DNA of 64,000 nt, taken from Leucoraja ocellata. Its lineage: Eukaryota. The position numbers were made by a program, and so were the translations under genes. The notes under the pieces are model-generated. The model searched no databases, was not told the DNA's origin, and worked only from the letters and a program-made list of their open reading frames with translations. Below are positions 1 to 64,000 of the stretch, in pieces; position 1 is the stretch's first letter; every line of letters starts with the position of its first letter. The stretch is taken from NCBI GenBank assembly GCA_036785375.1, contig JAWMAR010000030.1:7192001-7256000 (forward strand), given 5' to 3'.

Positions 1-89
1 AATAATCATAACACAGGATAACTAATATCGTGCAAAAAAAAGCCAAAGTCCATAGCGCAAACAAAGATATACTCCACTGAAGACCTTAG

Positions 90-880
90 TTGCTGAGGAG
101 ATTGTTATATTATCCAGACACTGATGGTTCCCAGAAAGAAGCTGTTCCTGAACCTGATGGCCACTGTTTTCAAGTTCCTGTAACTTCTCCATAGTAGTAG
201 TGAAATGAAAGTGGGGCGCGGATGAAGTAGGTCTTTGATATTGGCAGCCTTTAAAAGTAACACCTCTAATGGTGCACACTATCTGTCTATCAGTCTCCAC
301 TCTTTTTGTTCCTCGGTGTTTGAGTTAAAGAACCAGGCCATGATGCAACCAGCCAGTATTCTCTCTACCATGCATCTATTGCAATTTGATAGAGTATTCA
401 TTGACACACCACATCTTCTCCATATACTAAGGAAGTAGAGGCATTGATGAGCTTTATTTGAGATTGCATTCATGTGCTGGATAATGGACAGATATTCAGA
501 GATATGCACACCCAGGAACTTAAAACTTTTAACTTTCTCCATCACTGTCTTATCAATGAAGACAGGGTCATGGATTCTTCTTCTTCTTTCATGTGGCGTG
601 CACAGCCTAAAGTTGTTGGACAACTTGTTCTATTTGATCTTCCGTTTGCGCACGTCGAGTTGATTGCATTAGTCAAAACAGGGCGGACCACGTGAAAGTT
701 GCAATCTTCCACCCCAATCATGGATCTCTGATCTTACCTGACTGAAGTCAACAATCAGTTCCTTGTTCTTGTGAACGTTAAGAACAACACTGTTATTCTA
801 GCACAATTGAGTCAGATTTTCAATCTCCGTCTTGTACTCTAACTCATCATTCCCTGTTATTTGTCCAACAATAGTTGTAT
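90..880 (-). mobile_element. Degenerate Rex1/Babar-type non-LTR retrotransposon 3' fragment, interrupted at 576-717
   Basis: Translations TTIVGQITGNDELEYKTEIENL and VKSFKFLGVHISEYL...KAHQCLYFL...RCMVERILAGCIMAWF resemble the Rex1/Babar RT C-terminus. Confidence 0.75.
576..717 (-). mobile_element. Short retroposed insert with (GAA)n tail and 8-bp TSD
   Basis: TCATGGAT at 568-575 and 718-725; TTCTTCTTCTTC at the left end. Confidence 0.7.
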
Positions 881-1624
881 GGCTAGTACAGGAAGCAGCA
901 CCAGTCCAGCCATTGATGTAGCCTAGAGGAATAGTTGGGAAGTGGTACGGGGGAAGGTTTGGAGCAGGAACTGTTCCACGTAGCCAATAAAAAGGAATGA
1001 AGTTAGGGCTCTGACTGCATTTGTGCTGCCTCCTGCACCTGTGGAACTCAGCAATTTTATTACCTTTCCTCGTAACTTCCACCCTGTTCTCAAATGATCA
1101 TTTCTGACACTTCCCTCCCTCTTCTAGGTCTGTCTCCATATCAGAAGCAAACTATGCCCTGACATTTACTATAAGCCTTCCTTCCATCCAGCCCATCTTG
1201 ATGGTGCATTAAGGCTGGACACAACCTGGCCATTTTTCCTTTCTTCGTCCTGATAGACAATAGTGGAAATATTTAAATTTAAGAACAACTTCTTCCACAC
1301 TGCTATGGAACTCTTGAACCATTCACCATTTTCACGCACCTGCCCCAGAGGTGCTACCACTCTACCTCATTCAATTATTCTGTTATTGTACTTTTGAACT
1401 ACTTGGATGTTTCAATCTTTCCCCATTCTGCTCTCACCTTCCTAAAATGTGTTTTCTCCATCTGCCGTCCTTCTGGTCCTACCATGTTTGTTCCCTTTCC
1501 CATACCCACCCCTCCTGCAGTCCCTCTTCACCCATTTTTCTCTCATCACCCCTACCAATTCCATTCAACTACCAAATGCACATTTCACCCACAAGGTTCT
1601 GCATTCACCCCCATCTGGTCCTGA

Positions 1625-2110
1625 TTCCTTCACCCATTCCTTCTCTCCAAAGATGCTGCCTGTCCCGCTGAGTTACTCCAGCTTTTTGTGTCCACTGTTT
1701 AAACCAGCATCTGCAGTTCCTTCTTACACACTCCTTACTTATCAGATTCTAGCACATACAGCCTTTGTGTTCCTGCTTAATTATCACCTCCATCTTCTCC
1801 CCTTACCCCACCTGGCTCCACCTGCCTTTTTTTTTCCTTTAGTCCTTCTCCATTTATAATGCACCTGCCTCCAACTCTGAAAACTACCCTTCAAGCACCC
1901 CTTCTCAGATAACCAATGAACTGTGGATAGTCACACAACTGCCCCTTTCCTCTTTATTCTGGCTATTTCCCCCCCTTTTGCAGAGTCCCCAAAACTTTGA
2001 CAATTCCTCTCCCCTCTCCCCCACCCCCGCTCCAAGGATGCTGATCCACCCATTCAGTCCCTCCAACAGATAGTGTATTGCTTCTTTTCCAGCATTAGCA
2101 ATTTATGGTG
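1625..2110 (+). mobile_element. Penelope pLTR-derived unit plus degraded Penelope-like 3' sequence
   Basis: CCATTCCTTCTCTCCAAAGATGCTGCCTGTCCCGCTGAGTTACTCCAGC...CAGCATCTGCAGTTCCTTC, the same family as at 58745-58875. Confidence 0.65.
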
Positions 2111-3511
2111 TTTTCAATACTGAGATTTGTATTGATTGAAATACCAATCTACTAGTTATATGGTTAACTCATGGATTAATAGTCTAGTGGTCTTAATTTT
2201 AAAGATCTTAAATTAAGATTTCAAATCCCAGTGTGGGATTTATTTTTGCTTTCTAATATCATCTTGACATAGTAATCCTAATGGAAACATGCTGGCTTAC
2301 TCCTGCTGTTCTTTTTTGTGTTCTTTGGCAGAACAATTTTAACTACCCAGTTTAGCTTTTTTAAGAATGCGATTGTTAATAATCTACTGAAATAGCCACT
2401 TGGTTGTGCAACAAAGAATAACAATAAAATGAGGATGTCCCTGTAGGAATAACCATCGTGTTCATATGGTGAAGGTGAAGAAGGAAGCTCACTGTTACCA
2501 TGCCAAGGGCAATAAAGCAGGGACAATACATGCTGACCTAGCTGGTGATACCCACAATTTGTGGACGTTTATCCATAAAACATTACCTCGTTATTTGACA
2601 CAAGGAAGCAGAAAGGAAATAACAAAACATTAAATAACCTTCTCCATTAACACTGTAGGGTTTGGAGAAAGAAATGATCATAAATAAATCACTTTACTTT
2701 TCATGAAAAAACTGCCAATGATTCATAGCGAAACTGTTTCGTTGCAGCATGATCTAGAGAGTTATTTATGATGAATTATTTACTGACAACATTATTTATA
2801 AAACAAATATTCATCTTCCTCTCAGAAAATAATTTAAGGTTTTCAGTTTTAAGTTATTGTTTTCACTATTTCATTTTGTAAAGTTCTGAAAAATGGTGGG
2901 AAGTAATTTGGATTTTGAGAACATAGCTTAGATTCTCAAATTACTGCTCCGCCAATAAATAACTTCAGGATGAATCATGGACTATGCTCCCACTCTTATA
3001 AATTAAGTCACATTATGAACAAGGAATTACAATTACTAGTCCAGGCCCATGTCATCTGAAAAAGAACTACCCACCTGACTCCTGATTATATAGTCACTTG
3101 AACACAAATAAATGTCCCAAGCCATTAAATTACTGTGTGATAAAAACAATTTCTGGGAAGGGAAACATTAGTATAAATAACAAGTTTCATATTGGGAGAC
3201 TTTGATCGAGAGAGTGGAGCACACTGAGTGGGAAAAACAGAGGGGGGTGGGCAAACCCAATGTTATCAAATGGAGATTACCTGAGCAAATCCTCCTGTCT
3301 TTTACTGATCTTAGCACCACTCTGAATTCCACTATTTTTTAATCAGCTGTTTTTTTCTCTAAAGAATAGTAAAACAGCCTAGTTCTCAAATAACTTTCAA
3401 CAAAGACTCTAAAATAATAATAGAACATACCCACCATTCCTCTATTAAGCTTCTATCAATTATTTACTGACAACATTACTTATAAAGTGAATATAAACAT
3501 TTCCTGCACTG

Positions 3512-4805
3512 ATGTTTAAGAAAGGACTGCGGATGCTGGAAAAATCGAAGGTAGACAAAACATGCGGGAGAATCTCAGCGGGTGAGGCAGCATCCGTGGA
3601 GAGAAATAATTGGCAACGTTTCGGGTTGAGACCCTTCTTCAGACTGATGTCGGGGGGGGGGGGGTGGCAAGAAAAGAAGATGGCGGAGACAGTAGGATGT
3701 GGGAGAACAGGGAAGGGGAGGGAAAGGAGAGAGAAAGCAAGGGCTATCTAAAATTAGATAAGTCAATGTTCATACCGTTGGGGTGTAAGCTATTCAAGCA
3801 AAATATGAGGCGCTTTTCCTCCAATTTGGGATGGGCCTTACTCTGACAATGGAGTAGGCCCAGGACAGAAAGGTCAGAGTGGGAATGGGAAGGGGTTCAG
3901 TGAAGCGATTGCCGAGCCTGCGCTTGGTCTCACCAATGCAGAGAAGTTGACACCTGGAACAGCGGATGCAGTAGATGAGGTTGGAGGGGGTGCAGGTGAA
4001 CCTCTGCCTCACCTGGAAAGACTGATTTGGTCCTTGGATGGAGTCGAGGGGGGAGGTAATGAACAAGTGTTGCATTTCCTGCGGTTGCAGGGGAAAGTAC
4101 CCGGGGAGGGGATGGTTTGGGTGGGACGGGACGAATTAACCGGTCTCTGCGGAAAGCAGAAAGGGGAGGAAAAGGGAAGATGTGGCCAGTAGTGGGATCC
4201 CTTTGGAGGTGGGGAAAATGTCGGAGGATTATATGTTGTATGCGACGGCTGATGGGGTGGAAGGTGAGGACAAGGGGTACTCCATCCTTGATACAAATAG
4301 GGGGAGGCTGAATAAGATCGGAGCTGTGGGATATAGAGGTGACCCTGGTGAGAGCTATAATGGAAGAGGGGAACCCCCGTTTCCTAAAGAATGAGATCTC
4401 CACTGCCCAAGTATGGAATATCTAACGGGCGCAGATGTGGCGTAGACGGAGGAATTGGGAGTAGGGAATAGAGTCTTTTCAGGAAGCAGGGTGGGAAAAG
4501 GTGTAGTCAAGATAGCTATTGGAATCAGTGGGTTTGTAGTTGATGTCGGTCGGTAGTCTGTTGCCTGCGATGGAGATGGTGAGATCTAGAAACGGTAGGG
4601 AGATGTCGGAAATGGTCCAGGTGAATTTGAGTGCCGGATGGAAATTCATTGTCAGTGAGTTCTGCATGGTGCAGGAGACAGCACCAATGCAGTTGTCAAT
4701 ATAGCAGAGGTAGAATTTGGGGATAGGGCCAGTGTATGCCTGGAACAGGGATTGTTCAAAATACTCTACAAGGAGGCTGGCATAGCTGGGGTCCATGCTC
4801 GCGCC
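3512..4805 (-). mobile_element. Penelope-like element (PLE), 5'-truncated and frameshifted: RT C-terminal half, GIY-YIG endonuclease and pLTR
   Basis: ORF pieces MGASMDPSYASLLV...YIDNCIG (RT motifs; YIDD degenerated to YIDN), LPFLDLTISI...YKPTDSNSYLDY, and NLIYCIRCSRCQLLCIGETKRRLGNRF (GIY-YIG). Confidence 0.9.
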
Positions 4806-5647
4806 CACAGCTTCGCCTTGGTAAGGACCAGCTCTGCTAGGCGGAGGAGTGCCTATCTATTCCCTGCACTGAGGCAGCTCACACAACTAATGGCCCAGAT
4901 GTTGCTAAAGATGAAGTGTGTTAAAGACACTGGGGATTATTCATGTACAAGTCATTCTACAACTTCTTGCGAGGAAGACATACACCAATAATTGTGAATT
5001 ACCATAGGTTATTATTTAATTTAAACAGCTCTGTTCACCTTGCAAAATTGGCAACTTGCTTTCAACTGCCTTGCGAGTTTTATGGAGATGCAAATTAACT
5101 ACCTATCAAAAAATAAGAATAAATAAAACTGCAAATGCTGGGAGCCTGAAATAATAAATGCTTGTAAAAACTCTGAGGAATCTGCGAAAGGTGAAACAGA
5201 GTTAACAAATCATTTCAGAGACCCTCTTCAGAACCTTGTAACTGCCCATCAAATTCATCGTATCCAGCAATATCTTCGATAATTGAACAATTAAAGGAAT
5301 GAAATTCCTTTTCTTCAGGGTTTGACGGAGATATTTTAAATGATGTTTATATTTCCTTACCCTTATCTCTCTATAAACAATTATTTTGCTAACTTCATAT
5401 TGCCATCAGCACCTGAGTTGATATTGAATTCACCTGCTATAAATTACATTTCCTGCTTGATCACTGCAATGTTTAGTTCTCAATTCTAGGTAGTAATTTG
5501 TATTTTGTAAATTAAATTGAGAACATTGTTGTTCTCTTGTCCACCAAGACCTATAATCCTCAGTGTCATTCAAGCTATAAAAGGCTCTAGACTAAAGCAA
5601 GACTATTTGACTGATTATGACCATGAAGCTGAAAAAGAGCTATTGTG

Positions 5648-5930
5648 CGGTTATGGTGGTGCAGTGGTAGAGTTACTGCCTTACAGCGAATGTCGACTAC
5701 AGGCTCTGTCTATACGGAGTTTGTACATTTTCCCCATGACCTGCGTGGGTTTTCTCCGAGTTCGTTGGTTTCCGACATACAGGGTTGTAGGTTAATTGGC
5801 TTGGTAAATGTAAAAATTGTCCCTAGTGGGTGTAGGATAGTGTTAATGTGGGGGATCGCTGGTCGGCGTGGACCCGGTGGGCCGAAGAGCCAGTTTCCGC
5901 GCTGTATCTGTAAACTAATCTAAACTAAAC
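5648..5930 (+). mobile_element. HE1-like tRNA-derived V-SINE
   Basis: A-box GGTGGTGCAGTGGTAGAG, central GGAGTTTGTAC...GTGGGTTTTCTCC, CR1-like tail GGGCCGAAG...TGTATCTGTAAACTAA; several similar copies in the window. Confidence 0.8.
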
Positions 5931-6789
5931 CCGAGTCCTGCCTTCTATTCCATAGCACAGTAAGTTGCAACATATCTATGTTTAAATATGGCAAGGTTTT
6001 GCCTACACTACATTTTCAGGCAATGAGTTTGGCTCTTTCCTCCTCTGGGTAAAAAAACAAATCCAAATTTTTTTTTTAACCAATTACCTTAGCTACAATA
6101 ATCTACTAGCAATTATCAACTTGCACATCAAGCAAATTATTGGGCATAAAGCCATAAAATATTCATGTGCAAACAAGTTTAACATACAAAGTTTGCTGGC
6201 AGGATGCTCACTGCAACTATATCTGCAGCTAAATAATTTTGGATCCGTTCAATTCCAGAATCACGCTTCAAAGTTCTGCAGAGATACAAGTCCTGCCACC
6301 TATAAATTGCGAAACTACAATACACTTATGCTGTAATAGAGGCTAATGCCTATTTGTTATTTGTTCATGTTGGGAAAGCCAACATGCATGTTGCATTGAA
6401 CTGAGCGATTTGCAAGGCCATCTAATATGGCAATCAGGAGTTAACCATGGTGCTACAGCTTTGCAATCAAATTTGGATGAACAGGGGTAGGGCAACAAAT
6501 ATCAGTTCCATCAGGACATGAGTGCATCTGAGCGATTCATAATCAAAATTGGTTTCAATAACTAGATTCAAATTTCATTCATGCCATGACACAATTTGAA
6601 TTTGTTTATTAGTTCTGAGCTCTGCTTATCTAAAAACAGGTATGTAACCACTACACTACTATACCCTTACTGGTAACCTTGAGCTCAGAAGGCAATGGGA
6701 AAGAACATGCTGCACTTAGTGGAAGAGAGGAAACACATTTTGGCTGGAAGCTGATAGTGCAGCTGGTGATACTGTTTCTCTTTGAATCT

Positions 6790-7930
6790 ACAAAGGAACT
6801 TTATTTATTGGGTGTGGACATCACTGACAAACCCAACATTTATTGCCTTTGCCTAATTGACTTTGGAAAAATTGCTGAGCTGTCATCTTACATTGTATTC
6901 TCAGTGCCATAGGGCAAGGAGTTTTTCAATGCACACCCATCAATGACGTAAGCACAGAAATATCTTTCAAAATGAGGATGGAATGAGACTTTGAGGGAAA
7001 TCTGAAGGCGTTGCATTCCCATGCACTTATTGTCCTTGATAATAATGGAGGCAGATTTGCAGGGTACTGTGAAAGTGTGGAAATAACTACATTTCATTAT
7101 ATAGATGGCACTTTATGCAAATGTGGTGCATCAATGGTGAAGGAGTAAAGATTCACAGTGGTTAATGGGCTGCCAATCAAGTGTACCATTTTGCCTTGGA
7201 TGGTGTTGACGTTCCTAAGAATTCTCAGAGCTCTGCATGTCTTTCAGGTGGTGGAAAGGATATGGACTGTCATCCAAATATCCTACCAGTTCTTTTAGTC
7301 GCAGTACGGGTGAATCCCGCGTTACACCGGTGGAAGGAATGGGGGGGGGGGGGGGGGAGTGTATTCTTAGAAAACAGTCTAGCTTCATAGTTCTTATCAC
7401 AAAGCATGACATGTGCATGTACAACAATAAGTGAGAGTTCAAAATGAAATATATTTTTTGATTACTTATTTACTTTTTTCCATAAATTCTGTAAGAGCAA
7501 ATTTTGCTCTGTATCTCAAATGTTTGCGTCGGGATTTGATAACACTAAAGGAAAATTTTCATTACTCGAACAGCCATAATGCAGGGTAATGAAATTTTGG
7601 TTAATGTTAATACTCAGGTTGTCAATGGTGGGACCTTTGATAAAGATAATAACATTATTATGTTGGGCTCACTCTTATTGGAGATGCTCATTGCCTGCCA
7701 TTTGCTTGGTGAGATAGTTACTTGCTATGTATCAGGTGATGGCAAGTTTTGGTGTAGGTTACTTTGTTTTCAGAGGAGTTGCACATGGAGGAGAATATGG
7801 TGCCATTATCATCAAACATCTCGCGGCTGACATTATGAAAAGTGGGTATTAAAGACGTTTAGGTCTATTACACTGCTGGAAGAAAATCCTGCTGTAATGT
7901 TCTGGAGAAGAGATGAATGATTTCTAACAA
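6790..7930 (-). mobile_element. Old degenerate CR1/L2-type LINE fragment
   Basis: Patchy similarity to the + strand relic at 27570-28150; no open frame. Confidence 0.45.
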
Positions 7931-10900
7931 GTACATCTTCCACTGCATAGTGAGCAGGAAGGAACTGCAGATGCTGGCTTATACCAAGGATAGACACAAA
8001 ATGTTGGAATAACTCAGCATGTCCTCTCCGGTGAAAAGGCATGGATGATGTTTCAGATCAAAACCCTTCAATTATTTAACTGCCGTGGATAAATGTTCCC
8101 TTTGATTCCTTTTGAGTATTTTACCAGGGATTTGTGAATGAATAGGCTTCTGAGACTCACAATTTATTTCTCTCAATTAATGTTCCAACAATCACGGGAG
8201 AATGGGAAACCAAACAAGAGTTGTGTGATTATTTTTAAATCATTTATACCACTTCTGTACAAAAAAGATGAGAACAATTGTAGGTGCAAAAGCCATAATT
8301 GTCTGGAACAATCTGACTTCAATATGTGCAAGTTAAAAACCTCAGCATTATATCATTATAGCAAAGCTTTCAGAAAGGGAAATGCAATATGAATCATCAA
8401 CAATCAAACGAAACAGCATTAATCATGTTCTTCAGCCGTGCAAATCAATCGTCTAATGACTGATTGGGAAGTGGATGCTAATGCTTCATTGTGCGAATCA
8501 AAAAGGATTTAGCAACCTTTTAGGCTAAAAGGAATAGCTAAATGGATGGAACAATTGTGATAATGCTTTGACCCATCAGAATAACTAAGGCAGGGGAAAT
8601 TGCCAAGAATCGATCAGTCAAGCAAGATATAAAAACCCAATGCTGCCAGTGCTGGGAATCGAAAATAAAAGTAGAAAATGCTGGAAATATTTAGCTGGGT
8701 GCCTGGAAGTATATGCGGAAAGAGAAAAATAGTCACCATCGCAAGTCCATCATCTTCCATTGGGTTAAAATTAGACTGAATGATGAGTTCGGTTACTGCC
8801 AGGCCCTTTGGATATGTTCAGCTTTTCCATCAGAAAGTGAGATGTCCAAACACAAAGTTGCAGAGACAAGAAATTGTAAATGCTAATTTAGAAAAAAAAA
8901 TTAACTCCAGTGCTTGAGTAACTCAGCGGGTCAGGCAGCATCTGTGGAGAAAAAAGAATAGATGACATTTCGGGCCAGTTGTGCAGCTGTTCAGCTCATG
9001 TGATGCAGTAAATCTGTAACGAAGGTTAGTCGAGTTTTCCTTCATCCTTCAGTAGAATTGTGACTCTCAGACTGTGGGTTGATTATAATGCGACGAAGGC
9101 ATCTGAGATCTGGGTCTCAAACACATAAGCAGTCTTTTTCCTCAACCAGTGAGAAATAAACAGAGGGACAAAATGGAAAAAACAGTAGGATGAATTAGGT
9201 AAATCAGGTACAGAGCAGGAAAAATACATTAGACTAAGAGAAGAAATAAAACTGAAAAGAGAAATAAATATTAAATATTTGACATTTTTAAATCTTAAGT
9301 ATGTAGACATTTTGCAGGAGTGGGATTCCATAGTTTAAATAAAATGTCCATTCCGGGTTGATTTTTAGTTCATAAAGAAATAACAGTCAAAGCATATAAT
9401 CCTGCTCTAATCTTTAGCCTTTACTCATTATTTCCTTTCTAATCCCAATAACCCCAAAACAATTTAATTCAGCCTTAAATTTATTTAATCTTGAAATCCA
9501 GAATTCCCTTGCACAAAGAACTACATTAATTGCAACCTCCAAACTGAAGAGGCTGACCCATTATCCAAGGAATTAATTCCCCGTTTCCGTACTCATTGTC
9601 CAGAATATCATCTCTGCAGCATCAATATATTTTTGCCAAGATCCCACAAATTTCCCTTTATTTCCCTGAATCAGAGACTACTGGCCAACTACAATAAATA
9701 CTCTCTCGTATGACAGGCCCCCCTCCTTTGAGGAATCAACTTATTTCAAACCAGAAAATTGTACAAGTTGAGAGCAACAGATACATACTCGTCATTTTAA
9801 CTATTTCAGTGGAAGGTCATCCCATTGGAATGTTTACTTTGTTTCTATCTGTACCAACGCTGAATCAATATCAAGTAAAGGCCTCCTTAAACTAGAAAAA
9901 CTATCCTATGTTCAGGACTTCAGTTGCAACAAGTCTTCTTATTTTCTTATTCCAGATCCTATGGGCATTTAGGATAGTGGTAGGATGAATTTCAAGTCAA
10001 GTTTATTCGTCACATACGCATACGAGTGCAGTGAAATGAAAAGTGGCAATGCTCGCGGACATTGTGCAAATAAAACAAACAAACTACAAACAGAATGGAA
10101 TAGAATCACATTCTTTTACATATTAAATATTGTGGCGGAAGGAAAAAGAAAAAAAAAACAACAAAACAACGGCGACTGGTATTTTCAATTGTGGGGGAAT
10201 TCAACTTGCAAACCGAATTGAGTTAAACCATTTGCTGCACATTACTGTTGGTTGGCCAATGCTTTTATTTAAATATATTGCTAGGCAGCACCATTTTCAG
10301 CTTACAAATTGTTTGGGTTACAAACAGCTCCCAGGCACTAAACTATCACAAGGAGAATTTGCTCCCTTAATCACTTGTCTTAACTTCTGTAGTGCATTTA
10401 ATCGATAATTATTGAACAAAATCAATGGGTGTTTTAAAATAATCATAATGGTAAAAATGAAGATGTTGTTTGTGGAAAGTGAACAACTAACCATGTGAAT
10501 AGGCCTGTAAAGACCAAAGATCTTAGAGTAAAGACTGCAGCAACTGACAGTGTCTCCTTTAAGATCCTAAACCTGATGGCCAATTGCAAATTAATCATTG
10601 CATTGTGACTGCATTATGTTTCCAGCATTGTGAGTCATCTTAATGGGATGTGTTTTGGCAACTTCTTGTGTTTGTTTATTCTGAGGCCAACAATGCAATT
10701 AAAGTGAACCCTTGTACACGTGACCAGTGGTGGAAGAGTTGAACATTAGAGGGTGTATGAAAGAAACATTGAGGCCTAGAAGATAATATCAGCTTGAGGA
10801 TAATGAATGTGGAATATGATACCTAGATTTGTTCTCCTGTAGCGTGTATCAACTACTGCAAGCTACAGTGTATGAGTTTTCTTTATGAGCTTTCAAGAGA

Positions 10901-11096
10901 TGGGGAGACTGATTAATTTTTTTTCAGTATCCAGAGATTTTGCAGTTCCAAAGGTTTTACTTTCATAGTTATTATAGTTATTCTTTTAAAGCTACCATTG
11001 ATCTATTAAATGTGTTTATATTGATTGAGCACAGTGTCACCTTTTCTTTCAGTTCCAATAAGCTTTATTTTTCCCTCTAAATTTCCAGGAGAGTAA

Positions 11097-11519
11097 TGGG
11101 CCTGTCCCACTTAGGCTATTTTTAGGCGACTGCCGGCGACTGTCATAGTCGTAGCAGGTCGCCGAAAAACCGGCGACTGGACCCCCCTTTGACATCAAAT
11201 TTGAAATAGAATCATATGTTAACAACAAAAGAAACGGTCATCCTGGCGACAACCTACGACAGCACCTACGTCAGGAGAAGTCAATCTACGCTCATTGGTG
11301 TCGAGCCAACTGTCGCCGAAATGTTTTGAACATTTCAAAATCCATCGAAATTTCAAAAACCAGAAAAACGCGACGATTCTTTGGGCGACTGAGGAGACTA
11401 TTCACAACCATACAGGCGACACCCCGCGACTTTTGCTGTAGTATCTTTGCCAGCGACCATGTGGCGACAGCCTAGTCGCCTGTAGTCGCCTAAAATATCG
11501 CCTAAGTGGGACAGAGGAT
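11097..11519. mobile_element. MITE with ~30-bp terminal inverted repeats, probably PIF/Harbinger type
   Basis: Left CTGTCCCACTTAGGCTATTTTTAGGCGACT, right AGTCGCCTAAAATATCGCCTAAGTGGGACAG; flanking TAA trinucleotides; CpG-rich interior with GGCGAC/GTCGCC motifs. Confidence 0.8.
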
Positions 11520-12236
11520 TAACAGTGATTAGTGGCATTACTTGAGAAATGTTAACCAAGACTGTTTAAAAAGTAGAAAGAAGGGAATGGACACCAAAAT
11601 GTGCTCAGATTCTTCCTTGAAATTGGTAGGCATACAGAGGAGTTTCTCCAGCATTTTTATCTACAGAGGACGATATGTTGCCTCATTTGATCGAGGAATG
11701 AATAAGATCAAACAAGAGATCTAAGTGGAGGTGTGCACCTTTGGGATAATGACCATGAATTAGCACTTAATATCGAAACAGAAAGCATATATGTCAACAA
11801 CAGAATGCTTATCTAAAATAAAACCTGACTGAACTGTAGCGGCTCTGTCAATAATTATATTTCATAAGTAACTGTTTCAGAATGTCACGGATAAGATCAA
11901 ATCTAATTAAAAGAAAAGATTTATAATAACGATGTAGGTACTAAAGGGGAACTTGAGAAATGATAGACTCAGCAAAGGAAAAGTTAATTCCAAATAATTT
12001 TCCAAAGCAGCAGTGAACATTTTTTAAGACATGCTAAATGAGAAAGTTGCATTGGGAATAGTGTACATCGATGTCAGAGAAGTCAATGAAAATAACAAAA
12101 AATTAAGCGGCCTGAAATTGAGTTGATTTAATTTGGCATCATGGTTGTCACAGTGTGGTTCAGAGATTATTTTCCTTTGTAGTCCTGTTCTACATTTATT
12201 CCAGATATTGATGAAAAGAAATATCTTCACAGCAGG

Positions 12237-12317
12237 TGGTGGATCTTTTACATTCTTCACCTGAGAGAAATGTAGAGGCCACAGTTCTCTCAGGTGAAGA
12301 ATGGAAATGATTCACCA
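12237..12317. repeat. 81-nt hairpin with a perfect 19-bp inverted repeat
   Basis: CATTCTTCACCTGAGAGAA (12251-12269) pairs with TTCTCTCAGGTGAAGAATG (12285-12303); the stem extends outward with 2 mismatches and one G-U. Confidence 0.85.
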
Positions 12318-13653
12318 AAAGCCCAAGAATTAAAACACACACACGTTTTAATACATTCTTCTTATATCTCAGGAGCTATCTCTATGTGAACGGAGATATC
12401 AAACCACAGCATAAAATCAAGCCACAGTATAAATTAATGATCTATGTGGAAGCATTGATTTCAGTCCTCCTTCTGAGATCTGGATTACCCCACTTCAGGC
12501 ACCTCAATGCACTGGAACAATGCCACTAATGCATTCTCTCCAATCTCATGGATAACATGTCTTCAACAGAAGCCCTGGTTTGTCAGTTGCATGAGCAAGC
12601 CATCTTCTTCACACGCCCAACACCATACTTTGGAAACAGTTACTCGATTCCAAGCTCTGTCACGAGAGATTACCCACTGGACAGTGCAAATGCTTATTGA
12701 CCAAAATGAAACATTCCATTTCATCTTTAGGATGCAACACTGGCCAAAATGACGAAGGAATGTTTGGGTTGAAGTTAGGGACATATACACTTTCATAAAC
12801 AGTGGAAGGAGCGCACCACATGAAACTATCCATATGTCTACTCCATCAAGCATCTCATACGCTTCCTGTGGAAAAGTTGATGGTTTCCATACTGGCTTCA
12901 TCTATCTGAACTAGAATGGGAGCCAGTCATCCTTGATCCCTGGGGACAGATGGAGATGACAACCAGGCTATATGCTGCATTGTTGCACTATAATGGCAAG
13001 GACTATATCTGAACTGTATTTTTCACTGCTTATTATAGAAAAAACATGGAAAAATAGTTAAAGGAGTAGGCCATTCAGCTCTTCGAGCCAGCACCGCCAT
13101 TCAATATAATCATGGCTGATCATCTAAAATCAGTACCCCCGTTCCTGCTTTTTCCCCCATATCCCTGGATTCCTTTAGCCCTAAGAGCTAAATCTAAATT
13201 CTCTCGTGAAAACATCTAATGAATTGGCCTCCACTGCTTTCTGTGGCAGAGAATTCCACAGATTCACAACTCTCTGGGTGAAGAGGCTTTTCCTCATCTC
13301 AGTCCTAAATGGCCTACCCCTTATTCTTAAACTGCGACCCCTGGTTCTGGAATCCGCCAACATGAGGAACATTTTTCCTGCGTCTAGCCTGTCCAATCCT
13401 TTAAGAATGTTATAAGTTTTTATAAGATCTCCTCTCATCCTTCTAAATTCCAGTGAATACAAGCCAATTCGACCCATTCTTTCAACGTATGTCAGTCCCA
13501 CCATCCCAGGAATTAACCTGGTGAACTTATGCTGCACTCCCTCAATAGCAATAATGTCCTTCCTCAAATTAGGAGACCAAAATTGCACACAATACTCCAG
13601 GTGCAGTCTCACCAGGGTCCTGTACAACTGCAGTAGGACCTCCTTGCCTGGAA

Positions 13654-13910
13654 TTACATATTCGTTGTGCTGCTGCAAGTAAGAATGTCATTGTTCTATC
13701 TGGGCCATATGATAATAAAACACTCTTGACTATTGAACTGTACCCTATGTTAATTAGATTTAAGATTCAGAACATACCCGCCTCAGGAGCACAACATCTC
13801 TCTGCATTTCTTCATCACTGCTGAGAAAGAAGGGTTTGTTCCATTCATCTTTATTGTTGCTGTTTTTTTTGCTGCCTGCACTCCAAACCCAGTTCTGTCA
13901 ATTCACATCA
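13654..13910 (+). repeat. ~257-bp direct duplication of 14718-14976
   Basis: Near-identical by eye (about 6 differences), from TTACATATT to AATTCACATCA. Confidence 0.92.
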
Positions 13911-14220
13911 ATTCACAAGACCCGGAGCGCGGCCTTGCATCACCCGGCGCAGCGTTAATGGCCGTGGGACAATTGTTATCGCCCGCCAGGGGCTCTGACT
14001 TTGACTCTGACATCGGGGGGAGAGGGAAGTGCAGGGGAGAGATACGTTTTTTTTGCCTTCCATCACAGCGAGGTGGAGATGCGCTGTGATGGATGTCTGT
14101 GTAAATTGTGTTGTGTCTTGGGTCTTTTTTTTCTTGTATGTATGACTGCAGAAACAACATTTCACTTGAGCCTTTATGAGGTTCAAGTGACAAATAAATT
14201 GTATTGTATTGTATTGTATT
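13911..14220 (+). mobile_element. Retroposon 3' end with terminal stem-loop and (TTGTA)n tail
   Basis: TCACTTGAGCCT-ttatg-AGGTTCAAGTGA hairpin, AATAAA, then TTGTA repeats. Confidence 0.65.
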
Positions 14221-14464
14221 GCTCCTAAACTCAAATCCACTCGGAATGAAGGCCAACATGCCATTAGCTTTCTTCACTGCCTGCTGTACCTGCATGTTTA
14301 CTTTCAGTGACTGATGTACAAGCACACCAACTTGGGTTTGGCTTGATTGTATTTATGTATAGTATTTTTTGATTTGATTGGAGAGCATGCAAAACAAAGC
14401 TGTACTGTACTTTGGTATAATAAACTAAAACCTACTCATGTGCATCAGCTCTGTGAAGGTGAAT

Positions 14465-14796
14465 GTGAGAACAGCTTTTTCCCTGCAGCCATTAGGCTAT
14501 TAAACACCACAACCTCCAAATAGGCTCTGAACTCACACACTATTATTGCACTATTATCGGATTTTCTTTTATGTGTACGTGTGTGTGTGTGTGGATGTGT
14601 GCGTGCATGAGTGCATGTGTGTGTGTGTGCGAGCGAGTGCCTGTGCATGGGTGGGTATGTATACACACACTGAACTGTATTTTTCTCATTTGTTATATTG
14701 TTTACAGTGCACTATGTTTACATATTCCGTTGTGCTGCTGCAAGTAAGAATGTCATTGTTCTATCTGGGCCATATGATAATAAAACACTCTTGACT
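14465..14796 (+). mobile_element. Rex1/Babar-type LINE 3' end with an internal (TG)n microsatellite
   Basis: NSFFPAAIRLLN-like coding end, (TG)n at 14572-14670, tail AATAAAACACTCTTGACT. Confidence 0.75.
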
Positions 14797-15227
14797 ATTG
14801 AACTGTACCCTATGTTAATTAGATTTAAGATTCAGAACATACCCGCCTCAGGAGCACAACATCTCTCTGCATTTCATCATCACTGCTGAGAAAGAAGGGT
14901 TTGTTCCGTTCATCTTTACTGCTTGCTGTTTTTTTTGCTGCCTGCACTCCAAACCCAGTTCTGTCAATTCACATCAGTAAGAGAGTTGGAGTGGAAAATC
15001 AAATATGGGCGCAGGGCATAACCAACGTATTCACAAAGTGCAAAGAGTCTGTCAGCTCAATACTGTACATCACTCAGTAAAGGGAACTATTCATAGAAAA
15101 AAATTGAGACATAATGCTAATCTCAGAAAATTATAATGGTACTTTAGTGGTCTGCAAAACGACTACTGGAGTTTTCAACAGATCTTTATTCGAAAGTTCA
15201 AGTTGCAGCATACAGGCTTATCAGACA

Positions 15228-15390
15228 CGTCTGCCCACAACGGTGGTCAGCGCTGAACTGATGCGCGCAAGGGAAAAACCGCGCAAAAACAACAGGTTCG
15301 CCCGAGTCACATGACCGTGGCTTCCGAACGCCGGGTTCGATATCTGCATGCGCCAGCAGGCACCGCTACAGTACACTGATTGGCTGCTGG
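15228..15390. promoter_or_regulatory. CpG-rich promoter-like patch
   Basis: 16 CpG in about 140 bp; GTCACATGAC (15306), TGCATGCGC (15345), CTGATTGGCT (15376), CCGCGCAAAA, GCTTCCG. Confidence 0.5.
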
Positions 15391-16217
15391 GTACTCAGTG
15401 GATCCACTAAGAAAACCTGGCCTGAAATCACTCTGTGACCTCACTTCCAAGATATATGTTTCATTTACTTCCCCACAATAGCAAGGACAGATGTCTGGAG
15501 CACAGCCTTGAAGAGGATGTTTGATGAACAACGATGAATTGCTCAGATATAGTTCATATCCTTGTTTATAAAGGCAAGTGGATGAATGGGGATACCATTC
15601 TATTCAAATCATATGTTGTTTCAACTTGCAAACACACTGCAACTCCATCATCATTAGGTCTAAATGCAAGAGCTCATTTCCTTATAGCACTGGGAACACC
15701 ATGACCATGCAGACTGCCTCCATTCCAGGTGAATCACGAACACCTTCCCAAGGGCACTTGGAGACGAATAATAATTAATTATTCACCTGCATCATGTACA
15801 TTTGACCTTTCACAAAATGGACATTATCCTATCAAACCATAAATTCCAGAAGTGCCACAAATTAATTAAGAGATTTAAAGGATGCTTTCATTCTACCGCT
15901 GATAATGGCAGAAACATCTGTTGTGCTTATCACCACCTATATAACAACAACAGTGGGCAGTTTATATAATAACAAGGCACTTTGGAGATCGTGCAAGCAC
16001 TCCACCTCTCACAGAGTTTCACTGGTTACACCCACTACTGAAGGCTTAAAGCATGATCTCTTCTCTCCAATTACAATTCTCCTTCAAACAGCCTTTATTT
16101 CCAAACATAAATCTCCAACGTTATAACTGGCATGGTCTTATTTGTGTTTTGGAACAACAGGCACCTTGGCTCATGATGCGAATCATAATATCAAATTAAA
16201 TATCTGGCTGCACATAG

Positions 16218-16383
16218 ACAGACACAAAATGCTGGAGTAACCCATCAGGTCAGGCTGCAGCTCTGGAGAAAATGGATAGGTAACGTTTTGGGTGTGGACC
16301 CTTTCTTCTAGGTCTGAAGAAGGGTCCTGATCTGAAACTACACATATCCATTTTCTCCAGACTTGCTGTCTGATCTGCTGGAA
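16218..16383. mobile_element. Fold-back pLTR-derived mini-element (degenerate)
   Basis: Inverted arms around CCCTTTCTTCTAGGTCTGAAGAAGGG. Confidence 0.65.
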
Positions 16384-16664
16384 ACAGACCCTTTGACCCA
16401 ACTTGCCAATGCTGACCAAAATCCCCCATCGACATTAGTCCCATCTGCCCCATATCCCTCCACTATTTATGTACCTGTCCAAATGTCCTTTAAATTATAG
16501 TACATGCCTCAAATACCTCCTCTGACAGCTCGATCCAAATATCCACCACCCTTTATGTGAAAATGGTGTCCCTCAGCTTTCTATAACATCCCTTCTCACC
16601 TTATTCCTTGACGGTGCATTCAAAGACTTTCAAAAGGATCTTTGAGTCTGCCATCTTTTCATTC

Positions 16665-17990
16665 TAAGATTGACACAAAATGTTGGAGTAACTCAGCGGG
16701 TCAGGCAGCATCTACGGAGAGAAGGAATGAGTGGCATTTTGGGTCGAGACCCTTCTTGAGACTAATGTCAGGGCAGTGGGTGGTACAGAGATAAAATGTA
16801 GTCGGAGATAATAAGACTTGTGAGAGAACTGGGAAGGGGGAGGGGATGGAGAGAGAGGGAAAGCAAGCGCTACTTGAAGTTAGAGAAGTCAATGTTCAGA
16901 CCACTGGGGTGTAAGCTACCTCAGCAAAATACAAGGTGCTGTTCCTCCATATGCGCTGGGCCTCACCCTGACAATGGAGGGGGCCCAGGACAGAAAGGTC
17001 AGATTGGAAATGGAAGGGGGAGTTAAAGAGCTGAGCAACCGAGAGTCAAGGTAGGTTTAGGTGGACTGAGCGAAAGTGTTCAGTAAAACGATCACCGAGC
17101 CTGCGTTTGGTCTCGCCAATATGGCAATACATGGTAAATGGTAGGGAATTGAAGAATGTAGGTGAACAGAGGGATCTGGGAATAACTGTGCACAGTTCCC
17201 TGAAAGTGGAATCTCATGTAGATAGGGTGGTAAAGAAAGCTTTTGGTGTGCTGGCCTTTATAAATCAGAGCATTGAGTATAGAAGTTGGGATGTAATGTT
17301 AAAATTGTACAAGGCATTGGTGAGGCCAATTCTGGAGTATGGTGTACAATTTTGGTCGCCTAATTATAGGAAGGATGTCAACAAAATAGAGAGAGTACAG
17401 AGAAGATTTACTAGAATGTTGCCTGGGTTTCAGCAACTAAGTTACAGAGAAAGGTTGAACAAGTTAGGGCTTTATTCTTTGGAGCGCAGAAGGCTAAGGG
17501 GGGACTTGATAGAGGTTTTTAAAATGATGAGAGGGATAGACAGAGTTGACGTGGAAAAGCTTTTCCCACTGAGAGTAGGGAAGATTCAAACAAGGGGACA
17601 TGACATGAGAATTAAGGGACTGAAGTTTAGGGGTAACATGAGGGGGAACTTCTTTACTCAGAGAGTGGTAGCTGTGTGGAATGAGCTTCCAGTGAAGGTG
17701 GTGGAGGCAGGTTCGTTTTTATCATTTAAAAATAAATTGGATAGTTATATGGATGGGAAGGGAATGGAGGGTTATGGTCTGAGCGCAGGTATATGGGACT
17801 AGGGGAGATTATGTGTTCGGCACGGACAAGAAGGGTCGAGATGGCCTGTTTCCGTGCTGTAATTGTTATATGGTTATATGGTTAATATACAGGAGCCTAC
17901 ATCTGGAACACTTGGCGAGACCAAGCGCAGGCTTGGTGATCTTGTCAATTATATTTGCCGATTCCAACCTCAAGGCACTCTCTGCTTTCA
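16665..17990 (-). mobile_element. Penelope-like element 3' fragment with pLTR, interrupted by a CR1
   Basis: Same 3' sequence as 3540-3960; the GIY-YIG region (CSRCRLLYI|GETKRRL) is split at 17122/17884. Confidence 0.8.
17123..17883 (+). mobile_element. Young 5'-truncated CR1 LINE nested in the PLE
   Basis: Uninterrupted frame ...EQRDLGITV...LYKALVRPILEYGVQFWSP...FTQRVVAVWNELP (ORF 17107-17802); (ATGGTTAT)n tail; AATAT TSD at 17118-17122 and 17884-17888. Confidence 0.92.
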
Positions 17991-18491
17991 GGCTCTCTTG
18001 AGCGCACTGCTGACCTGTGTAGTAAGTAGTAGTATTCCTGACCTCAAATGATGGCCTTGCATGATGTAACCCCATTATATGATGGAATGGGTCTATGTAT
18101 AGATCCAAACAACACTAAACACTAAGGAAGCAATGGATATATTTTAAATATGTGATATAAAATAATTAAAAAATAGAAACATATTTCTTGCGGCCAATGC
18201 CCTTCGTATAAATTAATGGGTCTGCTGTTTCTCTGTTTCTCGGCCAGACTGCTGTAGTGGACAGATATCCCACTGCACTGGGGAACTCCAATAAGCTCTC
18301 ACCTCACTGCTGGATTCAGGCTGCCTGGAAACTGCCACTGAAGAACAACGAACAAGTTTGCAACAACAGCTTTCACACAATAACCTGACTTGTACAGAGC
18401 TTGGCAGAGAACTGCTGGCATTTCCCAACAGGTTACTGCCGACAATGTCTGAATCTACATAGAAACAAGTGGACAGCAGAAATCTATCCTG

Positions 18492-18510
18492 GAGCACCCT
18501 CTGGTGGTCA
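18492..18510 (-). promoter_or_regulatory. Candidate CTCF binding site
   Basis: TGACCACCAGAGGGTGCTC on -, close to the CTCF core consensus. Confidence 0.45.
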
Positions 18511-19061
18511 GAAGTGGAGCTTCAGCTCAAATTGTTCATTCAAGCCTTGAATATTTTACAGATAAGAAAGTGCTTATGAAGTGTAATCCAAGTGAAGTGA
18601 TCTGATGCAAGGCACTTGTGCAATATAGCAGGTGCAATGTCTCATCTGAAAAATCGATACATTGCAGTGACCTCTGGTACCACAAGGAAGTGACAACTAC
18701 GATTCACCCAATATTAGTATTAGCGTGAACTAATATTATTCAATTTTAAGATTCAGAGCTGTGGGCCTCTGTGAATAGATTAACATATTCTTAATATTTT
18801 GATTAATGTAAAAATATGAAAGTTCTTCCTTCTCAATAAGTTGTGCCAATCTAATGGGCTGTTGTTGCCGGAGCGTTTTCAAAACCAGCTGTTTTTTCCT
18901 CAAATTGGTGTCTTTATCTCAATATCTGTCTTTGTAATTTGGTATCTCAAATGTTTTGTTGAAAGGTCATCAACCTAAAATGTTAATGCACATTTCCCTC
19001 CGCTGTTGCTGCCTGACAAGCTAAGCAACTCCAGTGTTTTATTCTTGTTTTACTTTTCTTT

Positions 19062-19358
19062 GGGGCAGCACAGTGATGCAGCAGTAGAATTGTGCCTTGC
19101 AGCACCAAACACCTGTGTTCGGTCCTGACTATGGGTGCTGTCTGTATGGAGTCTGTATGGAGTTTGTAAGTTCACCCTGTTACCAGGTGTATTTTTACCG
19201 GGTGCTCTGGTATCCTCCCACATTCCAAAGACGTGCGGGTTTGTAGGTTAATTGGCTTCTGTAAATTGCCCCTAGTGGGTTGGATAGAACCAGTGTGCAT
19301 GGACTTGGTGGGCCGAAGGACCCATTTCCACATTGTATCTCTAAACTAAATCTAAACC
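19062..19358 (+). mobile_element. HE1-like V-SINE
   Basis: tRNA-like head, V-domain, (CTAAA) tail; matches 5648-5930. Confidence 0.8.
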
Positions 19359-21104
19359 AAATGTCTCGACCTCCTGCACTTATCTTGCTATTCAACCACC
19401 TCATAGTTAACAGCAGATTCCTTTTCAGTTTTTGAGAATCTGCTCCTTCCTATCGGTTTCCTTTCAAAGCATTTTTATACATATCTCTCTCTCCTGTGTC
19501 ACACTGCCTTCCTCCTTAATTATCCCACCCCTATTCCCCATCTAAATCTGGTTACAGGTTTTTAATCAATATTATTGCATTTATAGTTTCCTGCGGCATA
19601 ATTGCTTCGAACGTCCTGCATGCTCCAATAACATGATATATGTTACATCTTTCCATTTCCTATTGTCTAATCTATTGTACAGTTCTGTTATCTCAGCCCT
19701 TCTTCCCACTTGGAACAGGTTCATTTGATTTTACTGGTGTTGCTTTATACTCCCATCTGCCTTTTAGCTTTTTAAAAAATATATACGTTTTTTAGTCTTA
19801 TTCACGAAATGGGGAAAATTGCTTTCAGTGCAATGTAGACAAGAAGCCAGACAATAAAACAAAAGATATTTAAGAATTAATAAATTAAGAACTGGAGGGG
19901 GAAGAGAAATCTTGTCTTGCAGTGAATTGTTGTGATCTAGAATATAATGTATTTAATGATACGTGGATGCACACATGAAAAAGGAAATGTGCTGACTCTA
20001 GGGAAAGGGCAGGGAGAGAGGATCTAATTGGATAGCTCTGTTAAAGAGCATACACTGGAGTGCCATAAAAACTAGCTTCTGTAATACATGAGGGTGTCAT
20101 TTATTAGCTCATGTTTCACAGGTCAGTGGCTGGCAATTTCCTCAGTATATTTCAATTTAAAAAGCACAGAATCTATGTGTGAAGAGTTAGTCATGCTTTT
20201 ACCCTCGCTCAATGATGCTGTCAGCAATTAAACCACACACAATTATTCATAAGCAAGACTGAAAGAATGTAGGTATACAGAGCTTGCAAAAATGCAAATA
20301 AATTGATTTCCTATTATTAAACACTGACAGGCCTTTTTTTCAGTCAGTATGCTTGTGAGTGAGGATAAGCTTCTGAAATTGCCTGTGGGGATTATATGAA
20401 TGGGTGTGTATGCAATTATATTGTCTAGTGTTTTAATGAAGTTCAATCACTAATTGATAGACAGAGAGTCATGTGTTCAAGTCCCACTTCAGGATCGGTA
20501 GCACAAATGTTTAGGTTGGCAATGCCGGTGGAGTGCTGAGAGAGCTCTGCCATGTCTCGAAATTTAATTTGTTTCCTAAGGTAGGAATTGAAGACTCCTA
20601 GCATTCTTTATGTAGAACGAGAGTTATCCCCAGTGTTCCAAGCCCAGTATGTCGACCTGCAGTAGTTGCTTAAGGGTCAGATTGTTCAACCTGCTGACAA
20701 CTGTTGTGGAGGTAACTGCTACTATTTTCCTTCATTCTAGTTGGCAATGACCAGATAGATGAGCTGGCTAACCTGCCACCTGTTAGCCAGTGAAGCAGGT
20801 GCCTCGCTGTGCTGTTGGGAGCCAGAATCCCCAGCCTTTGCCTCTCTGGGGAGCCACTGCCAATCAGTATCCCACGGCACTGAGATTCAACCCCCCGAGA
20901 GTGCTGAGTGACAGACGCCTCTAGTTGAGAGGCCAGGGTCTTTATCCCAGTCTGAAGGTTATTGGTGGGGTTGAGGAAGAGTGTGGGGCAAACAGTTGTA
21001 TAGGTTAGACACAGGCACAATATTCACTTCTCCGTCCCACAAGGGAATATGAATGCTGATGTACAATTGTTAATACTGTGACCATTGTTGACCCATGTAA
21101 GAGA

Positions 21105-21270
21105 GAAAATCGCAAAGTGCTGGAGGAACTCAGTGGGTCAGTCTGAAGATGTGTCCTGACCCAAAATGTCATCTGATGATCCCTTCATAGATGCTGCCTG
21201 ACCCGCTGAGATACTCAAGCACTTTGTGTCGATCCTCAATATAAACCAGCACCTGCAGTTCCTTTCTGTA
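21105..21270. mobile_element. Fold-back pLTR-derived mini-element
   Basis: GCTGGAGGAACTCAGTGGGTCA...GATGCTGCCTGACCCGCTGAG; contains CTGAAGA...CAAAATGTC, a degenerate hammerhead core. Confidence 0.65.
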
Positions 21271-22084
21271 CATCTTTAGAGGATTTCACATTAAGTCTAT
21301 TTTCTTGCATTACATGCTTTAAATACACTGGATGTGTACTGGGCTGCCCCAGACTGGATTTTCCTTGGTTGTACTTATGGTGTTAGGTGAAGTTTAATCA
21401 GCAACCTGTACTCAAGCTGGATTAGACCAACTTTGCAAGTATTTGGATTCATCAGACTCTTGATTGCATAACATGTGGTGGAAAAGATCAGAAAGCAGAG
21501 ACCGATTCACTGAAAGACAGTGATAACATGAATCACTGGGGGAAGTGGTCAGTGAGCAGGAAGAAATTAAAAGCTTGATAACTAGTCGGGTTAGTTTGTC
21601 ACACAGCTTCTGTTTCTTATGGGGGGGAAGAGAGGAAGACGCGATGAGCCTGGTGATACTGGACATTGCAACATTCAGCCGCTGCTGAATAATTGCCCTG
21701 CGAACTTTGTTCCGTCATTGATGGGCTGCAGGTTTATTGTCATTGGTAGGTAAAAGGAGTGGAGTTGTGACCAGCATGGGAAAAAAAATATCTGCTGCAA
21801 AACTAGATTGTTCCAGTGGATAACAGACTATCGTGAATGAAAACAGTGGAAGTGTGAAAGGACTGTATGAAACCAAAATAAACATATTTATGTTCAGGTC
21901 GATGGAGCACTGTGTCTATTAGTAGTCTGTGTGAGTGATTAGCCATGATCACATTGAATGGCGGTGCTGGCTCAAAGGGCCGAATGGCCTACTCCTGCAC
22001 CTATTGTCTATTCTGCAATGTGGAATATGCAAATCTGAGCAGACCTATGTAATAAAATAATGTGAACTAAACAAATACTTTTTT

Positions 22085-22303
22085 CAGAAAGAACTGCAGA
22101 TGCTGGAAAAATCAAGGTAGACAAAAATGCTGGAGAAACTCAGCGGGTGAGGCAGCACCTATGGAGCGAAGGACTAGACGACGTTTTGGGTCGAGACCCT
22201 TCTTCAGACTTTTGGACAAGGATCATGATCCAAAATATCGCTTATTCCTTTGCTCTGTAGATGCTGCCTCACCCGCTGAGTTTCTCCAGCTTTTTTGTCT
22301 ACC
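22085..22303. mobile_element. Fold-back pLTR-derived mini-element
   Basis: Arms GGTAGACAAAAATGCTGGAGAAACTCAGCGGGTGAGGCAGCA and TGCTGCCTCACCCGCTGAGTTTCTCCAGCTTTTTTGTCTACC; degenerate TSD AAAC/GAAATAC. Confidence 0.8.
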
Positions 22304-23389
22304 AAAGAAATACATGTGTAACTCAGCAGTGCATGCGAGAAAGAGTTGAATAGAACTGCGAGTGTTAGCAAACTTGTGCAATGGGAGAGCATGAATGGAC
22401 TGTTCTGTGCTGAAACCAAGTTTAAATATGAGCGTGCTGCTGACAAGGCTCGCACTATTGCTGTCCTTGATTGCCTCTGAAAATGTGGTAATAAATCTTC
22501 ACAAACCAATAGGAGATGCCAATTCAGAGTAAATCAATGCATAACTAAATATTCCCAGAGACTGCGTAGATTGGAATTAGATTCCAAACTCAGGCATTGT
22601 AAAAAGCATTGACTGACATTTAAACATACGAACCTTAAACAGGCAAATTCAGCAGCTCTTGGACAAATGTACTATTGACTTAGGATGGAGAAAAAAATGT
22701 CAGTTAGTTTCATCTGAACTAAAACCTTGATTTCTTGTTTGCATTTTCAGCCTCATCGTCACAGAAGGTCTGCAATCATTCCTTGATAGAAATAGATCTC
22801 CACTCGCTCGTTCCTGGAAGAAATTAGAAATAAAGGATCTGTAAAGTTAAGAGCAGAGGTTTTGATGGATGGAGGTGAATGTGTCAGCAGCTGTGCAAAC
22901 AGTGGACAAGAATTCCTCACCGATCAATTTCCCCGATTGTGATTTATTTTCCGCTGGAACAAGATCAGATGCGAGTGCATAACCTGCTTGGAATGTACGC
23001 CTCTGTTATTATTTTTGGGCAAACTTTATCCCAATAAAAATAGACTCCCACCTGCAAAAGGAATCCTGCTCCACGTTTATTGATTGAATATTGCACAGCT
23101 TAATATTAATGGTTTTGTCTAGACAATTTGGTACATACCATCTCACTGAGTAGATGAAATATAAAACAAAAAGACTTGGTATGAATGTCTCTAGTTGCTT
23201 CAGATGTCATACAGCTCAGGGCTTTGTGTTGGTTTGGGAAAGAATTCAGCCAATTTCCTTTGGACAAGGTTGGCAACCACCACCAAGGTAAATTTTCAGT
23301 CGACTTGTCTTTTAACATTCTTAATGTCACGTTAAAGTACCAAAACTGACAAGGGTTTGACTGGATTGAATGTTATTCATAGGATAATC

Positions 23390-23945
23390 CGTTTCACAAT
23401 GCACCACTCCATATAGCTCGCCAACAAGGTGACATTTCCCAAGGAACACTCATCAACAGTTCAGGCACTCTCTATAATGTCCCCTCAGACAGCTCACTCA
23501 GTCTAACAATGCAATGCTCAATACTGTCCCTCTGTCAGTGCTGCAGTGCTTGTGACCTATTCATCGGAGTATGCCAGTGTCTGTACTGACATTTGTCTTT
23601 CAGTTTTCCTTAAAAACTGCTTTTCCAATAATGCAACAAACAGCATTGACACTCCAAGACTGTGACTGTCCCCAAGTTCTTGCTCTCTATAACAATGGTG
23701 TTCTAAATGCTGCCCCCACCTCCTCAACAATGCACATGTTCCTCAGTTCTGCTTCAACAGAAGTGGGGCGCTCTCTCACTCAATGCCCTGGCAGTGTGAC
23801 CCTGCCTCAGTATTGCCTCTTCAGCAGTGCAGTGGTCCCTCTGCTTTGCCTGACAATGTTGTGCTCTCTCAATAAGACCCTTCTGATAGTGTTGTGATCC
23901 CACATTACCCCCTCGCTAACAGTGCATTGTCCTGAAGTATCCGCT
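23390..23945 (+). repeat. Highly degenerate ~30-35-bp tandem repeat (ACAGTGCAG...CCCTCAGTA-like unit)
   Basis: Recurring aca(a/g)tgca...cctcagt...tg(c)cct motifs at roughly 33-bp spacing. Confidence 0.5.
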
Positions 23946-24469
23946 GAGCTTGCGAATTAATTGCTTCTCATGAATGTTAATAAAGGGGAAAGCAGATGGC
24001 AGGTTTAAACAGCATCAAAGTAAAAAGAGAAAAATCCTGTTTGGGAGTTAAGTCCTTTGCAAAATTTCTCACAGATGTCATTGTACTCAGATCAAGTGCC
24101 CTTCAAAATATTTGTCCAAAGATCATTTTCACATTTTTTTGCAAATTTAATTTACTCTGAAATAAAAGGCTATTATACCAAGAACAATACAACAGATTGT
24201 GCATTTCATAAGTCTGTAGCTCCACAAGAAATTTATAAATAGAATATTCTGCCCATTTTAATTTAAACTCAAAAAAAATCTTTATTCCTTCCCTGCCTCT
24301 TAACCTTATTGATTCAGTGTTCGCCTTCTCTACACAACAATCGGTTTAGCATTCATAACATTCCTGTTCCTTGCGGTCTTCTCCTCTGGGAATTGCCTGC
24401 TATTATAGAGCACCCCGACAGATGGGATGTCCCTTGACTGTGAATTGCTGTGATGTCAGGGCAGTGCTG

Positions 24470-24640
24470 TGTATAATTGGATAGATGTGCATTGGACCCT
24501 GTGTTGCACCGATTCTCTCAATACCATCAGCTGCATCACCAGCGAATCTCAGTCCCAGTGGGATTAAGGCTGTGCGTGCATTTCATCACTCTTGCTGCCT
24601 CTATTAAGTACAGAGCCCCAGCGACAGAATTTAAACGAAA
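24470..24640 (+). promoter_or_regulatory. Putative NDNF-like core promoter (TATA-like TATTAA 24602-24607; ATTGG boxes at 24476 and 24491)
   Basis: Motif positions relative to the predicted exon 1; no transcript evidence. Confidence 0.4.
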
Positions 24641-24708
24641 ATTGGGGTACGACAGTCACAGCTTTCTGTCAGAGCAAACCAGTCTGAAAGAATTTGAGAG
24701 ATTAGACC

Positions 24709-24750
24709 ATGGAGGAAAAGAGGACTATCGGACACAAGCGCAACACACAG
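24709..24750 (+). CDS. ndnfl: NDNF-like exon 1 (coding part from upstream ATG; may be 5' UTR)
   Basis: ACCATGG Kozak context, 14 codons MEEKRTIGHKRNTQ, donor CAG|GTAGAG at phase 0, in frame with exon 2; TATA-like element about 100 bp upstream. Confidence 0.55.
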
Positions 24751-27700
24751 GTAGAGTGATCACAATTGCCTTGTTGTAGAAAACATCTTTTGTGAAATGT
24801 TTCAGTAACTTTGCAAGATTAATTAATTGCACCTCCTGGACTCAAAAGGAATACTTGGTGCTAATCATTCCATCTTGTTGCTGTCTCTAAGTCTTTGTTA
24901 CAACACTCCAGATGTTTTAGTGTTACCTGGGTGTAATTTGTGTATGTGTGTTATGTTATGTGTGTGCCTATATCTACATGTGTTTGTTAAACCTTGATCT
25001 GGTGGAATTGCCAAAGCAATATTTTTGTTTGCATGTTGAATACACACAGCTGCATTTTGTATGTCTGTGTCTTTGTGTATGTGCCTGTGTTTCTTGTGTG
25101 ACTGCTCCGTGTTTTGAGTTGTGAATGGTTTCAGGGCAATTTCCTTAAAGCTTTCTGCACAAGTGGGTGACAGAGTATTGAACAATGGGGTTTTTTTTTA
25201 AAGCATAGTTTTCCCAAAGGGAATAAATTAACCCTGGCTGACAATTTGACGATCTGCTCATTTAATAAGATATATTCCCGAATTTCCACTGATCTTGAGA
25301 GTGAGTGCGAATTGACAGAGTGCAGGGGTTTCTGATGAGGTTAGAGAGGGAGAATGCTCACTAGGTTTGGAAAGATTTGACAATGAAATCCTTGATTTCT
25401 GAAATATGTGAATGGGATCAGAAGGTAGTGCCTTCAGGAATGTAGAAGACACAGTCCTATGAATTTGGGGTCACATTGTATACTGAGTTTGGAGGTCTAA
25501 CAAGCTTTCACCATTGTCTCTGAGATGGAGCGTCAGAACCAACTTCTCCACAGATCCCAGGAAACCAGGATCTGCTGCCTGGGGAAGGTTGCAGGGTTTG
25601 GCCTTCAGGCAGCACTTGGGCATCCAGTAATCTGTAGGCAGCTTCCCTTTTGGTGAAATAAAATGGCTATCAGCTGGAGAGATGTGGGAGTGGGAACACA
25701 GGGAACTCACACTTACCCACCACAATCTCTGAGCATATCGAGCACCCATTTACACAGACCCCATCTACTGCCTCTATTTTCTATCATTTAGACACACAAG
25801 GTGCAACTTGCAGTGAGCGGCCAACTAACCTGTCAACTCACATGGGTGCGGGAGGAAACTAGAGGACCCAGGGGGAAATACACGGGGCCACATGATGAAC
25901 GTGGGAACTCCACACAAACAGCACCAGATGTCAGAATCGAACCTGCCTCACTGGAGCTGCGAGGCAGCAGCATTAAGTGTTATTGCGCCACCCTGACAGG
26001 GAAGAAAAAGGGAGGAGGTTGAGAGAAAAGTGTTGAGCGACTGAGCTTCGAGTTGTGGTGGCAAGGGGAGGGTCCACAGAAAGGCCTGTGGACAAAATCC
26101 TGTACCTGTGAATATGTACAAAGACGGAGAATGCTCGTGCTAACACACAGCTCCCCATGCACATGGTTTCCAATTGTCTTGGACCTTCCTGTCATTGAAC
26201 CACAACACTGCTCTGTGGTAGCTGATATACAACAGCCAATCCACATTGAAACGATACACTCACAGGGAAGTAGACTTATTGCCTTAGAGTGCCAGAGACC
26301 CAGAGCTGATCCTAACTACGGGTGCTGACTGTACAAAGTTTATACGTTCTCCCTGTGACCGTGGGTTTCCTCCAGGTGCTCCGGTTTCCTCCCATATTCC
26401 GAAGACGTGCAGGTTTGTAGGCTAATTGACTTCTGCAAAATGTCCCTAGTCTGTAGGATAAAACTAGTGTACGGAGATCGCTGGTTGGCACAGACTCGGT
26501 GGACCGACGGGCTTGTTTCCACACTGCATCTCTAAACTATAGCAAGTTATTCTTGGTCCTGAGGGACAAAGAGGATCTCAGCTGAACTCCAAGCACATAC
26601 ATACAAACATGTTGTTGGTTTCAAATTTGTCAAATGCTCAAGTCAAGTCAAGTGAGTTTATTGTCATGTGTCCCTGATAGGACAATGAAATATTTGCTTT
26701 GCTTCAGCACACAGAACATAGTAGGCATTTACTACAAAGCAGGTCAGTGTGTGTATAGCTCAATGAGTATTTGAGATTAAATGTTGAAGAAACATTACCC
26801 TGACCTCACTCTCCACATAATGTAAAGAACAAGGCTCTAAGCAGAATCCTATTCAGCCCTTCAAGCATGCTAGCACCTGATGTTGGAAACAGCATACGGA
26901 ATGGTTTGTGTGGAATTCCATAACAGACCAAGTGAACACAGGCCAGAAAAGTAATCCGATTATCTTCCAATGGGTTGTGTTATTCCAGAAGGTAACATAC
27001 TAATATAACTGGGACTGCTATTAAATGTTATTTCATTGCTTCACCAGGGCATTGAGATGTGCTTGGAACATCTGGTGGTGTCCAAAAGCCTTTTTTTAAT
27101 CTAACTAATATGGACTTGGATACAAGTGAAGTTTGTTCCACTTCAATTTACAGCTTCTGGTGGAAATGTTGGTCTCGCAGATACTTTGGCAACTTCTCCT
27201 TCACCTTGTCTGCCTGTGCCACGGTCAAAGGCCAGTCTTTGCCCAGCAACAGAGGTGGGAGTGGGTCGCCAATGAAGCCATGTACAACTACTCCCCACTC
27301 TTGCCAGATGGCACAGAAATAACCATCTTCCTCTTCAGAGACCTGCCACAGAGGTAAGCACTGTACAGGCTTGTTTAGATAGTAACCCATTGTAGGTGGC
27401 GGGCTACAGTGAAGATGCAAGCTTTGCAGATATTCAACATGGTTTTCAACTGGAGAAGCAATCAGATGCCCTGATCAATGACCTAAACAAGAATTAGACA
27501 ACAGCAAGATGTTCACAACTATTTGATTTTGCATGCTGTGTATTTTTCTCTAAGTGTTATTTTCCCGTTTCTGAGTTTAATCTATTTAGTAGCCATCAAA
27601 CATTGCATTCAACATCATTACTTTGGTCATATTGATGTTCACACTGCTCAACATATACAGGAGGACCAATGTGGTGGCCAGCCACAATGACCTTTGCATA

Positions 27701-30700
27701 CTCAGTATAGACATCAGCTCCCGCAGAGCCATGGGCAATGAGAGGTGGTGGCCCTCTCCTGTTGCTGACAATCTAAAAAACTTGACACCTTCCAGAAGAA
27801 AGCAGCCCACTGACTTAATGCCTCTTCTATCACAACAAACATTCATTCCCTGCATCATTGGCACTCCCCAGCAATCACCATCCACACAATTTACTACAGT
27901 CACTCACTTGTTCTGAAACACTTTCCAAACCTATGGCTTCTATCAACAAGGATACCAAGCCACTGGGTGGTTGAGAACACCACCATTTCAACTTTTAAGT
28001 TGCCCATCATGGACTCAGGATTACATCATCTTTTCTTCAATGTCACTGAGCCCAAATTCTTAGATTTTCTTTTCAACAGTCCTGTCAAAATATCTGTACC
28101 AGAAGTGTCATGGCTATTCAAGAAGGCAGTTCACCACCATCTTCAAGGTACAAACTCAGCTAGATGTTGCATTTACTGCCATTTCATATTCACGTCCTGG
28201 TTTGTACTCTTCTCTCCACAGGCATTACTTCCAGGTGAAGGACAAGAGCCCTTTCTCCATCAGAGTGAATCCTTGCGACGCTGCCCTTGAGTGGAGAGTC
28301 AGTGTTCAAGAGTGGCCAACACACAGTAAGGATTGTTATTTCATCAGGTTAAGACCTTCAATGTCTATCTAAGACAATCATGTGTACATTCACTACCCCC
28401 ATCAACATGCACTATAAATATTCAAATCACCCAACTAAAATCTGAGTTCATTACATATTCACTCATCCTTCTTCCCGCTCAGTTTAATATATTATCTTCC
28501 CTGTATGAAATATGAGTATGAAAAATGGTCTCGACCCGAAACGTCACCAGTTCCTTATCTCCAGAGATGCTGCCTGTCCCGCTGAGTTACTCCAGATTTC
28601 TATGTCTATCTTCGAAGGAAGAGTGCAAACCAGAACGTGAATTAGAAATGGCAGCATTTGGGATGTGGGAGTCAAGTATAAAATCTCATTTGTTGCACAT
28701 CCCAACTCAGGTCATTCCAGAATGCCTTGTTAGTCACTGCAGTAATGCTGGGAATGTCTGACATTCACATTTCCAGCCTGGAATCACTGAAAGATGTCTC
28801 TCTTTGTAGATAATCTTATCATTCACACAAACAATCTCATTTATTTCAACAGAAGTAGGAATTGATGATAGTGAAAGTTATTCCTATGAATCATCCTTCA
28901 AGTCAGAATGTTGCGTGTTCAAGGCCCAAACTAGAGTTGAAAAAAAATCTAGCCTGACTCTGGGAGAGTAGACCATCAGAGATGGAATCATATGGACGAG
29001 ACACTAAAGTGGAACCCCACTTGTGCATAAACACTGGCTTATATTAAGATTTTAATGCATAAATATTGAGAATGTTGGTAAGTCGGGAACGTAATGAAGG
29101 GGATTTGGATAGTCAAGTATCAACCAGTAAGGTAATGGATCTGTTCACTTGTTCTAGGTAGTGGAAAGCCAACACATTGTATGGATGAACATGTTGGGTT
29201 ACAGATTGAAGTGGAACTTTGAGTAGACTGTATTTAACCAGAATTTAAACTCACTTGGCTCCTCAACATTTATAGTCCCAATGCAGTTAACAAATGGCAG
29301 GGTAATGGCTCAAATTCATAAGTGATAGGACCAGAATTAGGCCATTCGGCCCATTAAGTCTACTCCACAATTCAATGATGGCTGATCTATCTCTCCCTCC
29401 CTACCCCATTCTCCTGCCTTCTCCTCATAACCCCTGACACCCGTACTAATCAAGAATCCAGCTATCTCTCCCTTACAAATATCCATTGACTTGGCCTCCA
29501 TGGCCTTCTGTGGCAATGAATTCCAGATTCACCACCTGATAGATTTTTTTCTGAATTTCAGGCACTTATCGCTCTGAGAAGCCGGGGACACTTGAATGGG
29601 ATCGGGTTACCACGAGAGATCTGTTCAGCTACAAGGGAAACACAGCGCAGACGTTCGTGCGGGCTTCATCGCATTCGGCCTTGCACAATCTGGAGCTCCT
29701 TTCAACTGAGAGGGACGCCCAAATGAGAGTCTACCTGACAACCAAGCCCGAGAACGAGCCTCCAACCCCAGAGTTGCCATTTGACTCTCGAGTGAACGTC
29801 GCCTCTGTGGGGCAGAGGACCGTGACCCTGGCCTGGAAGCCCAGCCCATCAGTGTTGCATGATGAGCACAACATTCAGTACTGTCTCTTGGTCAACCAGA
29901 AGCACAACTACCAAAGTCTCTGCGCTGCCCAAAACCAGGTGGAACTTTGGCCAGATCTGCCAGTGGTGACCATCTACTCTGGAGGTCAGGAGATCCATCT
30001 CACCAGAACGGAAGATATTCAACTCTCTGCCAGTCTTAGCCATCCAGTCTCCAGGGAAGCAAAGATAGATGTCACACAACTCTGTGTCGGCAACAGAAAT
30101 ATCTATTCAGTATTGGACTTGCAACCCAACTCCCTTTACTACTTTGATGTGTTTGTTGTTAATGTCCTCGCCAACACTAGCTCTGCCTATATTGGCACCT
30201 TTGCAAAAACATTACAGTGGCCAGATCCATACATTCTCGATTTGAAGGAAGGAATCATGGCGCAGGTTTACATCCAGAAGGACAGACAAAAATTCTATAG
30301 CTTCAGGCCCAAGAGCTGGCATAGAAGGGTGCAATTTACATTCCACTCATGTGGAAAACTGTACGTTACAATCGAGAGAAATGGTAAACTAATTGTGTCT
30401 GAAAGCACAAATAACCTAAAGCATTTTAAGCTGAAAGGAAAATCTAATGCAAAATACATAATTGGGATCAAATCCATGGAGGCCTCGGAGGTCCTTGTGA
30501 AGATTCTAGTATCCACACGCCCCAACAAATCTCTCTTCCCACGACTCCCGGACAGCCTTAAAGTGAAATCCTACAATAGGCTCAGAACCTGCAACTCCGT
30601 CACTTTGGCTTGGCTGGCAACGAGTGAGCAAAACAGGTACTGCCTCTACAAAAGGGAGATGGAGGAACAAACACTGGAAATGGAAAGAAAGCAGCAAAAT

Positions 30701-30910
30701 GGGTGCCTTGGCCCCGAGACGCGCAGCATTTCAGAGAATGCGGGCTGCAACTATTTTCACCACCTCAACGCTCAGCGTGCAGTAGCAGTGCAGAAGGTCA
30801 CAGGGCTGAAGGCAAGGACCACCTACCTATTCGATATCTATGTGATTGGGCACAAGGGTCATGCCGTCAAATACCAAAGTAAGGTGGTAAAAACAAGGAA
30901 GGCATGTTAA
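24709..30910 (+). CDS. ndnfl: NDNF-like secreted fibronectin type III protein (neuron-derived neurotrophic factor paralog); whole gene, join(24709..24750,27154..27353,28222..28325,29562..30910)
   Basis: The spliced translation (564 aa) has a hydrophobic signal-like segment, then LPDGTEITIFLFRDLPQRHYF...VNPCDAALEW...LFSYKGN...PELPFDSRVNV...TVTLAWKPSP...YYFDVFVVN...LRTCNSVTLAWL...YQSKVVKTRKAC. These motifs are colinear with vertebrate NDNF as recalled. All introns are GT-AG with phases 0/2/1 consistent. Confidence 0.9.
25800..25995 (-). mobile_element. HE1-like V-SINE, degenerate, in NDNF-like intron 1
   Basis: AACTCCACACAAACAGCACCAGATGTCAGAATCGAACC is the reverse complement of the head and V-domain. 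Confidence 0.65.
26270..26540 (+). mobile_element. HE1-like V-SINE in NDNF-like intron 1
   Basis: GTTCTCCCTGTGACCGTGGGTTTCCTCCAGGTGCTCCGGTTTCCTCCCA V-domain plus tail. Confidence 0.8.
27154..27353 (+). CDS. ndnfl: NDNF-like exon 2 (signal peptide; internal ATG at 27166)
   Basis: Acceptor ttcaatttacag|, encodes LLVEMLVSQILWQLLLHLVCLCHG...LPDGTEITIFLFRDLPQ, donor AG|GTAAGC (phase 2). Confidence 0.9.
27570..28150 (+). mobile_element. Degenerate CR1/L2-type LINE relic in NDNF-like intron 2
   Basis: Residual KLDTFQKKAAH and IHSLHH-like coding; similar to 6790-7930. Confidence 0.45.
28222..28325 (+). CDS. ndnfl: NDNF-like exon 3
   Basis: Acceptor tcttctctccacag|, encodes (R)HYFQVKDKSPFSIRVNPCDAALEWRVSVQEWPTH, donor A|GTAAGG (phase 1). 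Confidence 0.9.
29310..29536 (-). mobile_element. CR1 LINE 3' fragment just upstream of the NDNF-like exon 4 acceptor
   Basis: TTAGGCCATTCGGCCC...TTCAATGATGGCTGATC...TTCTGTGGCAATGAATTCCAGATTCACCAC, matching 13060-13270. Confidence 0.8.
29562..30910 (+). CDS. ndnfl: NDNF-like exon 4 (large terminal coding exon, two FN3-like modules)
   Basis: Acceptor tttttttctgaatttcag|; in frame with the 417-aa ORF 29657..30910, which ends KTRKAC-TAA. Confidence 0.95.
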
Positions 30911-31319
30911 CTTCACCCAGCTTCAGGGTAAACACTATTACAAGTGTCTGTCTAAGAAAATAGAGGGAGCCAGCACCATTCTGGCAAGTTGCAATCAATT
31001 ATGCAACCAACACTGCACCACCATGTTATCAAAAACACCATCGCTGTCTGCAAATTATATTGTGGGACCCTCCCTGCACATTTTGCCAAATTCTTCCTCC
31101 AAGCTTCCTCCAAGTACACCTGTAACGTTTTCTGGAGTAAGTGTGCATAGAGAACTTTCATTAGTACACAAGAACAGGAAGAGAAACTCTTGTATTTCCG
31201 TTGACCTTTCATGAAGTGCTTCTGAAGTAACGTCACAGACAAAATAGGAACAATTCCAATGGGCAGGAGGCTCTCCCCAGACATTGTCACATCTCCCAGC
31301 ATTACATGAAACCCAGCTT

Positions 31320-31420
31320 GAGATTACATGAAGAAGGGTCCCAACCAGAAACGTCACCCATTCAATTTCTCCAGAGATGTTGCCTGACCCACTGAACGTC
31401 TCCAGCACTTGGCGTCTCTC
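31320..31420 (+). mobile_element. pLTR-derived unit in the NDNF-like 3' UTR, sense orientation
   Basis: ATGAAGAAGGGTCCCAACCAGAAACGTCACCCATTC...GATGTTGCCTGACCCACTGA. Confidence 0.7.
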
Positions 31421-31967
31421 TTGGAGGTTGCAAGACTTTGATGTCTGACTGAACTAACTTGTGTTGCATTTGTTTTTGCTGTCCTGAAAAGTTTGTGTGG
31501 TTGCCGGTGTATAGAGTGGGAGTGTATCAAACAGCATTGAATGAGAGTGAACCAGGGATTTTAAATGGAACCTTTAAAATTAGGTTTTGAGAAAACATGG
31601 ACTTTGTGCTTTTGAGGAAAACATTTCAACCCAACTCAGGCAGAGGGTTCAATAATTGAACAAAGGACCTTGCCTCAGATGAGCAGCAGGGGCAGACCAC
31701 TTTAGAAACCCACATCGTGGAGATTTATCAATTCTGTTCAATTTTGCTTAGAACCATAGACAAATATGTTCAGGAGTAGACCCTTCGAGCCAGTATCTCC
31801 ATTCAATATTACCATTGTTGATCATCTAAAATCAGTACCCCATTCCTGTTTTTACCCCATATCCCTCGATTCCTTAAAATTCATGAATGTTAGTAAGACT
31901 TGTATTTCAATCTATGGTTAAATCATCAACTATTTATGCATTTGTCTCGATATAACTTTTGCGATTT

Positions 31968-32047
31968 AATAAAAGTAATCAAACATTTATAAAAACCATT
32001 TCAGGATTTGTAAACAAATTCACTGCAGTGTCATCACTTTTAATAAA
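31968..32047 (+). terminator. Candidate polyadenylation signals of the NDNF-like gene (AATAAA 31968-31973 and 32042-32047)
   Basis: First AATAAA hexamers noticed after the stop codon; imply a 3' UTR of about 1.1 kb. Confidence 0.5.
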
Positions 32048-32327
32048 GGAAACACGCCTGTTATTTTGATCACAAGCAGATTCGAAAAACAGTAATTTTA
32101 CACAAACTCACCACTTGTTCTAACTAATCCATGCCTGGGATTATTATTTTATGCTCCATCACCTTGCACCATCTACACATGCAATTATCTTGCTTCTGTG
32201 CAGTGTGCCTCAGCTACTCCAGCTTCCCCATTGCACGAAACATGAATACTTGTTTTCACACACAGTGATGTCCCAGTTAGTAATGTGATAAAAGACAAGA
32301 AAATCTTGGTGATAGAGCTTGACTATA

Positions 32328-32571
32328 GGGGCTGTCCCACTGCGGCGACCTAATCTGCCAGATTAGACACATGGTCCGAGGAGGTCCAATGAGGTCACTG
32401 GAACTCTCCTTCATGCTCGAGGGAAGTTCCCGAATACTCGCGGCCTCAGCTAGGTCACGGTTTTTTTTCAGCATGTTGAAAAATTTTCCGCGAGTAAAAA
32501 TTGGACGGCATGGTTCTATTGAACTCGCAGTGCAGTGGAGTGGAGTCGCTATGTAGTTACGGGCAGTCGCT
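32328..32571. mobile_element. Truncated MITE related to the 11097-11519 family
   Basis: Left end GGGGCTGTCCCACTGCGGCGACC; CpG-rich interior; right TIR missing. Confidence 0.6.
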
Positions 32572-33387
32572 TTAAGTATTTTGGTGCAGCGATAATTAAT
32601 TTTTCCTTTTATATGCATTTCAATAAAATTCTACAGGCTGCTTTTCAACAGACTAGAATGTTCCAAGACACTAATGAGTCAATACAGTTTCTCCCGAGGA
32701 CAAATTTCATGGCTCCTACACAAGTCCAATGGGATTAATCACAGTGAGCTGCAAACGTTTGGGAGATTCCACTGAATGACCCACTTCTCCAGTTTCCCCT
32801 GCTCCCTGACTAGAAATACATCTCCCCCTCCCAGGGGTTTGTGCCTGGAACTACATGACCCAGTGCAGCACTGGTGAAGGATACTGTACCTGCACTCCGG
32901 GGTGTGAGGGAACTAGACAGAAAAAGACTATTTAGCTTGCAGATTGCTGCCAGACTTTAAGCTCTCTCCAAGCCTCGATACCTACTGCAAGAGTAACCCC
33001 TCTTCAGAATCTTCACACATTCTAGGATCTAGGAGCTGAAATTGGAAAAATTGCATGTTATTCTCCCTACGCAGCTGAAGATCTCACTGCTAGTGAATTT
33101 AAATGTCAAGTGTAACAAATTAAACTGGTGTGATTAATAATAGCTGGAGTGTGAATAATTACGCTGAAGTTGCAATGGTAAGTGATAAAGACAGCAATCA
33201 ATTGTGGAAAATAAAATCTGTTTGAGTGTGACTGAGTGCACATTCACACAGTTACAAACCCTACAGTTGGCATGGACTAATTTCCCACTCAGTGATTCGT
33301 CGCTTGGAACAGGTCTCCAATCAAACTTGGATTTACCAAGCTGCTGAGAATTTGAAGCCAGTTTCTTGTAACTTGCTGTAAGGAAAC

Positions 33388-33672
33388 TTTAGTTTCGTGA
33401 TACAGCGTGAACAGGCCCTTCAACCCAGACTCCACGCCCACCATTGATCACCCATTCACACTAGTCTGTTATCCCACTTTCACATCCAATCCTTGGACAC
33501 TTGGGGCAATTTACAGAGGCCAATTAACCTATAAGCCTGCACATCTTTGGGATATATGAGAAAACAAGAACACCCATAGGAAATCCAGTCACAGGGAGAA
33601 CGGGCAAACTCCACACAGACAGCAGGCGAGGTCAGGATTGAACCCAGGTCCCTGGTGCTGTGACGCAGCAGC
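33388..33672 (-). mobile_element. HE1-like V-SINE
   Basis: Reverse complement of the 5648-5930 family. Confidence 0.8.
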
Positions 33673-34395
33673 ATTTGCGGAGAGAATGGATAGGCAACTT
33701 TTCAGGTCAGGAACCTTCTTCAGACTGATGGTGGGGTTGGTGGGGGGGGTCGGGTGAGGGGGAGAGAAAGCTGGAAATGAAAGTGGAGGCAGGATTATCA
33801 ATCTAAGGAAGGTTTAGATTGGCACATGGGTGGAGTAACTGACAAACAAAGGCGAAAGATGAAAAGACTAAAGGATGTCAGATGAGTTTCCGTGTCTCTG
33901 GAGCACCAATCTCTTGTTTGCAATCTTCCATTTAAATGGAGAAATGAAGTGGACGAGAAGGCTGCTCAATTGTGACCATCGCTCTAGAGATAACTGATCA
34001 ATGGAAGGAGGGGAATGGAATACCAGGCAAATAATGGAGGGAGTGGGCGGATACAGCAGTGGAATGCTCAATGTTCAAGTGACATCTTGGTGTGACAGCC
34101 AGTGCAGAGGCCACCCATCTATTGTTTTAACAGTAAAAGACACAAAATGCTGGAGGAACTCAGTAGGTCAGTCAGCATGTCTGGAAACATGGATAGGTGA
34201 CGTTTTGGATCCAGACCTGAAACGTCACCTATCCATGTTCTTTCTCCACACTTACTCCTGCACTATGCTCTTTTTTTGTAAACCAGCATCTGCAGATCTT
34301 GTATCCATAGTTAGCTTGGCCGTGCTCTCCCAGCACGAGTCTCAGATGCGATTAAGAGCTCAAGAGCAGCCTCATATTTCTAATTGGTGCTGCCT
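33673..34395. mobile_element. Degraded PLE-derived sequence with a fold-back pLTR unit (34138-34300)
   Basis: CCTTCTTCAGACTGA pLTR motif at about 33715; ATGGATAGGTGACGTTT...AAACGTCACCTATCCAT inverted repeat. Confidence 0.6.
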
Positions 34396-37300
34396 TCAAG
34401 ATGATTGAGAAAGAGCCAAGGCTCCAAACTAGGCCAAACTCCAGCTCCCAAACAAACAAAAAAACACACCCAATAACCAGTCTACCTCTGCGGTTTTAAA
34501 CAGGCAAATGATACGAGAACCTTTTTTTTAATCAGTGAACAGTTTTGCGATGCTAGGCTCAAGATTACTATCCATCATTGGATTGTACAATCATCCCAAG
34601 GAGGCCTATGGTGGTTTAGAGACAGAGAGTGATCCCCCCCCCCCCCCCCCAATCCCCAAAGGGCAGAACGCATACTGTTTTAGAAAGAACTTTCATTGTA
34701 CTCCTATAGTAACATTGAAATTTGTTCTTGTCTTACCTTCTTCAAATTTGACTTTGGTATCATTATCTTCCAAACCAAGATACCATTGCTTGGTATATCA
34801 AAGGAATGATGCCGCTAATGTTTCACTAGTGATGTATTTTTTTAAGCAACATATAACGGATCTGGTAGTTTAATAGTTTTGTCTCAAAGCCAGGGCCAAT
34901 AAACCGCAAACTAAGTTGAGGATGAGAATTTAGTTCTTAAAATAATTTAGGAAGATGGGTCTCAGTAAACTGACCATGAGGAAAGTCATTAAAATCTAAG
35001 AGGTTTATAAATGCCCAAGGAATGGAAACCTAATCTCCTAGCCAGCGCAGGATTCCAGGCCTTCAACTACTTTCAAACTGCCTTTGAAAAGGCTCAGAGT
35101 TAACTCTGCTGTTTCAAACAAGTTATGAGAAAATATCAAAAAGTTAACATAGCCCCGAAGGTCAGGCAGTGGGTTGATACCATCTTTAGCACCCTTGCTT
35201 GTAAGGAGCTGAACTGACAGTGGAAAAGTCCACTTTGAAAATCAAAATAACAGCAAATGCAGTTTCTGTGGATAGAGAAACAGGGATTGTAGATTAATTA
35301 ACACGTTATCAGTATACTAGAAGGGAATTAATCACTCACAATGTGCAGGTTTATAGGTTAATCTTACGGTTTTCCATTATATCAGCCTCCACGATACCAG
35401 TCTGAATTCCATCAGTGACCAAAACACCACAATGAATGTGTCTGATAACTGTGTTTTGCCTGGACAAAAGGCAGGAGGCAAAACCATCTAACAATGAACG
35501 GTTCGGAGAGTATAGTCATAACATGCTTCGCAGGATTTTTATTTTTAACTAATTACTATAATTTAATATCAATCCAATCACCAGACAATGGAATAAAACT
35601 ACAGGCACTGGAAGTTTTAGACCATGTAGGATGGATAACAGCCTGCCTCTGTAGAGATTACAGGCTAGAGCCATGCTTGAAAATCTAGAAGGCAGTTGGA
35701 CATGTTCATCAGAAAAAGGGGAAAAAGTAGAGTGAAATCCTTCAGAGTGACTACATAGAATGATCTAAACTGAGAATTGAGGCTTTCAGAAGGCTTAGAG
35801 GAGGCATTCAGAAGACTTAGAGAAAGCTTAAGTACTTATTCCAGAATAATTTCTACATCAGGAAACCACACTTCCCAATGTCAAACTGACGTATAGTACT
35901 CGCTGCTTATTCTTTAAAAGCTTCAAGCATGTGGGCATAATTGCGCTCAAAATGTGGCTACCATCCAGTACTTCATGCAGCCAGAGGAACCTCCCGTGAT
36001 CTAACCCAGCCATGGCCCATGTTCAATTTATATGACACCAGAAGCAAAAAGTCATAAGCCACTCCTCATATGCATGCTCCAAGGGCTGCTGAACTGAACA
36101 TCCGGTTTATTAAAGTGCCACCATTTGACTTCAAGTATGCAAACTGATATTTCTTAAATGGCCTAATGGTCATCAGTTTACAGCATGCATCGCCCACCAT
36201 CATGAGGAGCAGATCCATTCATAATTGATCCCGCACAAACTAGAACTCTTATGCACATTCTCAGAGGTTATGGGGAGAAGGCAGGAGAATGGGGTTGGGA
36301 GGGAGAGATCAATTAGCCATGATTGAATGGCAGAGTAGACTTGATGGGCCGAACGGCCTAATTTTGCTCCTATCACTTATGATCTTATGATTCTGAGCAA
36401 GAATGTACTCCACAATTCCCTCCAGGTTTCCATTAGAAACACAACCAAAGGAAATGTCAGTGCTATGGTCAATTGGGCAGCTGGGCTCAGGATAAGGCAA
36501 GCAAAGAAAACCAACTGTGACAGATGCACCCATGAAATGGTTCCCTAGAGATCTCCAGCCTGTCCGTTCTGCATTTCTTTAATGTACATTTCATATCCGT
36601 TTCAGGTTATCACATGCATCATACCGCAGGTTTAACATTGTTCCTGATTTGTGCACAGGAATGTTTTCATGATCAGATGTTGGCTCAGGTTATATTTTGG
36701 CAAGAAAACCAGAGACCTCTCCTACCTTTCTTCAAGTTAACACTGTGGAATGGTTGATATTTACTTGGTCGAAGAAAAGAATGTCATTATTAACATCTTA
36801 TGTTGAAGTGTGGAGTGCTATCACACAGTGGACAAATGGTCTTGTATCTGGAGGTCTGGGGTTATTGCTATCGAGGCAAGGGTTTAAATCTCACCACAGC
36901 AGGTAGAACATTTGAAATGCTAGTATCATTAAAGCTGACCATGAAGCTTCACTAAATTGCAAATGCCCAGATTCAGGAATATCCTTAGAAAAATTCAGCG
37001 ACCTTGTCCACTCTGTTCTATATTTATACACCACTGTGATAGACGTGGGTATTATCAGAAGCAAGCTCCTCAGTTCTGCTGAATAGAGGGTAGTTGGGGA
37101 TGGGCAATGAATGATAGGTAACAATGCAAATGTAACAATTTTAAAAAAGAGATTAAAATGCAGGTATAAAAGCAGAGGTGAAGGATCAAAAGGATTAAGA
37201 ACGAACAAGGTCTTTTCATATTTTGAATGTACTTTGAAGAGGCAATTCTAACCCAATTCACAAATGGCCACACAGAACACTGAAGCTTTTCATTTCACTC

Positions 37301-38855
37301 AAATACTTTATTTAAAAAGTTAGTTTGACGATTCATAGGATCCTCCACCCCTTGATGCAGTTAAAAACAGCTGTAGTTGTGGAAGGATCTGCGAGCAGCT
37401 CAGGGATTATCATTGCTTCCTATCATTGTCTGTTCCCATGGAGGCTCGCTGAGTCTTACCAGGTTGTCTACAGGATACTGGGACATCAGAATCCCTTGTG
37501 ATTAACCACTTGTAGCCAAGAGACATTGCTAATAGTTCACAAAACATGGGACAATCTTTCATTAACAGTGTAAAACAGATGGAAAATAACCATGGACGTA
37601 TGTTCAGAAGACTCTGTACAAGCTGGAGAATCAAGGTAAAGTTGCAACATACTGTTCAATCATACCTAGACTTGGAACAAGTTCTATGGATGTGGCTCCA
37701 GTCAATAATCAGATATCCCACCGGCTAAGACCAAACTTCAATGTAGAGGGCTTTTCATCTTCAATTGGAACTGAATTTTCACATATTTTAAGTTTCAATG
37801 AGATGAGCCGCCTTCATTTTTTATAATGATCTAATTTGAGATAATCGAATGATTTACTGGTCTATCTATTGTGTATATCCCAATTGAAAACATAATTGGA
37901 ACCAGTGCTTTTTTAGCTGAAACAACTTGTAGACTATCTAATATCATGGCTAGAACAGAATGCTTGCACAGGGTAGCTATAGTTAGATTTTAAAAAATAC
38001 CAGTCAGTTGCTTAATTAAGATCTTTGCCTCTTATCCAGTTATGGCTCACTCCCACTATTCTTGGCGAGGCCTTGCCTTTACAGGTTTTGTAAACTGCTG
38101 CTGTGAAGTCTTTGGGGACAGTCAGTCCATTGTCCACTTTATGCTTCCTCCAGCATTGGAGGAGGATTCAAACAAACATCTTCCGTCCTGGATTTTCATG
38201 CACTATTTGTACAGGCATCTCCCAACATTATTTAATGGACAATTACGAAAGCATAATGAAAGTCCCAAATGTAAATAAATAATTGTAATCAGTGTGGCAA
38301 TTAAAACTACCTTGCACTGTAAAGCGAGAACAGAGGTTAAGTGCAAGTGCAAAACTTGGTTTCCTATATTTTAGACACTATCTTCACTTCACTTATTTCC
38401 CCAACAAACAATAAATTGGAATTCTGAAAGTGAGGAAGGATTGTAAAGAATACAGCCCTACTGCATATTCATGCAAGTTTAGAAGCAACCTGGGCAGAAA
38501 TATTCCTTATATTTACAGCAGCGGAGGACAAACAAAGTTTCGCTTCTTTGCTTAAGTCTCAGTAAAGAAGTGCCCAACTCAAATTTACAAAACCCTTCAC
38601 CAGTGGTTCAAAGTGGTGGATCACAAAGGATTAGATTAAGAAATGGATTTCCCTAGGTGTGTACTTTAGCTCAGCAGTGATGATCAGAGTCCCAACTTTG
38701 AAGTTATAGATTAAAGCAGCTGAAGGCCTGCATTTCTTTCAAGAATGCAGTCAACCGCAGCTAAGAACAGATGGATCCATTCAGTACAAATGTGGTGTGC
38801 TGACACTAAAACAAACCCAAGGGCAGATCTGATGAGGCATTTGAAAAGAAATGTA

Positions 38856-38876
38856 TTTATTGCATCAAAATTTAAT
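38856..38876 (-). terminator. Candidate SEC24C polyadenylation signals (ATTAAA 38871-38876, AATAAA 38856-38861; proximal alternative AATAAA 39642-39647)
   Basis: Hexamers on the - strand followed by a GT-rich tract (GGGTTTGTTTTAGTGT) about 40 nt downstream. Confidence 0.55.
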
Positions 38877-39989
38877 GTCCCGTTTACAACAGCACATTTT
38901 TTATATATATATATTTTTACAGCAGGCTGCAAAAGTCAGCATGGTAAACCGACCTAATAAATAGGAATGGGAAAATACAAAGAAAAAATGCCTTGAAAAG
39001 GAATTGTGCCTTTAATCCTGGATCACTGCTGCTCATCTGATTTGTAATGGACATGAAAACAGTAATATACTCCTCTCCTCAAAGATTGGCATCAAATCCT
39101 ATCAAAGTCTTGCAATCACAAGGCTTACAATCAAAACACAAAGTTGTGGTTGAAGGATTGAATTAAGTCATTCCTTTTTGCATTTGATATGTTTGGTTGG
39201 ATAATGGTTGGTACTCCAATTATGAAACACATTGGAGCCATCATTGACTTTGAACAGGGCAGCAGTTTGGGAATGCCTGCTATCTACTCCCTTCTCTGAT
39301 TAGTATCTAAAATCTGAAACAGAAATACAGAAAATTTGCAAACATTTAAAAAATTCTCCCCCACCCGCCCACCCCCCACCAAAGCCATTTCTGTACGTCA
39401 CGTTTTTTTTTTAAGAATCTGCAAGGGAGAAAATATTATGGAAATTAATCAAAGGTTAAGCATTCCCAAGTGAATAGATAACTTATTTTCATTCACAAAT
39501 CTATTCACATTTAAAGACCTAATTAACAGAAACAAGAAAAGAAAGCTGTGTACAACATGAAATGATTACTATTGATGCATATAAAAATAATTTCCAGAAG
39601 TCAAACCATGTTAGCAAAGCCACAAACTGAATTTTGTTCAATTTATTGACTTGAAATCTTGTGTATTTGGAGTTTTCCTTCCATACATCCACACAGTGCA
39701 TTCCTGCCCACATCTCCTCACACACAAGGGACACAGTAATACCAGTGTTGAAAAGATAGCTCTCATAGAAGATTCTAAATCATATACATTATACTGTACT
39801 ATTAATTCCTTACATTACATTCAGTATTAACAGGTTAGCCACACACCCATGTTGCTTCCATGACAGCTGTTGACAGACAAGACCCTTACTGACATCAAGC
39901 ACTGGGCCTGCTGGGCTACAGCTGGGAAACATTTCCCTCAGAGTATACAGCTCCGTCCAATCCTCTCAATCCCACCCTGCTGCCCCAGA

Positions 39990-40130
39990 TTAGCTGAGCA
40001 GTTGTCGTATCTCCTTGTGCATATGGCATAGAAAGTCCACGTAAGAGGCTCCACCGTTTGAACTCTTGTCCTCCATAAGAAAATGCTTGAAGAGCACCTC
40101 CATCTTGTCTTCTTGCTTCACTATCAAGAG
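39990..40130 (-). CDS. SEC24C: SEC24C last coding exon
   Basis: [49 protein letters not shown]. Confidence 0.95.
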   Translation of the reverse strand, partial: LLIVKQEDKMEVLFKHFLMEDKSSNGGASYVDFLCHMHKEIRQLLS

Positions 40131-43100
40131 CTGCAAGCACAAGAGCATATTGTCCTTAACACAGGGCAACACATATAATTAAAACAAATGTATTAATTTA
40201 AAAGGATGGTCACTCTGTTGTAGACCCACCACAAGTTTTGCACAAAGCTGGATCCCACAAATAGTGAATTGAATAACTGTTTTCTTTGTGCTGGATCATG
40301 AAAGGTTGGTCAGGGCATGGAAAATCCCCTAATCCTCATCAGAGTACAGGAACCACCAACATCCAGTGGGAAGGTGGCATCAAATGTTAACACCTCACCA
40401 GCAATGCAGTTTCCTGTCCAAAACTGCACTCCAGTGCCAGACTTGTTTCTGATAGGCCTAAAGGACCCTGCACAACAAGATTAGGAACTAATACCTTTCC
40501 CTGCATAATACATAATCTAATCTAAAAGCACCATGTTGGAGGAGTTCAGCGGGTCAGGCAGCATCTGTGGTAGGAAATGGACAGATAATGATTTCGGTTG
40601 GGACCCTTTTCAAAGATTGAAGAGGGGAGATAATTGGTATAGAATATTGAGGGGAAGGGGTGGGGCAAGTGATAGGCAGATCCAGGTACGGAATGTGTAG
40701 GAAAGAACTGTCGATGCTGGTTTAAATCCAAGGTAGACACAAAATGCTGGAGTAACTCAGCGGGATAGGCAGCAACTCTGGAGAGAAGGAATCGCTGATG
40801 TTTCGGGTCGAGATCCTTCCTCTGAGGAAACGTCACCCATTCCTTCTCTCCAGAGATGCTGCCTGTCCCGCTGAGTTACTCCTCCATTTTGTGTCTACCT
40901 CCAGGTAAGGAATGGTTGACTGGCAGACGAGTTAGGCGGGAGAGAAAAGTTGCGGCGATAGTCACATAAGCTGGAGGCACTCTGTGTATAACCACTCTGT
41001 AAGTAGCGGAAGCTTTATCCTCCACCATAAGCCATATGACCCCATGTCAAAGTTACAAGCGCCTAACCATACAAGAGTTCTGCCAGCTTGAAGTTCAGAA
41101 AATGATGGGGCAAATGGAGAGGCTGGAGAGCTGCCACCACCATTTTCCAATTGTGCCAACCCTTCCCTCCAGATTTTCAGTGATTAACATGGGAAGTTCC
41201 AAAAATAAAACATCATCCAAACAATTATCATGGCCAGCTATGTATTGCTGAACTCGAGTGTTTTACCTTCATAAACCTGGGTCTCTGAGCACGAATTACA
41301 TCAACCATGGAACGCAATTTTTTGGAGTACGGGTTATCCAACTGTGGCAGAGTGGCCTGAAAATGAAATACAAGTCAAACCAGGTGGCTAGCATTGCACA
41401 AAGGACAGGAAGCATAGTCATCAAAACTTAGCACTGAATGCACAATGAAGACATTTATGAACCGTAACAGTATCAAATGTCACTATAAAACTGTAATACG
41501 TTTTACTGTTTACGTATTTACTTTACTGGAAGCATTTCTTTATTGAGACATTAGTTTCTCATGAATGCAGATCAATCGAACAAGATCCATTGGAATTAAA
41601 ATTGCAATTTTGCAATTCTGTTGATGAATTGAGACAATGTGAACAGTTTCAACCACTGTTATATTCAGGGATCAATCCTGATGTAACAGCAACACCATTT
41701 ATGGGGAGTTAGTGCGAAGTGCAGCTTATTCACGAATAACCTTGAATGGTTGACGTGACTGCACAGTATTCTAACACAGAATGCATTCTCACAATCTGCA
41801 GCAAGTTAAATTAAAGCATGCTGCTCTGGGAAACTCAGGTACGCGTGTATAAATTATACACCAGAAGGCCCCATGCTTCAACAGTTAAAAGCACATTTGA
41901 TTGAAACCCAGAGCAACAGTAAACATACAAGATTGAAGACAATACTTCTAACATTCAAGAAGCAACTGGTCAGAATGGTGAACAAATTATTGTTCATTTT
42001 CAAGTCACGGTATGCACAGACGCATACCTGTCGTACATGGTTAGTTTTGATATGCAGTAGAACATTTTTTTGTGTTAATCTAGGCTCAGAGCTAAATATG
42101 ACAAAAGGAAGATTTGTGTTAATCTGAAACCCACCATTCCAGAGTCAATCTGGCCAAACGATTGCACATTAAAGATGCTCTGGATAAGGTCATGCTGTGT
42201 GCTCATTCCCACCCATATGAAGAGGTTCAAACCATTCTCCAGCAAATAGATGCCGCCCTTTGATAGTCGTTCCTCTGAGCAACGAACGGCCACTGGAAAA
42301 TCATCACCATCAACATCCATTTTGTGCTAATGAGAGAGAAAAGAGCTCAGTCACAAATCAACAATTTTAAGACAAAGCAAATTTTAAAGACTGTCCCATT
42401 CCCATGTATTTTTCTCCTTTTGAATATATTTTTCAAAAGGAGAACCATACATTCGTAGACCCACAATATAGGTGACATATCTAAAAAGTGTTTCCGAAAG
42501 ATACTACAAAATGCTTTGGAGCTAGGTACTTTTGCTGCACTCACCGTTATGATGCAAGAAATATCACAAACATTTTGCACACAACAAAGTCTCACATTAA
42601 GCAATGCAGCGAACATTGAAATGATTTGATTTAAAAAAATGCATCTGTTCAGAAAATATTAGCCAGAGAATTGAAGATTCAAAAGAGAGTCAAAGTGGCC
42701 TCTTGCCTCATCATGGTGGACATGATTTGTTAAAATTGTGCTAATATTTCAGGACAGAAATTTTAGGGGTGGCATAAGTTAATTAGTTTTGGTAATAATT
42801 GTAAATTGTCCCTAGTGTAGGATAGTGCAAGTGTATGGTAGATGATCGCTGGTCAGCATGAACTCAGTGGGCCGAAGGGCCTGTTTCCAAAGTCTAAAAA
42901 CTGATATCACATGTATTACTTTAGTTATACAGCTTAAAACTGGTTTTGCACTAACTGAATTTTTATTTGAATATATAGCTCTGAACAAATTTAAATTAAA
43001 GGAAATGCAAAATGCTGAAACTAGATAGGAGGGTAATGTTGGTAGAGGTGAACATGTGGATATAGTGTATTTAAATTTCACAAAAACATTTGACAAGCTT

Positions 43101-46100
43101 CCATACCAAAGGACGGATCATAAAATGTAGGGCCATGGTATTTGCTGAAGTGTGTTAGCATGGATTGAGAACTAGTTCTCCCATAGAAAGCAAACTTAGT
43201 ATATCGGTCTCTTTCAAGTTGGAGGGCAGTAACTAGTGGAGTTCTTGGCCCTCTAGTTATATTCATGATCTGTAGAAGGGAACAAATGCAGCATTCCTAA
43301 ATTTGGCAATATGACAATAGATGGAAGGGCATGTTGTAATGAGTGCATGGTGCTGTTGCAATGGCACAAAAGAGAGATTGGATGAATGGTCAAAAATATT
43401 GTCAAGTGGAATTTAAAGTCAGGTAGTGCAAGTTCATTCACTTTGGTAAGAGAAATCAGAAGGCAGGTTATCCAAATGGAGAAAGATTGCAAATGGGTTA
43501 GGTCTACGTGTTACAGTGCATGTTCAAAGGATTAGCAGGCAGGTCCAACAAGTATTTCATGTGGCAAACGGCAAGTTAGCCTTTATTACAAACGAGTTGA
43601 AGTTTAATAATAGGGCGGTTTTGATACAGTTCCACAGCATGATGAAGGGGGCCACACCTGGAGTTATGTGGGTCGTATGACTTTAAAAACACAGTAGCAT
43701 TGGGGGCAGCCCAAAGGAACGTCACCAATTAATTCCTGGCTTTGTCCTTTTCAGAGAGGTTGGACTAGTTAGATTTGTATACCTTGTAATTTAAAAGAAT
43801 GAAGGGTGATTTTTTTTAAACATGGAATATCTTTATGAGGCTTGACAAAGTAGATGCTGATATGTTTTCACTCGTGAAAGCATCAGGAACAATGGGATAT
43901 AGCTACGAAATAAGAGGTCAATCATTTAAAACTGATGCAGACATTCTTTGTAACATGGAAACCCATGGAATTCTCTACCCTTGAAGATGAAGACCAAATC
44001 ATAAGTGTTACGTGAAAATAAATATTTGAAAGTTTGAAGAATTGTGGGTCAGTGGGAAATGGCACGGGGGAAGGAGCAGAGGAGGCCAGCAAAGATCAAC
44101 CATGATCATTGGGGCAACGTAACAGAAAATTGAAGTAAACCTTGTAGGAAAGGGTATCGGCATTTCACTGCAGCACAAAACCATGGATTGTACATTAACT
44201 ACATGAATTGTTACTTACCACAGGTAAAACCCTAGGGTAGAAGAACACGTTGGTTTCAGATACATCCATACTTGCAATGAGGTGACGGATGTAGGCCCGA
44301 TCGTCAGTAGAAACGTCAGCTCCAGGCTGTAGAATATCACTCTTCAATACACAGTTCAGGTACACAGGCAGTAGCTTCATGCACTCTGGTAGAATCAGCT
44401 AGGAAAAAAGGTACAGCAAGAAAGGTATAGTGAATAGGCCAGGGGTGGACTCATTGGTTGTAATTGGGCTAATGAGCTGGTCAAGCAAAGATTCTACCTG
44501 GCCTGTCTGTGACTGCAGTTCCATAGCAATTCGGTTGACTGCTAAACGTCCTCTGAAATGGTCTAATGAGCCACTCTATCAAGGGGCAATTTGAGATGGG
44601 CAGATCACTTATTAGTAATACTAATTTCCAACACAAGAATTTTATAGAAAATTACAAACACTTTGGAGAACTGGCACTTGTTGCTTTACAGCTGAAAAAG
44701 TAAAGGGAATCGGAATGAGGTTTCATGTTTTGAATGTGGATACAAAGAAGTGCAGGTGTTGATTTAAAAAAAAAGACAAAGTGCTGGAGTAACTCAGTGG
44801 GTTAGTAGGCAGCATCTCTGGAAAAAATTGAGAGTTTCATTTCAGGTTGGGACCCTTCTTTAGAAGAAGCGTCCCAGCCAGAAACGTCACCTAATTCATG
44901 TTCTCCAGAGATGCTGCTTGACCTGCTGAGTTACTCCAGTACTCCGTGTCTTTTCAGGTTTAAAATTACTATTTCTGACTGGGTAAGTTGTTAAACATCA
45001 GAAAGCTGGTGAGAGTGCAAAACAAATCACTGCACAATATGGCTATTAATATAAAAAAGACCCACAAGGGAATCCAGATAGGATCAATGATTTGGTTGAA
45101 TGCAAAGACCTTCAACTCCGAGGCTCTACATTTTTCAACTGATTTTTAATTGGGTTTCCAATTTTTCCTCACATCAAGAGTTCCCTCTTTGCGTTACAGC
45201 TGATGCCACACATCTGGTGTTGTCCTCTCCTTCCAGTGCCACCCTGACATTTGCAGGGGCTTATTCAAGAAGTTCCAGGTAAGGTGTCGAGTACATGCTC
45301 CCATCCAATCAAGAACAAAAATTTAGCACGCAATCTGTATTAATATTTAAACAGCTTCAACAAATTATGTTCTTCACAGAGGGAAATTAAAGCAGGGGAA
45401 TCATCTGGTGCAAATATTGAATTACAGACATTTAGGTTAGTTTAGAGATACAGCATGGAAACTAAGTCCACATTGACCACCGATCTCCCGTTCAACTAAT
45501 TCTCCGTTATGCCACTTTCTCATCCATTCCCTACATATAATGGGTTTTTTTGGGGTTTCTTTTTTACTGGGGTCAATTGGTTTACAAAGCCACACATCTT
45601 TGGAAGGAAACCAGATCATCCAGCAGAAACCCAGAGGAAGAATGGGCAAACTTCACACAGACAGCACCAGAGGTCAGGATCGAACCTGGGTCTTTGATGG
45701 TGAGAGGCAGCAGCTCGACCAGCTGCATCACCCTAGGATAATCAGTTACATGTAAAATACAAGGAACAAACGAGATTAAAGAAAGTGGCAAATGTGGAGA
45801 AAAGCACCAATGCAGCATTGTTAATGATAAATTCACAAGATTTCATTAGAAATGCTCCAAAATGCCAGTACAAAGACTATCACGCTCATGCTATGTTCCT
45901 CTCTAAGTATAAGGTGTAAAAATCACATAATAATCTTGTTTAGTAGTCATGTAACAAAAATCCTGGATTCCAATGTTTTAATCCCACCAAGGGAAAATTA
46001 AATGGGAATAATGAATCTGAAATGAAAGGCCAATAAGCACAAAACTATTGGATTGTCATAAAACCAGATGTGGTTCATTAATATCATTTACAGTTCAATA

Positions 46101-49100
46101 TTTACTTATCAAAATAGTCCTGACAAGGCATTCAAGGGGAATTGAGGAGGTAATAAACGATGGTCTTGTCAATAACACTGACCATCGGTGAATAATAACC
46201 GAAGTAATTACAATCTACATTTGCAAAATAAAACTCTTACCTGTCCGGCCGAAGATGGACTTGCACAATTCTTGCGGTAGCACGCCAAAATCTGAGCAGA
46301 CTGGTTAATTAAGGACTCTCGTACAGTCTTTGTGGAGTTATTCAGAACAGCGCGATAAGCTGCAAATAAGACATTTGAACCGTTAGATAAACTGCATGAA
46401 CAACATGACAGTACATCGAGAATGGAAGGCTTCAAAGTAATATATGCTGTGCAGATCAATATCTTAATCCAATTAGTATTCTGACACAATCTGGAAACCA
46501 TCAAGTTTCCCCTCAAGGGAACATGGATGATAAGTATCATCATAATTCATTGGGGTTCACTAATCCTCCATGCTGTTAATATGCTCAAGTGTTGATAAAA
46601 CACGAGGAAAATTATTTTTATTTTTACATTTATGAAGATGATGAATAAAAGAACAAAGATTACTGGATCTAGGGAAAATATATATTTTTCATGTTGCTAA
46701 ATAACCTTTCCAATTAATTGCTGTGTAGAACATAAATGCAAGGTTTCAGGGGGATTGTTTAAGGAAAGAAAAAAAAATGATGCCATCAATTCTGGCAGAA
46801 AATTAGAAAATTTAGCTCAACATTTGAAGAGTTTAGCTATTCAGAGACCAGGTATGCTTGTACATGGTTCAATAGGAAAGCAATAAGGAAACTACATCAT
46901 AATTAGAAAAAACTGTAGGTTGTACTTTACAACAATCAGATCAGAACACAGTAAATATGCCTTGCTGAGAGGGACAGACGGAGACCAAATACGGAATTGC
47001 ATGTCTAGTTCAGGTCTTCCTACCCAAAGATGAAGTGTATTAGAGAGATTACAGTGATAGGATTGGTAGGATGGGATTGATTTCTGCAAAGAGTGATTAA
47101 ATAGACGACCTATAATCTGTGAGTTTGAGAAAAATGGTAGGTAATCATAATGAAAATGCAAGTTCACTTTAGGGCTTGAATAATCACACATTTCCCCTGG
47201 TTAGTACTGGGGGGGGGTCCAGTCACAAAACAAGGGATCAATCAATCAGGACCTAAATGAGAAATGTCTAGTCAGATGCTGGTGAATAGTCTAGGAGGCT
47301 ACAGATACATAGGTTAGTATGGGTGTGTGATTGTGAATTAAAGTGGCAGTCCTACAGACTGAATGGAACTGGTCTCCAAAGCAATGAACCAATCTGCCTT
47401 TGGCCTCTCTATCATAATGGAGATCACATTTTGGGAAAGAGTCTGAAGAACAGGTGTTGTGTTTCCTGTAGTTGTATGGGCAATGCCATAAGGCAGTAGT
47501 AGGTGGGGATGGAAGAGTGGAACAAGGATCATGAAGGTATCTGGGAGAATGAAATGGACCTAGGGGGAGACAGGGTGGGAGGAAGATAACTGTGGGAGCC
47601 TGTACTATCTTATCACTTGGAACAGATACAAATTGTCTAGAAAAGGTGGAAATTGGCAGTAAGAAATGAGACAAAAAAATGAGTTCTACTTCTGAAAACT
47701 AGCTTTTATTCCTATTTCGGACTATTGTGAAAATTCTCGTATGTGAAACATTTTTTTTTCCCCATCCGCAGATGCGACCTGGCCTACTGCTTGTTTCCAC
47801 CGCTGTATTTCAGATTTCCAATATTTTTTAATCTTCCTTGACTGAAGCCTAATGGTCTACTCTTGTTATTATTTATTATGTTTAGCACTGTTCACATATA
47901 GCAAGAGAAGCTTCATCTGCTGCATTTAGCCTCAGTAACCTAGTGTCCAAACACATGCACATTAGTAACAGACAAAAGAAAAGCTGCCTTCGGCACTGAC
48001 AAATTAATTACAAAATAATTTAAATTTTAAAACGATTTACTGTTACACATGCAATGTATTGCATGAATGTACTGTTGACCTTTGAAAATAATGTTTTCTC
48101 AATTCTTCTTGAAGCAATAAGAATCCTGCCTGATAACACACATACAACTTGAAACATCTTTACAGAGAATTTCTCTGCACGAGCTTTGTTCGAGGAAACA
48201 TGATCTGGCAATAAAGGTAGCAAAGCAAAACCAACATACTAAATAGCAAGCATCAATTAGCTGGGCAACAGTACTTTTTTTATCTAGCTAATAAATTACG
48301 TGAATCTCAAGGATTTTTCAGGATTCTCTGTTTGACTCAATGGACATTCATTTTAAAACTGCACATTAAATTAAATTTGAGGAATAGATGGGTTTTGCAT
48401 GTAATGAACTTGGGGTAGCTGACAATTATTTGAAACCAGAATCCAGCCTTGGATTTTGATGAATGGTTTCTATAGCCAACTGTGGTGTCACTTTTCTCTT
48501 TCACCATTCATCTTCTGTGGGTGTCAAATGGAGGTCGATTCCATGGCACAGGGGCCTCTTTGGGTAATGCAGAGTGGGCATCGCTCAGAAATGCAGGTAA
48601 TCAGTCAGTCTGGACAGAGTCTTAGAACCACGCAATCTTATAAAACCCATCTTCTCCTCATGCACAATGGATGTGCTTTGCTTAGAGAGAATTGAGAATT
48701 GACATGCAGGTGTAGCAGGCAGTAAAGAAAGCAAATGGTATGTTAGCTTTCATTGCAAAAGGATTTGAGTATAGGAGCAGAGAGGTTCTACTGCAGTTGT
48801 ACGGGGTCTTGGTGAGACCACACCTGGAGTATTGCGTACAGTTTTGGTCTCCAAATCTGAGGAAGGACATTATTGCCATAGAGGGGGTGCAGAGACGGTT
48901 CACCAGACTGATCCCTGGGATGTCAGGACTGTCTTATGAAGAAAGACTGGATAGACTTGGTTTATACTCTCTAGAATTTAGAAGATTGAGGGGATCTTAT
49001 AGAAACTTACAAAATTCTTAAGGGGTTGGACAGGCTAGATGCAGGAAGATTGTTCCCGATGTTAGGGAAGTCCAGGACAAGGGGTCACAGCTTAAGGATA

Positions 49101-52100
49101 AGGGGGAAATCCTTTAAAACCGAGATGAGAAGAACCTTTTTCACACAGAGAGTGGTGAATCTCTGGAACTCTCTGCCGCAGAGGGTAGTCGAGGCCAGTT
49201 CATTGGCTATATTTAAGAGGGAGTTAGATGTGGCCCTTGTGGCTAAGGGGATCAGGGGGTATGGAGAGAAGGCAGGTACGGGATACTGAGTTGGATGATC
49301 AGCCATGATCATATTGAATGGCGGTGCAGGCTCGAAGGGCCGAATGGCCTACTCCTGCACCTAATTTCTATGTTTCTATGACATACCCTTTCCCTCAAAA
49401 TAAAGTTACATCATTTTACAAGGCAAGGTGAATAAAGTTGTGCCGAAGACATCTCATTATTAAGCACATAAATACAATTTTGGAATAAAGCCAATTTAAG
49501 CAGCAGCCTTACCCATTTTTACAAAGAAGTTGATAAGTGTGTCGGTCTCACAGTTTCTGTACAGGTCAGCAAGCTGAGTACAGCAATTAAGGGAAAGGTT
49601 GTGTATGCGTAGCCTCCTCTGTCCACTGCAACTGGTGTAGAGCAAAGCACACTGCAGGAGAGAAAGGCGAGAAATAAATGTTTTCAGCAAATGCACGAAT
49701 ACATAAAGCTGCACAGATACCAAAATTTACTTGAGGGAAAAATCAGAAAAATGTGGTAATGTGGAGAACGCAAAAACAGACTAGCATTTAAAAAAACACC
49801 TTTTGCGTCCCTTTTCAAACGTCCCAAAACACCTCACAGCCCAACTCAATGCTTACTAAAACCATGGTCATTTTTGTAATATAGTCAATTCACGTACAAC
49901 AGCTTTGACAAATGGCAACATCATAATCATATGATCTGCTTTGGTGATGGGAGATGAGGGGGATATTGGGGCTGGGACACTTGGGCACCTCCCTGGCCAC
50001 CCAGAATAGTGCCAGATCTTTATATATCCACCTGAGAGAGCAGACAGGAGATCTCAACCAAAAACACACTATTTATCAATTCCTTCGCTACCACAGTGGT
50101 GTCCGATCTGATTCTTTCCTCCAAGTGTCTGGAGTAGCACCTGAACCTACAAACATTGATCGTGCTTTTCATGGAGCTTTAGCTTCCAAAGTACTTGCAA
50201 CTCAAATTGAATATGAATACAAATCAGTGCATTGATTGATGTAAAAATAGGAGCAAACCTAATAGTAACTTAAAAAAAAAAAGTCCAAATTAACAGGAGG
50301 CAGGGAAAATATACAGAGGCATGCAAAGTGCTGTGGAGTAACTCAGCAGGTCTAAAATTACTAAAATTACTTTCTAAGAGGTGGAACATGCACAACAGAT
50401 TTAAAAGCTGTCAAAATGCTGGAGTAACTCAGCAGGTCAGGCTGCATCTCTGGAGAAAATGGTTTTCCAGAGATGCTGCTTGACCGATTTACACCACCAC
50501 TTTGTGCCTTTTTTTGAAAACCAGCAGCTGTTTCCTGCGTCGTAGGATTTCACTACTCAGCTTTTAGTTTTGACCATGTCCATCAGCCTACTGGAATATT
50601 TAAATGGCCCCATGCACTAGAAATGCAAGCTGCAAATTATCCACCGTTATACAATAGCAAGGCATATTTTACAAGTAGAACTCAATTGAACGAGGGTGAA
50701 GAATTCACATTAATACAAATCAGCCTTTGTCTCTGTAAGACTGAGCATTAAGTGCCAGGCCAGAGTAGTCTTGAGTACAAAGATCTACACTGACATTCCT
50801 GTGAACTAATGAAATCAGATAAAACGTTAAACCAAAGTCCAACTGCTCTCTCTCTCTCATGGAAGGACAAGCAGTGTAGAGTTCTTTTAGGGGATCAAAG
50901 TGTCTCTGAAATTCCACTCAGCAATTCCTCAATCAACAAGCTCTTCGTATTATCTGGTCCTCACCAAACTACTGTGTCGAGATTCTAACTGTTTCTCACA
51001 TTAGCTATTGCACTTCTTTTAAAGTATATTTAATCAACGATGCAAACAAAATAATATAACTGGGTTAATAACAAACGAAGTACGCCACAGTACAATGTGC
51101 TCAATTGTAGAGTGCTCTGGTCAAAGTACTTAGTCCAGATCAGATTACACAGATGGAGAGCATATATTCATGTTATGGTGGCAATTCACTGAGGCCTACA
51201 GTAGATATTAGAGAGCAGAGTTATAAGCAAACAATGAAAATTGTATTTTTATCCTGACAATGACTAGGATGCATAAATGAGGTAGTTAAATACCAATCAC
51301 TAATAATGTGGTCAGTAGAAAGCTGTAGTGCCACGATTCTGAAGATGGAATATCAATAGTAGTGGACCCAGAGAACTAGGTACAGGAAAGGAGTGGCAAG
51401 CGGCATCACCAAATAAAATAATTCAAAATTCCCCTAATTTTTAAGCATTTATAAATCTTCAAAAAAGCTACAAGTTTAAAATGAAGTAGTCACAGCAATC
51501 ATGCAAAATTCTCACCTGAATTTGAGCTCCACTATCTTCATTCAATTTATCATCGTGTTTGAATTCCACCGTGATGGTTTTATCACAGTCTAATGCCGCC
51601 AACTCCACATCAGTTGTGTTACTCATGTAGAACGAGCCAAAGAAATCAGTTGCTCTAATCCCTGGAATCAAAGCAGTTTATTTTCTCCAGATGAAACACA
51701 CAGAAATGAGCTTCAGTCTCCACTTATCCAACAATTAATCTTAACTGTTACATCTGCAGGTTTTGTTTTGTTTTTTAACTAGCACAATCCCACAATACAT
51801 ACCGCAGCAGGAGTCAGGCATCAAACATAAATATCTAGTGCCTCAATAGGAATTCTTTCCACAAGAGGGTTTCATTTTCACTGATTACAAGGCAAAAGTG
51901 ACAACACAAATTTACAATCAGGAAATAAATATTTAAGATGGTGTATATTCTTGAAATAAAGCTGAATTCCTTTTAAACACCAAATAGATTATTTTTTGGC
52001 TAATAACTGAGTAAGATACAAATCAATTTTATTATTCATCCGACACAAATGCTTTCAGATTAAAACCATATAAGACTGGCAGCATCATCAAGGACCCACA

Positions 52101-55100
52101 TCATCCTGGCCACACACTCATCTCCCCGCTACCTTCAGGTAGAAGGTACAGGAGCCTGAAGACTGCAACGTCCAGGTTCAGAAACAGCTTCTTCCCCACA
52201 GCCATCAGGCTATTGAACTCAACTCAAACAAAACTCTGAACATTAATAGCCCATTATCAGTTTATTTGCACTTTATCTGTTTTATTTACTCATGTGTGTA
52301 TATATTTATACAATGGTATATGGACACACTGATCTGTTCTGTATTCATGCCTTCTATATTCTGTTGTGCTGAAGCAAAGCAAGAATTTCATTGTCCTATC
52401 TGGGACACATGACAATAAAATCTCTTGACTTGACTATCAATAATACAACGCATTTCCACTATCAGCACTTTGCAGATTAGTTTCTGTTGATCACCATTTA
52501 ATTTTGAATAATTCAACTTACATTCAGAAGCTTATGTTGCTATTTAATGCAACTATTCATACCTATAAATTGGAAATGCATACTAGGTTCAGCAACATAC
52601 ATGCATGAAAACAAGTCAGTGGCTGGGAAAGCATACTCCTTGAGAAACATTTTTAAGTGCAAAGGTCACACAAGTATGAAGCTGTTGAATTTGTACTCTG
52701 GACTATCACCTCCTCACAAGATAATTTCAAAACATATACCAATTATAGTATATCAATTAACAAACCAACATACCTGTACTTGTGCGCACCCTCATCACAG
52801 CATCAAACCCAATCACTTTTCTAACATCTCTGTGTAGATCATTTAGGAATCGCTCACCATCTGCTTGTGCCTAGTTGGAGAAAAAATACTTTAAATATCT
52901 GCACATTAAGAAAATGCTAGTTGGTTTTGCTTTTCAAAGTTTAGTTTAAGTAATTCACTCGGAATAAAACTACTTGATAATGAGCTTGCAAAAAATTAAG
53001 GGTAGAGAATACGTATAGTTGAATAGAACACAAACTGGGAATTAGTCAGCATGCTCAGGGTTAAATAGCCTGAGAAAGAAATGAAAGGTACAATTTATTC
53101 TAATGTTCAGATACCAATGCATTTATTGTCCTTGCTTCATTTATTGCTTTTTTCATGACAACTAACATCATTAATTCAACAATTTAAAAAATATATATAT
53201 ATTCAAAACAGGTTGTGTAATTAGATTATGGATGTAAAAAACTGGATCGCCAATCCTTCAGCTGTCTCCAAAAACAAATTATTGTTTCTCCAATAAAAAT
53301 TTTAAAAAGCATATGAAATACCAAGGAAAAAGTAAAAATAAATACAAAGAGAAGCAGGGATAAATCACTTAGCTCCCATGTCTGCTAGGCAATAAGATTG
53401 AATTTTGGTGGTGATTTAAAAAACTCTTCACTAGTTCTAATGCAAAGAAGCTCAGCAATCATCAGTGAAGCAGATGGAATTTTGTACTGCAATCAGTCCA
53501 GGGTTACATTAACGGTTCCATTCCAGAGAATGATTTCTTCGCAAGCCAGGAGTGTTCATTTTTTATTGCTATCCATATCATATTGTTCTTGATGCACTTA
53601 ATATTATTTCTTCATTTCATTTAATAGTCAACCTCACACTACCTAGAATTAAACTATTGGCATATATACTGTATCTCATCATTAATGAATATTATGAAAC
53701 AAAGCCCTAAAAATGTGCAAACTTGTGCAAAGTCAGATTTTGTAAGTCAGCTTATCTTAACCTGGGGAACCCTGTGGTTCCACATTACCGTTAACATTAG
53801 CTTTTTAAAGCATAATTATTTAAATATTAAATTTTAAATTATCTGGCTGTCAGGCCTTTGGATATCAATCCAGTCATTTAATGATTCCACTGCACCAAAC
53901 ATTAAAAGCTAAACCACTTCAGTGGTCATGGTCTGGAGTAACATGCAGGTCTGAAAAAAACAATTCTTCCCCTCAGTGAGCTTCATCCACATGTATGACA
54001 ATCTGGTAGCAGTGTCATATGGCAGATCACAATTATGCATTTCCCAATTGCTGCGGCAGGATTTATACTTGTGCAACACACATCAGATTGTCAACGAGCT
54101 AATAATCAAAATGCTATCATTCCACACCAACGTGTACTGTTACTTTACAATTTAAACTAGGTGATAATCTAGTACAATGATGAGAGCATGACAGCATATA
54201 CACTGCAGACCAAAAGAGGCAACTGGAATTCCAAACTGTTCCTTAACTCTCAAGACCCGTAACATTTCTCCAAAAAACATCAATTTAACTTTTCCCGGCA
54301 ATCTCAAAATACAAATGAGAGTTATATCAATGAAAGTTCTTGCTAGTTGGAAGCTGACATGGTATGGCCTAGAAAGTCTAGGCTGTATTAATTCCATTCC
54401 GACAGAATGGGTGGGTAAAATTATCCAAATCCCACTGCATGCTTGTGGCTTGCTCAGAGCTTTCGAAACGCAATCAAGTTCTCTCTCTTTACAGGCAGCT
54501 CAATAACCAAGCATTGGGTACAGATTCTCACCGACACAGAGGGAAAGCTAAATGCTTTGGCTGTTTGTGGCATTATTTAAGTATGTAAGAGCAATCCCTG
54601 GACAAACAAATAACAGCAGAAAATTCCCAAGGGGAATAACAGTTTCAACCCTTGAAATATCCTTGGTTGCAACAACTTTGGAAAGAGCTTGCAAGGGCTT
54701 TGTAATGGAAATTACCCACAGCTGTTTCATCCAATCAGCAGTACAACAGGTACAACCTGCACACAATACTCCGAAGGAATCTGAATTCCACAGGCACAAT
54801 AGACCTAGATGTTTCCAGAAAAATGGGTATTTTTGCTCTCAAATCCTAAATTAAAAAAAATATTTATGCTGCAGTTTTTTCCAAGTAATGAATCTCCAAA
54901 TTAGACCTACACGTCAGTTATCTTTTAATAGGCGAGCGCATTACTTGTGACGTGAAGAGTGCATGTTTCTCAGAAAAGTTTGATAATTTTACATTGATGA
55001 GGCCACTTCTATACCAAGCCTTTGTGAATGAGAGCTGCAAAATTTCTCTACAACTACAGTAATCCGACAAACATTACCTGGAAGTATGTGTACTTGTAAA

Positions 55101-58100
55101 TGGAACCTCCCGTCTGATATGTAACCAGTCCCAAGGTTGCCACATCAACATATTGATTAGGGAATAGGAAGAGATCCACACAGCAGCCTTGTGCCACACA
55201 CTCCTTGGCCAGATTATTGTAAAAGCTGGTCTGAGGTTGAAACAGCGTCTGCAATAAAGAAATACATACAAACAATATAAAAATTGTGTTGATGTTGAAA
55301 AGTAGAAAAAGTGCTAAAGTAGCATATGTTTGGAGTTAACATTTCAGATCAAACAATTAAAGATAAAAGACAAAGAACAGAAGGAGGTGGGGAGAAAACA
55401 AAAACATCTGTGATGGAACAAGGGGTAGAAGAGATAACAGGATAAAAGATAGCAAAAGAAAATGCAATCTGGGGGATTAAAAATTAATAATGACGATGGA
55501 ACATGGAGTCAGTTAAGACTGCCAGAAATTCTGATTATCCGCAATCATTTTCTCAATGTCATGGCTGTCATATACCGAGTCAGAAAGTGAGCACAGTTCA
55601 TTAAGCTTACATTGATTGCAAGGAGAAAGCAGAGTGGGACCAAGATTGATAAGTGTCTTACCACTCCTGTAAAAACAGGAAATTCAGTTGTTTTAACATT
55701 TTTAGGCAACATTCGACAAAATTATCTTGAAGCCTGAAACCTTAAAAACCCAATCCGTCAGAGGCATTTGAATCTGCCTTTCCCCAGCCGAATGCTGATT
55801 CAGCGCCCTCATTGATTCAGATATTCAAAGAACAAATGTTTTAATAAGCTGCTCAGAAAATACAGTTCTTCAAATACCACTACCTCGGAAACAATGAACT
55901 TCAAATAATGTAAACCCATCTTTAAAAATATCCTACAAACCTTTTCTTTGTCTGTGTTGATTAGCTTCTTGTCATCTCTATTCTTTAGCTTTCCAGGCGC
56001 TTCAGCAAGAGGCAGGGTGGAGTGGAATATAAACAGTTTGCCAGCACATTCAGCTGCCTGCAAATACAAAATGTCATCAGCACCTTATTAATCAGTGGAC
56101 TGAAGGGTCTCGACCGAGACGTCACCTATTCCTTCTCTCCAGAGATGCTGCATGTCCTGCTGAGTTACTCCAGCTTTGTGTCAAAGTGAGATATTCCACC
56201 CGATTTGCTACCAAAATGCAGATTCTGAATTGGATATAAAAGGGAAACTTACCTTGAGGGCTTCCAGGCCAGCTTGAATAACAGGTCCAAAAACTGTCTC
56301 AGTTTCTCTGGTATCACCAAACATTTCAGGAATCTGTTCTAATAAACTGAAAATAATAAATGGATTTTACTTTAAGCCAATCAGCAAGACTGCAATTCAG
56401 TTACATTAACTGTATTATGGAAATTCAATTGTCAATACCAATATTGAACCAAACAAATCTGCTCTTTTGCATTTTGAGCTGTTAAGTCATTTAATTTTAA
56501 GGTACACGGATCTGGTTTTGATCACACAATCCAAAGGTCACTAATGCAAACTGCACAACGGCAAATGATAAAATCAAACTATGCCGAGAATTCATCAAAA
56601 GCAGTCTTGAAATCCGGGCAGCTGAAAATGAATTCCTATCCATGCTGCAGAATTGGAGCAGTCACAGAATGAAGGGACAGCAGCTATAACTCAGCAATTG
56701 CAAGCCTCGACAGCTCCCAAGAGGGTGTACCTGTTTTCATTTGCCACAGCAACTGGGGAATCCTGCATGCCATGGTTACTCCCCTTTCTGCCAGTCACCC
56801 ACCTTTGCTGTAAAGTTTCAAATTTCAGATCTTTTGACTCATGATTCCAATTACCCCAATATCATAGAACAGGCTTCGTAATTTCGCAGAGTTCATGGGT
56901 GCAGTGAAATAATCACTCAAAATCTTACACTAGTGTATTCTGCTGTGTAATGTTTTTGTAAGTAGTTTTCTAACATGACACTATAACATTCTCACAAGAT
57001 GGGTTTCTTACCTGTTTATCACAGCCCGTGACTCATTCACATTGACCAGGAATCCATCAAGCAAGGGCACAAACATGTCAGCTACATCGGACACCACCAT
57101 CATTTGTGGCTGAGCTAACGAGCTCTTAACATTGTAAAAATGTAAAACTTTGTTATATGTTACAAAGCCAACCCTTATTGCAGATTCGTCTGCATTGCCC
57201 TCCCTAGAAGAGAAACAAGAAATTCAAACTCATTCATTTTTTTAGCACTAAGTTTGAAATTGCAAAGGCCCTTAGTGTAATGCCTTAAATGTACTCTATG
57301 CTTGAATATGGGTAATGCACAAGCTATAATAATGGTCACAAAGCAATATTAATGCAGATGAGACTTCCAAACAGGCAGAAAAAAAGTACAATATGATGAA
57401 TAATTTAAAATTAAAGGGAAATATGATGCTGTGTCTCCGAGGGGTACAAGAAACATTTAAGTGTGTAGGAAGGAACTGCTGATGTTGGTTTAAAACAAAG
57501 ATAGACACAAAATGCTGGAGTAACTCAACAGGACAGGCAGCATCTCTGGCAAGAAGAAATGTGTGACATTTCGTGTCAAGATGAAGTCGGGTGGTGTCGA
57601 CCCGAAACGTCACCCATTCCTTCTCTCCAGAGATGTTGCCTGTCCCGCTGAGGTACTCCAGCATTTTATGTCTACCTTCAAGAAACATTTAATATACATT
57701 AAGCAAAACACAAATTGCTAGAGGAATTTAGTAAATCTGGCAGCATCTGCGGAAGCATGGACAGGGCTGGAACCCTTTTGGCCAGGAATCCTTCTTCAGT
57801 CTAAAGGAGCATCTCGACCCGAAACATCACCTGTTCATTGCCTCCACAGATGCTGCTCTATATGCTGAATTCCTCCTGTACCATGTTTTGCTTAAGATTC
57901 CATCATCTGCTGTTCCTTATGTCTTCATTTTTATATATTAGTTGTCTCAGTCTGCACACCACACAAGAAAAAGGGCAGAAATTTATCATCATATCAGGGA
58001 AACTGCAAAAATGAGGTTGCTCACTTTAAAAGATTAATAAAATAATTTTCCTTTTAAAAGTGTTTAGTAGAATGGATGGTAGAATGGATGGTATCTTTCA

Positions 58101-61100
58101 GCAGGTCTTTTAGTTAGACTTTCTTGATGAGAAAATGTAGAGAATCAATAGTGACAGTAATTTCCCTTTATGCAGAAACAGCAAAATTATCTTACCTTGG
58201 AAGGAAGTCCAACAGAGTTTTAAGCTCCTCACATAATAGGTGAACCAGCCCACTTTTCAGTGCATTGTAGGATACATCGATCATAAAGATGAATGCAGGT
58301 GGATTAGGAAATTTATTATTCTGTAAAATAAATCCTTTTTAAGTTACAATTGAAGAATCATATGTCCAATTCAGCAAAACCCTTTGCATCTGTGTAAGCA
58401 AACACTGCCGAGACTGAAGCATGTATATTAGAGCTGCACCAATTATGATTACTGTCTGCAATAGAAAGATTAAAAATGGGGACAACCAAACTTCATGGCA
58501 ATGTTCTGCTGAAGCTATACCCGCAGGGGTACGCCCTGATTTTTATCTCGACAAAAAAAGGAATAAATGTTTAAAAACAAGCAATATCTCGGTCTTCTCA
58601 CTCTCATAAAGCCACCCACAATGGATGACATGACAATGGTAGGCATACCAGCAGAAAAACATTTGAAAATGTTAATACATTGCCATGTTGCAGCTTTGGC
58701 TTTGAGCCACTTTTATCCAAATACATAAATAGACATTGAAATGTGTATGAAGAAACTGAAGATGCTGGTGTAAACCAAAGATAGACACAAAATGCTGGAG
58801 TAACTCAGCGGATCAGGCAGCATCTCTGGAGAGAAGGAATGGGTGACGTTTCGGGTCGAGACCCTTCTTCAGACTGACGTCAGGGGGAGGGAGATAGATA
58901 GATGGATAAGGAAGTGTGAAGGTTTGAAAACAGGGCAAAAAGAATGGAGATCAAGGAAAATGTAGAATAGATTGTTGTTAGCTGGGAGAAGGTAACAACA
59001 AAGCAAACAGATAAAATGTAGTCGGAGACAGTAAGATTGGTCAGAGAACTGGGAATGGGAGGGATGGAGAGAAGGGGAAAGCAAGGGTTTCTTGAAATTA
59101 GAGAAGTCAATGTTCATACCGCTGGGGTGTACGTTGCTCAAGTGAAATAGGAGGTGCTGTTCTGCCAATTTGTGCTGGGCCTCACTCTGACAATGGAGGA
59201 GACCCAGGACAGAAAGGTCAGTGTGGTGAGACACAAAAAGCTGGAGTAACTTAGCAGGATAGGCAGCATCTCTGGAGAGAAGGAATGGGTGACGTTTCAG
59301 GTCGAGACCCTTCGGGAATGGGAGGGGGAGTTACCCGCATCAATTAAATCGACGTATTATTTAAAGCCATGGGGTGCAATTTGGAAAGCTTGGATTAGAT
59401 CTGCCGAACAGGTATTTATATAAATAAAACCCTTAGATTTTACTCCAATGATAGGGGTTTGCAGATTAAGAAATAGGTAACATGTATGGAATACCTTGCA
59501 GTAGTCTACAGTGGCTAAAAATTCATAGGAACCAAGTGACAGTTCTGGTCGATCGTAGTAGTCCATTCGCTTGCCGGTGTGATCCAAATGTTGGAAATAG
59601 TGAGGCAGTACTGAGGAAGGAGAAACAGGAGTTACAATGTGTTATTGGGTTTGCTAGAAAGGTAGGATGGGAACCAGGACAAGTCATTCACATTACAATA
59701 AACCTAAAAGCACTTGTCACTAAAAATGTACAATTTCAATTTAATCGCAGCATAGAGATTAATTATTTTTAAGAATGTCAAAAATGATAACAAATCAAAT
59801 ATCTTGCAGGACAAAGAGTTAAGAGGTCCTGAACAAAGGCTGAAAAATGTATACACATACCCTCAATAGCTCCTGTATCAATGGGCAAGACAAGTTAGAA
59901 GGAGGGCATATAATCTCCGACATGTTCAGAAGTTAGTATTAGCATGGTGCTACACTCTGCTCTTTCATTCTAGTTTTTCAAGAACATGACATGAGGGAGA
60001 TACAATTTGAGCAAAAAAATATAGCTCTCCTTCTACGAGTTACCTTCTGTGACACAACTGCAAAATGCACATTGGAATCTGCGCCCTCCTTCAATAAACT
60101 GCATGTAAGGACACATGTAGGCCTTGCACCTATTGCACCGTATAGGGCCAGTCTCTCCATGATCTACAATGAAAGGGTGTGCCTGCAATTTGAACAAAGA
60201 TAAAAAAACTTCAGTACAGTTCCACAACTAAGCGCTTCAGAAAATGAAAGACATTAAAGTAAAATACATTAAAAACTGCATCAACCTGGAAATAATTTGC
60301 ATTGGACTGAACAAAACCTTTTTTAAGTATCATTTAAAGTAAGCGTATTTATATTGCACTTTTTACATTCACTTCTTCATTTTCTGTGCAATTGCTTCCT
60401 TACATGTTTAAACAAGTCAACCATTTTGTTGGTAACAAGATCATCATTTTGGGTGGCGTTGGTTAGGGATAACAGGTAACCAGTATACCACGATAATTTC
60501 CAAACTCATCAAATTGTACAATCAAATCATGAACAACCATACAGGACAGAAGGAACCTCAGTTTAACAACTAAACTGCAAGACCCCACCTCTCCTGTACC
60601 AAAGTGATCATCAAACAAAACAAGTCCAGTCACGGATACATAATAAGGCAAAATCAGAATGCAATTTCTTCAAATTTAAGGGACCAACAATCATGAACTC
60701 AATCTCCAAATTTCGTTATAGCAGAATAACTGAGAACTCATCAAAAAACGGAACCCTCGGATTTTACAGCTGTGACTACTAACCTTAATGTAAAGTTAAT
60801 TCATGTTTTCAGTCTGAAAATTCTTAATCTACTCCAAATTTATCTTTAATTAAAGAGTAAAATAAGTGTATTAACTCCTTCTAAAAAGTGCATGATATAC
60901 AATTTTGAAATCTCCAAACCAATGTGCTGAGCAAGCCACTGGAGCAAGCCATGGTGTCACTTACAGTTTTTGGATTCATTTCAACAGCTGCAGCAGACAA
61001 AATGGAATCATCATCACAAAGAACTTGAACAAAATATGGCTTTTAATTGCTACTTGTATCAGTATTGCTTCAGAAAGATTGTGCATTAAGTGTTGCTAGG

Positions 61101-63197
61101 TTGATATTTCCTCAGCAAATACCCTATCATTCTCTTTAAATGAATTGATATGTGTTCGATAGCTTGCCCTAACAAAACTATTTTCTGTGTGGTGAACATG
61201 GACTTAATTTTTTCCTTGCCATTAAAAGTTTTATTGAACCGGATAGCTAAATTTAGAGTGTTTCTACAGACAAAAGGTTTTTCTACCCCATAACTGGGGT
61301 TCAATGCTTGTTGTTGGCACGTTTAGCAGCTGCCAGTACACAGACATACTCAAATACAGGCAGATCCAATTTCAAAGGTTGAATGTGGAAAGAGTGACAA
61401 GTTCACTACCGTGCTTCGCTTCAACTGACCTACAGTAACGCTCCCGGCTCAGAAATAGAAGAGTACAAGGATGCATTATTTAAGTTATAAAATCCCAACT
61501 CTAAATGAAATAGAGAGCAAGTGAATTTGCCTGCATTTCTTGTCCCATCAGTCCCAGGATAACCATAGCAACACTGTCATGAAACAAATTAACTCAATCA
61601 CTGACAACCCGCAAATCAAACTATTTAAATTACGAGACAATGGGCTCCACATAAAGTTTGGATCCATTTGATTTTCTAGTTTACTTTCTTTTACCTTGTT
61701 GATAGCATCGACTGCAGGGTAATGCCAGTAAGATACTTCCCAGAAAGTCTGCCATGAAGCCAATGTTCATCTGCACAGAATCACGCAATGGTTGCTCTCC
61801 AACCAGAGGCTTGAGCTCACTCGAGCTCAGAGAGACGTCATGAGAATGTTCAACAGTCGCTTCAATCCCAGAATCTTGCCCTGTCAGAAGTCCATTGCAG
61901 GTGGAGCCTCTCCACACATGCACACCTCAAGCTGGGCTATTTGCCACAACTGATTCTCTCCTCCTTGCTTTTACTTAAAGTAACCACATGCAAAAAGTGA
62001 CTCATCAGCTACTCATAATGGGTCTAATTCCTAGTTGGAGGGTTCATCCAATCAAGGTTAATACTAACACATATGCTTTTCAGTACTTCAGTTACCACCT
62101 TCTCAGTGTTAAAGATGCTTTAGTATAAAATACACATGACTGCAAACAGAATAAAAAGTAGCGCCCGCTTTTAAAAGGAATATAGTTTGAACATTCCATT
62201 CATTTGGGAGTTTGTAGTGCAGATTACCTCATCAGCTGGCAGCGTGGCAAGTGGTTTTATGACTGTAGTGAGGGGAACCTGACATTGTTTTGCCATGTCT
62301 GAAGTGCAAGGTATATTGTAAGTTGCACATCGAACAAAACGAGGACTTGCATTCCCTGCAAGAGAACAAAATAAGTTTTATTCTCCGATGAAATCAAAGT
62401 TTTACCTTATAAATGCACTACTAAGGAGCCGTTTCATTAGTAAACCTCCATTTGGTACTCTTTTTCATTGATTTAATAAAAACAAAAAAAACTTAATTTA
62501 CAGTATTTTTGAGTGCTTCAATTGTATGTAACATACATCATACACTGCAAGGAAACAGTGATCTAAAACATTCGTAGGTTGGTTTGAAAAGAGAAAAAGA
62601 TTGGCAAGTAATCACAACTGTGGACAAAATAACACACACATTTGCTAGTTACTTTGTTGGCTAAAAGCCACTGAACTGTAAATTGAGACATACAATTCTT
62701 GAATCATTGATCCCATTAATTTTTGTTTTTCAGAAGTCTCTATTACATCAATGTGAACATCACCCAATATTTTTACAACCGAGACATATTGACAGATGTA
62801 GGTACATCTTGAATTAGGTTAAAGGCCCGTCGGCTCAACTCATCTATGCCAACCAAGATGCCCAATCTAAGCGAGTTCCATTTGCCCATGTCTGGTCCAT
62901 ATCTATGGCCTTTCCTAGCCTCAACTACTTCATTTGGCAGCTTTTTTCATATATCATGTGTGGAAAAAGTTGCTCCTTAGGTTCCTATTAAATCTTTCCC
63001 CTCTTGTGTGAAAGAGGTCAATATGATTTGCATGCAAATCACAAATATGAAGGAATTTTGTTGAAGCTGAGCAAATTAAATCTACCTTGATCCTTTACCA
63101 CAAAGTCAGTCGTCACGAGTGGTGGCACTTGTCCTCTTACACCTGTCGAAAATGGTTCAGATCCTCGATTCGACTTATCATCCTCAATTACTTGGAT
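39990..63197 (-). CDS. SEC24C: SEC24C, COPII coat cargo adaptor; 3' 17 coding exons (partial gene, 765 aa)
   Basis: The exons sum to 2298 nt, giving IQVIEDD...zinc finger [10 protein letters not shown]...trunk domain...[11 protein letters not shown]. Residues match recalled human SEC24C closely (e.g. [54 protein letters not shown]). Confidence 0.95.
40696..40899. mobile_element. Fold-back pLTR mini-element with 15-bp TSD, in the last SEC24C intron
   Basis: ~74-bp arms (40731-40804 and 40827-40900); TCCAGGTACGGAATG (40681-40695) and TCCAGGTAAGGAATG (40900-40914). Confidence 0.85.
41267..41356 (-). CDS. SEC24C: SEC24C exon
   Basis: [30 protein letters not shown]. Confidence 0.93.
42135..42326 (-). 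CDS. SEC24C: SEC24C exon (gelsolin-like region)
   Basis: [40 protein letters not shown]...IDSGM. Confidence 0.95.
43000..44110 (+). mobile_element. Old degraded CR1 LINE
   Basis: Residual GATATAGTGTATTTAAATTTCACAAAAACATTTGACAAG (VYLDF.KAFDK-like), GCCACACCTGGAG and TGGAATTCTCTACCC motifs. Confidence 0.7.
44219..44398 (-). CDS. SEC24C: SEC24C exon
   Basis: [60 protein letters not shown]. Confidence 0.95.
44736..44951. mobile_element. Fold-back pLTR mini-element
   Basis: Inverted arms; degenerate flanking duplication TTTCATGTTTTGAAT / TTTCAGGTTTAAAAT. Confidence 0.75.
45437..45735 (-). mobile_element. HE1-like V-SINE
   Basis: TTAGTTTAGAGATACAGCATGGAAAC tail and CAGACAGCACCAGAGGTCAGGATCGAACC head, reverse complemented. 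Confidence 0.75.
46241..46359 (-). CDS. SEC24C: SEC24C exon
   Basis: [40 protein letters not shown]. Confidence 0.95.
47291..47640 (-). mobile_element. Degraded PLE GIY-YIG fragment
   Basis: [24 protein letters not shown] resembles C.LLYIGETKRRLGDRF.EHLRSV. Confidence 0.55.
48695..49380 (+). mobile_element. Young CR1 LINE 3' fragment
   Basis: [25 protein letters not shown]...[11 protein letters not shown]...[13 protein letters not shown] (one frameshift), CR1 3' UTR and (TTTCTATG)n tail. Confidence 0.92.
49513..49651 (-). CDS. SEC24C: SEC24C exon
   Basis: [46 protein letters not shown]. Confidence 0.95.
49800..50150 (-). mobile_element. Ancient DeuSINE/SacSINE1-like relic
   Basis: GTCCCAAAACACCTCACAGCC...CCACCTGAGAGAGCAGACAGG motifs; similar relics at 20470-20650, 28900-29040 and 40190-40450. 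Confidence 0.45.
51516..51661 (-). CDS. SEC24C: SEC24C exon
   Basis: [49 protein letters not shown]. Confidence 0.95.
52077..52435 (+). mobile_element. Rex1/Babar-type LINE 3' end
   Basis: [46 protein letters not shown] followed by an AATAAA...(CTTGA)n tail; related tail fragments on - at 26636-26760 and 9990-10170. Confidence 0.85.
52774..52870 (-). CDS. SEC24C: SEC24C exon
   Basis: [32 protein letters not shown]. Confidence 0.93.
55078..55248 (-). CDS. SEC24C: SEC24C exon
   Basis: [57 protein letters not shown]. Confidence 0.95.
55941..56057 (-). CDS. SEC24C: SEC24C exon
   Basis: [39 protein letters not shown]. Confidence 0.95.
56253..56346 (-). CDS. SEC24C: SEC24C exon
   Basis: [31 protein letters not shown]. 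Confidence 0.95.
57012..57203 (-). CDS. SEC24C: SEC24C exon
   Basis: [63 protein letters not shown]. Confidence 0.95.
57461..57678. mobile_element. Fold-back pLTR mini-element with perfect 14-bp TSD
   Basis: CAAGAAACATTTAA at 57447-57460 and 57679-57692 flank inverted pLTR arms; a second, older fold-back follows at 57705-57925. Confidence 0.88.
58196..58320 (-). CDS. SEC24C: SEC24C exon
   Basis: [41 protein letters not shown]. Confidence 0.95.
58742..59335 (-). mobile_element. PLE 3' fragment with two pLTR copies (58745-58875 and 59229-59313)
   Basis: [25 protein letters not shown]...[13 protein letters not shown]-terminus; the pLTR contains CTGAAGA-AGGGTCTCGACCC-GAAACGTC. Confidence 0.85.
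58842..58875 (-). ncRNA. Minimal type I hammerhead ribozyme motif in the pLTR (best-conserved copy)
   Basis: The - strand reads GT-CTGAAGA-A-GGGT(CTCG)ACCC-GAAA-CG-TC-AC: CUGANGA and GAAA cores, stem II, palindromic ACGU in place of stem III, and a GUC site. Helix I is only 2 bp. Confidence 0.6.
59495..59610 (-). CDS. SEC24C: SEC24C exon
   Basis: [39 protein letters not shown]. Confidence 0.95.
60044..60182 (-). CDS. SEC24C: SEC24C exon (zinc finger)
   Basis: [46 protein letters not shown]. Confidence 0.95.
62228..62355 (-). CDS. SEC24C: SEC24C exon
   Basis: [43 protein letters not shown]. Confidence 0.93.
62810..63005 (-). mobile_element. CR1/HE1-type 3' tail fragment
   Basis: AGGCCCGTCGGCTCAAC...CCATATC...GGCAGC...CCTATTAAATCTTTCCCCTCT; similar fragments at 16385-16600, 21935-22015, 31755-31880 and 36265-36390. 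Confidence 0.6.
63086..63197 (-). CDS. SEC24C: SEC24C exon
   Basis: [37 protein letters not shown]; GT-AG boundaries. Confidence 0.93.
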
Positions 63198-64000
63198 CTG
63201 TTACAGCACACAATACAATATTTTAGTCATTTATTAAAGTTCAAGCTATCCATTATCATTTGTAGAGATGAATAGATGCACTATAAGCTGGTATAAAAGG
63301 ATGAGCAGCCAATTCCACTATGTAACATTAACTAACCACTTAAACCTTTGCTAACAGTCTTGTGAATGCGTGTGCTGCCTGAGCCATAAATGGCCTGGAA
63401 GCTAAGTTTACAAATCAACATTGGATCATAATTGCCTTTAGCACTCCTAACATGCCAAGAGTAAAGAATTCAGCCCAAATTCCCAATTAATGTTCAGTGA
63501 TAACTGTTCAAATGCAAAGGTTTACACGATCGCGCGTTCAACTGTGGTAGCCTCTCCACCCTGCTCACAGTGTCTATTGTCTCAATTAACCATTTGGACA
63601 GTGTACCAAATAGGTTTTTGATGCCTATGGAACAACACAAAAGCACTAAAGTGAATATCTAAAGTGTGCAACACAGATGAATTAGAAAAAAGTGGCAATG
63701 CTTGGAAAGGACAGGGAAAGTAGAAAATCCATTACGCATCGAATCTAGACTTGCATTACACCAAACATTTGCCAGTCAAAGGTATCTCAGACTGGATCAC
63801 TGAAGAGCCTCCAATAGGAGAAAAACTCATTCAGCACCTGCTTTTCACTGAAAAAATTCAAAATAAGTACATTGATTTTATGCGGCCACTAAAATTAATT
63901 CTAAAGAGTCATAACAGCACATAAGTACCAATAATTAAAGTCGCAGCTAGCTTTCTCAGTTAGCTTGATTTTGGAATGACATATAATGTCCATTCTAAAA

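What the first reader, a model, noticed from the sequence alone, without database searches (positions are those of the whole stretch)
58842..58875. Dispersed minimal hammerhead-ribozyme cores in Penelope pLTRs, many inside SEC24C introns
Seen: the abundant ~130-bp repeat contains CTGAAGA-A-GGGTCTCGACCC-GAAA-CGTC. It is clearest at 58842-58875(-) and 3612-3645(-). Variant or partial copies lie at about 16310, 16735, 21140, 22180, 28525, 31325, 33695, 34200, 40590, 40800, 44840, 56100, 57595, 57800 and 59290. The same repeat terminates the GIY-YIG PLEs at 3512-4805, 16665-17990 and 58742-59335. Known: PLEs carry minimal type I hammerheads whose very short, palindromic helix III is thought to work as a dimer, and an extra A after A9 occurs in some natural hammerheads. 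Inference: this genome is seeded with latent self-cleaving motifs at roughly one per 4 kb. The 58842 copy is sense to the SEC24C pre-mRNA. Caveat: helix I is only 2-4 bp, so many copies may be inactive.
Basis: partly seen in the sequence, partly recalled or inferred. Interest (0 to 1): 0.7.

Follow-up and report, generated by a model that had tools for sequence, protein, structure and literature searches.

The report
Penelope hammerhead fossils in SEC24C introns
The repeat is the end piece of a known jumping gene (a Penelope-like element) with a tiny hammerhead ribozyme motif that is broken in most copies and likely does not cut the host SEC24C RNA; its short copies mostly start just before the motif rather than at its cut site, so they were likely copied from uncut RNA.

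Summary
The motif is real at 58845-58872(-) and 3615-3642(-). It is the minimal type I hammerhead of a Neptune-type Penelope-like element (PLE), a published kind. Full-length tandem copies with a 1233-aa RT/GIY-YIG frame exist in this genome. The 58842 copy is sense in a SEC24C intron.

The 'one latent ribozyme per 4 kb' claim fails. Repeat arms occur every 2.4 kb, but only 35 of 529 sampled arms (2 of 29 in the window) keep core, stem II and ACGU, about one per 38 kb genome-wide. CpG core positions decay freely and stem II shows no compensatory excess. The intronic copy has no intact sense partner and is predicted to misfold.

The useful signal is in the copy ends. Short copies start 2-3 nt before the core (5,510 genome hits) and show no excess at the cut site against two controls (31 vs 24; 56 vs 94). 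They are likely run-off cDNAs of uncleaved RNA, primed internally at two sites about 36 nt apart. This scan has noted the same start pile-up before, in this genome and others.

The parts
58842..58875 (-). Minimal type I hammerhead motif: AGU, CUGAAGA, extra A, stem II GGGU/ACCC with CUCG loop, GAAA, CGUC; predicted cut between 58845 and 58844; helix I 2 bp. The only intact sense core in SEC24C
58742..59335 (-). 5'-truncated Neptune-type PLE as a partial tandem: core-less arm 59313-59226, last 43 codons of the endonuclease 59222-59094, pyrimidine-rich 3' UTR, pLTR arm with tail 58878-58744
   Evidence: run X20 (organism D) has contigs crossing both outer flanks into it (table 8)
3513..4858 (-). 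5'-truncated, frameshifted Neptune-type PLE (RT C-terminal part, CxxC linker, GIY-YIG) with ~14-bp target duplication; intact core at 3615-3642 with GUU site; outside SEC24C
16647..17123 (-). 5'-truncated PLE (endonuclease end, 3' UTR, pLTR) with a broken core
16208..16380 (.). Head-to-head pair of arms, cores broken
21102..21266 (.). Head-to-head pair, core broken
22107..22330 (.). Head-to-head pair; minus arm has G12 changed to A
40697..40914 (.). Head-to-head pair in a SEC24C intron, cores broken; predicted long hairpin (-129.7 kcal/mol)
44768..44971 (.). Head-to-head pair in a SEC24C intron, cores broken; predicted hairpin
50412..50523 (.). Short head-to-head pair in a SEC24C intron, no core
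57465..57692 (.). Head-to-head pair in a SEC24C intron, cores truncated; predicted hairpin
57691..57884 (.). Old head-to-head pair with junction at CTTCAG-T-CT, cores broken
1630..1721 (+). Solo arm beginning 2 nt before the predicted cut site, no core
7957..8069 (-). Decayed solo arm
8909..8974 (-). Decayed solo arm, no core
28512..28625 (+). Solo arm, core broken
31329..31434 (+). Solo arm, core broken
33668..33729 (-). Arm with pyrimidine-rich upstream sequence; CUGAAGA kept, ACGU broken
34123..34242 (-). Arm with a short inverted partner, no core (the Rfam mir-5595 look-alike hairpin)
40510..40612 (-). Decayed solo arm, sense in the last SEC24C intron
56102..56196 (+). Solo arm, antisense in a SEC24C intron, core broken
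39993..63200 (-). Host gene SEC24C, coding exons within the window (the gene continues about 12 kb beyond the window end); exons around the finding are 59495-59612 and 58195-58320

Best explanation
The repeat is the hammerhead-bearing terminal module (pLTR plus tail) of a Neptune-type Penelope-like retrotransposon; its dispersed copies, including those in SEC24C introns, are decaying insertions that were likely copied from uncleaved RNA and likely do not cut host RNA. Shown: in full-length tandems the module sits between one 3' UTR and the next ORF; short copies run from 2-3 nt before the core to one of two 3' ends (+93/94 or +129/130), many with 9-14-bp target duplications; about a third of arms are head-to-head pairs; 93% of arms have lost the core. 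Inferred: the element RNA begins at about the A or G of TCAGT, an initiator-like site. The element's protein nicks DNA and primes reverse transcription inside the RNA at the tail sites; when it uses the tail nearest the 5' end it runs off after 95-132 nt, giving solo modules, and two such cDNAs join head-to-head at self-complementary spots. Inferred: the ribozyme is kept in the source elements for a step of their own cycle and would need a partner copy and probably the element's protein. After insertion it decays neutrally. The one intact sense copy in SEC24C would be a tolerated passenger.
For: Full-length 3946-bp tandems with a 1233-aa open frame, RT, CxxC linker and C-terminal GIY-YIG, module just before the ORF; window elements are 62-72% identical in protein. 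529 arms in 1.244 Mb; 85 head-to-head pairs vs 8 tail-to-tail and 5.6 expected. Of 96 young arms picked by their 3' block (about 9 are near-identical duplicates), 19 start at -2/-3, 42 at -6..+3 and 4 (2 events) at the cut site. Genome counts: 5,510 starts at -3/-2; cut-site starts 31 vs 24 at a control position once palindromic junctions are removed; GC-overlap junctions 56 at the cut site vs 94 at a control GC. Top loose ends in public runs fall at -2, -3 and -5/-6. Target duplications and 1-4 nt microhomology at -2. Decay and lack of covariation. Stem II probability 0.01 in context; active dimer -6.1 vs best dimer -27.5 kcal/mol. A contig from run X1 joins the three exons across this intron. 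PMC11167929 reports internal priming at two sites, uncleaved RNA as the main substrate and protein-assisted cleavage for a Poseidon PLE.
Against: The RNA start is not shown: there is no cap data, and no clear extra G marks a copied cap (16 of 44 junctions, about 13 expected). The RT, GIY-YIG Pfam scores lie just under the curated cut-offs. Core positions are slightly better kept than the 3' blocks (p=0.05, driven by A). Folding models ignore tertiary contacts and proteins. The sense, core-less arm 440 nt upstream keeps ACGUC-ACCC and could serve as a substrate strand. A second haplotype-like copy, 97.7% identical, also keeps the core, though chance alone gives that about 58% of the time. Whether the organism of run X1 carries this insertion is unknown. 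Cleaved RNA may simply be degraded, so missing cut-site ends do not show that cleavage never happens.
Confidence: 0.78

Rival explanations
1. One reading: dispersed intact cores are latent ribozymes that cut host pre-mRNA such as SEC24C at a low rate, as dimers or half-dimers or with help from the element protein, and so act on host expression.
For: About 91,500 intact cores genome-wide; the 58842 core is intact and sense; a possible substrate strand lies 440 nt upstream; the repeat is abundant in polyA RNA of a relative; xenopus retrozymes are under-represented in introns (bioRxiv 10.64898/2026.07.22.740005, passage).
Against: 2-bp helix I, predicted misfolding; no intact sense partner in the gene; neutral decay; no pile-up of read starts or ends (table 6; 6% of one polyA run); monomers inactive and dimers weak in vitro (PMC4209133); arms in SEC24C are 8 sense and 7 antisense.
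Confidence: 0.1
2. The sharp 5' edge is not a transcription start but another fixed event: a 3' splice site (pyrimidine tract then CAG) or a stop of the RT where the C-rich tract begins.
For: All subfamilies have a pyrimidine tract then CAG before the core; in D. virilis Penelope an intron ends at the 5' end of helix I (PMC4209133).
Against: Most copies keep the G at -2 (71% vs 20% background) and many the A at -3, which splicing would remove; no shared upstream exon is seen among 103 solo copies; copies with target duplications show only short microhomology or a few extra bases there.
Confidence: 0.2
3. The short module has become a self-propagating SINE-like or palindromic element with its own master copies, rather than a repeated by-product of full-length element RNA.
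For: About 1.5 million arms by extrapolation; recurring ends; some solos carry a copied CTTCAG junction remnant.
Against: Short copies match the subfamily variants of long elements base for base, and their starts and pair junctions vary copy by copy; such repeats in RNA continue into unrelated sequence in 97% of reads.
Confidence: 0.12
4. The conserved letters are not a ribozyme at all but promoter or protein-binding DNA/RNA signals that resemble one.
For: No Rfam hit; no two-sided covariation; the 3' blocks are as conserved as the core; D. virilis Penelope has an internal promoter with an RGACGTGY element (PMC2377424, passage).
Against: Every core letter, G10.1-C11.1, the extra nucleotide and the ACGU palindrome match the published consensus; family-level changes fall in loop II or keep pairs (U-A to U-G, H17 C or U); a PLE hammerhead was shown to cut with C3/G8 rescue (PMC11167929).
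Confidence: 0.07

Closest known systems
[quoted passage not shown]
   Same: Core, extra nucleotide between 9 and 10.1, G10.1-C11.1, palindromic 15.2-16.2 with no loop 3, place in the pLTR, mostly dispersed single copies, some opposite-strand pairs.
   Different: Shorter stem II (4 bp) and helix I (2 bp); little variation and no two-sided covariation among families here; about 91,500 intact cores against 4,000-9,000 reported for coelacanth and Xenopus. Cartilaginous fishes are not named in the two parts read; the supplements were not read.
Poseidon_Ac of Anolis in vitro (Frangieh et al. 2024, PMC11167929)
   Same: Two internal priming sites that bound the tail, both strands nicked and extended, uncleaved RNA as template, no RNA-seq ends at the cut site.
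   Different: Here the element is Neptune-type and the ATG lies about 165 nt downstream of the core, not in stem II. The fixed 5' edge of short genomic copies is not described in the main text read.
EN+ PLE insertion architecture: partial tandems, inverted 5'-truncated copy, tail, solo pLTRs (PMC8557442, PMC3846280)
   Same: Partial tandems, head-to-head inverted copies with palindromic junctions, optional 30-40-bp tail, target duplications, an initiator-like motif in the pLTR.
   Different: Those passages ascribe solo pLTRs to recombination or deletion and junction palindromes to self-priming on an antisense template; here many solos have clean target duplications and a fixed start.
Non-LTR retrozymes of animals (bioRxiv 10.64898/2026.07.22.740005)
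   Same: Non-coding, pLTR-derived, type I hammerhead; reported in one chondrichthyan.
   Different: Retrozymes are head-to-tail tandem arrays with an intact ribozyme in each unit; these copies are solo or head-to-head and mostly broken.

Membership tests
PLE minimal type I hammerhead | CUGANGA and GAAA boxes with NUH site | tested here: met
   58845-58872 and 3615-3642; met by 35 of 529 sampled arms only
PLE minimal type I hammerhead | Stem II with G10.1-C11.1 and an extra nucleotide after A9 | tested here: met
PLE minimal type I hammerhead | Palindromic 15.2-16.2, helix III possible only in trans | tested here: met
   ACGU in both main families
PLE minimal type I hammerhead | Helix I closing the core | tested here: inconclusive
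   2 bp (U-A or U-G; G-C) then A.C in 130 of 178 full arms; predicted probability 0.00
PLE minimal type I hammerhead | Compensatory changes among families | tested here: not met
   Only one-sided U-A to U-G; C-G not in excess. One pair tested, one genome
PLE minimal type I hammerhead | Self-cleavage as a dimer or with protein | not testable with these tools
   Indirect only: no excess of cut-site ends in the genome, no read-end pile-up
EN+ Penelope-like element, Neptune type | Single ORF with RT and C-terminal GIY-YIG with CCHH | tested here: met
   1233-aa frame; RVT_1 E=1.4e-6 and GIY-YIG E=0.012, both under the cut-offs; IKPADKG and LIYCVRCSRCQQIYIG seen directly
EN+ Penelope-like element, Neptune type | CX2-5CxxC linker between RT and EN | tested here: met
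   CGRSRCNTC in P0001 and CNRRKCNTC at 3794-4135; shared by Neptune and Nematis (PMC8557442)
EN+ Penelope-like element, Neptune type | Placement in the Neptune clade by RT phylogeny | not tested
   No reference sequences on hand
EN+ Penelope-like element, Neptune type | Partial tandems, inverted 5' copy, optional 30-40-bp tail | tested here: met
Non-LTR retrozyme | Head-to-tail tandem units, each with an intact hammerhead | tested here: not met
   No two intact same-strand cores lie near each other in the window plus 40 kb; pairs are head-to-head
Host-domesticated intronic hammerhead (recalled: amniote HH9/HH10 type) | Canonical monomer-active fold, conserved across distant species | tested here: not met
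   No helix III loop, 2-bp helix I, misfold predicted; deep conservation not testable, only close relatives seen

The most novel reading that the evidence does not exclude
This genome holds over a million run-off cDNAs that map the Penelope transcript start to the first base of the hammerhead's helix I. The ribozyme is then the very 5' end of a capped RNA, held off by a competing hairpin until the element's protein folds it, and the short modules are a built-in by-product of internal priming at the 5'-proximal tail. The ~90,000 intact cores in host transcripts could be switched on in trans when the element is expressed.
Probability: 0.3. Interest if true: 0.6.

Novelty: new member of a known kind. 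Interest (0 to 1): 0.3.

Why it matters
The role of PLE hammerheads is an open question (PMC8557442, PMC11167929). The copy ends here give genomic support for the in vitro result that uncleaved RNA is the template, and they predict a transcription start to within a base or two that CAGE can test. For the host gene the finding is ordinary: one intact but likely inactive motif in an intron. The long head-to-head hairpins in SEC24C introns are a likelier point of contact with host RNA machinery than cleavage.

Tried and rejected
Rfam scan: no hammerhead hit, only hairpin look-alikes. A fixed-spacing pattern with the wrong spacer gave chance-level hits. Cleaved RNA as template: two arms at the cut site looked suggestive, but genome counts with two controls showed no excess. 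Cap-derived extra G: suggestive (10 of 16 events), not borne out (21 G, 19 T, 11 C at -2 ends among the first 100 hits). Compensatory stem II family: rejected. RNA evidence: no RNA holder listed for this stretch; raw polyA reads of a relative gave no SEC24C exon coverage and no start/end pile-up in the 6% read. A-to-G excess in RNA over DNA runs: none evident from the change tallies. Intron orientation bias genome-wide: not done, no gene annotation on hand. Lunse et al. 2017 (dimer cleavage) is not held; it is known here only through PMC6765202. Look-up of earlier notes by sequence found nothing.

Full report
Observation. The motif is in the sequence as described: AGT CTGAAGA A GGGT CTCG ACCC GAAA CGTC ACC at 58875-58842 on the minus strand, and a variant with loop CTCA and a GUU site at 3645-3612. 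The exact 28-mer occurs 21,383 times in the 3.44-Gb assembly, the reversed control 0 times. A structure descriptor gave 41 hits in 644 kb, 39 of this family, against 0-2 in 10 shuffles. Rfam has no matching model. The assembly contains near-identical duplicated stretches (for example this region again at 97.7% identity), so absolute counts may be inflated; densities and ratios are less affected.

Host gene. Sec23/24 domains lie on the minus strand from 63200 down to 39993, best matching human Sec24C; the likely first coding exon lies about 12 kb beyond the window. The 58842 copy is sense in the intron between exons 59495-59612 and 58195-58320. A contig from run X1 joins these exons; whether that organism has the insertion is unknown. 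14 of 29 arms lie in SEC24C introns; over the coding span 8 are sense and 7 antisense. The organism is likely a cartilaginous fish; that rests on recall and on earlier scan notes, not on a test here.

What the repeat is. A search with the window's RT fragment gave 28,613 candidates. Of 20 fetched stretches, five are tandems with a period near 3.95 kb, and six carry open frames of 1221-1246 aa. [quoted passage not shown] The linker marks Neptune or Nematis elements (PMC8557442, passages). The module lies between one 3' UTR and the next ORF. Three window elements are 5'-truncated relatives, 62-72% identical in protein. Minimal dimer-type hammerheads in such pLTRs, mostly dispersed, are published (PMC4209133, parts 1-2 of 4 read, supplements not read).

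How many are intact. In 118 arbitrarily placed 10-kb stretches plus the window (1.244 Mb) there are 529 arms, one per 2.35 kb. Only 35 of 529 keep core, stem II and ACGU; in the window 2 of 29. Genome patterns give 43,418 cores with a U-A and 47,821 with a U-G closing pair, about one per 38 kb. Among 178 full arms, non-CpG core positions mismatch at 5.2% and the 3' blocks at 6.6% (p=0.05, the difference lying in A), while core CpGs (G12, C15.2, G16.2) are only 73-76% identical. That is close to neutral decay. A compensatory C-G pair is not in excess: 311 copies (0.65% of U-G) against 1,736 unpaired C.A (4.0% of U-A). Family-level changes do spare the core and fall in loop II or keep pairing, which fits selection on source elements only.

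Can the intronic copy cut? Not tested directly. Helix I is 2 bp. In a 140-nt context stem II has probability 0.01, because GAAGAAGGG pairs with the downstream CCCAUUCCUUC; the young family folds alike. The active dimer scores -6.1 kcal/mol against -27.5 for the best dimer; such models ignore tertiary contacts. No second intact sense core lies in the gene, though the core-less arm at 59313 keeps ACGUC-ACCC and could act as a substrate strand. Five of the 8 sense arms are locked in head-to-head pairs; the four pairs folded give -46 to -130 kcal/mol. Published minimal motifs did not cut as monomers and cut weakly as dimers (PMC4209133); the Anolis motif cut only with the element's protein (PMC11167929, parts 1-2 of 4 read). 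PolyA reads of a relative (6% of one run) show the repeat on both strands inside other transcripts and no pile-up of ends; this is weak evidence.

Where copies begin and end. Head-to-head pairs number 85, against 8 tail-to-tail and 5.6 expected; junctions often sit at CTTCAG(A/T)CTGAAG. Among 103 solo arms without element sequence upstream, identity to the element falls from 83% at -1 and 71% at -2 to background by -7. Among 96 young arms chosen by their 3' block, about 9 of them duplicates, 19 start at -2/-3, 42 at -6..+3, about 30 continue into the element, and 4 (2 events) start at the cut site, +28. 3' ends that match the reference subfamily cluster at +92-95 and +128-132; 44 stop matching at +90, where other subfamilies diverge. 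Genome-wide, 5,510 young cores start at -3/-2 (about 9,800 after correcting for the flank filter). At the cut site 100 hits pass a stricter filter, of which 56 (TAG) and 13 (CGG) fit palindromic junctions; the remaining 31 compare with 24 of 28 at a control position (counted by hand). The GC-overlap junction at the cut site (56 arms) is no more common than a control GC junction 13 nt downstream (94 arms; patterns not identical in length). The best-supported loose ends in the public runs fall at -2, -3 and -5/-6. Many short copies carry 9-14-bp target duplications with 1-4 nt of microhomology at -2, and two show a re-copied GAAGAAGG before the start, as expected if the RT ran off a template end (44 junctions). 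No cap-derived G could be shown.

Mechanism. Shown: anatomy, decay, fixed ends, lack of cut-site ends. From the literature: internal priming at two sites that bound the tail, nicking of both strands, uncleaved template (PMC11167929); internal promoter in the pLTR (PMC2377424, passages); initiator-like motif and palindromic inverted junctions (PMC3846280, passages). Inferred: the RNA starts at TCAGT (initiator consensus recalled), priming at the first tail yields 95-132-nt run-off cDNAs, and two of them join head-to-head. The ribozyme serves the source element at some other step, or rides along. Confidence 0.78; the transcription-start step alone is nearer 0.6.

Novelty. The hammerhead, its host element and the inverted architecture are known kinds. 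Two paper searches and the earlier ones listed no paper on chondrichthyan PLE hammerheads or on this fixed 5' edge, apart from one chondrichthyan in the retrozyme preprint (part 1 and passages read). Subscription journals, Repbase reports, Lunse et al. 2017 and unread supplements may cover it. Earlier notes of this scan, seen after my own tests, report the same elements and the same start pile-up in this and other genomes; they are not independent support. One note hints at cut-site ends; my two controls do not show an excess. Verdict: real, new member of a known kind, host-cleavage reading unlikely. Interest 0.3.

Noticed in passing
G000:C30:6.08-6.14 Mb (L305): A second, inverted copy of this whole region lies about 1.1 Mb away on the same contig, 97.7% identical over the 10 kb checked; similar mirrored pairs occur on C1 and C88. 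Likely both haplotypes in one contig, or segmental duplication.
   Followed up: partly
G000 small contigs, e.g. C567, C1035, C1159, C1199, C1481: About 40 copies of a multi-exon Sec23/24-trunk gene piece, most with two stops in the first matched stretch, spread over small contigs and repeated several times within some: an amplified Sec24-like gene or pseudogene array.
   Followed up: no
window 29555-30910 (+): 451-aa open exon of an NDNF-family gene (PF19433, PF10179), convergent with SEC24C and about 9 kb past its stop.
   Followed up: partly
window 58873-58900 (-): The pyrimidine tract plus CAG just before the core looks like a cryptic 3' splice site in sense orientation inside the SEC24C intron; the X1 contig skips it.
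   Followed up: partly
window 40697-40914, 44768-44971, 57465-57692: Head-to-head pairs would form about 100-bp double-stranded RNA in SEC24C pre-mRNA, possible ADAR or small-RNA substrates; no editing signal tested at locus level.
   Followed up: partly
window 58836-58869 (-) and L161:5457-5495: A competing hairpin (GAAGAAGG with CCUUC) that buries the catalytic core is predicted in both the old and the young family; it could be an off-state.
   Followed up: partly
L161-L166: A very young Neptune-type family with near-identical 3.95-kb tandems and intact frames; about 89,000 exact hits of its 3' block, suggesting recent activity.
   Followed up: partly
window 13181-13687(-), 17124-17990(+), 48716-49289(+): LINE-like (CR1/L2-type by recall) 3' fragments; no Pfam hit for the two tested.
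   Followed up: no
L336, L345: Insertions with a duplicated GAAGAAGG directly before GTCTGAAG, consistent with a template jump after the RT reached the RNA 5' end.
   Followed up: partly
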